Part shown: piece by piece, positions 1-45,677 of the stretch | Layout: every line of letters starts with the position of its first letter | Numbering within the stretch: position 1 is the stretch's first letter | Origin: a virus | Virus genome (UHGV): UHGV-1374574 | Strand: one strand, 5' to 3' | DNA length: 45,677 nucleotides | Notes under the pieces: generated by a model | Told to the model about the DNA's origin: nothing | Seen by the model: only the letters and a program-made list of their open reading frames with translations | The model's database searches: none | Program-made: the position numbers and the translations under genes

Positions 1-21
1 GAATACGAAGATATATGCACA

Positions 22-264
22 ATGCCCGACTTTGTGAGAAATGATTTAAAACTATGTAGAACATATCAGCAGAAGAAACCAAAGACGAATGCACAAAAAA
101 TCAGAGCAATGTCCGATGAAGAACTGGCAGAGATAATTGAACCAAGAGGGTTTGATTGTGCTGATTATTGCAAGGATTTTGGGAATGGGTGTGGGTACAC
201 TTGCACTCATAATCGTGCGAAAGATTTTATTTTGCAATGGCTTAAAGCAGAAGTAAAGGAGTGA
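22..264 (+). CDS. hypothetical small Cys-rich early protein
   Basis: Intact ORF in track; Cys cluster CADYCKDFGNGCGYTC; no recognisable family. Confidence 0.4.
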   Translation: MPDFVRNDLKLCRTYQQKKPKTNAQKIRAMSDEELAEIIEPRGFDCADYCKDFGNGCGYTCTHNRAKDFILQWLKAEVKE

Positions 265-268
265 TTAC

Positions 269-439
269 ATGAAGATAGTCGAAGTAGATAAATCTATTAA
301 AAAACTGGTAGACGATAACAACGGATACTGTCCATGCTTAATACCCAAAACCGATGATACCAAATGTATGTGCAAAGATTTCAGAGAGCAGACAGTAGGC
401 AAGTGCCATTGTGGAAGGTTTGAGAAGGTGGTGGAGTGA
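269..439 (+). CDS. small Cys-rich (CPC/CMC/CHCG) putative zinc-binding protein
   Basis: 56-aa ORF, ATG 269 preceded by AAGGAG; below track size cut-off; stop overlaps next start (GTGATGA). Confidence 0.45.
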   Translation: MKIVEVDKSIKKLVDDNNGYCPCLIPKTDDTKCMCKDFREQTVGKCHCGRFEKVVE

Positions 440-591
440 TGAAAAAGAGAAATTCTAATTTCGTAGGACTAATCATTTGGCTTGTAATGATTATTACAGT
501 TATTTTGTGTTTGCTATTTGATAAGTGGTTTTTTAATGCAATTTATAATTCGGATATGCCAACATGGTTAAAGTATTTCTTTTTGAAGTAA
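439..591 (+). CDS. small membrane protein (single TM helix)
   Basis: 50-aa ORF, hydrophobic core GLIIWLVMIITVILCLLF; translationally coupled to upstream ORF. Confidence 0.4.
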   Translation: MKKRNSNFVGLIIWLVMIITVILCLLFDKWFFNAIYNSDMPTWLKYFFLK

Positions 592-603
592 GGGGTGGTA
601 ATC

Positions 604-828
604 ATGGCAGATAAAAACTTACCTTCGGGTGTCTGCATCGGTTGCCCTTGTTGGCTTACTGACGGAACGTGCTTGAAGGACACTATTACAATACACAGAT
701 GCAAAAACTGCAAATTTGTTCACTATGACGATTGGCAAGGGTATATATGCACCAATACCGACAGTGAGTATGTGGCTAGTTTTGTAGATGCGGATAATTG
801 GTGTGAAAAATACGAAAGGAAGGAGTGA
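604..828 (+). CDS. hypothetical Cys-rich small protein
   Basis: ORF 595..828 in track; ATG 604 has better RBS (GGGGTGG, 5-nt spacing); CxxC motifs. Confidence 0.45.
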   Translation: MADKNLPSGVCIGCPCWLTDGTCLKDTITIHRCKNCKFVHYDDWQGYICTNTDSEYVASFVDADNWCEKYERKE

Positions 829-832
829 TTAC

Positions 833-1093
833 ATGAAACGGTTATTATGTTACATCAAAGCCATTCCATTATGGCTTAGAAGCGGATATTTCGTACCACA
901 TCTGTACGAATCCACTTTTGAAGATGCGATTATCATTGCAACGGAGAATGGGTTCAGAGTTGCAGATAATTACGAACACAGTAAAGAAGAAACAGTATAT
1001 AAAAATGCCGTGCTTGAAAAGTGCAAGTGCATATATTGCGGACATAAAACATTGGCATGGTATGCAAGTAAGGAGGAAGTGAAAAATGACTAA
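833..1093 (+). CDS. hypothetical protein with C-terminal CxC/CxxC
   Basis: ATG 833 preceded by AAGGAG; upstream in-frame part of track ORF 788 overlaps previous gene. Confidence 0.45.
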   Translation: MKRLLCYIKAIPLWLRSGYFVPHLYESTFEDAIIIATENGFRVADNYEHSKEETVYKNAVLEKCKCIYCGHKTLAWYASKEEVKND

Positions 1094-1250
1094 TGAGGAA
1101 GCAAGAGAATGGTTAAGAGGAATGAAGTTTACGTTTAATGATGGAGCATTTATAGCAGCAAAGAGAGAAGCACTCGACAAAGGAATTAAGGCGTTGGAAA
1201 CCTTAGAAAAATTAGAAAAGTGGATGGGGGTACAAGCAGATGCGGATTGA
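1086..1250 (+). CDS. hypothetical small protein
   Basis: 54-aa ORF, ATG 1086; ends 11 nt inside dUTPase start region. Confidence 0.35.
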   Translation: MTNEEAREWLRGMKFTFNDGAFIAAKREALDKGIKALETLEKLEKWMGVQADAD

Positions 1251-1659
1251 TATTTTGCTAGACAAGGGGGCCAAGATGCCGACTAAAGCACACCCGGACA
1301 CTGACGCCGGATTTGATTTATACACACCGTATGAATTTACAGTGAAAGCCGGAGGATCGGCAGTAGTGCAAACAGGGGTTCACATGGTTATACCGAAAAA
1401 ATTCTGCGGAGTTGTAATTTCTAAATCGGGATTGCTAACCAAACAGGACATAACAACAACTGGTTTAGTGGATGCTGCATACACCGGGGGGATTGTTATT
1501 AAGGTTCAGAACCACGGAAACAGAGATTATCATTTTAACAAGGGCGACAAGGTAACACAGATTATGATATTGCCAGTGCCGGAGGTTGAATTGGTAGAGA
1601 TAGACAACTTACCAAAAACAGAACGTGGGGCAAATGGTTTCGGCAGCACGGGAAAATAA
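1240..1659 (+). CDS. dut: dUTP diphosphatase (dUTPase)
   Basis: Conserved dUTPase motifs AGFDL, GLVDAAYTGG, RGANGFGSTG. Confidence 0.85.
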   Translation: MRIDILLDKGAKMPTKAHPDTDAGFDLYTPYEFTVKAGGSAVVQTGVHMVIPKKFCGVVISKSGLLTKQDITTTGLVDAAYTGGIVIKVQNHGNRDYHFNKGDKVTQIMILPVPEVELVEIDNLPKTERGANGFGSTGK

Positions 1660-1666
1660 AACATTC

Positions 1667-1731
1667 GCTAACGTGGCATAACAGGTAAATGCACCGATAA
1701 GGTAGTGTAGGTTCGAGTCCTACCGTTAGCG
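1667..1731 (+). tRNA. tRNA-like element, non-canonical (65 nt; acceptor stem and T-arm intact, D/anticodon region too short)
   Basis: 7-8 bp acceptor helix GCTAACG/CGTTAGC and T-arm GTAGG-TTCGAGT-CCTAC, but only 33 nt between them. Confidence 0.35.
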
Positions 1732-1897
1732 TTCCAGAATCAGCATAGGGATTTTGGTTGTAACTAAAAACAAAAACAAAACAAACAAATAATACCTTCA
1801 ATTTTTGTCAACGATAATCACACCTATTAGCCTATGCACTCCATCGTGTAGTGAACACGAAGTTGTGTACCCGGAAGGTCGCAACGAAAGAAAAAGA

Positions 1898-1929
1898 ATC
1901 CAAGAAATAAAATCTTGGGTTCTTTTTTT
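1898..1929 (+). terminator. rho-independent terminator
   Basis: Stem ATCCAAGA/TCTTGGGT, loop AATAAAA, followed by TCTTTTTTT. Confidence 0.5.
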
Positions 1930-2055
1930 GTGTATATAAGCAGAAAGGTGTCGAACACATTATGAAAAAGCAAAGAAAAGTTTGTATTTTATCATTTACA
2001 AATAGTGCAACAGGAGTTATTTTAAAGGCAGTTGGAGAAAAATGTAAATATTTGC

Positions 2056-2090
2056 TTGACATAGTTTACATAATATGGTATATATTAAAA
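2056..2090 (+). promoter_or_regulatory. sigma-A-like promoter upstream of RHH gene
   Basis: TTGACA, 17-nt spacer, TATATAT. Confidence 0.4.
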
Positions 2091-2147
2091 TGTGAAGTTT
2101 GGTCGAGCAAACATCACAGAGGGTAAAACCATTAGAAGGAGGTCTAT

Positions 2148-2333
2148 ATGCCACTAACGAAAGGGCAGAAACTTACCGACAATCCAAAATGTGTTAAAAT
2201 CGGATTGAGATTAACGCATCAAGAAGCAGACGATTTACAGTATTGTGCTGAAAAATTGGGGATATGTCGAACCGAAGTGATAAATATGGGTGTTCAAATG
2301 GTAAGAAAAGAGATTGAAAAGCAAAAAGGATAA
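2148..2333 (+). CDS. ribbon-helix-helix (CopG/Arc-like) DNA-binding protein
   Basis: Beta-strand plus two-helix pattern VKIGLRLTHQEADDLQYCAEKLGICRTEVINMGVQMV; strong RBS GGAGG. Confidence 0.55.
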   Translation: MPLTKGQKLTDNPKCVKIGLRLTHQEADDLQYCAEKLGICRTEVINMGVQMVRKEIEKQKG

Positions 2334-2457
2334 TCGACTTGCTTGGCGGCTACGATTACCCTTTTAGGTAACACTCACAATGGAGTGCTATTTGCACCCT
2401 TAGAATAGCATAACCATTGTGAAAAAGCAACGTTTTTTTGGGGTGGAGGATAACACA

Positions 2458-2616
2458 ATGGAATTGAAAGACAAGATTATGATTGAACAGAGAACATTAT
2501 TTGCAGTAACAGAAGCAATTCTGACAGGAAACCATGATGTAAGTGAGTATGAGTATGCACTCTACGGAATTTGCGAGAGATTAAAGGAAATCGCAAAAGA
2601 AGTCGAAAGGGTATAA
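2458..2616 (+). CDS. hypothetical small protein
   Basis: ATG 2458 after GGGGTGGAGG RBS; track ORF starts earlier at 2419. Confidence 0.35.
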   Translation: MELKDKIMIEQRTLFAVTEAILTGNHDVSEYEYALYGICERLKEIAKEVERV

Positions 2617-2725
2617 AACTACAGGCAAATCATATTTGTGGCTTTTTATGGCAATTCGCATTGACACTATCAGAATTTCGACATATAATCTGTAGTACAA
2701 CAAATCGTATTTTGGAGGGGTGTAA

Positions 2726-3259
2726 ATGGGAAACGAAAGTGTATATGTTAGCGGTAGATTGATAGGTGGTATTGACGGTGTTATAGCCGGGGATAATGTG
2801 AATATTGCATCTAGTGCCACAGAAATGATAATCAGCAACGGCATTATTACTCAAAAAATCAATAACAGTGATGTTCTTGGTGTGAAAATGGTAAATGATG
2901 TTCAGATACAGGAGCAATATGTTTCGAGCGTCGGTGGTGCGATAGCCGGGGGTGTCTTATTTGGTGTTCCTGGTGCCGTAATTGGTGGCAGAGCGAAGAA
3001 AAAACAGATAAAAACAAATGAAACTAGCCTTGTTATTACATATAAAGACAATGAAACGGTGAAGAATATTATCATAAAGCCAACACAGTTCGTAAGTTTC
3101 AAGTTTATGGACCGTTACACACGGCAAATCGAATTAGATCCGGCAACTAAACAGGCCATGAGCAATGAAAACAAAGGGAAAAAGTTCGGCTGCTCACTGA
3201 TATTTGTATTATTGATAATATGTTTTGCGTTATTGGTATTAGGAATTTCTTTACAATAG
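2726..3259 (+). CDS. membrane protein with glycine-zipper helix and C-terminal TM anchor
   Basis: VGGAIAGGVLFGVPGAVIGG glycine zipper; C-terminal FGCSLIFVLLIICFALLVLGISL. Confidence 0.5.
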   Translation: MGNESVYVSGRLIGGIDGVIAGDNVNIASSATEMIISNGIITQKINNSDVLGVKMVNDVQIQEQYVSSVGGAIAGGVLFGVPGAVIGGRAKKKQIKTNETSLVITYKDNETVKNIIIKPTQFVSFKFMDRYTRQIELDPATKQAMSNENKGKKFGCSLIFVLLIICFALLVLGISLQ

Positions 3260-3271
3260 AGCAAATCATAT

Positions 3272-3325
3272 TGACAAAATATCATTTTTCTTATAGAATG
3301 GTATTAGTCGGATAGTAATAAGGAG
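3272..3325 (+). promoter_or_regulatory. promoter (TTGACA-17-TATAGAAT) with downstream TATTAGTCGGATAGTAATA operator-like dyad
   Basis: Near-consensus -35 and -10; dyad shares TATTAGTCG with the two downstream promoters. Confidence 0.45.
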
Positions 3326-3332
3326 TGAGAAA

Positions 3333-3572
3333 ATGGCAAGTAGACCAGAATATACAACAGAATATATCCAAAAGAATCTCGAAAGACTGGAAATTCGATT
3401 CCAGGCAAAGGATGAAATGACAAAAAAGATAGACGAACATTGTATAAAGCATGGTTATGTTAATACAAACGGTCGCTATCCGGGCAAATCGAATAGAACA
3501 GAGTTTATCAAAAAGGCCATTGAAACACAAATTGCTATTGATAATGGTAAATTAAAGGTAATAAAAGAGTAG
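3333..3572 (+). CDS. ribbon-helix-helix family regulator (candidate regulator of downstream promoters)
   Basis: LERLEIRFQAKDEMTKKIDEHC ... RTEFIKKAIETQI RHH-like pattern; lies immediately upstream of operator-bearing promoters. Confidence 0.5.
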   Translation: MASRPEYTTEYIQKNLERLEIRFQAKDEMTKKIDEHCIKHGYVNTNGRYPGKSNRTEFIKKAIETQIAIDNGKLKVIKE

Positions 3573-3598
3573 GTGTAAAAAGCCTACTCTTATTTTTT
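3566..3598 (+). terminator. rho-independent terminator
   Basis: AGAGTAGG / CCTACTCT stem followed by TATTTTTT. Confidence 0.6.
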
Positions 3599-3620
3599 AA
3601 AAAAAGTTGAAAAAAAGGTA

Positions 3621-3649
3621 TTGACTTTATTAGTCGACTATGATAATAT
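3621..3649 (+). promoter_or_regulatory. promoter P1 (TTGACT-17-TGaTAATAT) with TAGTCGACTA palindrome in spacer
   Basis: A-tract UP region, -35 TTGACT, extended -10; perfect 10-bp palindrome 3631-3640. Confidence 0.6.
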
Positions 3650-3654
3650 GTAGA

Positions 3655-4248
3655 CAGTAACACAAAACCCTATATATTGAGGCCTACCAAAAAGCCGGAA
3701 ACGGTGGCGGGTAATAAGTGGATATACATATATAGGTAAAGTGTAGCGGATCGGCGAGAAGTAACGGCCACTCATTAAACGAACTGCACTATAAACACTA
3801 ATTGAGTTAAATAACATTCTGGTATGAAAGAACCGTGAGACTTTCCGGCAAGAGGTAATGCCGTTACTGATTACCCGTTGAGTGAATAGCCGATAAGCAC
3901 TCTTACAATGATTACGGCCTAGTGACTACTACTTATAGTAGGAATCGGTGTTTATGATAGTAACAGGACGATTTCAGCCGATTTAAAACCTGTCTGAAAT
4001 TAAAAAGTGTTCGTAAGGAAAGAACGTAAGACTTCCGTTGAAACTATTGATTATCTAAGGAAGATATAAAAGCCGCATATTTTATATTGGAATTACCGCC
4101 ACGGGTAAAGTGGGGCGCAAGGGGCAGCCAAAAAGTCCATCATAGAAAACTGATTGCAAGCGTGAACGGATGCGGACAAGTAGCGGTTGTAATGGGCGGA
4201 CTATGTAAATTTCCGGGTGGGAGCGTAAAAACTTCCACCCTTTTTTAT
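3655..4248 (+). ncRNA. candidate large structured ncRNA (~600 nt; possibly ROOL/GOLLD-like prophage RNA)
   Basis: ORF-free span between strong promoter and intrinsic terminator 4215-4248 (GGGTGGGAG/CTTCCACCC + TTTTTT); long-range complementarities such as CGGTGGCGGGTAAT(3708) / ATTACCGCCACGGG(4092) and CGGGTAAT(3716) / ATTACCCG(3873). Confidence 0.5.
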
Positions 4249-4253
4249 TTCCA

Positions 4254-4321
4254 GGCAAATCGTTTTAAGGCAAATCACTTTTTGAAAAGCAAATCACTTT
4301 TCAAGGCAAATCGTTTTTCTG
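4254..4321 (+). repeat. 4 tandem copies of GCAAATC(G/A)(T/C)TTTT (~16-bp period)
   Basis: GGCAAATCGTTTTAA / GGCAAATCACTTTTTGAAAA / GCAAATCACTTTTCAAG / GCAAATCGTTTTTCT. Confidence 0.5.
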
Positions 4322-4477
4322 CTACGGGCGTGTATATGGCAAACTGACGAACTGTACCAACGGGACCAAACGGGGCGGATCTATGAACCTTATACCAGTA
4401 CACGAACACAAAAACCAAACTATTTTTTGCATTATATAGGAAGAAACACGATTTTTTAAAAAAAATAAAAAAAACAC

Positions 4478-4506
4478 TTGATTTATTAGTCGACTAATGG
4501 TAAGAT
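4478..4506 (+). promoter_or_regulatory. promoter P2 (TTGATT-17-TAAGAT) with TTAGTCGACTAA palindrome in spacer
   Basis: Same architecture as P1; 12-bp perfect palindrome 4486-4497; long A-tract upstream. Confidence 0.6.
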
Positions 4507-4582
4507 AGACTTATAGGGAACACTTTAGTCTGCTAAAGCGGAATGAAACTACAAAACAATTATAAGAAAGGAAGTAAAAAAT

Positions 4583-4777
4583 ATGGATTATGATTTTAGT
4601 TTAAAAGCATGTATGGAAAGTGTAGAGTTTGAGATTGAAACATTAAAAGCAAATGTATTTGAAGAATTAGGGAAAGCAATTATAAGAGCAGAACAAGATC
4701 CGTTTTTTAATAAGACCATGATTGAAGCATACAAAACATACATCAAAGAACACGATTTAAAATGGAACGATAAATAA
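4583..4777 (+). CDS. hypothetical protein (cassette gene 1)
   Basis: ORF with RBS AAAGGAAG; no recognisable domain; AT-rich by eye. Confidence 0.5.
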   Translation: MDYDFSLKACMESVEFEIETLKANVFEELGKAIIRAEQDPFFNKTMIEAYKTYIKEHDLKWNDK

Positions 4778-4802
4778 TCAAATAAAGAAAGGAAGTAAAA
4801 CA

Positions 4803-5498
4803 ATGAAAAAAAGTATTGAAATTGAAAAAGAAATTAAAAAAGCGTATGCAAAACTTGAAACATTAAAACAGGAAGAAAGCAAAAGAATTGATGCGGTTAT
4901 GGCGTTAGATACATTCCAGGAACGGCAAGAGGCCCGCAAAGCGGCAAAAGATGCAATGATTAAAGCAAGTAAAGAAAGAAGAAAGTTAGAAATTACAATT
5001 AGAATTTTAAAGAATAACGAAAAAGCCGCTTTTATTAGCGAATATTTTCCGCAAGTATTAGAAATTTATAATAGTTACGCCGGGAAGCAATATGGACCTG
5101 TTACGGAAAAAAAGATCCGTGAAGAAATAAAAGAAAAATTAAACATTTTCGCAAGTATTAGCGGTCAAGAAGTAAGACTTTATAAATTAAATAAAGAAGG
5201 CTATTCATACGGCGATACACTTCTTATGGATACAGTATACGAAAACGGCGAAAAAATCAAAATTTTAGTTGATAACAAGATACAGAAAACAACGCCGGAA
5301 AACTTTAGAACATACGATTGTAAACCATACATAGAGGATATAAACGGATATATTAAAAACCTGGATAAAGCGTATGAAAGAGTTTTAGCAGCGGAAAAAG
5401 AAATAAAAGAAGCGTGTTCGATTTTTTGCGGTTTAAGTATTACCGGGATGCGGGAACCATACGCAACAGTACAAAATTTATACAGTGATTATATTTAA
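4803..5498 (+). CDS. hypothetical protein with N-terminal coiled coil (cassette gene 2)
   Basis: 231 aa; K/E-rich heptad-like N-terminus; RBS AAAGGAAG. Confidence 0.55.
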   Translation: MKKSIEIEKEIKKAYAKLETLKQEESKRIDAVMALDTFQERQEARKAAKDAMIKASKERRKLEITIRILKNNEKAAFISEYFPQVLEIYNSYAGKQYGPVTEKKIREEIKEKLNIFASISGQEVRLYKLNKEGYSYGDTLLMDTVYENGEKIKILVDNKIQKTTPENFRTYDCKPYIEDINGYIKNLDKAYERVLAAEKEIKEACSIFCGLSITGMREPYATVQNLYSDYI

Positions 5499-5513
5499 TA
5501 GCGGGGTGAAAAA

Positions 5514-6002
5514 ATGAGTTGTTTAATAGCGGAAAAAGAAACAGTTAGCAAGGTATCAAATTTTATCTCTAGATTTTTAAACCAGGGTTTTAATTCTTTT
5601 GGTTTTGCGCCGACTAAAGCGGTTTTTGATGGTTTTAACGATTGCACTATATGCGGCTTTTATAATTCGGATCTGATTTATAAAAAACTCTATGAATTAA
5701 ATTTTGCCGCTTATAATGGACGCTACCTGGAAGGACAGGAAGAAAAGCCGGAAGAAATAGAAATATTTTATAAAAACCAAAATATAGATATATGGGAAAA
5801 TAGAGTATATAAAAACGGTTTTGAAAATGTGCAACCGTGGCATTTTGAAATATACAAACACATACAATTTTTACATTATCAATTATGTGAAGATGCTACA
5901 CAAGAACACGCAACAAGAAAAGCATTGCAAGAATTAGAAATTATTTTAGCAAGGTTTATTGTTAGCACAACGGCGGAATATAACGCTATACAATGGAGAT
6001 AA
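5514..6002 (+). CDS. hypothetical protein (cassette gene 3)
   Basis: 162 aa; no known motifs. Confidence 0.55.
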   Translation: MSCLIAEKETVSKVSNFISRFLNQGFNSFGFAPTKAVFDGFNDCTICGFYNSDLIYKKLYELNFAAYNGRYLEGQEEKPEEIEIFYKNQNIDIWENRVYKNGFENVQPWHFEIYKHIQFLHYQLCEDATQEHATRKALQELEIILARFIVSTTAEYNAIQWR

Positions 6003-6051
6003 ACAAAAGGCCCGGTATAATTCCGGGCCGCATTATAGAAAGGAAAGGAAA

Positions 6052-6288
6052 ATGAAAAAAAGTATAGTAACGTTATTTGATGCAAAAGCGGGAGAGTTTA
6101 TACAAAAGTCTTTTTATTGTTTATCGGCAAAACAGGCGTTAATTGCTGCCGTGATGCGATACAACGGAAATTTTAATACATGGGAATATCCAGAAAATAT
6201 AGAGGGTATTTATAAATCAAACTGCATAAAGCATAGATTGCTATTTGATATTAACGAAAATTTGATTATGTATAGTCAAGAGGTATAA
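6052..6288 (+). CDS. hypothetical protein (cassette gene 4)
   Basis: ATG 6052 after AAAGGAAAGG; the longer track ORF (5959) overlaps gene 3. Confidence 0.5.
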   Translation: MKKSIVTLFDAKAGEFIQKSFYCLSAKQALIAAVMRYNGNFNTWEYPENIEGIYKSNCIKHRLLFDINENLIMYSQEV

Positions 6289-6316
6289 AAGGAAGGAGCG
6301 TAAAAGGGGTGCAAAA

Positions 6317-6523
6317 GTGTCAAATTTAACGCATTTATTCAAAGTGAATCAAAAAGTATTTTATAAAAATGATGATTTTGATGCAATTAGAAAAATGGTT
6401 CCTTGCATCGTAAAAGCGACTTTCCAGGACCATATTATAATTACGGATATAGAAACAGACACAGATTTATGGATAGAACCGTGCTTTAACTTAGGGAATG
6501 TTTTCCCGGACTATAACTTATAA
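6317..6523 (+). CDS. hypothetical protein (cassette gene 5)
   Basis: 68 aa ORF; RBS AAGGGG. Confidence 0.5.
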   Translation: MSNLTHLFKVNQKVFYKNDDFDAIRKMVPCIVKATFQDHIIITDIETDTDLWIEPCFNLGNVFPDYNL

Positions 6524-6535
6524 AGGGTTTATAAT

Positions 6536-6712
6536 ATGAAATGGTATAATGTAGAATTAACACAAAACGAAAGTAATCTTTTTAAAGCGTTCTTAATGCG
6601 TAACAAGATAAAATTCGAAAGCAGCGGTTGTTATAATTTAGTGCATTTTGAGGTTTACGCAAGTAAAGAACAAGCGAATATGTTAAATACATTTTTAGAG
6701 ACTATTTTTTAA
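6536..6712 (+). CDS. hypothetical small protein (cassette gene 6)
   Basis: 58-aa ORF (below track cut-off) MKWYNVELTQNE...; same orientation and composition. Confidence 0.35.
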   Translation: MKWYNVELTQNESNLFKAFLMRNKIKFESSGCYNLVHFEVYASKEQANMLNTFLETIF

Positions 6713-6846
6713 AGGGGCATACAATGAGACAGAAAAAACCATGGTACACAAAAAGAAGGCGCAAAAGAGGACGGCCCCGGAAGAAATTTTTCTTTTGGCT
6801 ATAGTGCCGGAAAACATGATAAATAAAAGCATAGTAGAAAATAACA

Positions 6847-6891
6847 GAGAGGATCTAAACGGATAAAAACCGGGTGGATCTTCTTTTTTTG
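6847..6891 (+). terminator. putative terminator of cassette operon
   Basis: Imperfect stem GAGAGGATC/GATCTTCTT with large loop, followed by TTTTTTT. Confidence 0.4.
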
Positions 6892-7604
6892 TTTGCGCTG
6901 CCGAAAAGCCGAACAAATAAAGAATAATAAAAGATAAAGCCGGGAACGGGGAAAGGAAGAAACGGTATAATAGCGTATAAAAGCGTATAAGGCCCATATA
7001 GCGACTTTTTGCGTTTAGTGTACTCTAATATACCTACGATAGAAACGGCTGCATATAGTCAAAATAGAACGTTCTGGCAAGGTGTCGAAAAGCCGATAAC
7101 ATAAGGGAAACAAAAGGAAATAGAGAAAGAAAGGATATAGAGATATACTACGGCTTGAAAGATAGGCTTTTTTGTTTGCTATGCTTTTGTACTATCGGCT
7201 TACAGTCTGTTTGGTGGGTGGTGGGTGTGGCATTTTCGGCTATGGGCATTCTAGCGCATGAATAGGGGAAATAGGGGCTATAACGATGGGCATATATACT
7301 ACTATACCTATATAATAATAACGCAAATACGGGCATTTTAGAGCGTTGTACTGTGTGAGAAAGCCTTGGAAAAGCCTTTATTTATACGGTTTTGTGCATT
7401 TTGTACAGTGCAAACAACGTGTACCCTATACATAAGGCACATATTGCACCCCAAAAAAGGGTAAAATTCCCAGTGAATATTTGGAAATGGGGAGGGGGGT
7501 GTCCCGATGCTGACCTGGATTTGAACTTATACCCATCCTTCCCTACAGAATAAAAAACCCACCATAGGGGGCCAAAATATACTTGTATGTCATTTATGAG
7601 GTTA

Positions 7605-7632
7605 TTGACATACATAATAAAAAGGGTATATA
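7605..7632 (+). promoter_or_regulatory. promoter TTGACA-16-TATATA
   Basis: Consensus -35 at 7605-7610; drives RHH gene 7666. Confidence 0.5.
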
Positions 7633-7665
7633 CTACAGGTGATTTTTTGAGAGGGAGGTATATCT

Positions 7666-7947
7666 ATGCGACCAAAGAAAACAGTTGAAATGAAACGAGT
7701 GAGTATCAGACTAGAACCATACCAAGTAGCAACGATAAACGGCATTGCGAAAAAGAACGGAGAAACATTTACAAGTGTGCTTAGACGAATGGTTGATTTT
7801 TCGACCAACAAAGTAAGTGAGGATTGTATAGCGGTGTCGTTAGATAGTGCCGACCATGTGAAGTTGAAAGCACTGGCAAGAAGTAAGGGAAAGTCTGAAA
7901 GCGATTTGGCTGCCGAGATAATCAGTGGTTGCATGAACTTCATGTGA
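7666..7947 (+). CDS. tandem (double) ribbon-helix-helix DNA-binding protein
   Basis: Two consecutive RHH-like units (KRVSIRLEPYQVATINGIAKKNGETFTSVLRRMVD and IAVSLDSADHVKLKALARSKGKSESDLAAEII). Confidence 0.5.
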   Translation: MRPKKTVEMKRVSIRLEPYQVATINGIAKKNGETFTSVLRRMVDFSTNKVSEDCIAVSLDSADHVKLKALARSKGKSESDLAAEIISGCMNFM

Positions 7948-8107
7948 TTTTTTGGTACAGAAAAAGGGCCTTTAAAAATTTTTCGCAGAAAAAAACCGTC
8001 TATAGGGGAAAATTTATGGAAAATCCGTGTATATTTACAATTTAATAATATAGAGTTAAGATATAGATGATGAATTAGTACATTTTTAGAATACTCCTCC
8101 TGGAAAG

Positions 8108-8131
8108 CCGCCTGTAATGGGTGGCTTTTTT
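8108..8131 (+). terminator. intrinsic terminator-like hairpin immediately upstream of terS
   Basis: GCCGCC/GGTGGC stem (one G.U), loop TGTAATG, TTTTTT. Confidence 0.5.
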
Positions 8132-8153
8132 AGGTTTGGAAGAAAGGGGCAAC

Positions 8154-8618
8154 ATGGCAACCAGAAGTAAGTTAAAGAATTATAACGGCCTTACAGATAC
8201 CGAGCAGAGGTTTTGTGATGCCTATATGAAAAATGGTGGTGACGGTGTTGCTGCTATGGAAGAAGCCGGATATTCGCATAAGTCGGCAAAGAGACTTTGG
8301 GCAGATATGTACAAGAAACCCGAAGTACAGAATTACTTGCAGACAGTCACAAAGACGATTGAACGAGAAACGATTGCGACTACGGCAGAGATCCGTGAAT
8401 TTTTGACATCTGTTATGAGAAACGAAGCAGAAATGACAGAATACATGAACCGTTTTATCGGTGGTGGCGAACAGGAAATCACACCAGTAGTCAGAAAGCC
8501 GAATAACCGGGAGAAGTTAGATGCTGCCGATAAACTTTTGAAGATTAGCGGTGCATACAACAAAGATGTTAATACGAATATTATTCCTATTGTCATTCAA
8601 AACGACTTAGGAAAATAG
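8154..8618 (+). CDS. terS: terminase small subunit
   Basis: LTDTEQRFCDAYMKNGG...AAMEEAGYSHKSAKRLWADMYKKPEVQNYL matches Firmicutes phage TerS HTH pattern; start moved to ATG 8154 (RBS GAAAGGGG) because track start 8121 lies in the terminator. Confidence 0.75.
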   Translation: MATRSKLKNYNGLTDTEQRFCDAYMKNGGDGVAAMEEAGYSHKSAKRLWADMYKKPEVQNYLQTVTKTIERETIATTAEIREFLTSVMRNEAEMTEYMNRFIGGGEQEITPVVRKPNNREKLDAADKLLKISGAYNKDVNTNIIPIVIQNDLGK

Positions 8619-8713
8619 AATATGTTGGTTGCGGTTTATCCAACACATAGAAAAAGCCAACAGGGAGATTATCCGTCAAAGGGTAGTCTCCTTTTTGATT
8701 TTTTGAGAAAGGA

Positions 8714-9973
8714 GTGGTTGTCATAGCACAAGAAGCAAAGCAAGTTTCGTTACGACAGGTTATCGGACAGGGATATGATGAATTTTTCAACTTCAAAGGC
8801 CGTTATCTTGTGTGCAAGGGGAGCAGAGCAAGTAAGAAGTCAAAGACAACCGCTTTACGTTGGATAGTTTTACTGATGCAATATCCAACGGCAAACTTGG
8901 TATGTGTTAGAAAGGTGTTTAGTACGTTACACGATAGTTGCTTTGCGGATCTGAAATGGGCAATCAATCAGTTAGGAGTTCAAGACTTCTGGCAATATAA
9001 AGAAAGTCCGTTAGAGATTACCTATAAACCAACCGGGCAGAAAATTCTGTTTCGTGGTATGGATGATGCTTTAAAGTTGGCATCTATTACAGTACCAACA
9101 GGTAGTTTGTGTTGGTGTTGGGGCGAGGAGTTCTATGAGGTAATGGACGAAGATAGTTTTAACCTTTTAGATGAATCTATCCGTGGTGAGATTGCAGAAG
9201 GACTTTTCAAGCAGATTGTTATTACATTTAACCCGTGGAATGAGAAACACTGGTTGAAGAAACGATTTTTCGACACTCCAAACGATGAAAACAAACTGGC
9301 ATTAACAACCAACTATATGTGTAACGAGTGGTTGGACGATAACGATAGAGCATTGTTCGAAAGAATGAAAGAACAGAATCCTAGACGTTACCGAACTGCC
9401 GGGTTAGGTGATTGGGGTATTTCCGAGGGTGTTATCTACGAAAATTGGGAAGAACAGAAATTTACCGTTGATGCAATCCGTAAGAGAGGACATATTAAAG
9501 CGGCATTCGGCATCGACTTTGGTTTTACCGATGAAACGGCATTTGTGGCTTGTTTGATTGATGATAACAACAAGGAAATCTTTGTTTTTGATGAATGGGT
9601 AAAGAACAACGTCACGAATGAGGACATTTACAATGCAGTTTGGAGTTTGGGTTATTCAGACCAGATTGTAGTTTGTGATAGTGCTGAACCAAAATCCATC
9701 CAGGAACTTAGAAACTTAGGACTGTATAAGGCTAGACCGGCACGAAAAGGCCGTGATAGTGTCTTGTATGGTATTCAGTTAATACAACAGTATAAAGTGA
9801 TTATTCATCCGAATTGCGCTCATACAATCACGGACATTAGTAATTACAGTTGGGAAAAAGATAAGCAAGGAAATTTGGTAAACAGACCGAACCATGATTT
9901 TTCACATACTATGGACGCTTTGAGATATGCGGTTATGGATAAAGTGAGAGGTTCGGCTTTTTCTTTTGATTAA
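8714..9973 (+). CDS. terL: terminase large subunit
   Basis: Walker A CKGSRASKKSKT; C-terminal nuclease-like acidic motifs; position after terS. Confidence 0.9.
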   Translation: MVVIAQEAKQVSLRQVIGQGYDEFFNFKGRYLVCKGSRASKKSKTTALRWIVLLMQYPTANLVCVRKVFSTLHDSCFADLKWAINQLGVQDFWQYKESPLEITYKPTGQKILFRGMDDALKLASITVPTGSLCWCWGEEFYEVMDEDSFNLLDESIRGEIAEGLFKQIVITFNPWNEKHWLKKRFFDTPNDENKLALTTNYMCNEWLDDNDRALFERMKEQNPRRYRTAGLGDWGISEGVIYENWEEQKFTVDAIRKRGHIKAAFGIDFGFTDETAFVACLIDDNNKEIFVFDEWVKNNVTNEDIYNAVWSLGYSDQIVVCDSAEPKSIQELRNLGLYKARPARKGRDSVLYGIQLIQQYKVIIHPNCAHTITDISNYSWEKDKQGNLVNRPNHDFSHTMDALRYAVMDKVRGSAFSFD

Positions 9974-9982
9974 GGAGGCAAC

Positions 9983-11476
9983 ATGAACGGATTCTTACCG
10001 TATGGTGCAATGACAAACATTGCAAACAACATTGTGAATGAAGGCGCACAGTCGGTAATGTCCGATAAGCGTTTTCTTGAAAAAGAGATTAAAGAATGGA
10101 AAGATTCTGCGAAACGGCAAGAAATGATTGTAGCAGACCAGTATTACAATGGGGACCACCCTATTAAATTCTCCAAAAGAGAAGTAATTGGTGAGGGCGG
10201 TAACAAAGTTGAGGTTGACAATCTGCCGAACAATCGTATTATCGACAACCAGTACCAGAAAGCGGTAGACGAAAAGAAAAACTACATCATGGCAAAACCA
10301 CTTACCATTACCGCAAAAGATTCTAAGTATGGTGAAACCGTAAAGAAATACTACAATGCAAAGATGCACCGCACATTAAACAGAGTTTGTCGAGAAAGTA
10401 TCGACAAGGGCGTTGCTTTTTTATATCCGTATTATGACAGTAACAGTGTGTTACGGTGGAAACACTTCCGTTCATGGGACATTATACCTTTCTTTGAAGA
10501 TGAAGAAAGAACGATTTTAGAAGCGTTTGGCCGTTTATATACCATTGAGGGTTACGAAGGTGAAGAACGTAAGGTATTTGAGTTTTTCGATTACTACACC
10601 GCAGACGGTATCAAGCATTACCGATTAGAGGGTGGCCGACTTTTTGAGAACGAACTAGAAGAAGATGAACCGTATGCTTCTATCAATGTTCCGGCAGAAG
10701 GTGGTTACGAAAAGAAGTATTTCAACTGGCAGAGAATACCACTTATCGTTTTCAAGAGAAACGAAAAGGAAATCCCGCTGATCCGTAACACAAAGAGTAT
10801 TCAAGATGCAATCAACCGTATAGTTTCTAATTTCGTAAACAACATGGAAGAAGATGTGAGAAACACAATTATGGTTCTTATCAATTATGACGGTGAGAAT
10901 TTGGGTGATTTCCGACAGAAACTTTCTACATACGGTGCAGTAAAGGTAACAACGATTGACGGACAGGCCGGGGACGTAAAAACCTTACAGGTACAGGTTA
11001 ATGCCGAGAACTACAAAGCAATCTTAGGTATTTTAAAAGAAGCATTGGTTGAAAATGCACGTTCTTTTAATGTAAAGGACAACCGATTGACTTCCGATGC
11101 TAACCAGATGCACATTCAGACGGCTTATCACGATATGGACCTTGATGCTGACGATATGGAAGTTGAGTGGCAAGCAGCATTCGAAGAAATGATGTTCTTT
11201 ATCAATGCAGACATTAAGAATAAAGGCGGTAACGTGCCGGAGGATGCAACGGTAACATTTACATTCAATAGAAATATGATGATTGATGAAAATGCAATCA
11301 TTCAGAATTGTGTTGTATCTAAGGATATTATCAGTGATGAAACAATCCGTGCAAAGCATCCGTGGTGTGTAGATCCAGAAAAAGAGAAACAGTTGCTTTC
11401 CACACAGATGAAAGAAGAAGTAGCATATAACCCTACAGGAAAGACACCGACCTACAAGGATGGTGAGGATGAATGA
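9983..11476 (+). CDS. portal protein (SPP1 gp6-like)
   Basis: Size, position and similarity pattern to SPP1-type portals. Confidence 0.85.
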   Translation: MNGFLPYGAMTNIANNIVNEGAQSVMSDKRFLEKEIKEWKDSAKRQEMIVADQYYNGDHPIKFSKREVIGEGGNKVEVDNLPNNRIIDNQYQKAVDEKKNYIMAKPLTITAKDSKYGETVKKYYNAKMHRTLNRVCRESIDKGVAFLYPYYDSNSVLRWKHFRSWDIIPFFEDEERTILEAFGRLYTIEGYEGEERKVFEFFDYYTADGIKHYRLEGGRLFENELEEDEPYASINVPAEGGYEKKYFNWQRIPLIVFKRNEKEIPLIRNTKSIQDAINRIVSNFVNNMEEDVRNTIMVLINYDGENLGDFRQKLSTYGAVKVTTIDGQAGDVKTLQVQVNAENYKAILGILKEALVENARSFNVKDNRLTSDANQMHIQTAYHDMDLDADDMEVEWQAAFEEMMFFINADIKNKGGNVPEDATVTFTFNRNMMIDENAIIQNCVVSKDIISDETIRAKHPWCVDPEKEKQLLSTQMKEEVAYNPTGKTPTYKDGEDE

Positions 11477-12642
11477 CTTTAGAGGAATATATGTTTCAGA
11501 TAGGGGAGAACGAATATTCAGAAGATGTTCGTTTCCTCTTATCTGTCATAGAAACAGAAGATAGCCTAAAAGAAGATATTGAACGGTTACTATTCCTATT
11601 TTCTAAGGGTAAGATAACAAAGCGTAAACTAAAAGCAGAAATCAATAGCCTTATAAATTCGTTTTTTGATTATTTCAGCCATGATTTTGAGGAAGTTTTG
11701 CAAAAAAGTTTCTTGGATAACCTTTTAGAGACTGCTTTTGTTATTCAACTTATTAAAAATAGATTTAACAAAGTAACTCTGGGCAAACTTAACCCAAATT
11801 GGCACATCAACAAGGAATCTTATATTGATGATATGTTGTTTTACAAAGGACGGTTGCAACAAGATATTCTCAAAGAGATAAACCGAGGCATTATATACGA
11901 CCAGGATATTTCGGTAGAAAAGGCTTTTAAAACGCTCGAAAACAGTATGAAAGCAATGATAGATACCGAATGTTCGTATGCGGAAAGACAAGGCACAAAA
12001 ACGGCTTTTGATAATGAGAGTATCAAGAAATACAGATACTTAGCGACACTTGATACCAAGACTTGCGAAGATTGTGCAGAGTTGGACGGAAAAGTGTTCC
12101 TTGTCAAAGATGCAGAAGTCGGTGTTAATTACAGTCCGATGCACCCACATTGTAGATGTGTAATACTTCCATACTTTGAAGATTTCGAAACAGGTACAAG
12201 GGCGGCAAGGGATAAAGATGGCAACACAATTCAAGTGCCAAACACAATGACCTTTGCTGAATGGAATAAAAAGTACGGCAAAACCGTAGTAAATAACAGT
12301 AAAGCACTTGAAAAATCCGGGAAAAGTGGTAAAATAATATCAGAGTTTACAATCCATGATGACAAAATCAATAAATTCTGTTTGAAACAAGGTTCAAAAC
12401 ACGCAGAAGAATTTTTTAATGTAGGATATGAACCTTCGGACGGGGAATTGTTAAAGCACGATATACTGACACAGACTACGAATGAAAGAGTAGACATTAA
12501 AATTGAGGACACGGGAGCAGAGAAGTTCAGTATATTCATGGAATTGGGCAAAACAAAGAAAAAACGGTTCAGAACTGTATGGCAGAAAAATACGCCAAGT
12601 AGTAAACCAAGATTGATTACGGCACATAGAGAGGACGAGTGA
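11473..12642 (+). CDS. head morphogenesis protein (SPP1 gp7 family)
   Basis: Signature TKTCEDCAELDGKVF...PMHPHCRCV motif. Confidence 0.85.
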   Translation: MTLEEYMFQIGENEYSEDVRFLLSVIETEDSLKEDIERLLFLFSKGKITKRKLKAEINSLINSFFDYFSHDFEEVLQKSFLDNLLETAFVIQLIKNRFNKVTLGKLNPNWHINKESYIDDMLFYKGRLQQDILKEINRGIIYDQDISVEKAFKTLENSMKAMIDTECSYAERQGTKTAFDNESIKKYRYLATLDTKTCEDCAELDGKVFLVKDAEVGVNYSPMHPHCRCVILPYFEDFETGTRAARDKDGNTIQVPNTMTFAEWNKKYGKTVVNNSKALEKSGKSGKIISEFTIHDDKINKFCLKQGSKHAEEFFNVGYEPSDGELLKHDILTQTTNERVDIKIEDTGAEKFSIFMELGKTKKKRFRTVWQKNTPSSKPRLITAHREDE

Positions 12643-12839
12643 TAGCATTGAACGAAAATGATACAGTTAGAATTAAAAAGAATAATGTAGTCGGTGTTAT
12701 CATTGACATTTACGAAGTCGGTGGCGTGACGCACTACTCGGTAGAGGCCAACGAGAAAACAGTCGAAGCGGAAGGAGGATACGGAAAAGAGTATCCAATA
12801 TTTGATTGTTTGGCAGAAGAAATAGAATATCTTGATTAA
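12639..12839 (+). CDS. hypothetical protein
   Basis: GTG start overlapping upstream stop; 66 aa. Confidence 0.45.
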   Translation: MIALNENDTVRIKKNNVVGVIIDIYEVGGVTHYSVEANEKTVEAEGGYGKEYPIFDCLAEEIEYLD

Positions 12840-12841
12840 AA

Positions 12842-12868
12842 AGCATCCTAGAAATAGGGTGCTTTTTT
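12842..12868 (+). terminator. rho-independent terminator
   Basis: AGCATCCTA-GAAA-TAGGGTGCT + TTTTTT. Confidence 0.7.
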
Positions 12869-13056
12869 GTTGCTACAAAACACTAAAGGATAAGGAACGT
12901 GGGGGTATGGCACTTTGCAAAAATGAGCAACTAAAAGCAGTACACACTTCGTCCGGCGCAATGACTTGGATAAGCGTGTGTAAGAAAACAAGAAAGCAAT
13001 GTAGTATGTGTAAAAAGATAAAGGCAGAATCAAAATAGGTTCTGTCTTTTTTTATT

Positions 13057-13128
13057 GGCGGGATAGAGCAGTGGTAACTCGCTAGGCTCATAACCTAGAA
13101 ATCGTTGGTTCAAATCCAACTCCCGCAA
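13057..13128 (+). tRNA. tRNA-Met (anticodon CAT; could be Ile2/lysidine type)
   Basis: Cloverleaf: acceptor GGCGGGA/TCCCGCA, anticodon stem CTAGG/CCTAG with loop CTCATAA, T-arm GTTGG-TTCAAAT-CCAAC; G1.A72 mismatch noted. Confidence 0.7.
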
Positions 13129-13214
13129 TTCGTTGGTGAACGTAAAACACAAAAAACAATTTCAAGTTCGTGGACTGAACCACGTTAAACAATGTTTGAA
13201 GGGAGCAAAAAGAA

Positions 13215-13814
13215 ATGAGAAAAGAAGATTTATTGAACATCGGAGTTGCGGAGGAAAACGTAGCAAAGATTATTGAACTGGCAAAGGCCGACCTTGAAGG
13301 TTATGTGCCAAAGGCAAGACTTGATGAGGTTATTAAGGACCGTGATGCACTGAAAGCACAGATTGTAGACCGTGACAAACAGTTAGAAGCATTAAAGAAG
13401 ATTGATGCAGAAGGTTTACAGGCAGAGATTGAACGGTTGCAGACAGAGAACACAACAACAAAAGAACAGTATGAGAGCGAGATTTCTAAAATGAAACTCG
13501 ATAGTGCAATCCGTGACACTTTGAGAACGGCAGAAGCAAGAAATATTGATATGGCATTAAAACTGATTGATTTATCCGAAGTCGGGTTCGACAAAAAGGG
13601 AAACCTTACAGGACTTGACGAACAGATTGCAGCACTCAAAGAAAACGAGTTCAGTAAAAATCTTTTTGGTAAGGAACAGGCGAATCCGGCGGGCATGAAT
13701 CCGGCGGGAAAACCTACTCCACCAGTAGTAAAGAAACCGAGTGAAATGAGTTATGCAGAACTGGATGCTTTTATGAGAGCGAATCCGGGTGTTGACTTAT
13801 CTACACTTGAATAA
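13215..13814 (+). CDS. scaffolding protein
   Basis: Coiled-coil rich, between portal/gp7 and capsid. Confidence 0.7.
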   Translation: MRKEDLLNIGVAEENVAKIIELAKADLEGYVPKARLDEVIKDRDALKAQIVDRDKQLEALKKIDAEGLQAEIERLQTENTTTKEQYESEISKMKLDSAIRDTLRTAEARNIDMALKLIDLSEVGFDKKGNLTGLDEQIAALKENEFSKNLFGKEQANPAGMNPAGKPTPPVVKKPSEMSYAELDAFMRANPGVDLSTLE

Positions 13815-13842
13815 AAACAACCAAGAAAGGAAGTAAAAAACT

Positions 13843-14895
13843 ATGGCAAACACAAAATTTGATTCCAAGTCCTTTAATCCAGAGGCATTTAAGTACGGCG
13901 TTGATAGAATCCCAAATTTAACTACCAACGAACTGAAAAAGAGCAGAGCATTAAAGGCAAATCCAGACATTAAGAACGTAATGACCGCACAGAACGGTGT
14001 AAATTACGCAAGAATCGCTATCAGAGGTTTACTTGATGGCGATGCAGTAAACTATGACGGTCAGACCGACATCACCGCAACAAAGACAAAGACCTTTGAA
14101 CGTGGTGTACAGGTAGTCGGCAGAGCAAAGGCATGGGTAGAAACTGATTTCGCCTATGACCTTACTGGCGTTGACTTCATGGAAAACGTAAAGGAACAGG
14201 TTGCACAGTACAAGGACACATTAGACCAGAATACAATCCTTGCAATCTTAAAGGGTATCTTCTCTATGGCTAATGGTGCAAAGAACGTTGAGTTCGTAGA
14301 CAAGCACACTACTGAAATCGAGGGTGCTATGGAAGCAACTACACTCAATACCGCAACAAACAAGGCTTGTGGTGCTAACAAGAAGAAGTTCTCCTTAGTA
14401 TTCATGCACTCCGATGTTGCAACAGGACTTGAAAACCTCAATCTGTTAGAACATTTAAAGTACACAGATCCACAGGGTATTCAGAGAAATCTTGACCTTG
14501 CACAGTGGGGCAACAAGTTAGTAGTTATTGACGATGCAATGCCTGTAGAAGTTGTGGGTGACGGTGACGATGCAGTTACTAAGTACACCACATACGTTTT
14601 AGGCGATGGCGCATTCGACTACGAAGATATTGGCGCAAAGGTTCCTTATGAAATGGACCGTGATCCGAAGGTAAACGGTGGCGAAGATACTCTCTACATG
14701 AGACAGAGAAAGGTATTTGCTCCATTCGGTATTTCCTATGAAAAGGTTTCCCAGGCTTCTTTATCTCCAACAGATGCAGAACTTGAAAAGGGTGAAAACT
14801 GGACATTAGTTCATTCTGGCGAATCCGTAGCGGCTAACCGTTCCTTCATCAACCACAAGGCTATTCCAATTGCGAGAATTATCTCTAGAGGTTAA
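13843..14895 (+). CDS. major capsid protein
   Basis: 350 aa, position after scaffold, strong RBS. Confidence 0.75.
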   Translation: MANTKFDSKSFNPEAFKYGVDRIPNLTTNELKKSRALKANPDIKNVMTAQNGVNYARIAIRGLLDGDAVNYDGQTDITATKTKTFERGVQVVGRAKAWVETDFAYDLTGVDFMENVKEQVAQYKDTLDQNTILAILKGIFSMANGAKNVEFVDKHTTEIEGAMEATTLNTATNKACGANKKKFSLVFMHSDVATGLENLNLLEHLKYTDPQGIQRNLDLAQWGNKLVVIDDAMPVEVVGDGDDAVTKYTTYVLGDGAFDYEDIGAKVPYEMDRDPKVNGGEDTLYMRQRKVFAPFGISYEKVSQASLSPTDAELEKGENWTLVHSGESVAANRSFINHKAIPIARIISRG

Positions 14896-14897
14896 TC

Positions 14898-15290
14898 ATG
14901 GTAAAGGTGGCACAGGTTATTGATGTGCTGAAACTGATTGGGTATTCCGCAGTAAGTGACGATGAAAAGTCTCTTATCGAGTACATGAAAGACGTTACAG
15001 AACGTGAAATACTCAATCAGTGCAATATTACAGAAGTTCCAGAAGAACTTGACAAGGTAGTTATCAATCGTACTTGCGGTGCTTTTCTTGAATCGAAAAG
15101 TGCCGTAGGTACTTTGACAACCACATTAAATATCGACATGGTAGCAAAGAAGATTGTTGAAGGCGACACAACGGTAGAATTTGCTACAAGCGATAGTCTG
15201 ACACCACAGAAAGCATTGAATAACTTCATTAGAAATCTAAAGGAGTATGGAAAGCGTGATGTTGCTGCTTTCCGTAAAATGCGATGGTAA
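14898..15290 (+). CDS. head-tail connector / adaptor protein
   Basis: Size and position (SPP1 gp15-like slot). Confidence 0.45.
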   Translation: MVKVAQVIDVLKLIGYSAVSDDEKSLIEYMKDVTEREILNQCNITEVPEELDKVVINRTCGAFLESKSAVGTLTTTLNIDMVAKKIVEGDTTVEFATSDSLTPQKALNNFIRNLKEYGKRDVAAFRKMRW

Positions 15291-15628
15291 GAAAGGCAAT
15301 CGAAAGTCGCTATGATGGTTTATGCACGATTACAAACCTTGAATCAAGGCGAGTGAACGGTGTAAATAGAACGGAACCAGTAGTATATTGCGAAAATCAA
15401 CCGTGCCGACTTAGTTATCAAAAAGGTGGTTCTGCGAGCCAGTCAGACACGGTAAACACATCATACCAAGAAATCAAACTGTTTATTGCGCCAGAAATTG
15501 AAATCAAAGTCGGTGCAAAAATCACAGTAACGCAGAACAATGTTACAGAAACGTATAAGCGAAGCGGTAAACCTTTAGTATATAAATACCACCAAGAAGT
15601 ATTGTTGGATGCCTATACGGAGGGATAG
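15284..15628 (+). CDS. head closure protein (gp16-like slot)
   Basis: Position. Confidence 0.4.
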   Translation: MVRKAIESRYDGLCTITNLESRRVNGVNRTEPVVYCENQPCRLSYQKGGSASQSDTVNTSYQEIKLFIAPEIEIKVGAKITVTQNNVTETYKRSGKPLVYKYHQEVLLDAYTEG

Positions 15629-15631
15629 CAA

Positions 15632-16132
15632 ATGGTAGATTGTAAAGAATTGAAACGGCTTCAACAGAAACTTGAAAAGGCAAGCAATACAAGTGATGTT
15701 ATGAATCAGATTGCTACAAAAATGGCCGAGTATCTATTGAGCCGTGTAATTCCGAGAACGCCAGTGTATGCACCCAAAGTTATCAATGGGCAACTATATG
15801 AGCGTGTCAATGGTAAAGATGCCGGAGATTTGCGAAAGGCATGGCAAGAAGATAACAAGAATTTGGTTGTTCATCAACACGGAAATTCATACACGATTGA
15901 AGTAGTTAATAGTCAAGAGTACGCATCGTATGTCGAACAAGGACACTGTCAGAACGTAGGACAGTTATTCCCTGTTATAGTCGATGGGGAAAAGGAATAT
16001 AGACGGTTGAAACAAGCGTACATTCCGGGACAACATTTCTTGTATCTGTCAGAACAAGATTTAAAGAGAAATAGCAAGTCAATCATTGAATCCAAGATAC
16101 GCAGTTTCTTACAGGAGGTATTTAATGACTAA
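15632..16132 (+). CDS. tail completion / neck protein
   Basis: Position. Confidence 0.4.
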   Translation: MVDCKELKRLQQKLEKASNTSDVMNQIATKMAEYLLSRVIPRTPVYAPKVINGQLYERVNGKDAGDLRKAWQEDNKNLVVHQHGNSYTIEVVNSQEYASYVEQGHCQNVGQLFPVIVDGEKEYRRLKQAYIPGQHFLYLSEQDLKRNSKSIIESKIRSFLQEVFND

Positions 16133-16541
16133 GCAGATACGGGATGCTATCACCAATAGAATCTATGAGCAGTTTGGTGATGATTACAATATTGAAATAG
16201 AAAGCAAAGAACAAGGATTTACTACTCCTTGTTTTTTTGTGCAAATGTTGGAAACGCAAGAGATTGCTAAACCAATGAATCGGTACTTGCTAATCAATCC
16301 AGTTAAAATTGTGTATTTTCCGAAAAGCGAGTACGAACCAATGAACGAATGTTACGGAGTACAGAGTGACATAAAAAACATTCTTCATTATATAACACTT
16401 GCTGACGGAACAAAACTCCGAGGAACGGACATAAGAACAGTTGTAGTCGGAAAGCAATTACACGCTTTCGTAAATTATGATTTTTATGCCACTAAGGACG
16501 GAGACACAAGCGAGTTGATGGGCGTATTAGAAAGGCGGTAA
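16125..16541 (+). CDS. tail-terminator-like structural protein
   Basis: ATG 16125 after AGGAGG; track start 16086 overlaps upstream gene. Confidence 0.4.
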   Translation: MTKQIRDAITNRIYEQFGDDYNIEIESKEQGFTTPCFFVQMLETQEIAKPMNRYLLINPVKIVYFPKSEYEPMNECYGVQSDIKNILHYITLADGTKLRGTDIRTVVVGKQLHAFVNYDFYATKDGDTSELMGVLERR

Positions 16542-16545
16542 AAGT

Positions 16546-16716
16546 ATGGCAGAAAAGAAGGCCACTGCACCGAAATTTCGTGGTGTAGATATTAAACAGT
16601 CTAAAAGGCTTGCTGAATACCGTGACATTTTATCGGTTCTTCTGAAAGATGATGTGGAATACACCATTGCAGAAGTAGAAGCAGCCATTGAAAAGTATAA
16701 AAAGACAAGAGCGTAG
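16546..16716 (+). CDS. hypothetical small protein
   Basis: 56-aa ORF between structural genes. Confidence 0.35.
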   Translation: MAEKKATAPKFRGVDIKQSKRLAEYRDILSVLLKDDVEYTIAEVEAAIEKYKKTRA

Positions 16717-16730
16717 AAAGGAGATAGAAA

Positions 16731-18005
16731 ATGTTAGGTGGAGGAATTTTTACAACACAGAACAAGATTTTGCCGGGTTGTTATATTAACTTCATTAGTA
16801 CCGCAAAACTCGCTGCCACATTAGGTGAGCGTGGAATTGTTGCGTTACCTGTTGAACTTGATTGGGGTACAACCGAAGTTATGACACTGGATAACGGAAC
16901 GCTTGTTTCTAGTGCTAAAGAAATCTTAGGTTATTCCTATGACAACGAAAAGTTAGTTACGATCCGTGAAGTGATGAAGAATGCAACAAGATTATATCTG
17001 TATCGTTTGAACGGCAGTGGTGACAAGGCAACTTGCGTATATGCAGATGCAAAGTATGCCGGAACAAGAGGTAACGACATTAAGATTGTTATTTCTGCAA
17101 ACGTGGACGAACCTACTAAGTTCAATGTTGAAACTTACTTAGATACAGTTCGTGTTGATGCACAGGTTGTTGCAAGTGCTACAGAGTTAAAAGCAAATAA
17201 CTTTGTAACATTTAAGGCAGATGCAACATTAGAAGTGACTGCCGGAGTTTCCTTAACAGGCGGTACAAACTCCGCAGTGACAGGAGAATCTTATACCAAT
17301 GCACTTACTGCTTTAGAAAGTTACAGTTTCAACGCTTTGGGCATTATGTCTGACGAGGAAACAACCAAGAATGTAGCGGTAGCGTATGTAAAGCGTATGC
17401 GTGATGAAGTTGGTGCTAAGTTCCAGTTAATCGTACATGATGTTGCAGCAGACTACGAAGGTGTTATCAACGTGGACGATTTAAAGGCGGTTCCGTGGGT
17501 AACAGGTGCGATTGCGAGTGCGCCTATTAACAAGTCTCTTACAAACAAGGTATATGATGGTGAATTAACATTAGTTAGTTCCTATTCCCAGGTTGAACTT
17601 GAAAAGGCAATTAAGTCTGGCAAGTTCGTATTCCACAAGGTAGGAGATACCGTAAATGTATTATCTGATATTAACTCCTTTGTGAGCGTAACGGCAGATA
17701 AGACAAGTGATTTTTCTGCAAACCAGGTTATCCGTGTACTGGACGAAGTTGCAAACACAACCGCAAGCATTTTCAACAAGACCTTCTTAGGTAAGGTTCA
17801 GAACAATGCTGACGGACGAATTGCATTAAAGAGTATGCTTGTTTCCGCTTGTGAACAGATGCAGAACATCGGAGCAATTCAGAACTTTTCTTCCGAGGAC
17901 ATTACCGTAGAAGAAGGAAATCTCAAAAAGTCGGTTGCAGTAAATTGGTACATCACACCAGTAATGGCGATGGAACAGTTATATTGCGTTGTAAAGGTAA
18001 ATTAA
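16731..18005 (+). CDS. tail sheath protein (XkdK-like)
   Basis: 424 aa, position before tube; PBSX-like gene order. Confidence 0.8.
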   Translation: MLGGGIFTTQNKILPGCYINFISTAKLAATLGERGIVALPVELDWGTTEVMTLDNGTLVSSAKEILGYSYDNEKLVTIREVMKNATRLYLYRLNGSGDKATCVYADAKYAGTRGNDIKIVISANVDEPTKFNVETYLDTVRVDAQVVASATELKANNFVTFKADATLEVTAGVSLTGGTNSAVTGESYTNALTALESYSFNALGIMSDEETTKNVAVAYVKRMRDEVGAKFQLIVHDVAADYEGVINVDDLKAVPWVTGAIASAPINKSLTNKVYDGELTLVSSYSQVELEKAIKSGKFVFHKVGDTVNVLSDINSFVSVTADKTSDFSANQVIRVLDEVANTTASIFNKTFLGKVQNNADGRIALKSMLVSACEQMQNIGAIQNFSSEDITVEEGNLKKSVAVNWYITPVMAMEQLYCVVKVN

Positions 18006-18018
18006 GGAGGGATAACGT

Positions 18019-18492
18019 ATGCCAGGTACAATGAGTGCAAAAGATACCGTATTCGGTAGTGCCGCTAGTTGTTATGTAACACTGGATGGTGTTCGCTATA
18101 ACTTTGCACAGGCAATTAGCCTTGAAGCAAAAGCAGAAAAGAACAAGACAGAAGTTCCGATTTTAGGAAAAATGTCTAAGGGCAATAAGGCAACAGGCGT
18201 AACTTACAGTGGAAGTATGACACTTCACTACAATACTTCTATCATGCGTAAGATTATGCTGAAATACGCAAAGGAAGGTATTGATACCTACTTTGACATC
18301 CAGGTAACAAACGAGGATAAGACCAGTGCTGCCGGACGACAGACAACTACATTAAAGGGTTGTAACCTTGACAGTGTAATTTTGGCGAAGATGGATGCAG
18401 ACGGTGAATACCTTGACGAAACCGTGGATTTCACTTTCGAAGATTGGGATCTGGACGAAGAATTTACAGAGTTAGCGGTATTAACTGCTTAA
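18019..18492 (+). CDS. tail tube protein (XkdM-like)
   Basis: 157 aa following sheath. Confidence 0.7.
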   Translation: MPGTMSAKDTVFGSAASCYVTLDGVRYNFAQAISLEAKAEKNKTEVPILGKMSKGNKATGVTYSGSMTLHYNTSIMRKIMLKYAKEGIDTYFDIQVTNEDKTSAAGRQTTTLKGCNLDSVILAKMDADGEYLDETVDFTFEDWDLDEEFTELAVLTA

Positions 18493-18584
18493 ACATTTAT
18501 AGGGGTGGATAGGTCAACGTAACCGAAAGTAAGGAAGTCCTACTTATTTCCACCCTTTAACAAGGACACATACGAAAGGACGGT

Positions 18585-19034
18585 ATGATTATGAATGAAT
18601 TAGAATTATTTTTTGCAGATAATGTAGAAGAAAGCGAAGTTGTAGAATATGTGGCAAGTCCACGTTTTAAAGACAAAGAAGGAAATCCGTTGAAGTGGCA
18701 GTTAAAGGCAGTTTCTTCCGAAGAATGTACTGAAATCAAGAAGAAGTGCGTAAAGAAAGTACCTATTCCGGGCAAGAGAGGGCAGTACACACAGGATTTT
18801 GACTCCACACGTTATAACACTATGATGTGTGCGGCAACCGTGGTTTATCCAGACCTCAATAATGCAGCGTTACAGGACAGTTGGGGCAAAAAGACAGGCA
18901 CATCCATTATGAGTGCTGAACAGTTATTAAATGTCATGCTTATTCCGGGCGAACTTGATTTATTAAGTGCAAAGGTAACGGAAGTCAACGGATATACAAA
19001 TATCAATGACGATATAGAAGAAGCAAAAAACTGA
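18585..19034 (+). CDS. tail assembly chaperone (XkdN-like)
   Basis: Acidic 149-aa protein between tube and tape measure; ends in slippery heptamer. Confidence 0.6.
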   Translation: MIMNELELFFADNVEESEVVEYVASPRFKDKEGNPLKWQLKAVSSEECTEIKKKCVKKVPIPGKRGQYTQDFDSTRYNTMMCAATVVYPDLNNAALQDSWGKKTGTSIMSAEQLLNVMLIPGELDLLSAKVTEVNGYTNINDDIEEAKN

Positions 19035-19216
19035 TAAGAGATACTGGTGAGGGAACGATACTTCATTTCTGCATTCAGAAATTAAAGTGGAAACCGCATG
19101 AGTATCTCAATTTATCTAATAAAGAAAAAGCGTTTGTTATTGCATCCATTCAGATAAAAGCAGAGGATGATAAAAAACAAGCGGATAAAATGAAATCGAA
19201 ATCAAAAAGAAGGTAG
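19025..19216 (+). other. -1 programmed frameshift site (A_AAA_AAC) and chaperone extension ORF
   Basis: Heptamer GCA AAA AAC TGA at 19024-19034; -1 frame open from the heptamer to TAG 19214-19216 (59 codons, no own start). Confidence 0.45.
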
Positions 19217-21298
19217 GTGGTAATTGTGGGTGCTATAAGTTCAACGATAATGCTGAATGATGCTATGTCGAATCCGTTAAAGAACATATCAAAAGCATTA
19301 AATATCGTTATCAACAACATGGAACGAGTAGCCGTTGCAGAGGATAATATGTTTGATATTCCACAGTTACACGCAGCCCGTGATGCCGTTTCCGCAGTTG
19401 AAGCAGAAATGCAACGTGTCGAACAACAGATACAAGATTCTGTCAATGCACAGAACAAACTTAACGATGCGTTTAATCAAGGCGAAGATGCGGCCAGTGG
19501 TTTGCTAAAGAATTTGCGAAACATAGCCGGAGCATATTTAACCATGCAGACCGTGGAAAAAGTAGTAGACACTTCCGATACGTTGACTTTAGGTAAACAA
19601 AGATTAGAATTGTTTGCCGGGGATGAATCTGTAGACGAACTTAACCAGAAGATTATGGCGAGTGCAACCCTTGCGAGGGCGGCTTATACTGACACTTTGA
19701 ATCAAGTAGCAAAGTTAGGTACAAACGCAAGCGAACACTTTGATAATAACGACCAGATTATCAAGTTTGTCGAGCAGTTTAACAAGTTGGCAACGTTATC
19801 CGGCGCAAGTGTTTATGAATCTTCACAGGCCATGTATCAGTTGACACAGTCTATGGCAAAGGGCAAACTTGACGGTGATGAATTACGATCCGTAATGGAA
19901 GGTATGCCACTGGTAGCAAAGCAGATTGCTAAATACTTAAATGTTGACGTTGGTACGATGAAAGAAATGGCAGCAGAAGGACTTGTAACCGCAGAGGTTG
20001 TAAGAAATGCTTTACTTACATCTGCAAACGAAACAGACGAAACGTTTAAGGACTTAGGTTATACATGGGGCCAGGTCGGAACACTGATAAGAAATGGAGC
20101 AACACAAGCATTCCAACCGCTTCTTAACAAGATTAACGAGATTGTTAATAACAAGAAGTTCCAAGAATTTGTTAATGACCTTGTCAGTAGTTTTCATGTT
20201 ATGAGTATTGTAGCCACAGGTGCTATAGATGCCATAGGTAAGGTAGCGGAATTTTGCTATGATAATTTCGAAATGTTGTTACCTTTAATAGCGTTTGCAA
20301 CTACTTTGATGGTAATAGGTGCGTTATCTGCTATAGCGCATTGGGCAGCCACAAGTTTAGCAACCGTTGGAATGGTAGCATATCAAGTTGCGTGTGGCTT
20401 ATCGGCTTTAGCAGTTGGAAATCTGACGATGGCACAAACTGCTTTTAATGCTGCATTATATGCTTGTCCTGTTACATGGATTATTGCGGCAGTTGTTGCA
20501 TTGATTGTAATAATTGTTTTGTTATGTAATTGGATTGCGGAAACGACAGAGTTAGCACAATCTGGTATAGGTTTAATTGCGGGCGCACTTATGATAGCGT
20601 GTGCATTTGTTGCTAACCTTTTCGTAGGACTTATCAATGTTGCCATTGACCTTTTCGTAGAATTATGGAATTTCTTAGCATCATTTGTGAATTTCTTTGC
20701 AAGTGTGTTTAATGATTTGGGCGGTTCTATCGCAAGACTGTTCCTTGATTTAGTTGATACGGTTTTGGGTGTATTAGAAATTATTGTCAGAGCAATGGAT
20801 GCCGTATTCGGTCAGAATTTAGGCGATGCAGTAGACGGTTGGAGAAGTGACCTTGAAAAATGGTCGGAGGACACATTTGGTAAAGGCACAGAAGTAATGG
20901 CAAAGATTAACTCAAGCGACTATCACGTTGGAACTTTCGATTATGGAGAGGCTTTTAAAGCCGGAACTGCATGGGGCGATGGTATTGCATCGAAATTCAA
21001 ATTGCCGGATTTTGATGATTTATTCAACATGGATGAATTGCTTGATAGTTCATGGAAAACTGCTTACAATACGGACGATATTGCTAACACTCTCGAAATT
21101 ACATCAGAGGAATTAGAATATTTAAGAGATATTGCAGAGCAAGAAGCAATCAACCGATTTACTACAATTCCATTAACAGTGACATTTGAGAACACAAACA
21201 ACGTAAATAACGAAATGGATCTTGATGGTGTGACAAATTACATCGAAGAACAGTTAATTGAAAGCATCTATAGTTCCGCAGAAGTGGCGCATTATTAA
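19217..21298 (+). CDS. tail tape measure protein
   Basis: 693 aa, helical N-terminus, central hydrophobic segments; position. Confidence 0.85.
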   Translation: MVIVGAISSTIMLNDAMSNPLKNISKALNIVINNMERVAVAEDNMFDIPQLHAARDAVSAVEAEMQRVEQQIQDSVNAQNKLNDAFNQGEDAASGLLKNLRNIAGAYLTMQTVEKVVDTSDTLTLGKQRLELFAGDESVDELNQKIMASATLARAAYTDTLNQVAKLGTNASEHFDNNDQIIKFVEQFNKLATLSGASVYESSQAMYQLTQSMAKGKLDGDELRSVMEGMPLVAKQIAKYLNVDVGTMKEMAAEGLVTAEVVRNALLTSANETDETFKDLGYTWGQVGTLIRNGATQAFQPLLNKINEIVNNKKFQEFVNDLVSSFHVMSIVATGAIDAIGKVAEFCYDNFEMLLPLIAFATTLMVIGALSAIAHWAATSLATVGMVAYQVACGLSALAVGNLTMAQTAFNAALYACPVTWIIAAVVALIVIIVLLCNWIAETTELAQSGIGLIAGALMIACAFVANLFVGLINVAIDLFVELWNFLASFVNFFASVFNDLGGSIARLFLDLVDTVLGVLEIIVRAMDAVFGQNLGDAVDGWRSDLEKWSEDTFGKGTEVMAKINSSDYHVGTFDYGEAFKAGTAWGDGIASKFKLPDFDDLFNMDELLDSSWKTAYNTDDIANTLEITSEELEYLRDIAEQEAINRFTTIPLTVTFENTNNVNNEMDLDGVTNYIEEQLIESIYSSAEVAHY

Positions 21299-21313
21299 AG
21301 GGGGTATTGCATT

Positions 21314-22246
21314 ATGTACAAATTATTTTTGAACGGTGTGCGATACCCTATTGCACCCGGTAAAATCACGGTATCGTCTGGTAATAAGAATAAAACGCAT
21401 AACTTGTTGAATGGTGGGGAGTTTAACATACCGAAAACACCAGGACTTACCGAGTATTCGTTTGAACTTCTGTTGCCTATGTCTCAATATCCGTTTGCGG
21501 TATATGAGGACGGTTTCAAGTCGGCTTATTATTATCTCGATTTGCTCGAAAAACTGAAAAACGAAAAGAAAGTCTTTGAGTATATCCTTACGAGAAGTAC
21601 ACCAAAGGGAGAATTTATCAGTGATATTAACGTAAAAGTAACTTTGGAAGATTTCAAACCAGTAGAAGATGTAAAAGACGGGTTCGATGTTCGTGTGTCG
21701 GTTAAACTGAAACAGTACATTTATGTGGCAACGAAAGTCGTAAAGGTTAGCAAAGAGGGAGAAACGAAAACCGAAACCAAACGTGACACATCTTCCGCAC
21801 CTGTAGGTGGTGGCACTTATGTAGTGAAAAGCGGTGACACATTAGAGAAAATCGCAAAACTACAATATGGTGATTTTTCAAAGTATAAACAGATATACGA
21901 AGCCAACAAAACGGTTATCGAAAACGAAGCGAAAAAGCATGGCAAAGGTAGCAGTAGCAACGGACACTGGATTTACCCTGGCACAAAACTGATAATTCCG
22001 GGAGTAGATAATATTAAAACCGAGGTCAAGGAACAACCAAAGGGCGGTTCTAAAGGCAATCCACCGTATAGCATTATGACGGCATCTGGTGGTTATATTA
22101 TCACAGATACTTCTATCGGATTTGGAATGAGCATACCAGGACAATTTATTAGTTGGAACCAAGTATATAGTTATTACACTTCTATGGGTGGACGAGGTAA
22201 AGGTTGGAAGATTGTTGATAAGGACAAGAAAGTTATTACAGTATAG
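21314..22246 (+). CDS. LysM-domain tail protein (XkdP-like)
   Basis: LysM motif YVVKSGDTLEKIAKLQYGDFSKYKQIYEANK. Confidence 0.75.
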   Translation: MYKLFLNGVRYPIAPGKITVSSGNKNKTHNLLNGGEFNIPKTPGLTEYSFELLLPMSQYPFAVYEDGFKSAYYYLDLLEKLKNEKKVFEYILTRSTPKGEFISDINVKVTLEDFKPVEDVKDGFDVRVSVKLKQYIYVATKVVKVSKEGETKTETKRDTSSAPVGGGTYVVKSGDTLEKIAKLQYGDFSKYKQIYEANKTVIENEAKKHGKGSSSNGHWIYPGTKLIIPGVDNIKTEVKEQPKGGSKGNPPYSIMTASGGYIITDTSIGFGMSIPGQFISWNQVYSYYTSMGGRGKGWKIVDKDKKVITV

Positions 22247-22257
22247 GGGGTGGTAAC

Positions 22258-23217
22258 ATGGGATATTCGTTAGCAGTACAAAACGGTTCTAAATGTTACT
22301 ACCCTGTAGTGGTAGGAACTGTCACATGGGAAACACACAGAAAATCTTCTCCCGGAAAACTCACATTCGAGTGCTTATATGATGATACTCTCAATGTGGA
22401 AGAAGGTAATTTAGTTAATTTCACAGTAGATGGCAAAGAAGTATTTGCCGGGTATGTTTTTTCGATTTCCAGTGAAAATGACGAAATTCTTTCGATAACT
22501 TGCTACGACCAGTTGCGATACTTCAAAAACAAGGATTCCATTATTTACACTGCTAAAAGCGCAACAGAACTTTTGAAAATGTTCGCAAGTCAAAATTATC
22601 TGACGTTAGGGCAGTGTGATGATACGGCTCATAGAATCTCTAAAGACGAGGACGGAGCAACGATTTTCGATATTATTCTGAATAATCTGGATGAAACCCT
22701 TATGGCAACCGGGAAACTGTATTGCCTATGGGACGATTACGGGAAATTAAGAATGAATAGTATCGCATCACTTGTAATACCAGATTTGTGTTTAGATGCC
22801 GACAACGGAGCGAGTTATAGTTACAAAACATCAATAGATGGTGCGACTTATAACTCAATCAAGTTAGGTTATAACGATGATAAGACTGGTAAAAGAAAGA
22901 TTTATACTGAATATGATGGTGATAACATCAATAAGTGGGGCAAGTTACAGTTGTATGAATCAATTAACTCTGAAACTGGTGCGCAAGAAAAAGTAAGCAA
23001 AATGCTTTCCTTGTACAACAAGAAATCACAGACACTTAGTTTGAATGGTTACATAGGTGATGTAAGGTGCCGTGGTGGTAGAAGTCCTATTGTGAAACTG
23101 AAATTGAGGGACCAGGAATTATCAAACTATATGCTGATTGAAAGTGCAACGCACAAATTTTCCGAGAATGAGCATTTCATGGATCTTAAAGTAAGTGGAA
23201 ATTATTATTTTGAATAG
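22258..23217 (+). CDS. baseplate hub/tail protein (XkdQ-like)
   Basis: Position in conserved PBSX order. Confidence 0.5.
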   Translation: MGYSLAVQNGSKCYYPVVVGTVTWETHRKSSPGKLTFECLYDDTLNVEEGNLVNFTVDGKEVFAGYVFSISSENDEILSITCYDQLRYFKNKDSIIYTAKSATELLKMFASQNYLTLGQCDDTAHRISKDEDGATIFDIILNNLDETLMATGKLYCLWDDYGKLRMNSIASLVIPDLCLDADNGASYSYKTSIDGATYNSIKLGYNDDKTGKRKIYTEYDGDNINKWGKLQLYESINSETGAQEKVSKMLSLYNKKSQTLSLNGYIGDVRCRGGRSPIVKLKLRDQELSNYMLIESATHKFSENEHFMDLKVSGNYYFE

Positions 23218-23227
23218 GAGGTAGGAA

Positions 23228-23482
23228 ATGTTAGCAGAAGCAATTAAATTGTTGGCACAACAACAGAATGATGGCACATATCCTACTGCCGTACTTTTTG
23301 GCACTGTAAAAGCAATCAATCCCTTAAAAGTTCAGATAGACAGTAAGATTATCGTAGAAGATTTTCTTGTTATCGCAGAGAGATTAACTAAAAATGATCC
23401 GTTAAAGGTTAATGATAAAGTTATTGTTCTCCGTCAGCAAGGCGGTAAAAAATATATTATCTTAGATAGGATAGGAGGATAA
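23228..23482 (+). CDS. baseplate protein (XkdR-like)
   Basis: 84 aa, position. Confidence 0.45.
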   Translation: MLAEAIKLLAQQQNDGTYPTAVLFGTVKAINPLKVQIDSKIIVEDFLVIAERLTKNDPLKVNDKVIVLRQQGGKKYIILDRIGG

Positions 23483-23485
23483 TCT

Positions 23486-23875
23486 ATGTTGCCGAATAGT
23501 AATGGTATAGTAGCGGAACAGGAACAACCTTCCTTGACGTATCGAATGGACGTATTGAATGAGCGAATAGTAGGCAAAGTTGACGGTGTCGAAGCGGTAA
23601 AACAGGCGGTTTATAAGGCACTGAATACCGAGAGATACAATTACCTTATTTATTCGTGGAATTATGGGGTTGAAACAAAGGACTTGTACGGAAAAGATAT
23701 GGACTATTGCAAGTCGGAACTGAAAAGAAGAATAGGCGAAGCACTCACACAGGACGATAGAATCGACAGTGTAAGCGACTTCGAATTTAAAGTAGACGGC
23801 AATAAACTGACCGTCTTTTTTGTTGTTCATTCTAATGTAGGTTCATTCGAAAGCAATACAACATTCGCAGTATAA
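23486..23875 (+). CDS. baseplate protein (XkdS-like)
   Basis: 129 aa, position. Confidence 0.45.
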   Translation: MLPNSNGIVAEQEQPSLTYRMDVLNERIVGKVDGVEAVKQAVYKALNTERYNYLIYSWNYGVETKDLYGKDMDYCKSELKRRIGEALTQDDRIDSVSDFEFKVDGNKLTVFFVVHSNVGSFESNTTFAV

Positions 23876-23885
23876 GGAGGGCAAG

Positions 23886-24938
23886 ATGACACATGAAGAA
23901 ATTTTAGACCGTATGCTTGCAGATATTCCGAATGAGATAGACAAACGAGAGGGCAGTTTAGCTCACGATGTTTTGTCTGCCGCAGCCATAGAATTTATGC
24001 TTGCGTATGAAGAAAATGAAATGATAATGACAGAGACGTATGCGGACAGTGCCAGTATGGATGGCTTGATTAGAAGAGCATCTGAACGAGGACTGCAACC
24101 GAATGCGCCAACAAATGCGATTGTAAAAGGCGAATTTAACATTGCCGTTGCAATCGGAGAACGCTTTTTCCTGGATGATTTAACTTATGTTGTGACAGAG
24201 CAGATAAACGACACTACATTTAAGTTAATGTGTGAACAGCCAGGAACTATTGCAAACGGTTATACAGGAACCATTATTCCAATCCAGGCGATTGCCGGAC
24301 TTGAAAGTGCAGAGATTACAGAAATTCTTGTTTTGGGTGAGGATGAACAGTCCGAGGACAGTTTTAGACAGGAATATTTCGATTCTTTCAATAACAATCA
24401 GTACGGTTGGAACAAAGCACAGTACATCGCAAGTGTCAATGACATTAACGGTGTTGGTGGCGTTCATGTTTACCCACACACAAACGGCAATATGGAAACA
24501 GAAGTCGGTAATGTGGCATTGGTAATACAGGCAAGTGATTATGGCATTCCTACAGCGGAAACAGTAAGCCTGGTAAAACAGACACTCGATCCGACAGACG
24601 GTAACGGAGACGGCCTTGTATCAATCGACCATAACGTACACGTTTTCCCTTGCGGTAGCACTTCTGTAGACGTTGGATTGACACTGACTTACGCAGAAGG
24701 GTATTCGTGGGAAGCAATCGGCAACACAATCACACAGGCTATTGATGACTACTTTACTGAGCTTAATAAGGAATGGGAAACAACAGCAGTCATTGTTCGT
24801 ATTAGTCAGTTAGATGCAAAAATACTCAATGTACAAGGCGTTGTTGACATTTTCGGCACCACACTGAACGGGGGAACAAAAAACCTTGAAATCAGTGCTG
24901 ACAATATCGCAGTAAGGGGGAATATAAGTGCTAACTAG
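23886..24938 (+). CDS. baseplate J-like protein (XkdT-like)
   Basis: 350 aa, position, size typical of baseplate J. Confidence 0.7.
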   Translation: MTHEEILDRMLADIPNEIDKREGSLAHDVLSAAAIEFMLAYEENEMIMTETYADSASMDGLIRRASERGLQPNAPTNAIVKGEFNIAVAIGERFFLDDLTYVVTEQINDTTFKLMCEQPGTIANGYTGTIIPIQAIAGLESAEITEILVLGEDEQSEDSFRQEYFDSFNNNQYGWNKAQYIASVNDINGVGGVHVYPHTNGNMETEVGNVALVIQASDYGIPTAETVSLVKQTLDPTDGNGDGLVSIDHNVHVFPCGSTSVDVGLTLTYAEGYSWEAIGNTITQAIDDYFTELNKEWETTAVIVRISQLDAKILNVQGVVDIFGTTLNGGTKNLEISADNIAVRGNISAN

Positions 24939-25470
24939 ACCTATTGATATTTATTCTTACTTTCCACCAGTCGTTGCGGAAACGAAAGAAATAAAGCATA
25001 TATCTAATGCACTTACCAACGAGTTCAAGCGGTTACAGAAAGCAAGAGACGAGACCTACAAAAATCAGTTTGTTTCCACTCTTGAACCGTCCGGGTGTAG
25101 GCGTTGGGAGAAAATGCTTAATATTGCCTCCAAACAAACTGACAGTCTCGAAACAAGAAGGTTACGAATTAACAGTCTTATTACATCGGAAATACCATAT
25201 ACAAAAGAAACGTTGAAAACGATGTTGACTAATATCTGTGGAGACGCTGGGTATTTTTTAGAGATAGACAATTCGAACCTTACTGTGGTTGTTAAACTGG
25301 AATTAACCAATAAAGAGCAGCAAAAGATTGTAGAAAGCACACTGGATAAAATTATCCCGGCTAATATGATGTTAGATGTAAGCATTATATATGTAACACA
25401 TGAAGCAGTTGCACAATATACACATGGACAACTTGCATCTTATACTCATGCTAAGATTCAAGGAAATTAA
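24928..25470 (+). CDS. baseplate/tail fibre attachment protein (XkdU-like)
   Basis: Position. Confidence 0.45.
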   Translation: MLTRPIDIYSYFPPVVAETKEIKHISNALTNEFKRLQKARDETYKNQFVSTLEPSGCRRWEKMLNIASKQTDSLETRRLRINSLITSEIPYTKETLKTMLTNICGDAGYFLEIDNSNLTVVVKLELTNKEQQKIVESTLDKIIPANMMLDVSIIYVTHEAVAQYTHGQLASYTHAKIQGN

Positions 25471-25485
25471 ACGAGGTGAGAAAAA

Positions 25486-26349
25486 ATGCAAAAGACAACA
25501 AACTACGGTTTTAATAAACCAGAATCTACGGATTTTTACAACATTGAAGATTTCAATGAAAATGCGGATCTGATAGATGAAAAATTGAAAGCAATTGAAG
25601 AACTTGCGAACCCTCAAGATTTGGATAACCACAAAAATGATAAGAGTAATCCTCATGGAGTTACGGCGGCACAGGTTGGTCTTGGCAATGTACCAAACGT
25701 TGCAACCAATGACCAGACACCGACTTACACGGTAGCAAGTGAAAACACAGCATTGTCCAGTGGCGAAAAATTAAGCGTTGCTTTTGGCAAAATCGCAAAG
25801 GCAATCAGCACTTTTATTTCCCATATTGCTGATGCTACAATTCATCATTCCCACAGCAACAAAACTGTACTGGATAACACTACGGCATCTTATACCACAG
25901 ACGAGAAAACAAAGTTAAGTGGTATCGCAAGCGGTGCAAATGCCTATACGCATCCGAATAGCGGTGTTACGGCTGGAACATATAGGAGCGTTACAGTGAA
26001 TGCGGCTGGACACGTTACGGGCGGTACAAACCCAACAGTGACAGTTGCGCAGGGTGGCACTGGTGCAACAACATTTTCGTCTGGGCAAGCCTTAATCGGT
26101 GCTGGTACTGGAGCCGTTACCACAAGAGCGATTACAAACAATACGGCTACTACAACAGCGATTACGGCAAGTACAAACCTTGTTACGATGAACACTCTTA
26201 AAAATGTAGTGAACCGAACAACGGGTATCGGCACAGCAGACACTAACTATGGAACTTCTATGGTAAGAGCGATTAGTGCTGGTACATCGGATTTAACGGC
26301 TGGAAGTAGCACACTGTTAAGCGGTGCTATTTATATCGTTTATGAGTAA
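25486..26349 (+). CDS. tail fibre protein, variant 1
   Basis: Gly/Thr-rich C-terminus; N-terminal ~110 aa paralogous to 28341..29066. Confidence 0.65.
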   Translation: MQKTTNYGFNKPESTDFYNIEDFNENADLIDEKLKAIEELANPQDLDNHKNDKSNPHGVTAAQVGLGNVPNVATNDQTPTYTVASENTALSSGEKLSVAFGKIAKAISTFISHIADATIHHSHSNKTVLDNTTASYTTDEKTKLSGIASGANAYTHPNSGVTAGTYRSVTVNAAGHVTGGTNPTVTVAQGGTGATTFSSGQALIGAGTGAVTTRAITNNTATTTAITASTNLVTMNTLKNVVNRTTGIGTADTNYGTSMVRAISAGTSDLTAGSSTLLSGAIYIVYE

Positions 26350-26361
26350 GGCGGTGGCGAT

Positions 26362-27684
26362 ATGGCGAAAGGTTTATACTTTGGCGTAGGCGGTAAAGCC
26401 CGTAAAGGGAAAAAGGCTTACTTTGGTGTAGGCGGTAAGGCTAGGAAAATCAAGAAAATGTATATCGGTATCGGCGGTAAGGCAAGGTTGTGTTTTAGTA
26501 GCGGATTATTCGGTAAAGCACACGCGAGATTTACTGAAACTACAATTCCAGTAGTGCTTAATAATCCCGACGTTGCTAATCCGTCTACATGGACGGTCAG
26601 TAAAAAAAATAGTTCATCTACTACCATTGGTTCTTCTGCTTATGCGTTTGGAAAATGGTTTTCGGGATATAACGCTCCACCCAGCGGTACGTTTGATACA
26701 ACATTATGGTATTCCACAGATGGAATAACATTTACGCAATGCCCAGCGTGTACCATATTCAAAGATAACGACGGCAAGACAAACGTAAGTACACGTGGAG
26801 GAAATGTTAGTCCACTTATAAATTGTGACGGAAGATTATTCGGAAGAAGTTTAACTATCACTGGTTCAAGTGGTTCACAATCGGGTGGCGGTGGTACAAC
26901 ATACGTTACCTACGTGGAGTTCGACTCCACTGGGGCAAAAATCGACCAAGCAACTGGTTATAATTTTACTTACAGTTCTGTCAATTCGGGTTATGGTTAT
27001 CCAACTGGGACTTTTAGCAGAGCATATAGTAATATGGTTTATCATAACGGGTGCATATATCATGCTATACATCGTCGTGAAAAAGCGAGTGGCGAGGCTA
27101 TATGCTATATTAGTTTAGAAATGTACGATATTGCCAATAAGACTTTTACGACAGTGGCAAGTAATTTCTTTACTTTTCACGAACCTACATCGTCCGCAAA
27201 TGGTTCGCCGACATATAGTGGTACTGCGTCAAGGATACATCTTTGCGGTAATAGTATCTTAATAAACTATAACCATAAGATGTACCGATACGATATTAGC
27301 ACAAAAGCGATAACGGAATTAACTACAGTAACGACAACTTTTTGTCCAGTGTTCTATAGCCGTATCAATGAGACTACTTTTCTTGATAGTTATAGTGCTA
27401 CAAAAAGGGTATACTCTTATGATGGTACTACGCTGACGCTAGTTACCACACATACAAATAATTGCTATGTTAGTGGGCAAACGTGGTGTGGAGATAGAAA
27501 TATTTCATTATCCGCAAGTAGAGCGACGAAAACGGACACTACAGCGACTATTACGTTTGCATACACGTTTGACGGAGTTACTTATACTGTAGATACCAGC
27601 ATGACTACTCCAAGTGGGGCTCTTACCAGTTATGGAGGTAATCTCACGTCGTTTAGCATTAACACATACCTAGAGGAGAGTTAA
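26362..27684 (+). CDS. receptor-binding-module protein with N-terminal triple repeat and Asp-box-like motifs
   Basis: 3x YFGVGGKARK repeat at N-terminus; WYSTDGITFTQ and YSYDGTTLTL (SxDxGxT-like). Confidence 0.55.
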   Translation: MAKGLYFGVGGKARKGKKAYFGVGGKARKIKKMYIGIGGKARLCFSSGLFGKAHARFTETTIPVVLNNPDVANPSTWTVSKKNSSSTTIGSSAYAFGKWFSGYNAPPSGTFDTTLWYSTDGITFTQCPACTIFKDNDGKTNVSTRGGNVSPLINCDGRLFGRSLTITGSSGSQSGGGGTTYVTYVEFDSTGAKIDQATGYNFTYSSVNSGYGYPTGTFSRAYSNMVYHNGCIYHAIHRREKASGEAICYISLEMYDIANKTFTTVASNFFTFHEPTSSANGSPTYSGTASRIHLCGNSILINYNHKMYRYDISTKAITELTTVTTTFCPVFYSRINETTFLDSYSATKRVYSYDGTTLTLVTTHTNNCYVSGQTWCGDRNISLSASRATKTDTTATITFAYTFDGVTYTVDTSMTTPSGALTSYGGNLTSFSINTYLEES

Positions 27685-27696
27685 GGAGGATTTTAT

Positions 27697-28071
27697 ATGA
27701 ATTTATTAGTTACAGCAGACGGACGTATTTTACTGTACGCTCCTAAAATTGTGTACGGATATTTCGACGAGGCATTCGAAAAGTGGGCATTACTTGACGA
27801 AAACGACAACGTAATGATGTATGCAATTAACCATAACTACACAGTAGCAGAGGTTGACAGTTTACCAGAGGATTACGAAGATGGTAAGTACTTCTACCGC
27901 AACAACGAATTTGTACTTAACAAAGACTGGGAGCCGTTCATTCCAGAGGAGAAGCGAGTGGACGTTCTGGAGAGAACTGTTACAGACCTCCAGACCGAAA
28001 TAGCGGATTTAGTCGAGTGTCAAGCCGATACTATGTATGAGTTATCCCTCATGCAGTTAGGCATGATATAA
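27697..28071 (+). CDS. XkdW-like protein
   Basis: 124 aa acidic protein preceding XkdX-like ORF. Confidence 0.4.
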   Translation: MNLLVTADGRILLYAPKIVYGYFDEAFEKWALLDENDNVMMYAINHNYTVAEVDSLPEDYEDGKYFYRNNEFVLNKDWEPFIPEEKRVDVLERTVTDLQTEIADLVECQADTMYELSLMQLGMI

Positions 28072-28096
28072 AAAAAATCTAAGGAGGTACGAAAGC

Positions 28097-28243
28097 ATGG
28101 CGTACAAGTTAGTAAAGCAGTTAATCAAGTTAGGTAGAAAATCCAAAGTTGAATTGCTCAACTACTGTGATGTGTATTACGCTTCTGGCAGACTGACAGA
28201 CGAAGAATACACCGAACTGATTAACGAAATTGAAGCAATGTAG
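28097..28243 (+). CDS. XkdX-like small protein
   Basis: 48-aa ORF (below track cut-off), MAYKLVKQLIKLG...RLTDEEYTELINEIEAM resembles XkdX family. Confidence 0.45.
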   Translation: MAYKLVKQLIKLGRKSKVELLNYCDVYYASGRLTDEEYTELINEIEAM

Positions 28244-28248
28244 TGCAT

Positions 28249-28272
28249 GAGAACCTAAACGGTTCTTTTTTT
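28249..28272 (+). terminator. rho-independent terminator
   Basis: GAACC-TAAAC-GGTTC + TTTTTTT. Confidence 0.65.
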
Positions 28273-28340
28273 ATTGCACAAAAGAACGTAGAACGCACAG
28301 AAGATAACAAATTTAAAGTATAAGGAAGGAGTTATCTTCT

Positions 28341-29066
28341 ATGCAGACTACGACCAATTACGGTTTGAAAAAGCCGGAAGGAACAGATTTTTATAATGTC
28401 GAAGATTTCAACGATTCATTCGATATTATTGACACCGAATTAAAAGCAACTTCAACCAGGACAGACAATGCAATAGCACACTTATCAGATACAAGCAATC
28501 CTCATGGTGTTACAAAAGAACAGGTTGGACTTGGGAACGTTCCGAATGTAGCGACTAACGACCAAACACCGACTTATACCGTTGTTTCATCAAACACTGC
28601 TCTTTCAAGCGGAGAAAAGTTATCGGCTGCAATGGGTAAGATTGCAAAGGCAGTTAGCAGCTTAATCTCTCATTTATCCGACACCGTAGGCCATATTACA
28701 AGTGCAGAGCGAACAGCATGGAACGGGAAACTAAATGCTACAGGCGGTAGAATAACTGGACAAATTGTTTTTGCTGGAGGTTTGAGTGGTTCAGAAGGAG
28801 GCGAAGTAATATTTGTGAAACCAGATAGTGACAACGCCTTTGGCTCCGATATATCTGTTGATGTTCAAAAGAACAATTTTCGTGTTTTTGCAACGCATAA
28901 CGGTAGCACTAAAGTCTTTTCGGTTGATTACACAACATTAAAACCAGAAACAAACATCGCATTGCATACAGGAAACTCCGTGCCAGTAGTCGTAACGGAC
29001 ACCGATCCTGGCGAAGGTGCAAATGTTTCTTTCTTAGAAGGTACCATTATCTTCGTGAAAGGCTAG
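28341..29066 (+). CDS. tail fibre protein, variant 2
   Basis: N-terminus ~65-70% identical to 25486 protein (NPHGVT..QVGLGNVPNVATNDQTPTYTV), divergent C-terminus. Confidence 0.65.
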   Translation: MQTTTNYGLKKPEGTDFYNVEDFNDSFDIIDTELKATSTRTDNAIAHLSDTSNPHGVTKEQVGLGNVPNVATNDQTPTYTVVSSNTALSSGEKLSAAMGKIAKAVSSLISHLSDTVGHITSAERTAWNGKLNATGGRITGQIVFAGGLSGSEGGEVIFVKPDSDNAFGSDISVDVQKNNFRVFATHNGSTKVFSVDYTTLKPETNIALHTGNSVPVVVTDTDPGEGANVSFLEGTIIFVKG

Positions 29067-29074
29067 GTGATATT

Positions 29075-30136
29075 ATGGCAAATAAAGCATATATCACTTC
29101 TGCCGGAAAGACCGTAAATATTTCCAATGCTTATGTGTGCGATAATTTGAAAACAGTAAAAGCAAGAAAGGCGTATCGTGTTGAAGACGGAAAAACCGCA
29201 TTGCTTTGGAATCGCCTTTTTCCATATATCGTAGGTTTCTACAAAGGCACTGAAATATACGGTTCACAGGACGGCATAAATTACGAAAGTGTTGGAACGC
29301 TTAACTTCAATCCACGTTGTATAACATTTGGAAATGGAAAATATGTGGCCTTGGGAGAAGCCGGACAAACCGCATATTCGACAGACGGTGCATCATGGAT
29401 AACATCAAGCACTGGAAAGAGCGACATATTTGATAGCGTTGCCTATGGAAACGGCAGATTTGTTGCGATTGGCTATAATGGTGCTTCATATTATTCACTA
29501 GATGGAATAACATGGACGGCAATGAGTGGGCATGGAACGTATGACTACCATTTCGTTGATTACTTTTCTTCTGGTGTATGGATGTGTTGTGGTGATGGAA
29601 TGTCGTGCTATTCCACAGACGGAACAACGTGGATTCAAATGCGAAACATTAGTGATGATGTAACATATTACTGTATTGCGTATGACGGTGTTTATTACTA
29701 CATTAGCACAGATAGTAGCGAGGGTATTTATTGCAAAAAGACACCACAAGAATTATGGGGTGTTTCTGGTTATTTTAACATGATGAACTCCTCAACGGCT
29801 GCCGGAGTAACATATACTCCACAGGCGCATATGCAGATTGTTGGAGAATATATGTATGTAATAGGCGAATTTACTAAAACCGATACACAGACAGCATATC
29901 CTTATCGGTTTAAATATCCGTATGCTTCGGGTGTGACTAGAGAAAAATTCGCATTGCCTAAAGATTCGTATTTTATGCACGGCCCAAGAAAAACATACGT
30001 TGACGGAGAGTATATATATGTCCATTATACTACTTATGGTTTTTATAGATTAAATACAAGCACTCTCACATGGGAACTTGTAATGAGCAATCCGACACAA
30101 AATGGTATGTCAGCGATTGCAAAGGGGAAAATATAG
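29075..30136 (+). CDS. Asp-box (BNR-like) repeat beta-propeller protein, putative receptor-binding
   Basis: YSTDGASWIT, YSLDGITWTA, YSTDGTTWIQ = SxDxGxTW repeats; paralogous start to 26362 protein. Confidence 0.55.
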   Translation: MANKAYITSAGKTVNISNAYVCDNLKTVKARKAYRVEDGKTALLWNRLFPYIVGFYKGTEIYGSQDGINYESVGTLNFNPRCITFGNGKYVALGEAGQTAYSTDGASWITSSTGKSDIFDSVAYGNGRFVAIGYNGASYYSLDGITWTAMSGHGTYDYHFVDYFSSGVWMCCGDGMSCYSTDGTTWIQMRNISDDVTYYCIAYDGVYYYISTDSSEGIYCKKTPQELWGVSGYFNMMNSSTAAGVTYTPQAHMQIVGEYMYVIGEFTKTDTQTAYPYRFKYPYASGVTREKFALPKDSYFMHGPRKTYVDGEYIYVHYTTYGFYRLNTSTLTWELVMSNPTQNGMSAIAKGKI

Positions 30137-30162
30137 TTTAACTTACAAAGGAGAATACAACA

Positions 30163-30696
30163 ATGGAGGAAATGACAACAGTTGTATATTACGAAACGGT
30201 GCTTTGGGTGGCCGGGATTTATTCCGTGGCTAATTTTATCAAGTGGCTATATCCAATTTTATGTAAACTCTATGAGTTTATTTTTAAAAAGTTGGGCGTT
30301 ACAACTAAGGGCATGAGAAAACGAGAAGCAAACGAAAAGAGACTTGAAAATACTGAAAAATCCATTGCAGAAATCGTAGATAAGATTGAAGCGTTTAAGA
30401 ATGAGATAGTCGCAGAACTTAATCGGCTCCAGGATAAAGTAGATGAACAGAAAGTAGAAATGGACGAAACAAAGAGAGCAAATGATAAAACCGACTGCGC
30501 TATGCTCCGTGACCGTATCGGTAGTGGCATGAGATACTTTAGCAAAAACATAGCACCAGACGGAAAAGTACATATCTCATGGAGCGATTGGGAGAACATG
30601 AACGCATTGTTCCAGGAATACTTTTCAAAGCATGGAAACGGAGCGTTTCGTAAAATGTATGACGATGAGTTTGTACACTTTATTATTGACAGATAG
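30163..30696 (+). CDS. membrane-anchored coiled-coil protein (XhlA-like lysis accessory)
   Basis: N-terminal TM helix then long coiled coil; precedes holins. Confidence 0.4.
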   Translation: MEEMTTVVYYETVLWVAGIYSVANFIKWLYPILCKLYEFIFKKLGVTTKGMRKREANEKRLENTEKSIAEIVDKIEAFKNEIVAELNRLQDKVDEQKVEMDETKRANDKTDCAMLRDRIGSGMRYFSKNIAPDGKVHISWSDWENMNALFQEYFSKHGNGAFRKMYDDEFVHFIIDR

Positions 30697-30707
30697 GGGG
30701 CTTTTAT

Positions 30708-30941
30708 ATGGCGAAAAAAAATAAGAAACGTAAGACCTCTAATATGGTACTGTTAGTTATAGGATTTTTTATTATGGCCTTCATTGTTTCGATGGAGGTC
30801 ATTTTTTGCGTAACAGGAAGTGTGCCAGACACATTGATTCAATATACGCTTGGTGCCGGAGGGGTTGAAATACTTCTTCTTGCAGCAATCAAGATTTCAA
30901 AAGTAGTAGTAGGAGAAAAAGGAGGAAATGAAAATGAATAG
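30708..30941 (+). CDS. small 2-TM membrane protein (holin-like)
   Basis: Two hydrophobic helices, charged termini. Confidence 0.45.
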   Translation: MAKKNKKRKTSNMVLLVIGFFIMAFIVSMEVIFCVTGSVPDTLIQYTLGAGGVEILLLAAIKISKVVVGEKGGNENE

Positions 30942-31185
30942 TTTATTAAGAAAATTGTTATCAAGAAAGTTATGGTTAGCAATAGCCGGAATTGCAACAG
31001 GTATTGCTATTGCACTTGGAGCAGATGCAAGCGAGGTTGAAACCATTGCCGGAGCAATTACAACTTTAATCAGTGCGTTGGCTTACATCATTGTCGAAGG
31101 TAAAGTTGATGCAGAAAGCGTGAAAAACAGTATTATCGGTGTCGAAGAAATTGTTGATATTCTTAATGAAGAAGGTGATGAATAA
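30928..31185 (+). CDS. holin
   Basis: 85 aa, 2 TM helices, acidic C-terminus, immediately upstream of endolysin. Confidence 0.55.
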   Translation: MKMNSLLRKLLSRKLWLAIAGIATGIAIALGADASEVETIAGAITTLISALAYIIVEGKVDAESVKNSIIGVEEIVDILNEEGDE

Positions 31186-31931
31186 TGGCAATTAAAATCG
31201 GTCATGCAAGCATCGGAGAACTTGGTGCGAAAAACAACGTCAGTGGCGATTCAACGGGCAAGGAAGTTTGTACCCGTGATTGGTATAATGGTGGTTGGCA
31301 TACTGTTTTACGTTGTAAGGATGAAGAAAAAGCCGAGATAATGGCAAGAGAATGTGAAAATGCGTGTGCAAATCCGAATGTCGGTTACGACCAAAACCAA
31401 AGGAACAGTTTAAGAAAACAGGCAAAAGCCGTAAATTGGGATTTATCCAAGGTAGGCAAGTGTGAATGTGATTGTTCATCCCTTGTTTCTGTATGCGCTG
31501 AATGTGCAGATATTGAAATTCCTTATGTGTACGAAAATGCACCGACAACAAGTTCTATGGTGTCTGCGTTTAAGTCTACGGGCGAATTTGAAGTGCTTAC
31601 GGAATTAAAATACCGTACCACAGACAAATATTTACGCCGTGGTGATATTCTTGTGAAATCCGGGCATACTGTAATGGCGTTACAGGATGGCGAGAGCGCA
31701 TACGAAAGAAAAGTGAAAGTAGAAGTGCTTGTGTTAAAGAAAGGATGCAAGGGTGAAGCCGTAAAAACGTTGCAAGTTATCTTGAATGCAAAAGGTTTTA
31801 ATTGCGGTGAAGCAGACGGCAGTTTCGGTCCTAAAACGGATTCTTCTGTTAGAGCATTCCAAAAAGCAAAGAAACTTACAGTTGACGGTTCAGTTGGTGC
31901 TGCTACATGGACGGAATTACTGATAGGGTAA
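31185..31931 (+). CDS. endolysin: N-terminal peptidoglycan hydrolase domain + C-terminal PG_binding_1-like domain
   Basis: C-terminus GCKGEAVKTLQVILNAKGFNCGEADGSFGPKTDSSVRAFQKAKKLTVDGSVGAATW is a peptidoglycan-binding repeat; last gene of lysis cassette. Confidence 0.75.
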   Translation: MAIKIGHASIGELGAKNNVSGDSTGKEVCTRDWYNGGWHTVLRCKDEEKAEIMARECENACANPNVGYDQNQRNSLRKQAKAVNWDLSKVGKCECDCSSLVSVCAECADIEIPYVYENAPTTSSMVSAFKSTGEFEVLTELKYRTTDKYLRRGDILVKSGHTVMALQDGESAYERKVKVEVLVLKKGCKGEAVKTLQVILNAKGFNCGEADGSFGPKTDSSVRAFQKAKKLTVDGSVGAATWTELLIG

Positions 31932-31994
31932 GTCCAGAATATTTGACACAAAAACAAAATAGTGTATAATAAATTAGAAGTAGGTTCAAAGAAT

Positions 31995-32040
31995 GCAGTA
32001 CCGTGGAATGCCCTATGAATAAGGTACTCCACGGTACTGC
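31995..32040. repeat. perfect 13-bp inverted repeat (GCAGTACCGTGGA ... TCCACGGTACTGC) with 20-bp spacer: attP candidate or bidirectional terminator
   Basis: Read directly; located between convergent endolysin and integrase genes. Confidence 0.45.
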
Positions 32041-32063
32041 AAAAAGGAATATTTTAAAAAGCC

Positions 32064-33596
32064 TTATTTTCTCGGCATTTTTGGATAGATTTTAATTGTG
32101 AAATTGTGCATACCATCTTCACTTTTCCAAAACTCCACTTTTTCGAGGACTTCTTTAAATAACAGATTGCGTCCGACAGTGTCTATATCATCGTACATAT
32201 CGAAAAGCCGTTCAACTTTTGGTGCGAATGATTCATTGTCGGTTGCAAATGTTTTTTCGTTCTCTATTAGTTCTTTCGTGCTGACAATATCAGCGTCAAT
32301 CTTCTTTTTTCGAGCGAAAAGCGTTTCCGACCTCTTATTGTACATATCAAGTGAATAAACACCTTTTTCGAGTAAATCACAAAGAGAATCAATCTGGCCG
32401 TCCACGGTAGTTAATTCATCTTTGAGAGCAGCGAGAGTAGATTCGTACAACGGTAATTGTGATTCTCTAACAAGCGGAACACTTTCTACAGTGTAATCTG
32501 CGTACCATTCTTTTAGAGCATCAAGTACACGTTCTACAACTAAGTGGTGTCTGGCCTGTTTATTACCACAGTTATAACGGCACTTTAAATAACCCGGATA
32601 TTTCTTGTCACGGGATGTATATATCATGGCTTTTCCACAACAACCACATTTCATAATTCCGGCAAGTTCATTTTTTAAATCTTTATTATCGTTGCAACCT
32701 GTTTTTGTGTTCGAAAGTCTGATAGATTGCACTTTATAATATTGTTCTTCTGTAATAAGCGGTTCGTGAATACCGTCTACAATTTCTATTTTCGATTTTT
32801 CGTTACGTTTTACTTTCTTAGTTTCCACACCATCTGTTAATATTCTTTGTGTCGATTTGATACCACGCACAACTTTACCAATATAGTGAGGATTCTGTAA
32901 TGCACGTTTGATAACTGAACCAGTCCACAAGGAACCGTGTCGAGTTGGAACACCGAGTTTGTTTAACTTATCGGCAATAGTATTTACTCCAATACCTTGT
33001 TCTGCCATATCGTACATCATGCGTAAATACGGTGCTTCTTGTTCGTTTGGTGTCAGTGTATATCCTTTGCCTTTTTGAACTTTCATTCTGTTATATCCAT
33101 ACGGAGCAACGGAAGGTATATACAATCCCTGGTTGAAAGATTTCACTCTGCCATCAATAAGACGTTTCTTAATACTGTTATACTCTATGCGAGCAAAGAA
33201 AAGTTTCATTTCAAAGAATTGTGAATCAGACGGATCGCAAGGGTTGTAAATCTTATCTGGTGTAACAATGTTTACTTTCATGTAGAAAACCGTACTGAAA
33301 ATTCTACCCTGGTCCGACATATTACCACGACTCAAACGGTCAACATCATATACAAGTAAATTATCTACTTCCCCCTGTTCCATCAATCTAAGGACTTTTT
33401 GTATTTCTGGTCGTGCAACGATGGTGTCACCAGAAACGATTTCACGATAGATGTGGTCCTCTGTTACTGGCATATTCAATCGCTTAGACAATTCCATTAA
33501 AGCATTGTAATGTCTAGTGAGTGTTTCGCCTTGCCCACTTTGTTCCGCTTCTATATCTTCACGGCTTTTTCTTAGATACATCACATTGATTCCCAT
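32064..33596 (-). CDS. large serine recombinase (integrase)
   Basis: N-terminal resolvase motifs YLRKSRED, VYDVDRLSR; recombinase domain; zinc ribbon CGCCGKAMIY...CRYNCGNK; coiled coil. Confidence 0.85.
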   Translation of the reverse strand: MGINVMYLRKSREDIEAEQSGQGETLTRHYNALMELSKRLNMPVTEDHIYREIVSGDTIVARPEIQKVLRLMEQGEVDNLLVYDVDRLSRGNMSDQGRIFSTVFYMKVNIVTPDKIYNPCDPSDSQFFEMKLFFARIEYNSIKKRLIDGRVKSFNQGLYIPSVAPYGYNRMKVQKGKGYTLTPNEQEAPYLRMMYDMAEQGIGVNTIADKLNKLGVPTRHGSLWTGSVIKRALQNPHYIGKVVRGIKSTQRILTDGVETKKVKRNEKSKIEIVDGIHEPLITEEQYYKVQSIRLSNTKTGCNDNKDLKNELAGIMKCGCCGKAMIYTSRDKKYPGYLKCRYNCGNKQARHHLVVERVLDALKEWYADYTVESVPLVRESQLPLYESTLAALKDELTTVDGQIDSLCDLLEKGVYSLDMYNKRSETLFARKKKIDADIVSTKELIENEKTFATDNESFAPKVERLFDMYDDIDTVGRNLLFKEVLEKVEFWKSEDGMHNFTIKIYPKMPRK

Positions 33597-33991
33597 TATT
33601 TACCCCCATTGTTTAAAAACTGCATATAAGATAAAAGTCTTTCATAATTCTTTGCGTCCATCTGTGCTAATTCGATTAAAATTTCTTCGCCACATTCAGA
33701 TGTAATTAAATATTGAACAGTTTCGTTCTGTACTGGTGTTAATGAGTATTCTTCAACTAAACAGGATTTTGTTGTATTGAAAAATTCTGCCATTTTCTCA
33801 ATCTTATCAATTCTAGGGTAATATTCACCACGATACCACCCGGCAAATGTAGTAACAGGAACACCGAGTTCCTTTGCAATCATTTCTTTTGTATATCCTT
33901 TATCTTCCCACATTGCAATGTATTTATTTAAGTTCTTAGCAAAAGTCTGTTTGTTACCATAATTACTAATAGCAATAGTCATAATACACAC
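33596..33991 (-). CDS. XRE-family HTH repressor (CI-like)
   Basis: HTH FAKNLNKYIAMWEDKGYTKEMIAKELGVPVTTFAGW; divergent from cro; stop overlaps integrase start (TAATG). Confidence 0.7.
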   Translation of the reverse strand: MCIMTIAISNYGNKQTFAKNLNKYIAMWEDKGYTKEMIAKELGVPVTTFAGWYRGEYYPRIDKIEKMAEFFNTTKSCLVEEYSLTPVQNETVQYLITSECGEEILIELAQMDAKNYERLLSYMQFLNNGGK

Positions 33992-34116
33992 TCCTTTTAA
34001 ATTTTTGTTTGATTTTGTAAGTTCATTATACGACTAAACCGTAATAAATGCAAGTGAAAAAACAAAGAAATTTTAACAAATTAGTAAAATCATTTCATAA
34101 ATTCCAAAAATTACTA

Positions 34117-34146
34117 TTGACAAGAACGGTTTAACAGTGGTAATAT
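34117..34146 (+). promoter_or_regulatory. cro promoter TTGACA-18-TAATAT with operator half-site in spacer
   Basis: Spacer AGAACGGTTTAACAGTG resembles AACGGTTTAACCGTT dyad. Confidence 0.55.
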
Positions 34147-34174
34147 GTGGATACAACAGGAAAGGGGGTGCAAC

Positions 34175-34366
34175 ATGGGGATGACTCTAAAGGCTGCAAG
34201 AGTAAACAGAAACATGACACAGAAGCAAGCCGCTACCGAACTGGGAGTTTCTAGTGAAACAGTAAGAAGTTGGGAAAAAGGAAAGACATTTCCAAACACA
34301 GAACAGGTTCGTAAAATCGAAGAATTGTACGGCTTAACTTATGCAGAGATTGACTTTACTAGATAA
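34175..34366 (+). CDS. Cro-like XRE HTH regulator
   Basis: MTQKQAATELGVSSETVRSWEKGKTFP HTH; ATG 34175 after AAAGGGGG. Confidence 0.6.
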   Translation: MGMTLKAARVNRNMTQKQAATELGVSSETVRSWEKGKTFPNTEQVRKIEELYGLTYAEIDFTR

Positions 34367-34393
34367 TGGTGTCATATTTTTTTAACCCAAAAC

Positions 34394-34408
34394 AACGGTT
34401 TAACCGTT
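34394..34408. promoter_or_regulatory. AACGGTTTAACCGTT palindrome (operator/attenuator copy a)
   Basis: Perfect dyad followed by TTGGAGG. Confidence 0.5.
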
Positions 34409-34588
34409 TTGGAGGTTCGGCTACATAAAAGTTTGGTAAAACGGCAAAACGGTAGAAAATGAGGTGAGGATTGGAGGAAGTCAGAAAATTTGGAGCAACC
34501 ACTGTCATTATTTCGGACAAATATGTGACTGATAATGACAGAAAAATCAAAGAAGCACTGAAAAGAATTTCAGAGATAAGGAGCAGAT

Positions 34589-34831
34589 ATGAACGAAAAA
34601 GAGTTAGCACTTGATTTTGCACAGTTTTTTGAACCTATGGTAAATAGTGTCAGAGATAATGGGGCAGAATGGTGTACGATTTCTGTAAACAGAAACGGAT
34701 TGGTTTCTGCAACATTTTATGAATCTAAAGATGGAAGATATGAAAAAAAACTGGAAGTGGCAAGAAATCTTGATGGAGAAGTTAGAGTTATCAGAGAGGA
34801 AAAGTTGGAGGTAGAGAATGGGAACAAGTAA
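34589..34831 (+). CDS. hypothetical protein
   Basis: 80 aa ORF. Confidence 0.45.
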   Translation: MNEKELALDFAQFFEPMVNSVRDNGAEWCTISVNRNGLVSATFYESKDGRYEKKLEVARNLDGEVRVIREEKLEVENGNK

Positions 34832-35612
34832 TACACAGTTAATCACACAGGTACATACTGGCCTTGCCGATGCGTTGGAAAGTCAGAAAGATGCGTTGCC
34901 GTTAGGTTTTAACACCAAGAGATTTTTACAGAACGCAGTATTTCTTATCAGAGATGGGAAATCCGATTTTTCACAATGTGAACCTGTATCTATTGTACGC
35001 ACTTTAATGAAAGCGTCCTTTTTGGGTTTAGATCCGATGAACGGAGAATGTTACGCAATCCCATACGGTAAACAGTGCCAGTTTCAGACGGACTATAAGG
35101 GCGAAGTGAAGTTGTGTAAGAAGTATTCTATCCGGGAAGTACAGGACATTTACTCTAAGGTGGTTCGCAAGGGAGACGATTTCACAGAAAAGATTGTTGA
35201 CGGTAGACAGACAATCGAGTTTTCTCCGTTACCGTTTAATGACAATGAGATAGTCGGTGCATTTGCAGTTGTTTTATATAAAGACGGTGGCATGAGTTAC
35301 GAAGTTATGAGTAAGGCAGACATTGAGAGTGTCAGAACAAATTACAGTAAAGCAAAGGATTCTGGCGCATGGCGTAATAGTTATGATGAAATGTGTAAAA
35401 AGACCGTTTTAAGACGTTTATGCAAGCACATTGAATTGGATTTCGAAACTGCCGAAATGCAGAGATTATTTGAGGAAACTTCCGATTTTGATGTACATAA
35501 GAAGCCGGATAAACCAGTTGTGCCGAATGTATTCGAAAATGAAGCAGATATTGTCGAAGTGGACTATACAGAACTTGAAGAAATCAATACAGATAATTTA
35601 CCGTTTGCATAG
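34818..35612 (+). CDS. recT: RecT-family single-strand annealing protein
   Basis: Characteristic RecT core (..FLGLDPMNGECYAIPYG..) and acidic C-terminus. Confidence 0.75.
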   Translation: MGTSNTQLITQVHTGLADALESQKDALPLGFNTKRFLQNAVFLIRDGKSDFSQCEPVSIVRTLMKASFLGLDPMNGECYAIPYGKQCQFQTDYKGEVKLCKKYSIREVQDIYSKVVRKGDDFTEKIVDGRQTIEFSPLPFNDNEIVGAFAVVLYKDGGMSYEVMSKADIESVRTNYSKAKDSGAWRNSYDEMCKKTVLRRLCKHIELDFETAEMQRLFEETSDFDVHKKPDKPVVPNVFENEADIVEVDYTELEEINTDNLPFA

Positions 35613-35620
35613 GAGACAGT

Positions 35621-36454
35621 ATGAGTGATTATATATTAACACCACAAAATTACTACGACCTTGAAAGTGACCGCAGATATTGTTCGGCATCACAGTTTAA
35701 AAAGTTCGTATCATTAGGAACAACGGCTTGTGAAGCAAAAGCAATCGCTGAATTAAAGGGAAAATATAAAGAACCGAAAAGTGATGCACTCATATTCGGC
35801 AGTATCGTTGATTACTTGTGGGAGCATGACGGTGATTTAACTGATTTCAACAAAGAACACCCGGACATTGACTTATTTAGTAGCCGTGGGGCCACAAAGG
35901 GAAATATTCTTGCGAAGTGGCAGAAGGCCATTGATGTTTATAATCGCACCAAAGAGGATGAACTTTTTTCGCAGTTTATGAGTGGCGAAAAGCAGAAAAT
36001 CTTCACTGGCACGATTGAAGGTGTGAATTTTAAGTGTAAACTTGACAGTTACATTCCACATAAGGCTATTGTAGACCTTAAAACAACAAGGTCAATCCGT
36101 AAGCCGTTTCGGATCACTGACGTAGGTTATGTAAGTTTCGTTGAGAAATATTCGTACACACATCAAATGGCAATCTACCAGGAGTTAGTGAGACAGAATA
36201 CAGGAGAAACATTACCGTGTTTCATTGCTGCCGTTTCAAAAGAAGATGTGCCGGATATTGAAATCATCTATCTTGACGATGAAGTTTTGAGAGAAGCACT
36301 GATAGAAGTCAAAGCGAAGATAGGCAATGTTCAGATGTTGAAGAACGGAGAAATAGAACCTATCAGATGCGAGGTATGTGATTATTGCAAGTCAAGTAAG
36401 AAACTGACAAAGGCTATTCACTTTAGCGAATTATTGCTTGATTATACGGACTAA
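35621..36454 (+). CDS. PD-(D/E)XK exonuclease (Cas4/RecB-like, with Cys cluster)
   Basis: IVDLKTT motif; N-terminal C plus C-terminal CEVCDYC cluster; partner of RecT. Confidence 0.6.
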   Translation: MSDYILTPQNYYDLESDRRYCSASQFKKFVSLGTTACEAKAIAELKGKYKEPKSDALIFGSIVDYLWEHDGDLTDFNKEHPDIDLFSSRGATKGNILAKWQKAIDVYNRTKEDELFSQFMSGEKQKIFTGTIEGVNFKCKLDSYIPHKAIVDLKTTRSIRKPFRITDVGYVSFVEKYSYTHQMAIYQELVRQNTGETLPCFIAAVSKEDVPDIEIIYLDDEVLREALIEVKAKIGNVQMLKNGEIEPIRCEVCDYCKSSKKLTKAIHFSELLLDYTD

Positions 36455-36473
36455 ATTTTTTTTACTCATTAAA

Positions 36474-36488
36474 AACGGTTTAACCGTT
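36474..36488. promoter_or_regulatory. AACGGTTTAACCGTT palindrome (copy b)
   Basis: Identical 15-mer followed by TTGGAAAGG. Confidence 0.5.
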
Positions 36489-36504
36489 TTGGAAAGGAGA
36501 ACAC

Positions 36505-36759
36505 ATGGAAGTTACACCTATTGACAGAAACAGGTTTTATCGACTGATTACAGAGGTTTTATCCAATAAGGAACTTACGGCAAGGGAGATAGCGGAAGTC
36601 CTATTTTTACGAGGTTACATTATGACTGCTACAAGACAGGAAGTTGCGCCACGCCTTACTGAATTAGAGAAAATGGACCGTGTCGAGGTTGTCGGTTCGA
36701 AAGTCGATGTGCTAACGAAAAAACGTGTGAGTATTTACAGATTATGTGGAGCGCATTAA
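36505..36759 (+). CDS. putative winged-helix DNA-binding protein
   Basis: LTAREIAEVLFLRGY...RQEVAPRLTELEKMDRVEV pattern. Confidence 0.4.
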   Translation: MEVTPIDRNRFYRLITEVLSNKELTAREIAEVLFLRGYIMTATRQEVAPRLTELEKMDRVEVVGSKVDVLTKKRVSIYRLCGAH

Positions 36760-37019
36760 CTAAAGATTTAACCACTTGCTATGTGAGTGGACGAAAACCC
36801 GCAGCCTTGCACCATATTTTTAACAAGTTCAACAAAACAAGGTCAGAAAAGTACGGTTTTATGGTTCCGTTACACCCGGACTACCATACAGGGCAATACG
36901 GAGTACACACCCATAACAAGGAACTTGACTTGAAGTTGAAACGTAAATGTCAAGAGTTGTGGTTAGCAGACGGACACACAAAAGAAGAATGGCACCGGGA
37001 GTTCGGTAAGTGGTATTAG
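36744..37019 (+). CDS. hypothetical His-rich protein
   Basis: 91 aa; HHIF...YH..YGVHTH. Confidence 0.4.
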   Translation: MWSALTKDLTTCYVSGRKPAALHHIFNKFNKTRSEKYGFMVPLHPDYHTGQYGVHTHNKELDLKLKRKCQELWLADGHTKEEWHREFGKWY

Positions 37020-37027
37020 GAGGGAAC

Positions 37028-37264
37028 ATGACAATAGAAACAGAAGCAATGATAGCACAGACAATGTACTGTTTGAAAATGGGAGTTCCACAGTTGGCCC
37101 CGTCAAATGGGCATTGCCAAAGATGTGGTAAAAACATTTACTCTCAATATAAAATCGTGCTAAATGGTGGCAAAGTGACAGGGTACACAGTTGACTATGC
37201 TTCAAACTATTACATCAAAAATTGCCCACATTGCAATGAGAGTTTCAAGAAATCGGAGGTATAA
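37028..37264 (+). CDS. zinc-ribbon protein
   Basis: CQRCGK ... CPHCNE; ATG 37028 after AGGAGGG. Confidence 0.4.
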   Translation: MTIETEAMIAQTMYCLKMGVPQLAPSNGHCQRCGKNIYSQYKIVLNGGKVTGYTVDYASNYYIKNCPHCNESFKKSEV

Positions 37265-37265
37265 A

Positions 37266-37454
37266 ATGGCGTACTGTTGTGTACTGACAGGCATCGGAGA
37301 ATGTTACGGTTGCGGAGAATGCAAAAAAGCAAAATTTGTATGCCCAATATGCGATGCAGAAGAACCAAAAAAACTATACAAGAATAACGGTATCATTGTT
37401 GGTTGTTCGGATTGCATTGAGGTAGTAGATGGCGAAGATTATTTAGAAGAATAG
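37266..37454 (+). CDS. small Cys-rich protein
   Basis: CCV..CYGCGEC...CPICD...CSDC. Confidence 0.4.
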   Translation: MAYCCVLTGIGECYGCGECKKAKFVCPICDAEEPKKLYKNNGIIVGCSDCIEVVDGEDYLEE

Positions 37455-37469
37455 AAAGGTGGAAATAGC

Positions 37470-37883
37470 GTGAATAAATGCTTATTTTTAGCAAGAACTT
37501 GTAGAGATATTGAAATTAGATACACACAGAGTAACAAGGCGGTTGGCAGATTTGCTATTGCGGTTGATACGGGTTACGGAGATAACAAAAAGACCAGTTT
37601 CTTTAATTGTACTGCATGGGATAAGACGGCAGAAACATTAGAAAAATACGCACCAAAGGGAACAAAGTTATTTCTTGAATGTGAAGCGGTACAGAATCAG
37701 TACGAAGATAAGAGTGGCAACAAGAGAGATTCTATTGAATTTGTAGTGAAGAATTTCGAATTTTGCGAGAGTAAGGGCGCAAGCGACAATTCTACACCGA
37801 GCAGTTCTAAGTCAAGCAATACCGATTCGGAGGGATGGATGAATATTCCAGACGGAATCGGTGAGGAATTGCCTTTTGTTTAG
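37470..37883 (+). CDS. ssb: single-stranded DNA-binding protein
   Basis: OB-fold pattern and acidic C-terminal tail ending EELPFV. Confidence 0.7.
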   Translation: MNKCLFLARTCRDIEIRYTQSNKAVGRFAIAVDTGYGDNKKTSFFNCTAWDKTAETLEKYAPKGTKLFLECEAVQNQYEDKSGNKRDSIEFVVKNFEFCESKGASDNSTPSSSKSSNTDSEGWMNIPDGIGEELPFV

Positions 37884-37893
37884 GAGGTAGTCT

Positions 37894-38271
37894 ATGACTT
37901 ACAAAGTAGTAATACCTGGCAGACTGCCAAGCCTTAACGAATATTTGAGTGCTTGTGCAAGCCACCCACAAAAGGGCGCACGAATGAAGCGTGAGAATGA
38001 GGACTTGTGCATCGTGTACATTCGAAAGTATATGCGTGGTATCAAGATAAAGAAACCTATTGAAATCCATTACCGATTTTTCGAGAAGAACACTAAGAGA
38101 GACAGGGGCAATATCGGTTCAATGGCAGACAAGGTATTCGAAGATGCACTCCAAAAGGCACAGGTTATTACATCGGATGATTGGCACCATGTAGTCGGGA
38201 TTTATTATGACGAATTTTCGGTAGATAACAAAATCCCACGCATAGAGATTGAAATTGTGGAGGTAGAGTAA
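37894..38271 (+). CDS. rusA: RusA-family Holliday junction resolvase
   Basis: KRDRGNIGSMADKVFEDALQKAQVITSDD resembles RusA catalytic region. Confidence 0.55.
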   Translation: MTYKVVIPGRLPSLNEYLSACASHPQKGARMKRENEDLCIVYIRKYMRGIKIKKPIEIHYRFFEKNTKRDRGNIGSMADKVFEDALQKAQVITSDDWHHVVGIYYDEFSVDNKIPRIEIEIVEVE

Positions 38272-38543
38272 TGGCAGAACTTAGAGAAAATGTGATTGAG
38301 TTTTATGAAAACGATGAAAGGGCAACCGTGACATTCACCCAGGGCAGATACAAAACGCAGATTAAGAAACTTGCTGAAAAGCACCCGGAAGAATGTCAGA
38401 TTATCGCAGAAAACGTTGACGGAAGTTTATGCGCTCATGTACCTACATCGTGGATCTCCGTAAGACCACCTAAGAAGTTAAACTTGACAGAAGAAGAACG
38501 GGCATTGCGTGGCGAAATGTTGAGAGCAAACAGAAATATTTAA
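38271..38543 (+). CDS. hypothetical protein
   Basis: 90 aa ORF. Confidence 0.45.
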   Translation: MAELRENVIEFYENDERATVTFTQGRYKTQIKKLAEKHPEECQIIAENVDGSLCAHVPTSWISVRPPKKLNLTEEERALRGEMLRANRNI

Positions 38544-38561
38544 TTTTTTTTAAAAGAAAAA

Positions 38562-38576
38562 AACGGTTTAACCGTT
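38562..38576. promoter_or_regulatory. AACGGTTTAACCGTT palindrome (copy c)
   Basis: Identical 15-mer in 235-bp intergenic region. Confidence 0.5.
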
Positions 38577-38728
38577 GCAATTTGCAAAACATTGTGTTAC
38601 AATAGGCGATGTAGTCGAGTATGACGGTGCTTGATTATATCATAACTTTATACTATGACTACAGAAAACGAGCAATTTCTTAGCAAGCCGTCACTTGTTA
38701 GGAAGTTGCTTTTTTGTTGCAATTAAAC

Positions 38729-38743
38729 AACGGCTAAACCGTT
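38729..38743. promoter_or_regulatory. AACGGCTAAACCGTT palindrome variant (copy d)
   Basis: AACGG/CCGTT stem with CTAAA centre, followed by TTTTATAAT. Confidence 0.45.
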
Positions 38744-38777
38744 TTTATAATAAGACAATCAAGGTGGGAAACAAGAA

Positions 38778-39524
38778 ATGGCAAACAAAAGAATGTTTAC
38801 GATGAAGATAGTCGATAGTGACGCATTTTTGGATATGCCACTATCAACACAATGCCTGTACTTTCATTTGAATATGAGGGCAGACGATGATGGGTTCGTT
38901 AGCAATCCAAAGCGAATTAAGAATCTGATAGGTGCAAGTGACGATGATTTAAAGTTGCTTAGAGCAAAGAGATTTATCCTGTCATTCGAAGATGGGGTAA
39001 TCGTTATCAAGCATTGGAGAATGCACAATACAATTCAGAGGGACCGTTACACAACAACGGCATTCCAAGAGGAATTATCAATGCTAAAAGTCAAGGAAAA
39101 CAAGGCATATTCGCTAACAGAGGGCGAAAACATAGCACTGGAAACAAAATGTTTCCAAAATGTTTCCACAGATATAGATATAGATTTAGGTTTAGACTCA
39201 GATACAGATTTAGAAGAAGATAAAGATTTAGGTAAAAAAAAGAAAGGTACTAAAGTACCTAAAGAAAAACCGTCCGATGTTGATGTGATTACGAAAAACA
39301 CGGTTCCACCACCAGTAGATGTTGTCGAGCAGTATTGCCGGGAGCGAAACAACGGTATCAACGCAGAGCATTTTTGTGATTACTACACTGCTAGAGGTTG
39401 GAAGTTAAGCAACGGTAAGAAAATGGTTGACTGGCAAGCGGCAGTGAGAACGTGGGAAGGTAACGATAAAAAGAGACAGACCGAGCAACCGAAAAAAGGT
39501 GCTATTGATTGGGATAACGTGTAG
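38778..39524 (+). CDS. phage replisome organiser / replication initiation protein
   Basis: N-terminus MFTMKIVDSDAFLDMPLSTQCLYFHLNMRADDDGFV typical of replisome-organiser N-domain; conserved C-terminal YYTARGWKLSNGKKMVDWQAAVRTW. Confidence 0.7.
   Translation: MANKRMFTMKIVDSDAFLDMPLSTQCLYFHLNMRADDDGFVSNPKRIKNLIGASDDDLKLLRAKRFILSFEDGVIVIKHWRMHNTIQRDRYTTTAFQEELSMLKVKENKAYSLTEGENIALETKCFQNVSTDIDIDLGLDSDTDLEEDKDLGKKKKGTKVPKEKPSDVDVITKNTVPPPVDVVEQYCRERNNGINAEHFCDYYTARGWKLSNGKKMVDWQAAVRTWEGNDKKRQTEQPKKGAIDWDNV
39145..39245 (+). repeat. iteron-like direct repeats inside replication gene (putative ori)
   Basis: ATGTTTCCA x2 then AGATTTAG(G/A) x3 within GATATAGATATAGATTTAGGTTTAGACTCAGATACAGATTTAGAAGAAGATAAAGATTTAGG. 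Confidence 0.5.
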
Positions 39525-39545
39525 GGGGGGAGGTAACAAATACGA

Positions 39546-40154
39546 ATGAATGACTGGACTGGAAATTACAAAAGTATTTATACGACATTAGGTGCATCGA
39601 ACCATACAAGTGAAGAACGAGAACAGCATGATTACTACGCAACAGAACCAAAAGCTGTTGAAATATTGCTTGAAAACGAAAGTTTTTGTCACTATGTATG
39701 GGAATGTGCTTGTGGAGAAGGGCATATTTCGAAAGTGCTTTTAAATGCCGGATATGATGTAAAGTCAACAGATTTAATTGACAGAGGTTTTGAAGATACA
39801 GAAGTGTTAGACTTCTTGAAAACAGATGTAGAGTATCGTAAGAGAGATTTTTCAAGGGATATTATAACTACCCCGCCATATAAATACGCAAAAGAATTTG
39901 TTGAACACGCACTTGACATTTCAATGGATAGCACGAAGATAGCAATGTTTTTAAAATTAACTTTTCTTGAAGGTCAAGCACGAAAGAAATTGTTCAAAAA
40001 ATACCCACCGAAAACAATATATGTTTTTTCTGGCAGAGTTAAATGCGCTAAAAACGGTAATTTTGATGAAGTAGGTTCAAGTGCAGTTGCCTATGCGTGG
40101 TTTGTTTGGGAAAAGGGTTTTATAGGAAATCCTGTTATCAAATGGGTTAATTAA
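39546..40154 (+). CDS. DNA N6-adenine methyltransferase
   Basis: Catalytic TPPY motif (ITTPPYKY). Confidence 0.6.
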   Translation: MNDWTGNYKSIYTTLGASNHTSEEREQHDYYATEPKAVEILLENESFCHYVWECACGEGHISKVLLNAGYDVKSTDLIDRGFEDTEVLDFLKTDVEYRKRDFSRDIITTPPYKYAKEFVEHALDISMDSTKIAMFLKLTFLEGQARKKLFKKYPPKTIYVFSGRVKCAKNGNFDEVGSSAVAYAWFVWEKGFIGNPVIKWVN

Positions 40155-40174
40155 GTTTGGGAAGGAGTTAAGAA

Positions 40175-40723
40175 ATGACGAGGGACGAAGCAAAGCGGAT
40201 CATTCAAATAATGGTTGCTACATACCCAAACTACAAGCCGAATGATTTATCTAACACGGTGGATATTTGGCACATGATGTTAGCGGAATACAGTTACGGA
40301 GAGATAGCGGCGGCGTTAAAAGCCTATATCAGTACCGACACAATCGGATTTGCACCGAGCGTAGGACAGGTAATTGATAAACTGCACACGTTAAAGACCA
40401 CGGCACAGGGTAGTGGTTTAACGGAATCAGAAGCGTGGAGCATGGTGTATAAGGCAATCTGCAAAGCGAATTATTACGCAGAAGAAGAATTTGCGAAATT
40501 TCCACCGTTGATTCAGAAAGCAGTCGGCACTCCGGCACAACTTAGAATGTGGGCGAATGATGCAGAGTTTAATGTCGGTGTTGCGAGTAGTAATTTCAAC
40601 CGTGTTTATCGGAATTGTGTTGAGAGAGAAAAGGAACTTGCCAAACTGCCGACAGATGTGCGTGTGTGTTTAGGTGTAAACAATGACAGTATCAAGGAAT
40701 TGGAGGACAAAAACAATGGATAA
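40175..40723 (+). CDS. hypothetical replication-associated protein
   Basis: 182 aa between methyltransferase and sigma-like regulator. Confidence 0.4.
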   Translation: MTRDEAKRIIQIMVATYPNYKPNDLSNTVDIWHMMLAEYSYGEIAAALKAYISTDTIGFAPSVGQVIDKLHTLKTTAQGSGLTESEAWSMVYKAICKANYYAEEEFAKFPPLIQKAVGTPAQLRMWANDAEFNVGVASSNFNRVYRNCVEREKELAKLPTDVRVCLGVNNDSIKELEDKNNG

Positions 40724-41249
40724 AGAGTTAGTGGTAGGAATTGTTCAAGAAACCATTTTGGAACTGGAAAAGCAAGGTAAAATCAGAAAACCGAGTGAGA
40801 AGTCGGCATATCAGAAAACCGAAGCAATTCTCTATAATTTGGGTAGCGTGTATAAGGCCGTGGATTTTCATAATCGTATGATTGATGAACTTCTGGAATA
40901 TGGCGCACCGAAACGCAGTAAGTCAATTACGACCTTTAATAGCCAGGGTGGATTTATCGAAAAGCAAACAGAACAGGAAATTGCAGAAGAAAAGGCAATG
41001 GAAGAAGCAAAAACAGTACATCGCACACAGATATTACTTGCGATTATTGAAACTGCTATCCAGGAGATCTGTGACGATTGGAGAGAAGCGTTAGAAATGT
41101 ATTACATTGACGGAATGGATTTACAGACGATTGCAGAAGAAGTTGGGGTAGAGGTTGCCACAATTTCGAAACGCAAGAAAAAAGCCACAATGGAATTGAG
41201 TATAATCTTGTTCCCAGATGCAAATTTAAAAGACGGCTTATATCAATAA
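40716..41249 (+). CDS. sigma-factor-like late transcriptional regulator (ArpU/RinA-like)
   Basis: C-terminal sigma region-4-like HTH MDLQTIAEEVGVEVATISKRKKKA; ATG 40716 overlaps upstream stop. Confidence 0.55.
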   Translation: MDKELVVGIVQETILELEKQGKIRKPSEKSAYQKTEAILYNLGSVYKAVDFHNRMIDELLEYGAPKRSKSITTFNSQGGFIEKQTEQEIAEEKAMEEAKTVHRTQILLAIIETAIQEICDDWREALEMYYIDGMDLQTIAEEVGVEVATISKRKKKATMELSIILFPDANLKDGLYQ

Positions 41250-41303
41250 ATTAGATAAGGAGTAATGAGGTTTGTGCGCACAATAAAGACGTCTTTACTC
41301 TAA

Positions 41304-41573
41304 GTGAAAAAAATGGCAGATAAGGAAAAAAGATTACACAGAGCAGCAATAGGGGTATGTACAACGTGTGGCGGAGAACTTGACACGGACGGAAAGACCT
41401 GTTCGAAGTGCCGGGAACTGGCAAACAGGAAAAGTAAGGAACGCAGAGAGTATTATTTATCAAATGGTATATGCCCTTATTGCGGTAGAGAAAAATTGTT
41501 TGGCACAGAACGTTCTTGCCCGGAGTGTCGAGCGAAAAGAATAAATGCAATGGAAAAGTCACGAAAAAGGTAA
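41304..41573 (+). CDS. double zinc-ribbon protein
   Basis: CTTCG...CSKC and CPYCG...CPEC; paralogue of next gene. Confidence 0.45.
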   Translation: MKKMADKEKRLHRAAIGVCTTCGGELDTDGKTCSKCRELANRKSKERREYYLSNGICPYCGREKLFGTERSCPECRAKRINAMEKSRKR

Positions 41574-41582
41574 TGGGATAAA

Positions 41583-41936
41583 GTGTTAGAACAGTCTGCA
41601 TCTTCACATCGCAAGAGATACCATGAAAAAAAGGAACAGGGGTTGTGCGTAAGATGTGGGAAACGAAAGTTTGAAAGCGGTAGAACGTTGTGTACGATAT
41701 GCCTTTACAAAAAGCAGAGATACGAACAAGAAAGTCGGGAACGTAAGGGCATTGAAATTCCTAGAAGCGAAAGAGTTGCAAATGGACTTTGTTACACTTG
41801 CGGAAATCCATTGGATCGTGACGGTAGAATTTGTGTAAGTTGCGCTGAAAAAATGACAAGGAACTTGCCGGAAAAACGTGGTGGTAACGTGTACTGGCAG
41901 AAACAGAATAAATTGATTACTTACAAGTTGGGTTAG
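41583..41936 (+). CDS. double zinc-ribbon protein (paralogue)
   Basis: CVRCG...CTIC and CYTCG...CVSC. Confidence 0.45.
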   Translation: MLEQSASSHRKRYHEKKEQGLCVRCGKRKFESGRTLCTICLYKKQRYEQESRERKGIEIPRSERVANGLCYTCGNPLDRDGRICVSCAEKMTRNLPEKRGGNVYWQKQNKLITYKLG

Positions 41937-42268
41937 GTTCGGAGGGGGGAACATAACAATGACATTTTTTATAGGGTTTTTAGTAGGAGTTGTATTTACA
42001 GTAGTTTGGTTTTTACAGGCAAAGGAGTGATAACGTGATAGTAATTAGATTTGGTAAATGGAGCAGAAAAACCACAATGCGATTTATCTACACAAGGATT
42101 TATACGAAACGGCACAAATGGACACCATTCTGCCGGATAGAACGTAGATACGTCAGAAAGGGTGGTGCGGTATGAAATTTATAGATTTTATATGCGGTGC
42201 GTGGGCGTTAGGTGTATTAGCATACATCTTATTTTCAAAAGTAGAAACAAAGGACGAAAGGAAAAACA

Positions 42269-42475
42269 GTGAGAGGAACAGTAGTAAAGATAAATAAATC
42301 TCCCTTATGGGAAACAGTGCTTGTATATAGCCAAGACAAGAGCATTTTAACACAGTTACCTATGGATAGTGGCATGGAACATTTATTACACGGCAAAAGC
42401 AAAGTGTACTGTAAGTGCCACAGAGGTATTTGTGGGGATTTGATTTTTGGAGAAGAAGTAAGTTGCAGTTGGTAA
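42269..42475 (+). CDS. hypothetical protein
   Basis: 68-aa ORF. Confidence 0.3.
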   Translation: MRGTVVKINKSPLWETVLVYSQDKSILTQLPMDSGMEHLLHGKSKVYCKCHRGICGDLIFGEEVSCSW

Positions 42476-42490
42476 ACGGAGGATAAAAAT

Positions 42491-42661
42491 ATGGAGAAAG
42501 GAAAATGTACCATTTATTGTACGGCAAATTGTAAATATAACAGTGGCAAGGGTTGTTACAACGTATGCGAACATCCGAAGCATAATGGAATAATGACTAT
42601 TGCAGATAAGACATACACAAACACTTGTAGTTTCAAGGAAGAAAGGGTAGATAATGATTAA
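42491..42661 (+). CDS. small Cys-rich protein
   Basis: 56-aa ORF (below cut-off) MEKGKCTIYCTANCKYNSGKGCYNVCEHPKH; RBS GGAGGA. Confidence 0.4.
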   Translation: MEKGKCTIYCTANCKYNSGKGCYNVCEHPKHNGIMTIADKTYTNTCSFKEERVDND

Positions 42662-42911
42662 CGAAATCCGAGAAGTATTAGAAAAGCATAAAGAAAATAT
42701 TCCAGTAGTAGCAATGGCAGAGTTGCTTGCGGTGCTTGATGAGGCAAGTAGTAAGCAGAAACTTAAATATAAAATCTGCCGTATTGCAGATATTCAAAAT
42801 TGCGGTAACGAAGATTGTTACCCTTGGAAAAGGCAAGATTGCATAGGTTGTGTAAATCGTAGAGTTAGTGTCAAGTCGGTTTTAAAAATTATTGATGCGG
42901 AGGTGGAGTGA
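42654..42911 (+). CDS. hypothetical Cys-containing protein
   Basis: 85 aa; overlapping start/stop with neighbours. Confidence 0.45.
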   Translation: MINEIREVLEKHKENIPVVAMAELLAVLDEASSKQKLKYKICRIADIQNCGNEDCYPWKRQDCIGCVNRRVSVKSVLKIIDAEVE

Positions 42912-43180
42912 TGAAACAGATATTTGATTGGTTGAGAGAGCAGATAGGCGACAAAAAAGAGAATTGCAGTAGCATAACGATGATTGATGTAAATAGGGTT
43001 CACAACATTATAGACGAAGCCGAAGCCAAGTGGGAAGCGGATTGTTGCGAGCAATGGTATTTGAAAGAGAATGCAACTTTTATGATGATACATGGCACAT
43101 CACATCTTGTTGATGATGCAAAGTATTGGAAGTTCTGCCCATACTGCGGAAAGCCTATAAAGATAAGTGGGGTGGAGTGA
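42908..43180 (+). CDS. hypothetical protein with CPYCG zinc-ribbon
   Basis: 90 aa. Confidence 0.45.
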   Translation: MMKQIFDWLREQIGDKKENCSSITMIDVNRVHNIIDEAEAKWEADCCEQWYLKENATFMMIHGTSHLVDDAKYWKFCPYCGKPIKISGVE

Positions 43181-43464
43181 TGCGGTTAATTGATGCGGTA
43201 GGTCTAAGGACGGAAGTTGATATGTTATTTGCGGAAAAGAAAATCAGCCCAAATACAATGTTAATAATGAAAAAAACTATTGACTATTATCCGATAGCAT
43301 TTGATATGGAAAAAGTTGTAGAACAACTAAAAACGGTAAAGGTAACTGCACTTGATAAGGTCAGAATGATAGTTCTGATAATATTTAAGCGTGATTTACA
43401 GAAAATCGTGGATATTTGTTTTGATGAAGCAATTAGGATTGTCAGAAAAGGTGGTGTGGAGTAG
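43180..43464 (+). CDS. hypothetical protein
   Basis: ATG 43180 overlapping upstream stop (GTGATG). Confidence 0.4.
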   Translation: MRLIDAVGLRTEVDMLFAEKKISPNTMLIMKKTIDYYPIAFDMEKVVEQLKTVKVTALDKVRMIVLIIFKRDLQKIVDICFDEAIRIVRKGGVE

Positions 43465-43686
43465 ATGGCAGAGTTAAAGAAATGTCCGTTTTGCGGAAGT
43501 GAAAAACTGAAAATAGACAGTAAAAGCGGACAGATACATTATTACCAAAAGAACGGAATGAGTCCGTGGCAACACGTTGTATTTTCTGTTCGTTGCAATA
43601 AATGTAATGCAAGGGGCGGTGCAGTTGGTGCAGATTTGCCTACAAATATTTTAGGTGATTTTGTAGCAAAAAAAAGCAGAGGTTGA
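43465..43686 (+). CDS. Lar-family-like restriction alleviation protein (zinc ribbon)
   Basis: N-terminal KKCPFCGSEKLKI... and CNKCNARG resembles Lar-family CPFCGG signature. Confidence 0.4.
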   Translation: MAELKKCPFCGSEKLKIDSKSGQIHYYQKNGMSPWQHVVFSVRCNKCNARGGAVGADLPTNILGDFVAKKSRG

Positions 43687-43728
43687 GCGAAAAGCAATCG
43701 AAGCATGGAACAACAGAGTGGAGGAAGA

Positions 43729-44220
43729 ATGATGGCGGAGTTAATCAAAGGGAAAACATTTAGTGATAAGCCGTGGTATTACTCGTACTGTGGCATGATG
43801 AACCGATGCTATAATTCGAAGGTTGCAAATTACGAATATTATGGCGGTAGGGGAATAAGTGTATGCGAGGAATGGCACGATATTGAAGAATTTGAAAAGT
43901 GGGTGTTTTCCAGTGGATATGAAAAAGGATTAACCTTGGACAGAATAGATGCCAATGGTAATTACGAGCCGAGTAATTGCAGATGGGCAACACCTAAAGA
44001 ACAAGCGAATAACCGCAGAAATACGCTTTATATCGAATATGAAGGAGAAAGCCACACTATATCTGAATGGGCAGAAATCAAAGGTTTAAATCCAAAAACA
44101 ATAAACGGCAGATATTATCGCGGTATTCGAGGTGCAAAGTTATTTGAGAAACCATTTGATTGTACTGGTAAAACATGGGTTATGGTGAACGGAAGAAGGG
44201 AGTGGAAGGAATGTGTTTAA
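43729..44220 (+). CDS. HNH endonuclease
   Basis: NRCYN...YYGGRGISVCEEW...LTLDRIDANGNYEPSNCRWATPKEQANN typical phage HNH_3-type. Confidence 0.7.
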   Translation: MMAELIKGKTFSDKPWYYSYCGMMNRCYNSKVANYEYYGGRGISVCEEWHDIEEFEKWVFSSGYEKGLTLDRIDANGNYEPSNCRWATPKEQANNRRNTLYIEYEGESHTISEWAEIKGLNPKTINGRYYRGIRGAKLFEKPFDCTGKTWVMVNGRREWKECV

Positions 44221-44504
44221 TTGATAAAGTTGCGTTATACGATGCAATGACAGAAGAATACAAGAAGCACTATGCAGGAACTGGCAAGGGTTATGATTTT
44301 ACGATTGCAATGCAGATGGTACAGAATCAACCAACCACAACCGAAGCAGAGATAAGGGCAAAGGCTATTGATGAATTTGCGGAAGCAGTTGTATTGGAAA
44401 TCGAATGCTTTGCAAGAGAAATGGACGGAGAACCGAACTGTGGTTTTATCGGAATGTGTATTGACATTGCTAATAATGTGGCAGAACAGTTAAAGGAGGA
44501 ATAG
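44211..44504 (+). CDS. hypothetical protein
   Basis: ATG 44211 after GGAAGG. Confidence 0.4.
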   Translation: MCLIDKVALYDAMTEEYKKHYAGTGKGYDFTIAMQMVQNQPTTTEAEIRAKAIDEFAEAVVLEIECFAREMDGEPNCGFIGMCIDIANNVAEQLKEE

Positions 44505-44506
44505 AA

Positions 44507-44644
44507 ATGACGGATAAAGGTTTTTCCACAGTAAATATAGAACAGTGCTTAGAAGTAATAAACCGACAGTATTCGGCAGAAGAAAGAAAAGAGATTTATC
44601 GGCAGATGGGACAGTATTTATTGGAGGGTGTGATTGATGATTGA
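44507..44644 (+). CDS. hypothetical small protein
   Basis: 45-aa ORF after GGAGGA RBS. Confidence 0.3.
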   Translation: MTDKGFSTVNIEQCLEVINRQYSAEERKEIYRQMGQYLLEGVIDD

Positions 44645-44960
44645 GAAGATATTGGAGAGGTTGGGAGCAAAGAAAGCCGAATTTGCTTCGGTTCGTGTGG
44701 ATTATGCCGAAGGGTTACATGATGGGTATATGAAAGCAATGAAAATCGTCCAAGAAGTAGCAAAGGAATATGGTAATGGGTGGATTCCTACGGTTGAAAT
44801 GCTCTTTCCAAGATACGGACAAAAAGTGCTTGCATCAGTAAGAACAGACATTGCCACACATGAGGTAATAATAACCACATACGAACGGCAGGAGTATTGG
44901 CACAACGGAATTATAACCGCATGGAAGCCGTTAGATGCACCATATCAGAAGGGAGAGTGA
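44637..44960 (+). CDS. hypothetical protein
   Basis: ORF in track (start adjusted to ATG 44637). Confidence 0.4.
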   Translation: MIEKILERLGAKKAEFASVRVDYAEGLHDGYMKAMKIVQEVAKEYGNGWIPTVEMLFPRYGQKVLASVRTDIATHEVIITTYERQEYWHNGIITAWKPLDAPYQKGE

Positions 44961-44963
44961 AGC

Positions 44964-45329
44964 ATGGATAAGTTAAGCGATAGATTTATGTATTACTGCG
45001 GATTGCTTGCACCAAACGGAGTTAGTGTTGATGATTTGAAGCATATTCAGAATTTGATAGACAAGGAAGAACAAGGGTTGCTGATTGAATTGCCTTGCAA
45101 GGTGGGAGATAGATTATATCAAATAAAAAAAGACGAATTGTATGAGTTGATACTTATTGGTGTAGTTTATGACGAAGCCAACAAGGAATGGTTGTTGGAA
45201 CTTGCGGTTCAAATTGGTTTAGAGTGGCATAAGATAATTCGCACAAAGGAACGCATCGGAACAACAATTTTTCTCACACGTTCCGAAGCAGAAGAAGCAC
45301 TGGCAAAGATGGGAGGAGCAAATGAGTAA
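44964..45329 (+). CDS. hypothetical protein
   Basis: 121 aa ORF. Confidence 0.4.
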   Translation: MDKLSDRFMYYCGLLAPNGVSVDDLKHIQNLIDKEEQGLLIELPCKVGDRLYQIKKDELYELILIGVVYDEANKEWLLELAVQIGLEWHKIIRTKERIGTTIFLTRSEAEEALAKMGGANE

Positions 45330-45561
45330 AGCGGTTTTAGTAATGGATATGCCACAGACCTGTTATGAATGTGATATGTGCAATAATGAGTACTGTGCAA
45401 TAAAAAGACAGTTTTGTTATAACAGTGAAGAAAAACGTGCAGAGTGGTGTCCGTTAGTATCGTTGCCAGAGGAAAGATATTTCTGCACTGGCGAAGTAAG
45501 CGAATATGATAACGGGTGGAATGATTGTCTTTTAGATTTGGCAAAGATGGGAGGTAAGTAA
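45322..45561 (+). CDS. small Cys-rich protein
   Basis: CYECDMCNNEYC...WCP. Confidence 0.4.
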   Translation: MSKAVLVMDMPQTCYECDMCNNEYCAIKRQFCYNSEEKRAEWCPLVSLPEERYFCTGEVSEYDNGWNDCLLDLAKMGGK

Positions 45562-45677
45562 TGTTTGAAGTTCTAATGTACGCATTAGTAGCAATAATTG
45601 TAGCGTGTTTATGTATTGCAGAGTATGTTCTTGATAGGAAAGATGGGAGGTAAGGAATGGCAGATTGCAAGACTTGC

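Follow-up and report, generated by a model that had tools for sequence, protein, structure and literature searches.

Genomic context of the RNA gene

The window (the whole stretch of DNA analysed here, 45,677 nucleotides of the virus genome UHGV-1374574) is a temperate phage genome, in which a predicted RNA gene unit lies between the early genes (replication and dUTPase) and the late genes (terminase). The window also encodes a CI-like repressor, RecT/exonuclease, a DnaD-like loader, SSB, and tail and lysis genes. The original prediction had placed the RNA in a prophage, which is roughly right given the serine integrase, CI-like repressor, RecT/exonuclease and terminase genes found here. The Clostridia host also suggested there found no confirmation; the nearest matches to TerL (the large terminase subunit) come from human faecal phages, at 55% identity, followed by Bacillota phages. 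The features that frame the RNA gene are as follows.

1240-1659: dUTPase gene
3271-3299: promoter belonging to the 79-aa small protein gene
3333-3572, plus strand: gene for a 79-aa small protein
3565-3591: terminator belonging to the same gene
3621-3649, plus strand: predicted RNA promoter TTGACT-17-TGnTAATAT, from a motif scan and its conserved form in the lineages
3630-3641: palindrome TTAGTCGACTA inside the promoter spacer, a presumed operator
3656-4250, plus strand: predicted RNA of about 595 nt
4215-4250, plus strand: predicted intrinsic terminator, a 9-bp stem (4215-4240) followed by TTTTTTATTT, with compensatory changes
4252-4320, plus strand: four direct iterons GCAAATC(G/A)(T/C)TTT, a DNA-level context outside the RNA
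4426-4452, plus strand: conserved box TTTTTTGCATTATATAGGAAGAAACAC, also present in contigs L009 and L093
4479-4507, plus strand: second promoter TTGATT-17-TGGTAAGAT, with the same palindrome, predicted to drive the next operon (64-aa ORF at 4583)
8121 and 8714: small and large terminase genes
32064-33596, minus strand: serine integrase

The 5′ end of the RNA is placed from the −10 box and its 3′ end by the T-run of the terminator. The 79-aa protein encoded immediately upstream belongs to a family with the motif AIETQMAIDxGE, which comprises about 30 protein clusters and is often represented by several paralogs in one phage. It has a faint match to Pfam RHH_1 (E ~0.03) and an AF2 model with a pLDDT of 87, and neither its sequence nor its structure found a match in the PDB. 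It may adopt a ribbon-helix-helix (RHH) fold, and a role as iteron binder is plausible. The family accompanies the RNA but also occurs without it.

Relatives and distribution

The RNA was followed through four divergent lineages of metagenomic phage contigs, denoted A (the window, L001, L003, L004 and L104), B (L009), C (L093) and E (L155). Close relatives of the upstream 79-aa protein led to L001/L002, L003, L004 and the partial contigs L005-L007, and a pattern scan with the 3′ tail of the RNA added only L104 and L112. Across these group A contigs (L001-L007, L104, L112) the RNA region is about 95% identical to the window. The productive route to distant homologues ran from clusters of 79-aa homologues to the contigs encoding them, and from there to nhmmer searches for the RNA. 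Applied to the contigs of about 30 protein clusters, it gave the following matches, each in an ORF-free gap of 0.9-1.1 kb.

L009, 11570-12113: lineage B homologue (identical in L010)
L093, 8185-8795: lineage C homologue
L155, 2783-3345: lineage E homologue

The RNA measures 503-650 nt in relatives, against about 595 nt in the window.

Other collections yielded little. Sensitive blastn gave no match to the A, C, E or D RNAs in GenBank phages (group D is described below), and none to the A RNA in PLSDB plasmids. An exact 23-mer of the RNA was found only in L002 within IMG/VR and in none of 185,579 GTDB species genomes. A profile of the 79-aa family returned only an already known contig from IMG/VR, and nothing from JGI metagenomes or GTDB genomes. 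All 76 matches to the pattern AATAAGTGGATATACA were due to chance, and neither motif string of the RNA appears in the first 200 of the 408 supplementary files of a catalogue of candidate structured RNAs (PMC8040213). The full RNA is present on one IMG/VR contig and on two contigs in the JGI/other metagenome set. Judged by these searches, the RNA family is rare.

Borders and coding potential of the predicted transcript

Both ends of the unit had been predicted from the window alone, and both signals are present as described: at 3621-3649, TTGACT-17-TAATAT with TG before the −10 box, and at 4215-4240 a 9-bp stem followed by a T-run. In this AT-rich region a motif scan nevertheless finds eight promoter-like sites where 7.1 are expected, and two terminator-like sites against 1.2 expected. 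Neither signal is therefore above chance when taken alone, and the case for their reality rests on conservation across lineages: we take them as real because the same form of promoter and a terminator recur at the same places in four lineages, and because the terminator stem carries compensatory changes. Every lineage (A, B, C and E) has the form TTGAC(T/A)-17-TA(T/C)AAT with an inverted repeat in the spacer that varies by lineage: TTAGTCGACTA (A), ATGGTCGACCAT (B), ACAGCCGACTGT (C) and TACTGACGTCAGTA (E). The terminators of B, C and E occupy the same place with unrelated sequence, and within group A compensation in the terminator stem takes the form of G-C to A-U and G-U to A-U changes. The layout common to the four lineages is thus a promoter, an RNA of about 500-650 nt and an intrinsic terminator.

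No credible ORF had been seen in the span, and this is borne out. All plus-strand frames are closed, with TAA, TAG and TGA each interrupting all three. Since each plus frame contains all three types of stop, no single stop-codon reassignment opens a frame, and reading the span in an alternative code was rejected. Lineages A, B and C have no ORF in common on either strand, so a protein gene conserved among the homologues, which would have argued against an RNA, was looked for there and not found. The 86-aa ORF at 4087-4347, which starts with TTG, was rightly dismissed from the outset: it crosses the terminator, has no GGAGG-like ribosome-binding site upstream and is missing from the 95%-identical L001.

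Comparison with known RNA families

ROOL and GOLLD, two large RNA classes, had been put forward as possible identities. The Rfam 15 models, run over the whole window at gathering score, gave no ROOL, GOLLD or other match in the span. Searches at E<=10 with lax filters gave none on 3500-4600 of the window, 8150-8820 of L093 or 11530-12130 of L009. Within 3656-4250 the best Rfam matches resemble pieces of terminators and score no more than 23 bits, where the thresholds start at 50. Membership of either class was thus not borne out in lineages A, B and C, and the fallback offered with it, an undescribed RNA, fits both the absence of a match in Rfam 15 for these lineages and the conserved fold described below. 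Neither ARAGORN nor the Rfam tRNA and tmRNA models called anything inside the span, and a tmRNA or tRNA reading was rejected. The nearest tRNA features in the window are a tRNA-like element at 1667-1731 and a tRNA-Met at 13057, neither of which adjoins the RNA gene.

GOLLD RNAs are about 800 nt long. Like the RNA described here, GOLLD (RF01998) is a large, phage-associated structured RNA whose function is unknown; it differs in that it often adjoins tRNAs (PMC5737381), whereas the window RNA is shorter, has no tRNA next to it and does not match the model. ROOL (RF03087) is of similar size, with a mean length of 581 nt (Weinberg et al. 2017, PMC5737381) against 503-650 nt for the window family. 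Both are stand-alone, ORF-free RNAs of Bacillota phages or prophages, both combine a complex fold with variable peripheral parts, and in both cases the function is unknown. ROOL is frequent in prophages, a phage context that the window shares, and near tRNA genes (PMC5737381), and it spans three phyla. The window family is very narrowly distributed, has no tRNA neighbourhood or covariance-model match, and carries other conserved motifs. The six multistem junctions, three pseudoknots and homo-oligomeric cage reported for ROOL (PMC12286853) are features of that RNA, and the window RNA is known from sequence-derived helices.

Conserved fold

The elements predicted within the transcript, all on the plus strand, are listed here.

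3663-3737: 5′ domain, from covariance model R1 and pair counts
3669-3677 with 3728-3736: helix P2, confirmed in four lineages
3677-3684: UUGAGGCC, enclosed by P2
3685-3688 and 3710-3713: UACC and GGUA, enclosed by P2
3694-3705: hairpin P3, GCCG[GAAA]CGGU, enclosed by P2
3714-3720: AUAAGUG, enclosed by P2
3740-3790: helix P4, AGUGUAG with CUGCACU, the pair 3742-3788 being compensatory within group A
3819-3836: hairpin P5, with a double change G-C to A-U in L001 and stems of 7-8 bp at the corresponding position in B, C and E
3880-3913: hairpin P7, GAGUG[13 nt]CACUC, followed by conserved CAAUGAUU (3906-3913), in four lineages
3944-4038: variable peripheral insert, 95 nt in the window
4063-4088: hairpin P9, GAUAUAAAA[GCCGCA]UAUUUUAUAUU, from pair counts and covariation
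4141-4205: long 3′ hairpin P11, 87-100% paired, with changes on both sides
ending at 4212: near-invariant tail UGGGYGGAsUAUGUAAAUUU, conserved in A, B, C and E

In the 5′ domain, helix P2 differs in sequence by lineage: CCUAUAUAU/AUAUAUAGG (A), CCUAUAUU/AAUAUAGG (B), AGAUAU/AUAUCU (C) and CCAUAUAU/AUAUAUGG (E). Within P2 lies a near-invariant asymmetric internal loop, 5′ UUGAGGNC opposite 3′ AUAAGUGNAUAUA, clamped by a 4-bp UACC/GGUA helix that is kept in every lineage, and the conserved 5′ module reads UUGAGGNC-UACC...GGUA-AUAAGUG. Inspection of the internal loop found no fit to a K-turn. Beyond the clamp the RNA is variable: group A has the GNRA-capped hairpin GCCG[GAAA]CGGU, lineage E has a loop of 5 nt, and B and C have helix P3 and, after it, the entire module repeated as a nested copy. 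The covariance model R1 was built from lineages B and C together with the group D RNAs, with group A sequences left out. It matches the window at 3663-3737 with 32.2 bits (E=1e-4, a rough value from a home-made model) and also recovers the 5′ domain of L155. In an alignment fitted to R1, and hence leaning towards the structure, 84% of 5′ domain cells are paired against 19-43% in slid controls; the covariation score is 0.207 against at most 0.056 in controls, and nine pairs have changed on both sides.

The 3′ domain was aligned with plain MAFFT over the four lineages, without structure fitting. Here 82% of cells are paired against 24-40% in slid controls, 12 pairs have changed on both sides against 0-3, and the covariation score is 0.318 against at most 0.086. 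In 500 shuffles, neither the pairing nor the number of both-side changes nor the score came up to the observed value; these statistics rest on four lineages. Every cell of P9 is paired, and five of its eight pairs have changed on both sides across lineages. Two further hairpins hold in B, C and E and mostly fail in group A, one pairing CCC with GGG (37.5% paired) and one with an AAGGGC loop (50% paired). The alignment of homologues that had been proposed as a check thus places pairing well above slid and shuffled controls. When P9 and P11 are read on the plus strand, 92% of cells pair, 39 of them as G-U, and the figure for the minus strand is 79%; this difference points to the plus-strand transcript as the molecule under selection.

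Group A contains three clean compensatory pairs (3742-3788, U-A to C-G; one in P9, A-U to G-C; and the outermost pair of the terminator, G-C to A-U), and several further changes within the group are G-U compatible. The central third differs in length between lineages and offers competing helices. P2, P5 and P7 are confirmed in all four lineages. The stem of P7 has 5-6 bp and its loop 12-13 nt; its sequence differs by lineage, and it always lies directly 5′ of the invariant CAAUGAUU. The insert at 3944-4038 is a dispensable, variable peripheral element, because it is replaced in other group A contigs by only 3-4 nt (L003/L004) or by about 150 nt of partly different sequence (L001/L104/L006).

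The original prediction had argued for structure from complementarities picked out by eye, three of which it named. All three exist, although 3-8 nt away from where they had been placed: CGGGTAATAAGT at 3708-3719 pairs with ACTGATTACCCG at 3866-3877, GGTAAT at 3854-3859 with ATTACC at 3870-3875, and CGGTGGCGGGTAAT, which begins at 3702, forms a pairing of 3702-3715 with 4092-4105. That such complementarities are unusually many does not hold, as the minimum free energy has a z-score of -0.22 and 33 of 100 shuffled sequences fold at least as well. Nor are the named helices the conserved ones. Each of the three suffers uncompensated substitutions in group A (for example C3708 to A in L104, with its partner changed from G to A in L004, G3706 to A in L001 and L006, and a U to C change in L006), and lineages B, C and E lack a counterpart. 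GGUAAU at 3710 fits better as the 3′ half of the UACC/GGUA clamp, which every lineage keeps. Long-range pairings proposed by RNAalifold (5′ leader with 4100-4110; AGGCC with GGCCU) were likewise dropped, having no counterpart in B, C and E.

A related module in large phage contigs

A pattern scan of IMG/VR located the 5′ module in some 20 contigs 45-196 kb in length, where it occurs as two nested copies. These group D contigs come from IMG sample 3300045988 (L125-L149) and a few others, and include L118, L146 and L148. Their RNAs resemble the window RNA in having P2 enclosing UUGAGGNC-UACC...GGUA-AUAAGUG, in nested copies, followed by (A/C)AAYGAUUG. They differ from it in having two copies of the module and a tRNA-like element at the end, and beyond about 110 nt they have no detectable similarity to the window family. 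The gene for the 79-aa family is absent from all group D fragments examined, and Rfam searches of the group D RNAs, at gathering score and at E<=10, gave nothing relevant. Group D is a different type of RNA in large phage contigs, and is itself undescribed.

Flanking genes, iterons and the second promoter

The genes next to the RNA depend on the phage. Upstream there is the 79-aa gene, pRha/ANT, a 194-aa ORF or a 50-aa ORF. Downstream, the window has 64-aa and 231-aa ORFs (the 231-aa protein has no relatives in IMG/VR), L001 has another ORF behind a 95%-identical RNA, L009 has ArdA, and L093 and L155 have others. Anti-restriction (ArdA) and anti-repressor genes are thus among the neighbours of the RNA gene. 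Because the genes on both sides vary between lineages, and even within group A, the RNA unit behaves as a self-contained cassette. Phage ‘morons’ are autonomous promoter-gene-terminator units inserted between phage operons. The RNA unit resembles them in having its own predicted promoter and terminator and in sitting between neighbours that vary by phage, but its cargo would be a structured RNA of 0.5 kb instead of a protein gene, and its promoter has an operator-like palindrome in common with the next operon.

Iterons are a separate matter. The window contains eight matches where 2.2 are expected, those behind the terminator lying at 4255-4317, and iterons lie on both sides of the RNA gene in B, C and E. 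They also occur in L011, L091, L095 and L154, which have the 79-aa family without the RNA; since they are present in its absence, the iterons belong to the regulatory make-up of these phages and not to the RNA. The palindrome in the RNA promoter has exact copies in the window only at 3630 and 4486, within the two promoters that flank the RNA. The second promoter of L093 has the same arrangement with a palindrome of its own, and that of L009 carries a different palindrome.

Interpretation and alternative explanations

What the lineages show is a conserved, non-coding plus-strand unit that runs from promoter to terminator and has a conserved predicted fold. This upholds the central claim of the original prediction, a large structured ORF-free transcript, on the basis of homologues and covariation. 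The RNA belongs to no family described in Rfam 15 (lineages A, B and C), and nothing similar was found in GenBank phages or, for the A RNA, in PLSDB plasmids. It probably represents a family of structured non-coding RNAs of large size, about 0.5-0.65 kb, that had not been described before and that temperate phages of gut Bacillota carry as an autonomous, moron-like unit.

As to what it does, we think it rather likely that this is a trans-acting folded RNA with contact surfaces at its internal loop, hairpin loops and 3′ tail, and that its synthesis is tied to the adjacent operon by a shared operator. The autonomous, trans-acting reading is suggested by the flanking genes, which differ between lineages, and by the separate promoter that follows the terminator. 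In such a scheme the RNA would act in trans as a folded molecule, meeting a protein partner or joining an RNA-RNA assembly through its 3′ tail, its hairpin loops and the near-invariant internal loop, of which B and C have two copies. The palindrome would be an operator linking RNA synthesis to the neighbouring accessory/late operon; we infer this tie from the promoter of the next operon, which repeats that palindrome in the window and bears a related one in L093.

The strongest competing explanation is a cis-acting leader or attenuator, in which the folded RNA would control read-through of its own terminator into the downstream operon, perhaps by hiding or exposing GGNGGA-N2-AUGUAA, a Shine-Dalgarno-like element with a start-stop about 10 nt before the terminator that is paired in P11. 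The RNA does lie immediately upstream of the next operon in the same orientation, its most conserved segment abuts the terminator with AUGUAA there in all four lineages, and P11 pairs the G-run as well as the AUG. However, A, B and C each have a separate consensus promoter behind the terminator, and the downstream genes show no relationship from one lineage to another, or even inside group A. The terminators have entirely different sequences, with no alternative antiterminator pairing seen with the conserved part, a length of 500-650 nt far exceeds known leaders, and the spacing of 2-3 nt between Shine-Dalgarno element and AUG is poor. We regard attenuation as unlikely.

More doubtful still is a DNA-level element, such as a regulatory spacer, replication origin or packaging region, in which RNA structure would be incidental. 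Iteron arrays and palindromes flank the unit, the iterons occur without the RNA in related phages, and a second ORF-poor gap with conserved blocks precedes the gene for the small terminase subunit (TerS). Against this, the conserved part is bounded exactly by promoter and terminator in four lineages, and the helices covary, tolerate G-U pairs and lose pairing when read on the other strand. Stems change sequence where loops stay fixed, and covarying, G-U-tolerant stems with fixed loops argue for selection on a single-stranded transcript. A DNA-level explanation therefore has very little probability.

A divergent member of ROOL or GOLLD would share the size and the phage context, but is highly improbable given the lack of a match at either Rfam threshold in A, B and C and of an adjacent tRNA gene. 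A protein-coding gene or pseudogene, perhaps in an alternative code or on the minus strand, can be given hardly any credence: a 59-aa minus-strand ORF (3638-3817) is retained in L001, but the roughly five nucleotide differences between the two copies amount to five amino-acid changes, the plus frames are closed under any single reassignment, and A, B and C have no ORF in common.

Beyond the trans-acting RNA that we favour lies a more speculative possibility, which we hold only tentatively. The family may represent large phage RNAs of a new class, with a reusable module at their core that is present in one or two nested copies and is shared with the tRNA-linked RNAs of large phages. The module might then be the specific site at which another RNA, or a factor of the host or the phage, docks, and the whole molecule an RNA machine or decoy in lytic development, for example a counter-defence or RNA-processing device.

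Significance

Very few RNAs of bacteria and phages combine a length above roughly 500 nt with a conserved complex fold; the list amounts to little more than rRNA, group II introns, GOLLD, ROOL and OLE. Such large RNAs have each proved unusual, for example in catalysis or in forming RNA-only cages (PMC5737381, PMC12286853). A further, unrelated family would provide a new and compact test case, with clear gene borders and a short, highly conserved module that is common to other phage RNAs, and its dispensable insert would mark a site that tolerates a tag. The finding also suggests that rare RNA classes missing from Rfam remain in gut phage metagenomes, and that these may be reached through a neighbouring small-protein family and not through DNA similarity.

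Iterons and other elements flanking the RNA gene

The gene for the 79-aa protein, after which a family of small proteins is named, lies directly upstream of the structured RNA gene, and direct iterons of the form GCAAATC(G/A)(T/C)TTT, orientated on the coding strand in all cases, are found around the loci of this family.

Window 4252-4320, with degenerate copies at 2625 and 3261: direct iterons
L009 (RNA lineage B) 11338-11420 and 12130-12175: direct iterons
L093 (lineage C) 8046-8085 and 8805-8868: direct iterons
L155 (lineage E) 2587-2655 and 3322-3415: direct iterons

Every locus with a 79-aa family gene has iterons, whether the RNA is present or absent, and in L155 and L093 an iteron makes the loop and stem of an intrinsic terminator. 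The obvious candidate for an iteron-binding factor is the 79-aa protein itself, a putative binder. In a single phage, L009, five paralogs of this family are arranged in tandem (8851-10258); a pRha/ANT anti-repressor gene comes after them, then the RNA gene and then ardA.

A conserved box, TTTTTTGCATTATATAGGAAGAAACAC, has the iterons on one side and the second promoter, which drives the operon downstream of the RNA gene, on the other.

Window 4426-4452; L009 ~12296-12320; L093 8993-9020: conserved box

On the minus strand this box reads as a -10 TATAAT with a -35-like TTTAAA, and such a promoter-like element would give rise to a predicted antisense transcript across the iterons and the RNA's 3′ end.

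Within the RNA gene, a minimal start-stop ORF, AUGUAA with GGNGGA ahead of it, is invariant across all four RNA lineages and is located ~10 nt 5′ of the terminator.

Window 4201-4212, and homologous positions in L009, L093 and L155: start-stop ORF

Both AUGUAA and GGNGGA are base-paired inside P11, the long 3′ hairpin.

Additional RNA elements

A second undescribed RNA type (group D) occurs in phage contigs of 45-196 kb (L125-L149, L118, L146 and L148), for example at L126 4415-4790. It consists of two nested copies of a UUGAGGNC-UACC...GGUA-AUAAGUG module, then ~200 nt and a tRNA-like 3′ end, in which GUGGGUUCAAUUCCCAC forms the T-arm and a 7-bp acceptor-like stem can be discerned by eye. ARAGORN calls an 87-nt tRNA-Lys(ttt) in L148, and the group D RNA matched no Rfam family.

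The window carries a tRNA-like element of its own.

Window 1667-1731, plus strand: tRNA-like element directly 3′ of the dUTPase gene (Rfam tRNA, 49.6 bits)

Its acceptor, D and T arms are good by the Rfam tRNA model, with a 9-nt mini-hairpin (CCGAUAAGG) in place of the anticodon arm, and ARAGORN made no tRNA call for it. Truncation of a tRNA could account for the element, or it may instead mimic a tRNA.

ORF-poor stretches

Window 2148-2333, plus strand: 61-aa ORF matching phrog_876 'transcriptional repressor'
Window ~6890-7660: second ORF-poor gap, ~0.8 kb, with a 93-aa ORF and the gene for the small terminase subunit (TerS) after it

The 61-aa ORF, which is absent from the 90-aa ORF list, is set in an ORF-poor stretch (1730-2150) with a terminator-like hairpin at ~1896-1930. 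The ~0.8-kb gap, for which Rfam gave no match, contains the G-runs GGTGGGTGGTGGGTGTGG and GGGGAGGGGGG, and two short blocks within it (7360-7404 and 7539-7572) are kept at the equivalent place in L009, L093 and L091. This gap may serve either as a site for packaging or in late regulation.

Follow-up and report, generated by a model that had tools for sequence, protein, structure and literature searches.

Phage morons of the Hendrix type have a textbook signature, in that they bring a promoter and a terminator of their own and deviate in GC content, and expression from the prophage is part of their classical definition. It is in hotspots of this type that phages carry genes directed against bacterial immunity and host physiology, and to our knowledge few anti-defence or host-takeover factors are known in gut Firmicutes. 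Phage morons have been covered in a review of lysogeny transcriptomics (PMC7067206), and hyper-variability hotspots of phages have been catalogued by iLund4u (bioRxiv 10.1101/2024.10.15.618418). The ribbon-helix-helix (RHH) regulator Aca14 has been shown experimentally to repress its own and a neighbouring anti-defence operon via inverted repeats over the promoter (PMC13551039), and Aca-regulated anti-defence operons have been described elsewhere as well (PMC9410906).

In this study, we analysed a cassette of six open reading frames (ORFs) in a stretch of 45,677 nucleotides from the virus genome UHGV-1374574 (hereafter the window), together with a candidate non-coding RNA (ncRNA) that lies upstream of it. 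A preliminary description had proposed that the cassette is an accessory moron island and that it forms, with the ncRNA, an undescribed RNA-plus-protein system. Our results favour the first of these proposals, as the cassette is probably a hypervariable, repressor-gated, moron-like accessory slot in a temperate siphovirus-like phage of gut Firmicutes. Accessory islands of this kind are common in phages; the cassette is no new RNA-plus-protein machine and appears to be co-regulated with the ncRNA via a common operator without being functionally tied to it.

Anatomy of the cassette and its control region

The cassette, its promoters, operator sites, repeats and hairpins, the ncRNA and the RHH-like gene are all on the plus strand. 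The cassette is bracketed by a predicted promoter, P2 (4478-4506), and by a hairpin resembling an intrinsic terminator (6846-6893), as the preliminary description had suggested, and contains ORF1 (4583-4777; 64 aa, acidic with a pI of 4.7), ORF2 (4803-5498; 231 aa), ORF3 (5514-6002; 162 aa, helical), ORF4 (6052-6288; 78 aa), ORF5 (6317-6523; 68 aa, with a GTG start and the weakest of the six gene calls) and ORF6 (6536-6712; 58 aa). All six co-oriented ORFs described previously were found, with the correction that ORF4 encodes 78 aa and not 79. The good ribosome-binding sites attributed to them are present as purine-rich Shine-Dalgarno sequences 5-9 nt 5' of the starts (AAAGGAAG, AAAGGAAG, GGGGTG, AAGGAAAGGA, GGGGTG and AAGGG for ORF1 to ORF6, respectively), and membrane segments were predicted in 0/6 proteins. 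The terminator-like hairpin has a 12-bp stem (6846-6886), which encloses a second stem of 3 bp, and precedes a U-run; it would mark the end of the transcription unit, and the folding of this region has a z-score of -2.8 (201-nt stretch, 6700-6900). Another hairpin, GC-rich (GGCCCGG-N7-CCGGGCC, 6009-6029), has no U-tract on the plus strand.

The AT-richness that had been noticed by eye is borne out by calculation. The GC content of the cassette is 31.9% compared with a window mean of 38.9%, so that it ranks as the most AT-rich stretch of 2.4 kb in the window; this value is 3.7 SD under the mean, just 0.5% of stretches of the same length reach so low a value, and the cassette contains the global minimum. 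GC3 is 23-32%, versus approximately 39-44% in sampled packaging and head genes. The cassette is located between replication genes (encoding RecT, a PDDEXK nuclease, SSB, a G39P loader and dUTPase) and terS/terL. The phage is temperate, encoding a serine integrase and CI-like and Cro-like genes, and a gene neighbouring the cassette, which has a consensus promoter of its own, encodes a PH_gly_zipper membrane protein of 177 aa.

We compared the window with six close relatives (L013, L014, L016, L029, L032 and L033); the sequences compared are without exception metagenomic contigs, several of which are short, and the cargo of L033 is incomplete. P2 is a putative promoter of the sigma-70 type with the -35 element TTGATT (4478-4483), a 17-nt spacer and the -10 element TAAGAT (4501-4506), and its spacer contains a candidate operator, the 14-bp perfect palindrome ATTAGTCGACTAAT (4485-4498). 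The same palindrome is found in the spacer of P1 (3621-3649; TTGACT-17-TAATAT with TG; operator TAGTCGACTA at 3631-3640), which precedes the ncRNA, and a degenerate copy, TAGTCGGATA (3305-3314), lies 3' of a third promoter identified by promoter scan, that of the RHH-like gene (3271-3299; TTGACA-17-TAGAAT); L013, L014 and L029 have an operator-like site at this position too. The palindrome is identical in 7/7 sequences (the window and all six relatives) while its surroundings diverge to 62-85%. Because the spacers of P1 and P2 hold this same invariant palindrome, the proposed co-regulation of the cassette with the ncRNA is supported at the sequence level. The P2 hexamers are nearer to the consensus (TTGACT/TATAAT) in all six relatives and weaker in the window. 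Between the ncRNA terminator and P2 lie four direct repeats GGCAAATC(G/A)(T/C)TTTT (4254-4318), and every relative has 2-4 copies at this place; the GGCAAATC repeat has 8 matches in the window versus 2.7 expected, a count that was reached in 0/100 shuffles.

The candidate repressor for the shared palindrome is RHH79, a 79-aa RHH-like protein (3333-3572) whose gene always adjoins the three operator sites. RHH79 is 85-95% identical in L013, L014 and L029 with a dN/dS of approximately 0.2, and a search of IMG/VR found no relatives beyond L029. Its family matches are weak, being sub-threshold in Pfam (RHH_1, E=0.037; RHH_8, E=0.071), and NCBIfam gave aCcr1 at E=8e-4. We infer that RHH79 binds the palindrome at P1 and P2. 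Two further small repressor-like proteins, of 61 aa (2148-2333) and 93 aa (7666-7947), could bind it instead.

The candidate ncRNA (3656-4245; approximately 590 nt) adjoins the cassette, has the same operator and ends in an intrinsic terminator (4215-4240). It is 97-98% identical among relatives whose neighbouring genes have a dS of 0.4-0.5, its alignment contains three compensatory pairs, and it lies directly 5' of P2 in 6/6 relatives covering both. Its thermodynamic stability is no better than that of shuffled sequences (MFE z = -0.24). The ncRNA contains no ORF in any genetic code, and an alternative code was ruled out both for it and for a second non-coding stretch, as all three stop codons occur throughout all frames; searches of Rfam with the two stretches (gathering threshold and E≤10) gave no credible match.

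Cargo proteins and their exchange among phages

ORF2 and ORF3 evolve under purifying selection (dN/dS of 0.14-0.24 against three relatives) and are real genes. The ORF2 family is unannotated and large, ranging from 496 (E≤1e-10) to more than 600 cluster representatives, and is common in human-gut metagenomes; among species-representative genomes, a single MAG was found to carry it. The AlphaFold2 model of ORF2 (pLDDT 85) predicts a helical hairpin (residues 4-91), a small alpha/beta domain and a C-terminal helix (residues 180-211), in agreement with the long coiled coil that had been read from the 231-aa sequence. ORF3 has an invariant N-terminal MSC and the motifs AYNGRY and YQ..EDAT, and ORF6 shows 49-95% amino acid identity across several phages. 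ORF1 and ORF4 are singletons with no relatives; ORF5 also has no relatives, its exact sequence is absent from a collection of 15 billion proteins, and it was skipped by the gene caller of the source record. The nearest named relative of a cargo protein is from Holdemanella biformis.

The preliminary description had recognised no domains in these proteins, and broader searches led to the same result. Pfam, PHROGs, PADLOC and NCBIfam returned for the six ORFs just a match of ORF3 to PHROG 35696, a PHROG of unknown function, and a weak PADLOC hit of ORF2. The latter, to the candidate PDC-M02B, is a partial match (E=4e-4) that is absent in the other 51/52 members scanned and was rejected; for 52 members of the ORF2 family, the same four libraries gave scattered single coiled-coil matches only. 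A profile search of PDB sequences with the ORF2 and ORF3 families gave no match, including no counterpart for the confident ORF2 model, and Foldseek against BFVD retrieved solely uncharacterised metagenomic Siphoviridae proteins. No match was obtained among 50,697 GenBank phages by tblastn of each ORF or by blastn of positions 3500-8200, or among PLSDB plasmids with ORF2, for which no PHROG exists. The anti-defence families in Pfam and PHROG matched neither the six ORFs nor the alternative cargo genes of the relatives, no RNA-binding or nuclease domain was detected in the cassette proteins (Pfam, PHROGs, NCBIfam), and the library and fold searches yielded no clue to function.

Among the relatives, the frame made up of the RHH79 gene, the ncRNA, P2 and the palindromic operator is conserved and the genes behind P2 differ, with gene content varying between phages whose flanks match at 85-98%. 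With letters for genes other than the six ORFs, the cargo reads ORF1-2-3-4-5-6 in the window, a-2-3-b-c-d-6 in L013, e-2-3-f-b in L014, DUF1419-2-g-h in L016, 187aa-46-47-ORF6 in L029, 185aa-ORF6 in L032 and 67-87-54 (incomplete) in L033. ORF2 and ORF3 are missing from L029 and L032 although the cargo of both is complete. ORF1, ORF4 and ORF5 are replaced in the relatives: unrelated genes of 67 aa (L013), 65 aa (L014) and approximately 162 aa (L016) occupy the position of ORF1, and other genes stand in place of ORF4 in L013 and L014. The GC-rich hairpin (6009-6029) marks where the conserved ORF2-ORF3 pair gives way to variable cargo downstream, as its flank is 88-94% conserved in L013 and L014 and similarity ends right after it. 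ORF6 is the recurring last cargo gene: in L013, L029 and L032 the cargo ends with one of its homologues. Over the relatives seen, the cargo comprises at least 15 unrelated small proteins, none of known fold or family. This exchange between matching flanks, together with the predicted promoter, operator and terminator and the deviant GC content, is consistent with the accessory moron-like island of the preliminary description.

The ORF2, ORF3 and ORF6 families each occur alone in unrelated phages without the ncRNA, no traces of which were detected by nhmmer and blastn in the loci carrying these families (L002-L012, L017-L028 and L035-L046). ORF2 homologues are located before the terminase in L002 and L018-L020, adjoin the integrase in L008, L030 and L031, and are also found in long small-ORF arrays on contigs of 145-184 kb; in five phage lineages ORF2 lies just 5' of the packaging genes. 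In L004, the homologue P0006 is situated among small ORFs that include AcrIC5-, HicA-, DarA_C- and LPD15-like genes. The gene after ORF2 varies between ORF3, L016_173 and genes of 185-188 aa, with no detectable mutual similarity, and no conserved ORF2 partner emerged. Other cargo genes also occur beside ORF2 homologues elsewhere (L016_173 in L020; L014_65 in L004 and L025). A 95% identical copy of ORF6 is carried by another phage, L045, in an unrelated cassette that is likewise AT-rich (31.4% versus 39.5% GC), has its own promoter and palindrome and is without the ncRNA, and ten further IMG/VR loci with the ORF6 family have no other gene in common. DUF8033 adjoins ORF2 homologues (L002 and L030) and ORF6 (L045); a literature search found no paper on this domain.

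Alternative readings of the locus

Because the frame is kept, the cargo is swapped and the cargo families occur singly elsewhere, we regard the cassette as a hypervariable slot that is not tied to the ncRNA. Had the cassette and the ncRNA formed one undescribed RNA-plus-protein system, at least one of the six proteins would bind, process or need the ncRNA. Such a system would accord with the invariant operator common to P1 and P2, with the location of the ncRNA directly before P2 in 6/6 relatives covering both and with the very strong constraint on the ncRNA (2-3% divergence versus a neighbour dS of 0.4-0.5), but L029 and L032 keep the ncRNA (approximately 97%) with a complete cargo that lacks ORF2 and ORF3, and ORF1, ORF4 and ORF5 are unique to the window phage. 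Moreover, ORF6, the sole cargo gene common to most relatives, also occurs in L045 without the ncRNA, the ORF2, ORF3 and ORF6 families are found in other phages without it (nhmmer, blastn), and no RNA-binding or nuclease domain was detected, all of which makes this system very improbable. The linkage to the ncRNA that the preliminary description had expected in related phages holds for the P2 slot, which is always adjacent (6/6), and fails for the six genes; with a constant ncRNA and a swapped cargo that do not co-occur gene by gene, the six-gene system is not upheld. The ncRNA appears to be linked to P2, the slot, and to the upstream RHH-like gene, and to no particular protein.

It is also unlikely that the cassette is a classical lysogenic-conversion moron, transcribed from the prophage and protecting the lysogen by superinfection exclusion, abortive infection or another defence. 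The temperate character of the phage, the autonomous promoter and terminator with the deviant GC content, the resemblance of the neighbouring 177-aa membrane protein to an exclusion gene and the ORF2 homologues beside integrases (L008, L030 and L031) would fit such a moron, but a spacer palindrome beside a repressor gene speaks for repression and against constitutive expression. In addition, most defence effectors differ from the cargo proteins, which are small and soluble and have neither enzymatic nor membrane domains, and 5027 PADLOC models gave one weak, non-reproducible match (1/52 family members). Ordinary middle or late-early lytic genes, serving a late-transcription switch or aiding packaging or replication and too divergent to be recognised, would account for the location between the replication genes and terS/terL, for ORF2 homologues at the same position in L002 and L018-L020 and for the purifying selection on ORF2 and ORF3. 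However, a core function would not be dispensable inside one clade, and the close relatives L029 and L032, which have the same backbone, are without ORF2 and ORF3; ORF2 homologues also lie by integrases and in the small-ORF arrays (145-184 kb contigs), ORF2 has no PHROG, and none of the six genes is found in GenBank phages. We therefore consider lytic-programme genes a quite unlikely explanation.

In the repressor-gated accessory slot that we prefer, the frame (the RHH-like gene, P1 and the ncRNA, the GGCAAATC repeats and P2) would be held nearly constant, and the genes from P2 to the terminator would be exchanged piecemeal by recombination, drawn from a pool of small, soluble, AT-rich, uncharacterised genes circulating among these phages. 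RHH79 would bind the palindrome in the P1 and P2 spacers; the ncRNA and the cargo may fire when the DNA enters a repressor-free cell and would be shut off once the repressor accumulates. For anti-defence operons under Aca control, this mode of regulation has been demonstrated by experiment. Within the cell, each cargo protein might work on its own in counter-defence or host takeover, and this early role is our best guess, although a tentative one: because none of the cargo proteins matches a family or fold known from anti-defence, defence or host takeover, it is drawn from context and analogy. Against the accessory slot it can also be held that the RHH79 assignment lies under curated thresholds, with the 61-aa and 93-aa proteins as alternative binders, that the P2 hexamers are weaker in the window than in the relatives, and that the position of ORF2 before the packaging genes in five lineages could hint at a lytic-programme role. 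It is highly unlikely that RHH79, the ncRNA and the cargo make up a new counter-defence locus, in which an Aca14-like repressor would time the immediate-early expression of new, rotating protein inhibitors, including the ORF2 family, and of an effector RNA that might, for instance, serve as decoy or sponge against an immune sensor of the host.

The locus represents a slot with clear bounds that is presumably gated by a repressor. Its alternative cargoes can be enumerated, and together with the ORF2 family they provide a compact candidate list for anti-defence and host-takeover screens in gut Firmicutes. The tempting but unsupported machine of cassette proteins plus ncRNA is removed, and the ncRNA is better studied alone or with the RHH-like gene.

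Comparison with morons, hotspots and Aca-regulated operons

As in phage morons and hotspots, the cassette lies between conserved flanks, deviates in base composition and forms one predicted transcription unit, for which it has a promoter and a terminator of its own, and it shows presence/absence and replacement among close relatives; judged from sequence, it has the cargo replacement between the same flanks, the promoter and terminator and the deviant GC content by which morons are recognised. It differs from them in that the operator at the cassette argues for repression, whereas prophage expression is a classical moron trait, and in that an ncRNA of unusual conservation, and not a protein gene, borders the slot on its 5' side. 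The cassette is also similar to small anti-defence-type ORF clusters such as the L004 element, which contains runs of small co-oriented ORFs including members of the ORF2 family and of the family of the 65-aa gene of L014; that element, in contrast, is part of a 184-kb contig, and the association is one of the same neighbourhood only.

In comparison with the Aca14 system, no cassette gene is a recognised Acr or anti-defence protein (Pfam, PHROG), RHH79 is encoded upstream in its own unit and is not the last gene of an operon, and one of the putatively regulated units here is the ncRNA of approximately 590 nt. By layout, the two are alike: the gene of the candidate regulator RHH79 lies beside strong predicted promoters with one conserved inverted repeat, ATTAGTCGACTAAT, which is found in P1 and P2 of the two neighbouring units and as a degenerate copy after the promoter of the RHH79 gene itself, with a variable cargo of small proteins downstream. 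By this analogy, the regulation of the locus appears to resemble the Aca14-type repression of anti-defence operons.

Anatomy and phage setting of the cassette

The cassette consists of six plus-strand ORFs (ORF1, 4583-4777; ORF2, 4803-5498; ORF3, 5514-6002; ORF4, 6052-6288; ORF5, 6317-6523; ORF6, 6536-6712), each preceded by a purine-rich ribosome-binding site, as had been described, except that ORF4 encodes 78 rather than 79 amino acids. It is indeed bracketed by the proposed promoter P2 (TTGATT at 4478-4483, 17 nt, TAAGAT at 4501-4506), whose spacer contains the perfect 14-bp palindrome ATTAGTCGACTAAT, and by a terminator, whose 12-bp stem (6846-6886) precedes a U-run. The AT-richness noted by eye in the preliminary description was borne out by calculation, as the cassette has a GC content of 31.9% against a window mean of 38.9%, the lowest of all 2414-nt windows falls within it, and the GC3 of its genes is 23-32%, against about 39-44% for a sample of packaging and head genes. 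The dN/dS values of ORF2 and ORF3 (0.14-0.24 against three relatives) indicate that both are real genes. ORF5 is the least certain of the six gene calls, because it starts with GTG, was skipped by the gene caller of the source record, has no copy in the protein collection and yielded no relatives. No membrane segments were predicted in any of the six proteins. Between ORF6 and the terminator, a 26-codon ORF (6725-6805, plus strand) with a good RBS (AAAGGGG, 7 nt) would encode the very basic peptide MRQKKPWYTKRRRKRGRPRKKFFFWL; at the same position and RBS context, another phage (L045) has a 32-aa hydrophobic peptide.

The window (45.7 kb) represents the nearly whole genome of a tailed phage with a temperate lifestyle. 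Its minus strand encodes a serine integrase and a CI-like repressor (32064-33991), after which come a Cro-like gene, RecT, a PDDEXK nuclease, SSB and a G39P-type loader; continuing over the window's end and on from its start, the order runs from dUTPase through the cassette region to terS, terL, an SPP1-type portal, a MuF-like protein, and structural and lysis genes. Since the nearest named relative of a cargo protein comes from Holdemanella biformis, the host is probably a gut Erysipelotrichaceae-like Firmicute; the exact ORF2 protein was found in one ENA metagenome contig.

Several other features lie nearby. Directly 3' of the dUTPase gene, a tRNA at 1667-1731 (plus strand) scores 49.6 bits in Rfam, above the gathering score, and is not called by ARAGORN; a clear tRNA-Met lies in the head-gene module (13056-13129). 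A 177-aa protein (2661-3259, plus strand) combines a PH_gly_zipper domain with a C-terminal membrane helix, and its gene has a perfect consensus promoter (TTGACA-17-TATAAT, 2661-2689); it resembles a superinfection-exclusion or abortive-infection protein and is a candidate separate from the cassette. Three small repressor-like genes, each with its own promoter (2148-2333, 3333-3572 and 7666-7947), are spread over the 6 kb directly upstream of the packaging genes, a density of small regulators unusually high for that part of a phage genome; two of the three match PHROG 876 or Arc-like repressor families and the third has only sub-threshold RHH matches. A second long non-coding stretch (6894-7665, about 770 nt, 39.5% GC) separates the cassette terminator from the Arc-like 93-aa gene and terS. 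Two imperfect copies of a 41-nt direct repeat lie in it (6899-6939 and 7083-7123). It is free of ORFs whichever genetic code is used, Rfam gave no match, and none of the recovered relatives covers the stretch, which could hold a packaging (cos/pac) site or another RNA.

Variable cargo behind a common frame

What we regard as the decisive evidence on the nature of the cassette comes from comparative anatomy. ORF2 homologues and exact-word searches with the ncRNA located six metagenomic sequences as close relatives of the region (L013, L014, L016, L029, L032 and L033). All six share a frame of RHH-like gene, promoter P1, a ~590-nt non-coding stretch, terminator, repeats, variable spacer and P2. 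The RHH-like proteins (RHH79) are 85-95% identical among relatives, two to four GGCAAATC repeats lie between the ncRNA terminator and P2 in each, and the P2 palindrome is unchanged throughout. Behind P2, the window carries ORF1-2-3-4-5-6, L013 carries 67aa-ORF2-ORF3-111-72-47-ORF6, L014 65aa-ORF2-ORF3-58-111, L016 DUF1419 protein-ORF2-173aa-54aa, L029 187aa-46-47-ORF6, L032 185aa-ORF6 and L033 67-87-54... By these gene orders, ORF2 and ORF3 form a sub-module, with the conserved GC hairpin at 6009-6029 as its boundary; ORF6 is often the last cargo gene, and ORF1, ORF4 and ORF5 are private to the window phage.

As the preliminary description had stated, the ORFs lack recognisable domains, with no meaningful match for any of them in Pfam, PADLOC or NCBIfam; the sole PHROG match of ORF3 (PHROG 35696) has no assigned function. 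No relatives of ORF1-ORF6 were found in GenBank phages, nor of ORF2 on PLSDB plasmids. A word-indexed search returned only 10 ORF2 proteins, an apparent rarity, but a full HMMER profile search brought the family to 615 cluster representatives at E<=1e-3, of which 496 reach E<=1e-10; almost all have lengths of 210-250 aa. ORF2 is thus a member of a large gut-metagenome family of about 230-aa proteins, without counterparts in Pfam, PHROGs or the PDB. Among the members P0019-P0167, a few (P0026, P0075, P0077 and P0157) have N-terminal extensions of 40-100 aa.

Outside the clade, a separate integrative element (L012) has an ORF3 homologue (51% identical) next to an HTH gene, and the ORF6 family occurs on ten IMG/VR contigs with nothing else in common with the window. 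Another phage (L045/L046) has ORF6 at 95% identity within a cassette on the opposite strand, DUF8033-111-226-ORF6-76 (L045 8560-10560), that is also AT-rich (31.4% versus 39.5% GC). This cassette has a promoter of its own and a repeated palindrome, TACACAAAAACGTGTA, which differs from that of the window, whereas its AAGAAAGGAAGTAAAA ribosome-binding context is shared with the window. DUF8033 proteins also adjoin the ORF2 homologues in L002 and L030. ORF2 homologues lie between replication and packaging genes (L002, L018-L020), beside integrases (L008, L030, L031), or, on 145-184 kb contigs, inside long strings of small ORFs; AcrIC5-, HicA-, DarA_C- and LPD15-like genes are part of one such string. 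Cargo partners recur as well: the 173-aa protein of L016 reappears beside an ORF2 homologue in L020 (66% identity), and the 65-aa protein of L014 beside those in L004 and L025. Each family thus also travels alone, and the overall pattern is that expected when phages draw mobile accessory genes from a common pool; a fixed system would not look like this.

Putative operators and the candidate non-coding RNA

The window has exactly two copies of the decamer TAGTCGACTA, one within the 17-nt spacer of each of the sigma-70-type promoters P1 (3631) and P2 (4487), and a one-mismatch copy lies at 3305, just 3' of the promoter of the RHH-like gene. The relatives retain all three operator-like sites, although the sequence around these falls to 62-90% identity, and the P2 hexamers of the relatives are near consensus (TTGACT/TATAAT). 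We infer that RHH79 would repress its own gene weakly and P1 and P2 strongly, so that entry into a repressor-free cell would lead to a burst of ncRNA and cargo expression followed by shut-off. A second motif, RGCAAATCR, is enriched (8 matches in the window versus 2.7 expected; 0 of 100 shuffles). Four copies form RGCAAATCR(Y)TTTT direct repeats between the ncRNA terminator and P2 (4254-4318), of which two to four are kept in every relative, and single copies (2624-2637 and 3260-3268) stand just upstream of the PH_gly_zipper and RHH-like gene promoters; the motif is probably the site of a second regulator.

The candidate ncRNA (3656-4245, plus strand), with its own promoter P1 and terminator, is free of ORFs in every genetic code and matches nothing in Rfam. 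Five relatives retain it at 97-98% identity, although the genes beside it show dS of 0.4-0.5; its sequence is very strongly constrained. RNAalifold found three pairs with compensatory double changes, and a hairpin around 3820-3840 shows, by eye, U.G, C-G, U-A and C-G+A-U variants; the predicted stability is no better than that of shuffled sequence (MFE z = -0.24). An insertion hotspot lies 3' of the hairpin ACTACTTATAGTAG; it is occupied by 95 nt in the window (3944-4038) and by about 150 nt in L029 and L032, and L013 and L014 have no insert there. Matches to the ncRNA by nhmmer come solely from this small clade of relatives.

Possible roles and likeness to known systems

The description that fits the region best is that of a hypervariable, repressor-gated slot for accessory genes, and we hold its anatomy and mosaic cargo to be well supported. 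The accessory, moron-like island that had been suggested is present in anatomy, with cargo that differs among relatives behind a common frame. Its suggested union with the ncRNA in a single RNA-plus-protein system fared differently. The slot as such stays linked, P2 always lying 3' of the ncRNA, but the individual proteins have no conserved linkage: phages with neither ORF2 nor ORF3 among their cargo still have the ncRNA at about 97% identity, and the cargo families occur elsewhere without it. We therefore consider such a combined system very improbable.

As to what the cargo does, early counter-defence or host takeover is our tentative preference. Defence expressed from the prophage seems unlikely, and an ordinary role in the lytic cycle more doubtful still. 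Worth keeping are the regulatory frame, the catalogue of alternative cargoes and ORF2 as a large family of dark proteins; so too, as a separate item, is the ncRNA with its high constraint.

The closest parallel in regulation is Aca14, an RHH protein that has been shown to act, through inverted repeats over the promoter, as a repressor of its own operon and of an adjacent anti-defence operon (PMC13551039), a kind of repression widespread among anti-CRISPR operons (PMC9410906). The likeness lies in the working of the locus and not in membership, as none of the cargo genes here is among known anti-defence genes, the RHH call for the 79-aa protein falls short of threshold, and the regulator gene forms a separate unit upstream. 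The known kind to which the slot belongs is the phage moron or diversity hotspot (bioRxiv 10.1101/2024.10.15.618418; PMC7067206).

What the first reader, a model, noticed from the sequence alone, without database searches (positions are those of the whole stretch)
25486..30136. Two tandem paralogous receptor-binding modules (tail fibre plus Asp-box beta-propeller protein each)
The fibre genes 25486..26349 and 28341..29066 share a conserved N-terminal ~110 aa, ~65-70% identical at DNA level, with unrelated C-termini. Each is followed by a paralogous protein carrying SxDxGxTW (Asp-box/BNR-like) repeats (26362..27684 and 29075..30136). XkdW/XkdX-like genes and a terminator separate the two modules. 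This suggests dual or alternative host-receptor specificity, or a substrate for modular recombination. It is not explained by a DGR or an invertase, since neither is present.
Basis: seen in the sequence. Interest (0 to 1): 0.55.

Follow-up and report, generated by a model that had tools for sequence, protein, structure and literature searches.

The report
Two tandem tail-fibre/receptor-head cassettes
A temperate gut-type phage with a contractile tail carries two consecutive gene pairs, each a short baseplate-docking fibre plus a beta-propeller "head" protein, so it probably has two host-recognition devices; this is a known strategy, but the small plug-and-socket junction joining fibre to head looks widespread and I found no description of it.

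Summary
The core observation holds. Genes 25486-26349 and 28341-29066 share about 125 N-terminal residues (65% amino-acid identity, E 2e-53) and have unrelated C-termini. An XkdW-like gene, an XkdX-like gene and a conserved terminator hairpin separate the two modules.

Two details need correcting:
- The downstream proteins (440 and 353 aa) are not demonstrable paralogues (BLASTP E 0.28; hhalign 27%).
- Neither contains a canonical SxDxGxTW box.

The two proteins do share an architecture:
- Both start with three 14-residue beta-hairpin repeats. This "anchor" is canonical in p440 and degenerate in p353.
- Both then have a beta-propeller-type body. The p353 model is good over residues 50-215; the p440 model is moderate.

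Comparative genomics gives the likely logic:
- The fibre N-terminus is the baseplate-docking motif, found right after XkdT/XkdU in many Clostridia prophages.
- Each fibre ends in a short "tip" motif that co-occurs with anchor-bearing partners. In 161 unbiased loci, 7 had both, 154 had neither, and none had only one.
- This fits the baseplate-attachment-protein plus RBP scheme described for Clostridioides difficile diffocins and phage phiCD508.

Close relatives keep the two-cassette layout but swap its contents. Overall this is a dual receptor-binding-protein arrangement of a known kind, of moderate interest. The tip/anchor connector and a conserved start-codon-sequestering hairpin before fibre 2 are the new details.

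The parts
25486..26349 (+). fib1: 287-aa adaptor fibre of cassette 1, placed immediately after the XkdU/Mu-Gp48-like gene
   Evidence: ORF. PHROG tail-fibre families hit. 64% identical to fib2 over the first 130 aa. Position after Baseplate_J and Mu Gp48 genes.
25492..25590 (+). N1 motif of fib1 (aa 3-35), putative baseplate-docking segment
   Evidence: The fibN1 HMM hits it. The same motif heads the gene after XkdU in 47 of 80 Clostridia/Bacilli prophage loci whose remainders are unrelated.
25627..25833 (+). N2 shaft unit of fib1 (aa 48-116)
   Evidence: The fibN2 HMM hits it. This unit occurs as 1-4 tandem copies in related fibres.
26281..26346 (+). C-terminal tip motif of fib1 (..AGTSDLTAGSSTLLSGAIYIVYE)
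   Evidence: Every fibre directly followed by a canonical-anchor protein ends in this motif. In 161 unbiased loci tip and anchor always co-occur: 7 both, 0 discordant.
26362..27684 (+). p440: head protein of cassette 1, with an N-terminal anchor and a beta-propeller-like body
   Evidence: Only three full-length homologues exist. The AF2 model has pLDDT 68 and Foldseek finds Kelch, GH43 and sialidase propellers at E 3e-5.
26362..26505 (+). Canonical anchor of p440 (aa 1-48; three 14-aa repeats, consensus kaYIGVgGKARKvK)
   Evidence: Scores 92 bits against an HMM built without it. Shared at 70-80% identity by proteins with Kelch, DUF6242, Gly_rich_2, DUF6273 or GH43 bodies. 2268 cluster representatives match, nearly all of the 150 listed at residues 1-48. 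Predicted as six beta strands.
27697..28071 (+). 124-aa gene in the XkdW position (possible assembly factor)
   Evidence: ORF. 65% identical in L002/L003. Only weak similarity to the equivalent L164 gene (E 0.024). No Pfam or PHROG hit.
28097..28243 (+). 48-aa XkdX-like gene
   Evidence: phrog_2310 at 5e-12. BLASTP to the L164 equivalent at 5e-10 and to the PF09693-annotated L169 gene at 5e-4.
28249..28275 (+). Terminator-like hairpin plus T-run between the cassettes
   Evidence: Found by the scan. Conserved in L002-L004, with two compensatory pairs in L004.
28282..28344 (+). Conserved box AAGAACGTAGAACGCACAGAAGATAA, plus a 13-14-bp stem that loops out the Shine-Dalgarno sequence and pairs the fib2 start codon
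   Evidence: Invariant across four phages. The box is unique in the window. The 108-nt stretch 28238-28345, which also contains the terminator hairpin, folds at -28.2 kcal/mol, z -4.7. Consensus structure. No Rfam match.
28341..29066 (+). fib2: 241-aa adaptor fibre of cassette 2
   Evidence: ORF. N1 (aa 3-35) and N2 (aa 46-114) HMM hits. Position-2 fibres of L003 and L004 are 69-71% identical in this N-domain.
28998..29063 (+). Divergent tip of fib2 (..DTDPGEGANVSFLEGTIIFVKG)
   Evidence: Matches the tip pattern. It resembles L245 ..TTDPGEGSELDTGKILVVYEE and L249 ..EPADGSASTYPNGTITFVKKA. The L249 tip precedes the closest p353 relative.
29075..30136 (+). p353: head protein of cassette 2, with a degenerate anchor and an Asp-box-like beta-propeller
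   Evidence: 363 homologues, matching mainly residues about 55-190. AF2 gives pLDDT above 90 for residues 50-215. Foldseek finds Ycf48, DAIP, GH74 and sortilin at E 1e-6, and many phage fibre/BNR proteins in BFVD.
29084..29212 (+). Degenerate anchor of p353 (aa 4-46: AYITSAGKTVNISN / AYVCDNLKTVKARK / AYRVEDGKTALLWN)
   Evidence: Not significant against the anchor HMM alone (7.9 bits). hhalign of p353-type N-termini against the anchor gives probability 86%, E 5e-6, in the same register. Propeller homologues P0010 and P0106 carry the canonical anchor.

Best explanation
The window is a complete temperate PBSX-like myovirus genome. Its tail operon ends with two receptor-recognition cassettes of the same design.

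1. Each cassette starts with a short trimeric-fibre-type adaptor (fib1, fib2). The N-terminal ~35 residues (N1) dock on the XkdT/XkdU baseplate wedge and the next ~70 residues (N2) form a shaft unit.
2. Each adaptor ends in a ~22-residue tip.
3. Twelve (cassette 1) or eight (cassette 2) nucleotides after the adaptor's stop codon, a head protein is encoded (p440, p353).
4. The head protein's N-terminal three 14-residue beta-hairpin repeats (the anchor) bind the tip of its own adaptor. Its beta-propeller body contacts the host surface, probably a cell-wall glycan or surface protein.
5. Cassette 1 uses the canonical tip and anchor. Cassette 2 uses a divergent pair, which would keep each head on its own fibre.
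6. Because both adaptors carry the same docking domain, virions should carry both devices, or mixtures of them. That would give dual or alternative receptor use.
7. Cassette 2 lies behind a conserved terminator and a start-codon-sequestering hairpin, so its dosage is probably set separately.

Shown: gene structure, homologies, folds, co-occurrence statistics and conservation.
Inferred: physical tip-anchor binding, presence of both products in the virion, receptor binding, and any regulation.
For: **Context**
- The gene order is TMP, LysM/XkdP, XkdQ, XkdR, XkdS, Baseplate_J/XkdT, Mu-Gp48/XkdU, then the cassettes, then holins and lysin.

**N1 as the docking segment**
- It heads the first gene after XkdU in 47 of 80 distant prophages whose fibre remainders are unrelated.
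- Mini-adaptors exist: 66 aa in L104 (N1 + tip) and 62 aa in L166 (tip, no N1).

**Tip and anchor**
- In loci selected without regard to either feature, 7 have both, 0 have only one and 154 have neither.
- In five further contexts with three different tail types, the upstream gene always ends in a tip.
- Of 72 scored anchor genes in IMG/VR loci, 66 abut a tip gene and 6 lie within 2 kb. In L248 two genes intervene, so the link is not mere adjacency.

**Anchor as a portable module**
- It is fused to Kelch, DUF6242, Gly_rich_2, DUF6273 and GH43 bodies.
- 2268 cluster representatives match it.

**Cassette 2 as a genuine unit**
- The closest p353 relative, P0002, follows an N1 fibre with a fib2-like tip. 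It sits directly after XkdU and is followed by XkdW- and XkdX-like genes.

**Head proteins as propellers**
- p353-type propellers are fused directly to fibre N-termini in other proteins (P0095, P0050, P0100).

**Precedent**
[quoted passage not shown] The cognate distal part is needed, and short downstream genes act as chaperones (PMC4453579).
- In phiCD508, gp67 is the tail fibre and gp68 the RBP (bioRxiv 10.1101/2023.08.04.551987).

**Host-range-type variability**
- Relatives with XkdT 92% and lysin 73-75% identical keep two cassettes but with different C-termini and partners.
Against: - No experiment or complex model shows that tip and anchor bind each other. Most pairs are adjacent, so part of the co-occurrence could reflect co-inheritance of a junction block.
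- The p353 anchor is not significant against the anchor HMM on its own (E 0.15).
- The p440 model has only moderate confidence (pLDDT 68) and the protein has just three full-length homologues.
- If both adaptors use the same docking site they may compete, so one could dominate.
- A terminator and a structured start site precede cassette 2 and could mean it is poorly expressed.
- Cassette 2 lacks its own XkdW/XkdX-like genes.
- No receptor or host is known. The best genome match is 48% identical in XkdT.
Confidence: 0.6

Rival explanations
1. Only one cassette is used in the virion at a time. The other is a silent or weakly expressed spare, retained as raw material for host-range shifts by recombination with other phages.
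For: A conserved terminator and a start-codon-sequestering hairpin lie in front of fib2. Cassette contents are shuffled among relatives. Both adaptors would compete for the same docking motif.
Against: Both cassettes are intact, with good ribosome-binding sites, in two independent assemblies. The two-cassette layout is kept in all close relatives long enough to show it: L003, L004, and L002 up to its end. The holin and lysin genes lie downstream of the same terminator and must be expressed. There is no exact repeat longer than 11 nt for internal exchange.
Confidence: 0.15
2. The 440- and 353-aa proteins are not receptor-binding heads. They are fibre assembly chaperones or free glycan-degrading or glycan-binding accessory proteins, and the fibres themselves bind the receptor.
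For: Genes just downstream of fibres often encode assembly proteins (established for Tfa/gp38-type proteins; own knowledge; chaperone remark in PMC4453579). fib2 has its own C-terminal domain shared with the L003 fibre 2 at 38%. Propeller folds also occur in GH43, GH74 and sialidase enzymes.
Against: At 353-440 aa they are larger than the fibres. They have hypervariable bodies on a conserved N-terminal module, which is the pattern of RBPs rather than chaperones. Adaptors of only 62-66 aa (L104, L166) have no room for a receptor-binding domain. p353-type propellers occur fused to fibre N-termini. No catalytic family was matched.
Confidence: 0.15
3. Cassette 2 belongs functionally to the lysis/late-late unit that follows it, like XepA after XkdX in PBSX. 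It would act at release or in the lysogen rather than in adsorption.
For: It lies after a terminator, in the position PBSX uses for xepA (own knowledge of PBSX gene order). It is co-directional with p177, the holins and the lysin.
Against: fib2 has the full baseplate-docking N1 and N2 domains. The same tip/anchor/propeller unit occupies the primary fibre slot in L249. No similarity to lysis proteins was found.
Confidence: 0.07

Closest known systems
Baseplate-attachment protein (RtbL/PtsL; phiCD508 gp67) plus receptor-binding protein (RtbM/PtsM; gp68) of C. difficile diffocins and myophages
   Same: Both have a short 'tail fibre' gene right after the baseplate genes, followed by a larger variable RBP gene and then two short genes. 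The adaptor couples the RBP to the baseplate, and its distal part must be cognate to the RBP (PMC4453579; phiCD508 preprint). Cassette 1 here has exactly this gene order.
   Different: This phage has two such cassettes in tandem. Its head proteins are propeller-type and carry a repeat anchor. Sequence relatedness to RtbL/M or gp67/68 was not tested. The second cassette lacks its own small downstream genes.
Dual-RBP or dual-fibre phages (Staphylococcus kayviruses with two RBPs; Shigella phage Sf14 with two long tail fibres; branched tailspike systems of CBA120, G7C and K1-5)
   Same: More than one receptor-recognition device is encoded side by side, often sharing N-terminal attachment modules, and this broadens or alternates host recognition. 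The sources are titles and term counts (PMC5618024, PMC5923476, PMC11821841), which I did not read; the rest is my own knowledge.
   Different: Those are mostly virulent phages of other hosts with unrelated proteins. Here both adaptors share one docking domain on a minimal PBSX-type baseplate, and each has a separate non-covalently attached head.
Invertible tail-fibre cassettes of Mu (S-U/S'-U', Gin) and P1 (Cin)
   Same: Two alternative fibre-plus-partner gene pairs share a constant N-terminal fibre part (own knowledge).
   Different: Here there is no invertase and there are no inverted repeats. Both cassettes are on the same strand, and each fibre is a complete gene.
PBSX xkdV-xkdW-xkdX late genes
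   Same: The gene order is baseplate J, XkdU, fibre, then small XkdW/XkdX-type genes before the lysis genes.
   Different: This phage has a split fibre (adaptor plus head), and a second cassette sits where PBSX has xepA.
Asp-box/BNR-type beta-propellers (Ycf48, DAIP, GH74, sortilin Vps10; DUF6242)
   Same: The p353 model superposes on these folds (E 1e-6). Its repeat unit YGNGxFVAVG..YSTDGxxW recurs every 38-39 residues. It shows weak sequence-profile relatedness to DUF6242 and DAIP chains.
   Different: The motif is one residue shorter than the canonical SxDxGxTW box. No Pfam BNR hit was found. Only about four blades are confidently modelled. p440 resembles Kelch and GH43 propellers instead.

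Membership tests
PBSX-type tail fibre (XkdV slot) with N-terminal baseplate-docking motif | Gene lies immediately downstream of the Baseplate_J (XkdT) and Mu-Gp48-like (XkdU) genes | tested here: met
   fib1 starts 16 nt after the XkdU-like ORF ends (15-nt gap). fib2 is the next fibre gene, 2.9 kb downstream.
PBSX-type tail fibre (XkdV slot) with N-terminal baseplate-docking motif | Shared N-terminal motif (N1) found on first-slot fibres of related prophages | tested here: met
   The fibN1 HMM hits aa 3-35 of both fibres and the post-XkdU gene in 47 of 80 genome loci.
Baseplate-attachment protein + RBP cassette (diffocin/phiCD508 type) | Short fibre-annotated adaptor followed directly by a larger, variable protein | tested here: met
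   287 + 440 aa and 241 + 353 aa, with gaps of 12 and 8 nt. Partners vary among relatives.
Baseplate-attachment protein + RBP cassette (diffocin/phiCD508 type) | Adaptor physically binds the RBP and couples it to the baseplate | not testable with these tools
   Only indirect support: strict tip/anchor co-occurrence and 62-66-aa mini-adaptors.
Baseplate-attachment protein + RBP cassette (diffocin/phiCD508 type) | Sequence homology to RtbL/RtbM or gp67/gp68 | not tested
   Those sequences were not retrieved. The C. mangenotii locus L147 has an N1-bearing 136-aa adaptor plus a 404-aa partner.
Baseplate-attachment protein + RBP cassette (diffocin/phiCD508 type) | Two short accessory/chaperone genes downstream of the RBP | tested here: inconclusive
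   Cassette 1 is followed by the 124-aa and 48-aa genes. Cassette 2 is followed by a 177-aa membrane/coiled-coil protein instead.
Asp-box (BNR) beta-propeller | Canonical S-x-D-x-G-x-T-W repeats | tested here: not met
   Zero canonical motifs. Relaxed [Y/G]SxDGxx[W/F/Y/L] motifs occur 4 times in p353 and 3 times in p440. No Pfam BNR hit.
Asp-box (BNR) beta-propeller | Beta-propeller fold | tested here: met
   p353: residues 50-215 have pLDDT above 90, and Foldseek finds Ycf48, DAIP, GH74 and sortilin at E 1e-6. p440: pLDDT 68, and Foldseek finds Kelch, GH43 and sialidase at E 3e-5, which is weaker.
p440 and p353 as paralogues | Significant sequence similarity of the two proteins or of their families | tested here: not met
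   BLASTP best E is 0.28. hhalign of the families gives probability 27%. Only the N-terminal anchors align, at probability 86%.
Tip/anchor connector family (defined here) | Partner protein starts with three 14-aa repeats (kaYIGVgGKARKvK), and the upstream protein ends in ..TDLTxGxSxLxxGxIYxVYE or a variant | tested here: met
   fib1/p440 is canonical. fib2/p353 is divergent: the tip fits the pattern, and the anchor is supported only by profile comparison and by the L249 pair.
Invertible fibre switch (Mu G / P1 C segment) | Site-specific invertase plus inverted repeats flanking oppositely oriented cassettes | tested here: not met
   Both cassettes are on the + strand. The best inverted repeat is 29 nt at 72%. 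The only recombinase is a 510-aa integrase-type large serine recombinase.
Diversity-generating retroelement target | Reverse transcriptase plus template/variable repeat pair with adenine-specific differences | tested here: inconclusive
   No RT domain appears among the called genes of L001, which cover window ~19.1-40.1 kb. The only long direct repeat is the conserved fibre 5' region, and its differences are not adenine-specific. The rest of the window was not scanned for RT.

The most novel reading that the evidence does not exclude
The ~22-residue tip and the ~48-residue three-hairpin anchor may form a general non-covalent plug-and-socket. It would let phages of gut Firmicutes with unrelated tails (PBSX-like, P2-like, siphovirus-like) exchange receptor-binding heads. 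This phage would exploit two mutually orthogonal versions, one canonical and one divergent, to load two different propeller heads onto one type of baseplate socket. The second would be dosed through a conserved terminator and a start-codon-sequestering RNA hairpin.
Probability: 0.3. Interest if true: 0.6.

Novelty: new variant of a known kind. Interest (0 to 1): 0.42.

Why it matters
Host recognition by phages of anaerobic gut Firmicutes is poorly understood, and most of their tail-fibre genes are annotated 'hypothetical'.

This locus, with the roughly 250 related loci examined, suggests a simple reading rule for such genes: docking motif, shaft unit, tip, then an anchor-bearing head.

The anchor is a common N-terminal module that matched no Pfam family (2268 cluster representatives; 335 IMG/VR contigs). 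It marks candidate receptor-binding proteins.

If the tip and anchor really form a portable connector, it would help in two ways. It would aid annotation of RBPs in metagenomes, and it would guide engineering of host range in phages or tailocins, as was done by hand for Avidocin-CDs.

The dual-cassette arrangement itself is an expected bet-hedging or host-range strategy rather than a surprise.

Tried and rejected
**Searches that gave no useful match**
- Megablast of the region against 50,697 phage records found nothing.
- tblastn of fib2 found only the N2 unit in SPbeta YomR-type proteins, at 38-39% identity.
- Pfam gave nothing for the four central proteins.
- PDB sequence searches gave nothing useful for the fibres.
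- The genome scan found no close host; the best XkdT match is 48% identical.
- Cluster look-up gave no names or accessions.
- Literature searches for XkdV with 'tail fiber' found nothing.
- Rfam gave no hit for the intergenic element.
- The conserved box occurs nowhere else in the window.

**Ideas considered and rejected**
- Recent tandem duplication: rejected, because identity is 65% at the amino-acid level and 62% at the nucleotide level, and the position-2 fibres of relatives are as close to fib2 as fib1 is.
- Recombination between the two copies within the genome: rejected, because the longest exact run is 11 nt.
- An invertible switch or a DGR: rejected.
- Paralogy of p440 and p353: rejected.
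- Tip/anchor co-occurrence explained purely by adjacency: weakened by L248-type loci, where two genes intervene.

**Method notes**
- My first tip regex was too strict, and several 'anchor only' and 'tip only' loci look like truncation or regex artefacts. The co-occurrence claim therefore rests on the unbiased sets.
- No sigma-70-type promoter stands out between the cassettes.

Full report
**What is in the sequence**

The window reads as a complete temperate phage genome. Its late operon has the PBSX/Clostridia-myovirus order:
- tape measure (19217-21298);
- LysM/XkdP, XkdQ, XkdR and XkdS;
- Baseplate_J/XkdT (23886-24938) and Mu-Gp48/XkdU (24928-25470);
- the region under study;
- a 177-aa membrane/coiled-coil protein, two holin-like genes and a lysin;
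- a large serine recombinase and a repressor on the other strand.

An identical copy of the 19-40 kb part sits on an independent ENA metagenome contig (L001). No isolated phage resembles it at the DNA level. No sequenced genome carries a close prophage; the best XkdT match is 48% identical, in Clostridia.

**Checking the observation**

The two fibres:
- fib1 (287 aa) and fib2 (241 aa) are 64% identical over their first 130 residues (E 2e-53) and unrelated afterwards.
- At the DNA level the shared part is 74-77% identical in blocks and 62% overall when codon-aligned.
- The longest exact run is 11 nt. This is an old divergence, not a fresh duplication, and it is useless as a substrate for homologous recombination inside this genome.

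Between the modules:
- A 124-aa gene sits in the XkdW position.
- A 48-aa XkdX-like gene follows (phrog_2310, 5e-12; similarity to PF09693-annotated equivalents).
- A hairpin with a T-run lies at 28249-28275.

The claim that the two downstream proteins are paralogous SxDxGxTW proteins does not hold as written:
- BLASTP finds nothing significant between them (E 0.28).
- Profiles of their families align with only 27% probability.
- Neither contains a canonical Asp-box. p353 has four YS(T/L)DGxxW-type motifs spaced 38-39 residues apart, and p440 has three degenerate ones.

**What the downstream proteins are**

p353 has hundreds of homologues, but they match mainly residues about 55-190. That stretch is a repeat unit, YGNGxFVAVG..YSTDGxxW.
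- Its AlphaFold model is confident for residues 50-215.
- The model superposes on Asp-box-type propellers (Ycf48, DAIP, GH74, sortilin; E about 1e-6).
- It also matches many phage tail-fibre/BNR proteins in BFVD.

p440 has only three full-length homologues, at 53-58% identity.
- More than a hundred other proteins share just its first ~48 residues at 70-80% identity.
- Behind that segment they carry quite different bodies: Kelch repeats, DUF6242-type propellers, Gly_rich_2, DUF6273 and GH43.
- The segment is three 14-residue repeats (consensus kaYIGVgGKARKvK), predicted as six beta strands. I call it the anchor.
- The p440 body models as a propeller with moderate confidence (pLDDT 68; Kelch, GH43 and sialidase hits at E 3e-5).

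A search of 1.84 billion cluster representatives with the 51-residue anchor finds 2268 proteins. Nearly all of the 150 listed carry it at residues 1-48. 335 IMG/VR contigs encode it, and no Pfam family matched it in p440.

The N-terminus of p353 has the same 14-residue periodicity: AYITSAGKTVNISN / AYVCDNLKTVKARK / AYRVEDGKTALLWN.
- On its own it is not significant against the anchor HMM (7.9 bits).
- Propeller homologues of p353 (P0010, P0106) carry the canonical anchor.
- A profile of p353-type N-termini aligns to the anchor in the expected register (hhalign 86%, E 5e-6).

So the two proteins share an architecture, anchor plus propeller-type head, rather than a demonstrable recent ancestry.

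**What the fibres are**

An HMM of the first ~35 residues (N1) hits both fibres.
- It also hits the gene immediately after XkdU in 47 of 80 distantly related prophages of Clostridia and Bacilli. The rest of those proteins is unrelated.
- This is the behaviour expected of a baseplate-docking segment.

Residues ~45-115 (N2) form a unit that appears one to four times in tandem in other fibres, as a shaft module would.

Every fibre directly followed by a canonical-anchor protein ends in the same ~22-residue tip..(T/S)DLTxGxSxLxxGxIY(I/F/V)(V/M)YE, or a ..TDPGxGSxL...VYV variant.

The co-occurrence of tip and anchor is strict:
- In the two locus sets chosen without reference to either feature (80 genome loci found through XkdT, 81 viral loci found through the fibre N-domain), 7 loci have both a tip-ending protein and an anchor protein. 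None has only one, and 154 have neither.
- Five further metagenomic contexts show the same pairing. Their tails are PBSX-like, P2-like and siphovirus-like.
- In L104 the 'fibre' is 66 residues, N1 motif plus tip. In L166 a 62-residue tip protein precedes the anchor protein.
- In L248-type phages two genes separate the tip gene from the anchor gene. The association is therefore not simply a conserved junction block.

The tip of fib2 (..DTDPGEGANVSFLEGTIIFVKG) fits the pattern.
- It closely resembles the tip of the L249 fibre (..EPADGSASTYPNGTITFVKKA).
- The L249 fibre precedes P0002, the closest relative of p353, which has the same degenerate type of anchor.
- That pair sits directly after XkdU and is followed by XkdW- and XkdX-like genes.
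- Cassette 2 of the window is thus a unit that occupies the primary fibre slot in another phage.

**Most likely mechanism**

Each cassette encodes an adaptor fibre. The adaptor docks on the baseplate through N1/N2 and presents a tip. A head protein plugs into the tip through its anchor, and its propeller body binds the host surface.

This is the scheme worked out for C. difficile diffocins and prophage phi027.
- The distal part must be cognate to the RBP, and short downstream genes improve activity (PMC4453579).
- The same scheme is assumed for phiCD508 gp67/gp68.

Two adaptors with the same docking domain but different tip/anchor pairs would let one baseplate carry two different heads. The particles would either all carry both or be a mixed population.

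I put this at about 0.6. The gene-level facts are shown. Binding of tip to anchor, incorporation of both pairs, and receptor binding are inferred.

**Rivals**

- Cassette 2 is a weakly expressed spare (0.15).
- The propeller proteins are chaperones or free enzymes (0.15).
- Cassette 2 works with the lysis genes (0.07).

The evidence for and against each is listed in the Rival explanations section.

**Distribution and evolution**

Close relatives (XkdT 92%, XkdU 77-83%, holins about 82%, lysin 73-75%) keep the layout fibre / (partner) / XkdW / XkdX / intergenic element / second fibre. The contents differ:
- L003 has a fib1-like tip with a p440 homologue in slot 1. In slot 2 it has a fib2-like fibre with a different end and a 196-aa partner carrying KNGSWT-type repeats.
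- L004 has a partnerless 394-aa fibre in slot 1. In slot 2 it has a fibre with canonical tip plus a 186-aa anchor protein.

N-domains within this lineage are 60-71% identical to each other and 45-61% to outsiders. This suggests an old duplication, or convergence on the same baseplate.

Elsewhere two N1 fibres are uncommon:
- 1 of 29 genome loci with at least 5 kb of sequence from the fibre start has two, plus L149, which fell below that cut-off.
- 11 of 32 viral loci selected for N-domain similarity carry two fibre-type genes (N1 or N2 hit).
- L129 and L166 show independent cases of a second cassette.

**A side finding bearing on expression**

The 97-nt spacer between the XkdX-like gene and fib2 is conserved across four phages (83% mean column identity). 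This holds even where the upstream gene differs. It contains three elements:
- the terminator hairpin, with two compensatory base-pair changes in L004;
- an invariant box, AAGAACGTAGAACGCACAGAAGATAA, unique in the window;
- a 13-14-bp stem that leaves the Shine-Dalgarno sequence in the loop and pairs the start codon of fib2. The 108-nt stretch including the terminator hairpin folds at -28.2 kcal/mol, z -4.7; the stem itself never varies, so covariation cannot test it.

No Rfam family matches. This suggests cassette 2, or everything downstream of it, is dosed separately, but that is untested.

**Comparison with known systems and novelty**

- The dual-RBP strategy is well known in other phages (and general knowledge).
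- The adaptor-plus-RBP split is known from C. difficile systems.
- Propeller heads on phage fibres are common.
- This case is not an invertible Mu/P1-type switch or a DGR target.
- What I could not find described is the tip/anchor connector itself, together with its breadth.

I therefore rate the finding a new variant of a known kind, with moderate interest (0.42). The most novel reading not excluded is a portable, orthogonalisable plug-and-socket with riboregulated dosing. I give it about 0.3 probability, and it would merit about 0.6 if true.

Noticed in passing
window 28244-28344: The conserved intergenic element before fib2 has a terminator hairpin with compensatory changes, an invariant 26-nt box, and a 13-14-bp stem pairing the fib2 start codon with the Shine-Dalgarno sequence in the loop. 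No Rfam family matches.
   Followed up: partly
window 30163-30696: A 177-aa protein has an N-terminal transmembrane segment, a coiled coil and a C-terminal domain, and lies between cassette 2 and the holins. Similar proteins sit just before the holins in L004 (55% identical), L003, L166 and L015. It hits only PHROGs of unknown function.
   Followed up: no
window 32064-33991 (- strand) and 34000-45677: A large serine recombinase (Resolvase + Recombinase + zinc ribbon) and an HTH repressor are followed by RecT, SSB and other early genes. The window therefore looks like a whole, circularly permuted temperate phage genome rather than a fragment.
   Followed up: partly
L092, L114, L126, L145 (about 11.58-11.85 kb in each 21-kb locus; about 1.7-2.0 kb in L126): This looks like a second adaptor/partner connector class. 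N1-bearing mini-proteins of 81-147 aa end in ..GGLKFSIxNGGLRVTYDDGE. They are followed by 160-400-aa proteins starting MA(E/Q/S)..(V/I)DIAK..T.(D/E)EIN.K.
   Followed up: no
L186, L192, L202, L203, L205 (about 5.2-7.0 kb): Two consecutive tip-ending proteins, a long one and an 81-aa one, precede the anchor protein. This suggests chains or branching of tip-bearing adaptors.
   Followed up: no
P0265 and P0052: A 2318-aa protein contains 16 anchor-like stretches, and a 610-aa propeller protein carries the anchor at its C-terminus. The 14-residue repeat can therefore be used outside the N-terminal position.
   Followed up: no
L006-L019, L060, L077 and others: The ~70-residue N2 unit (..NPHGVTxxQVGLGNVxN..DQTPTYT..SGEKL..GKIAKAI..LISH) occurs as one to four tandem copies in related fibres, like a length-setting shaft module. 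It is also the part matching SPbeta YomR.
   Followed up: partly
L003 5256-5846: The partner of the second fibre in L003 is a 196-aa protein. Its N-terminus has a different repeat (YKNGSWT / NKNGSWT / INGEWT) and follows a fibre ending ..TDTKALWIS. This may be yet another tip/anchor flavour.
   Followed up: no
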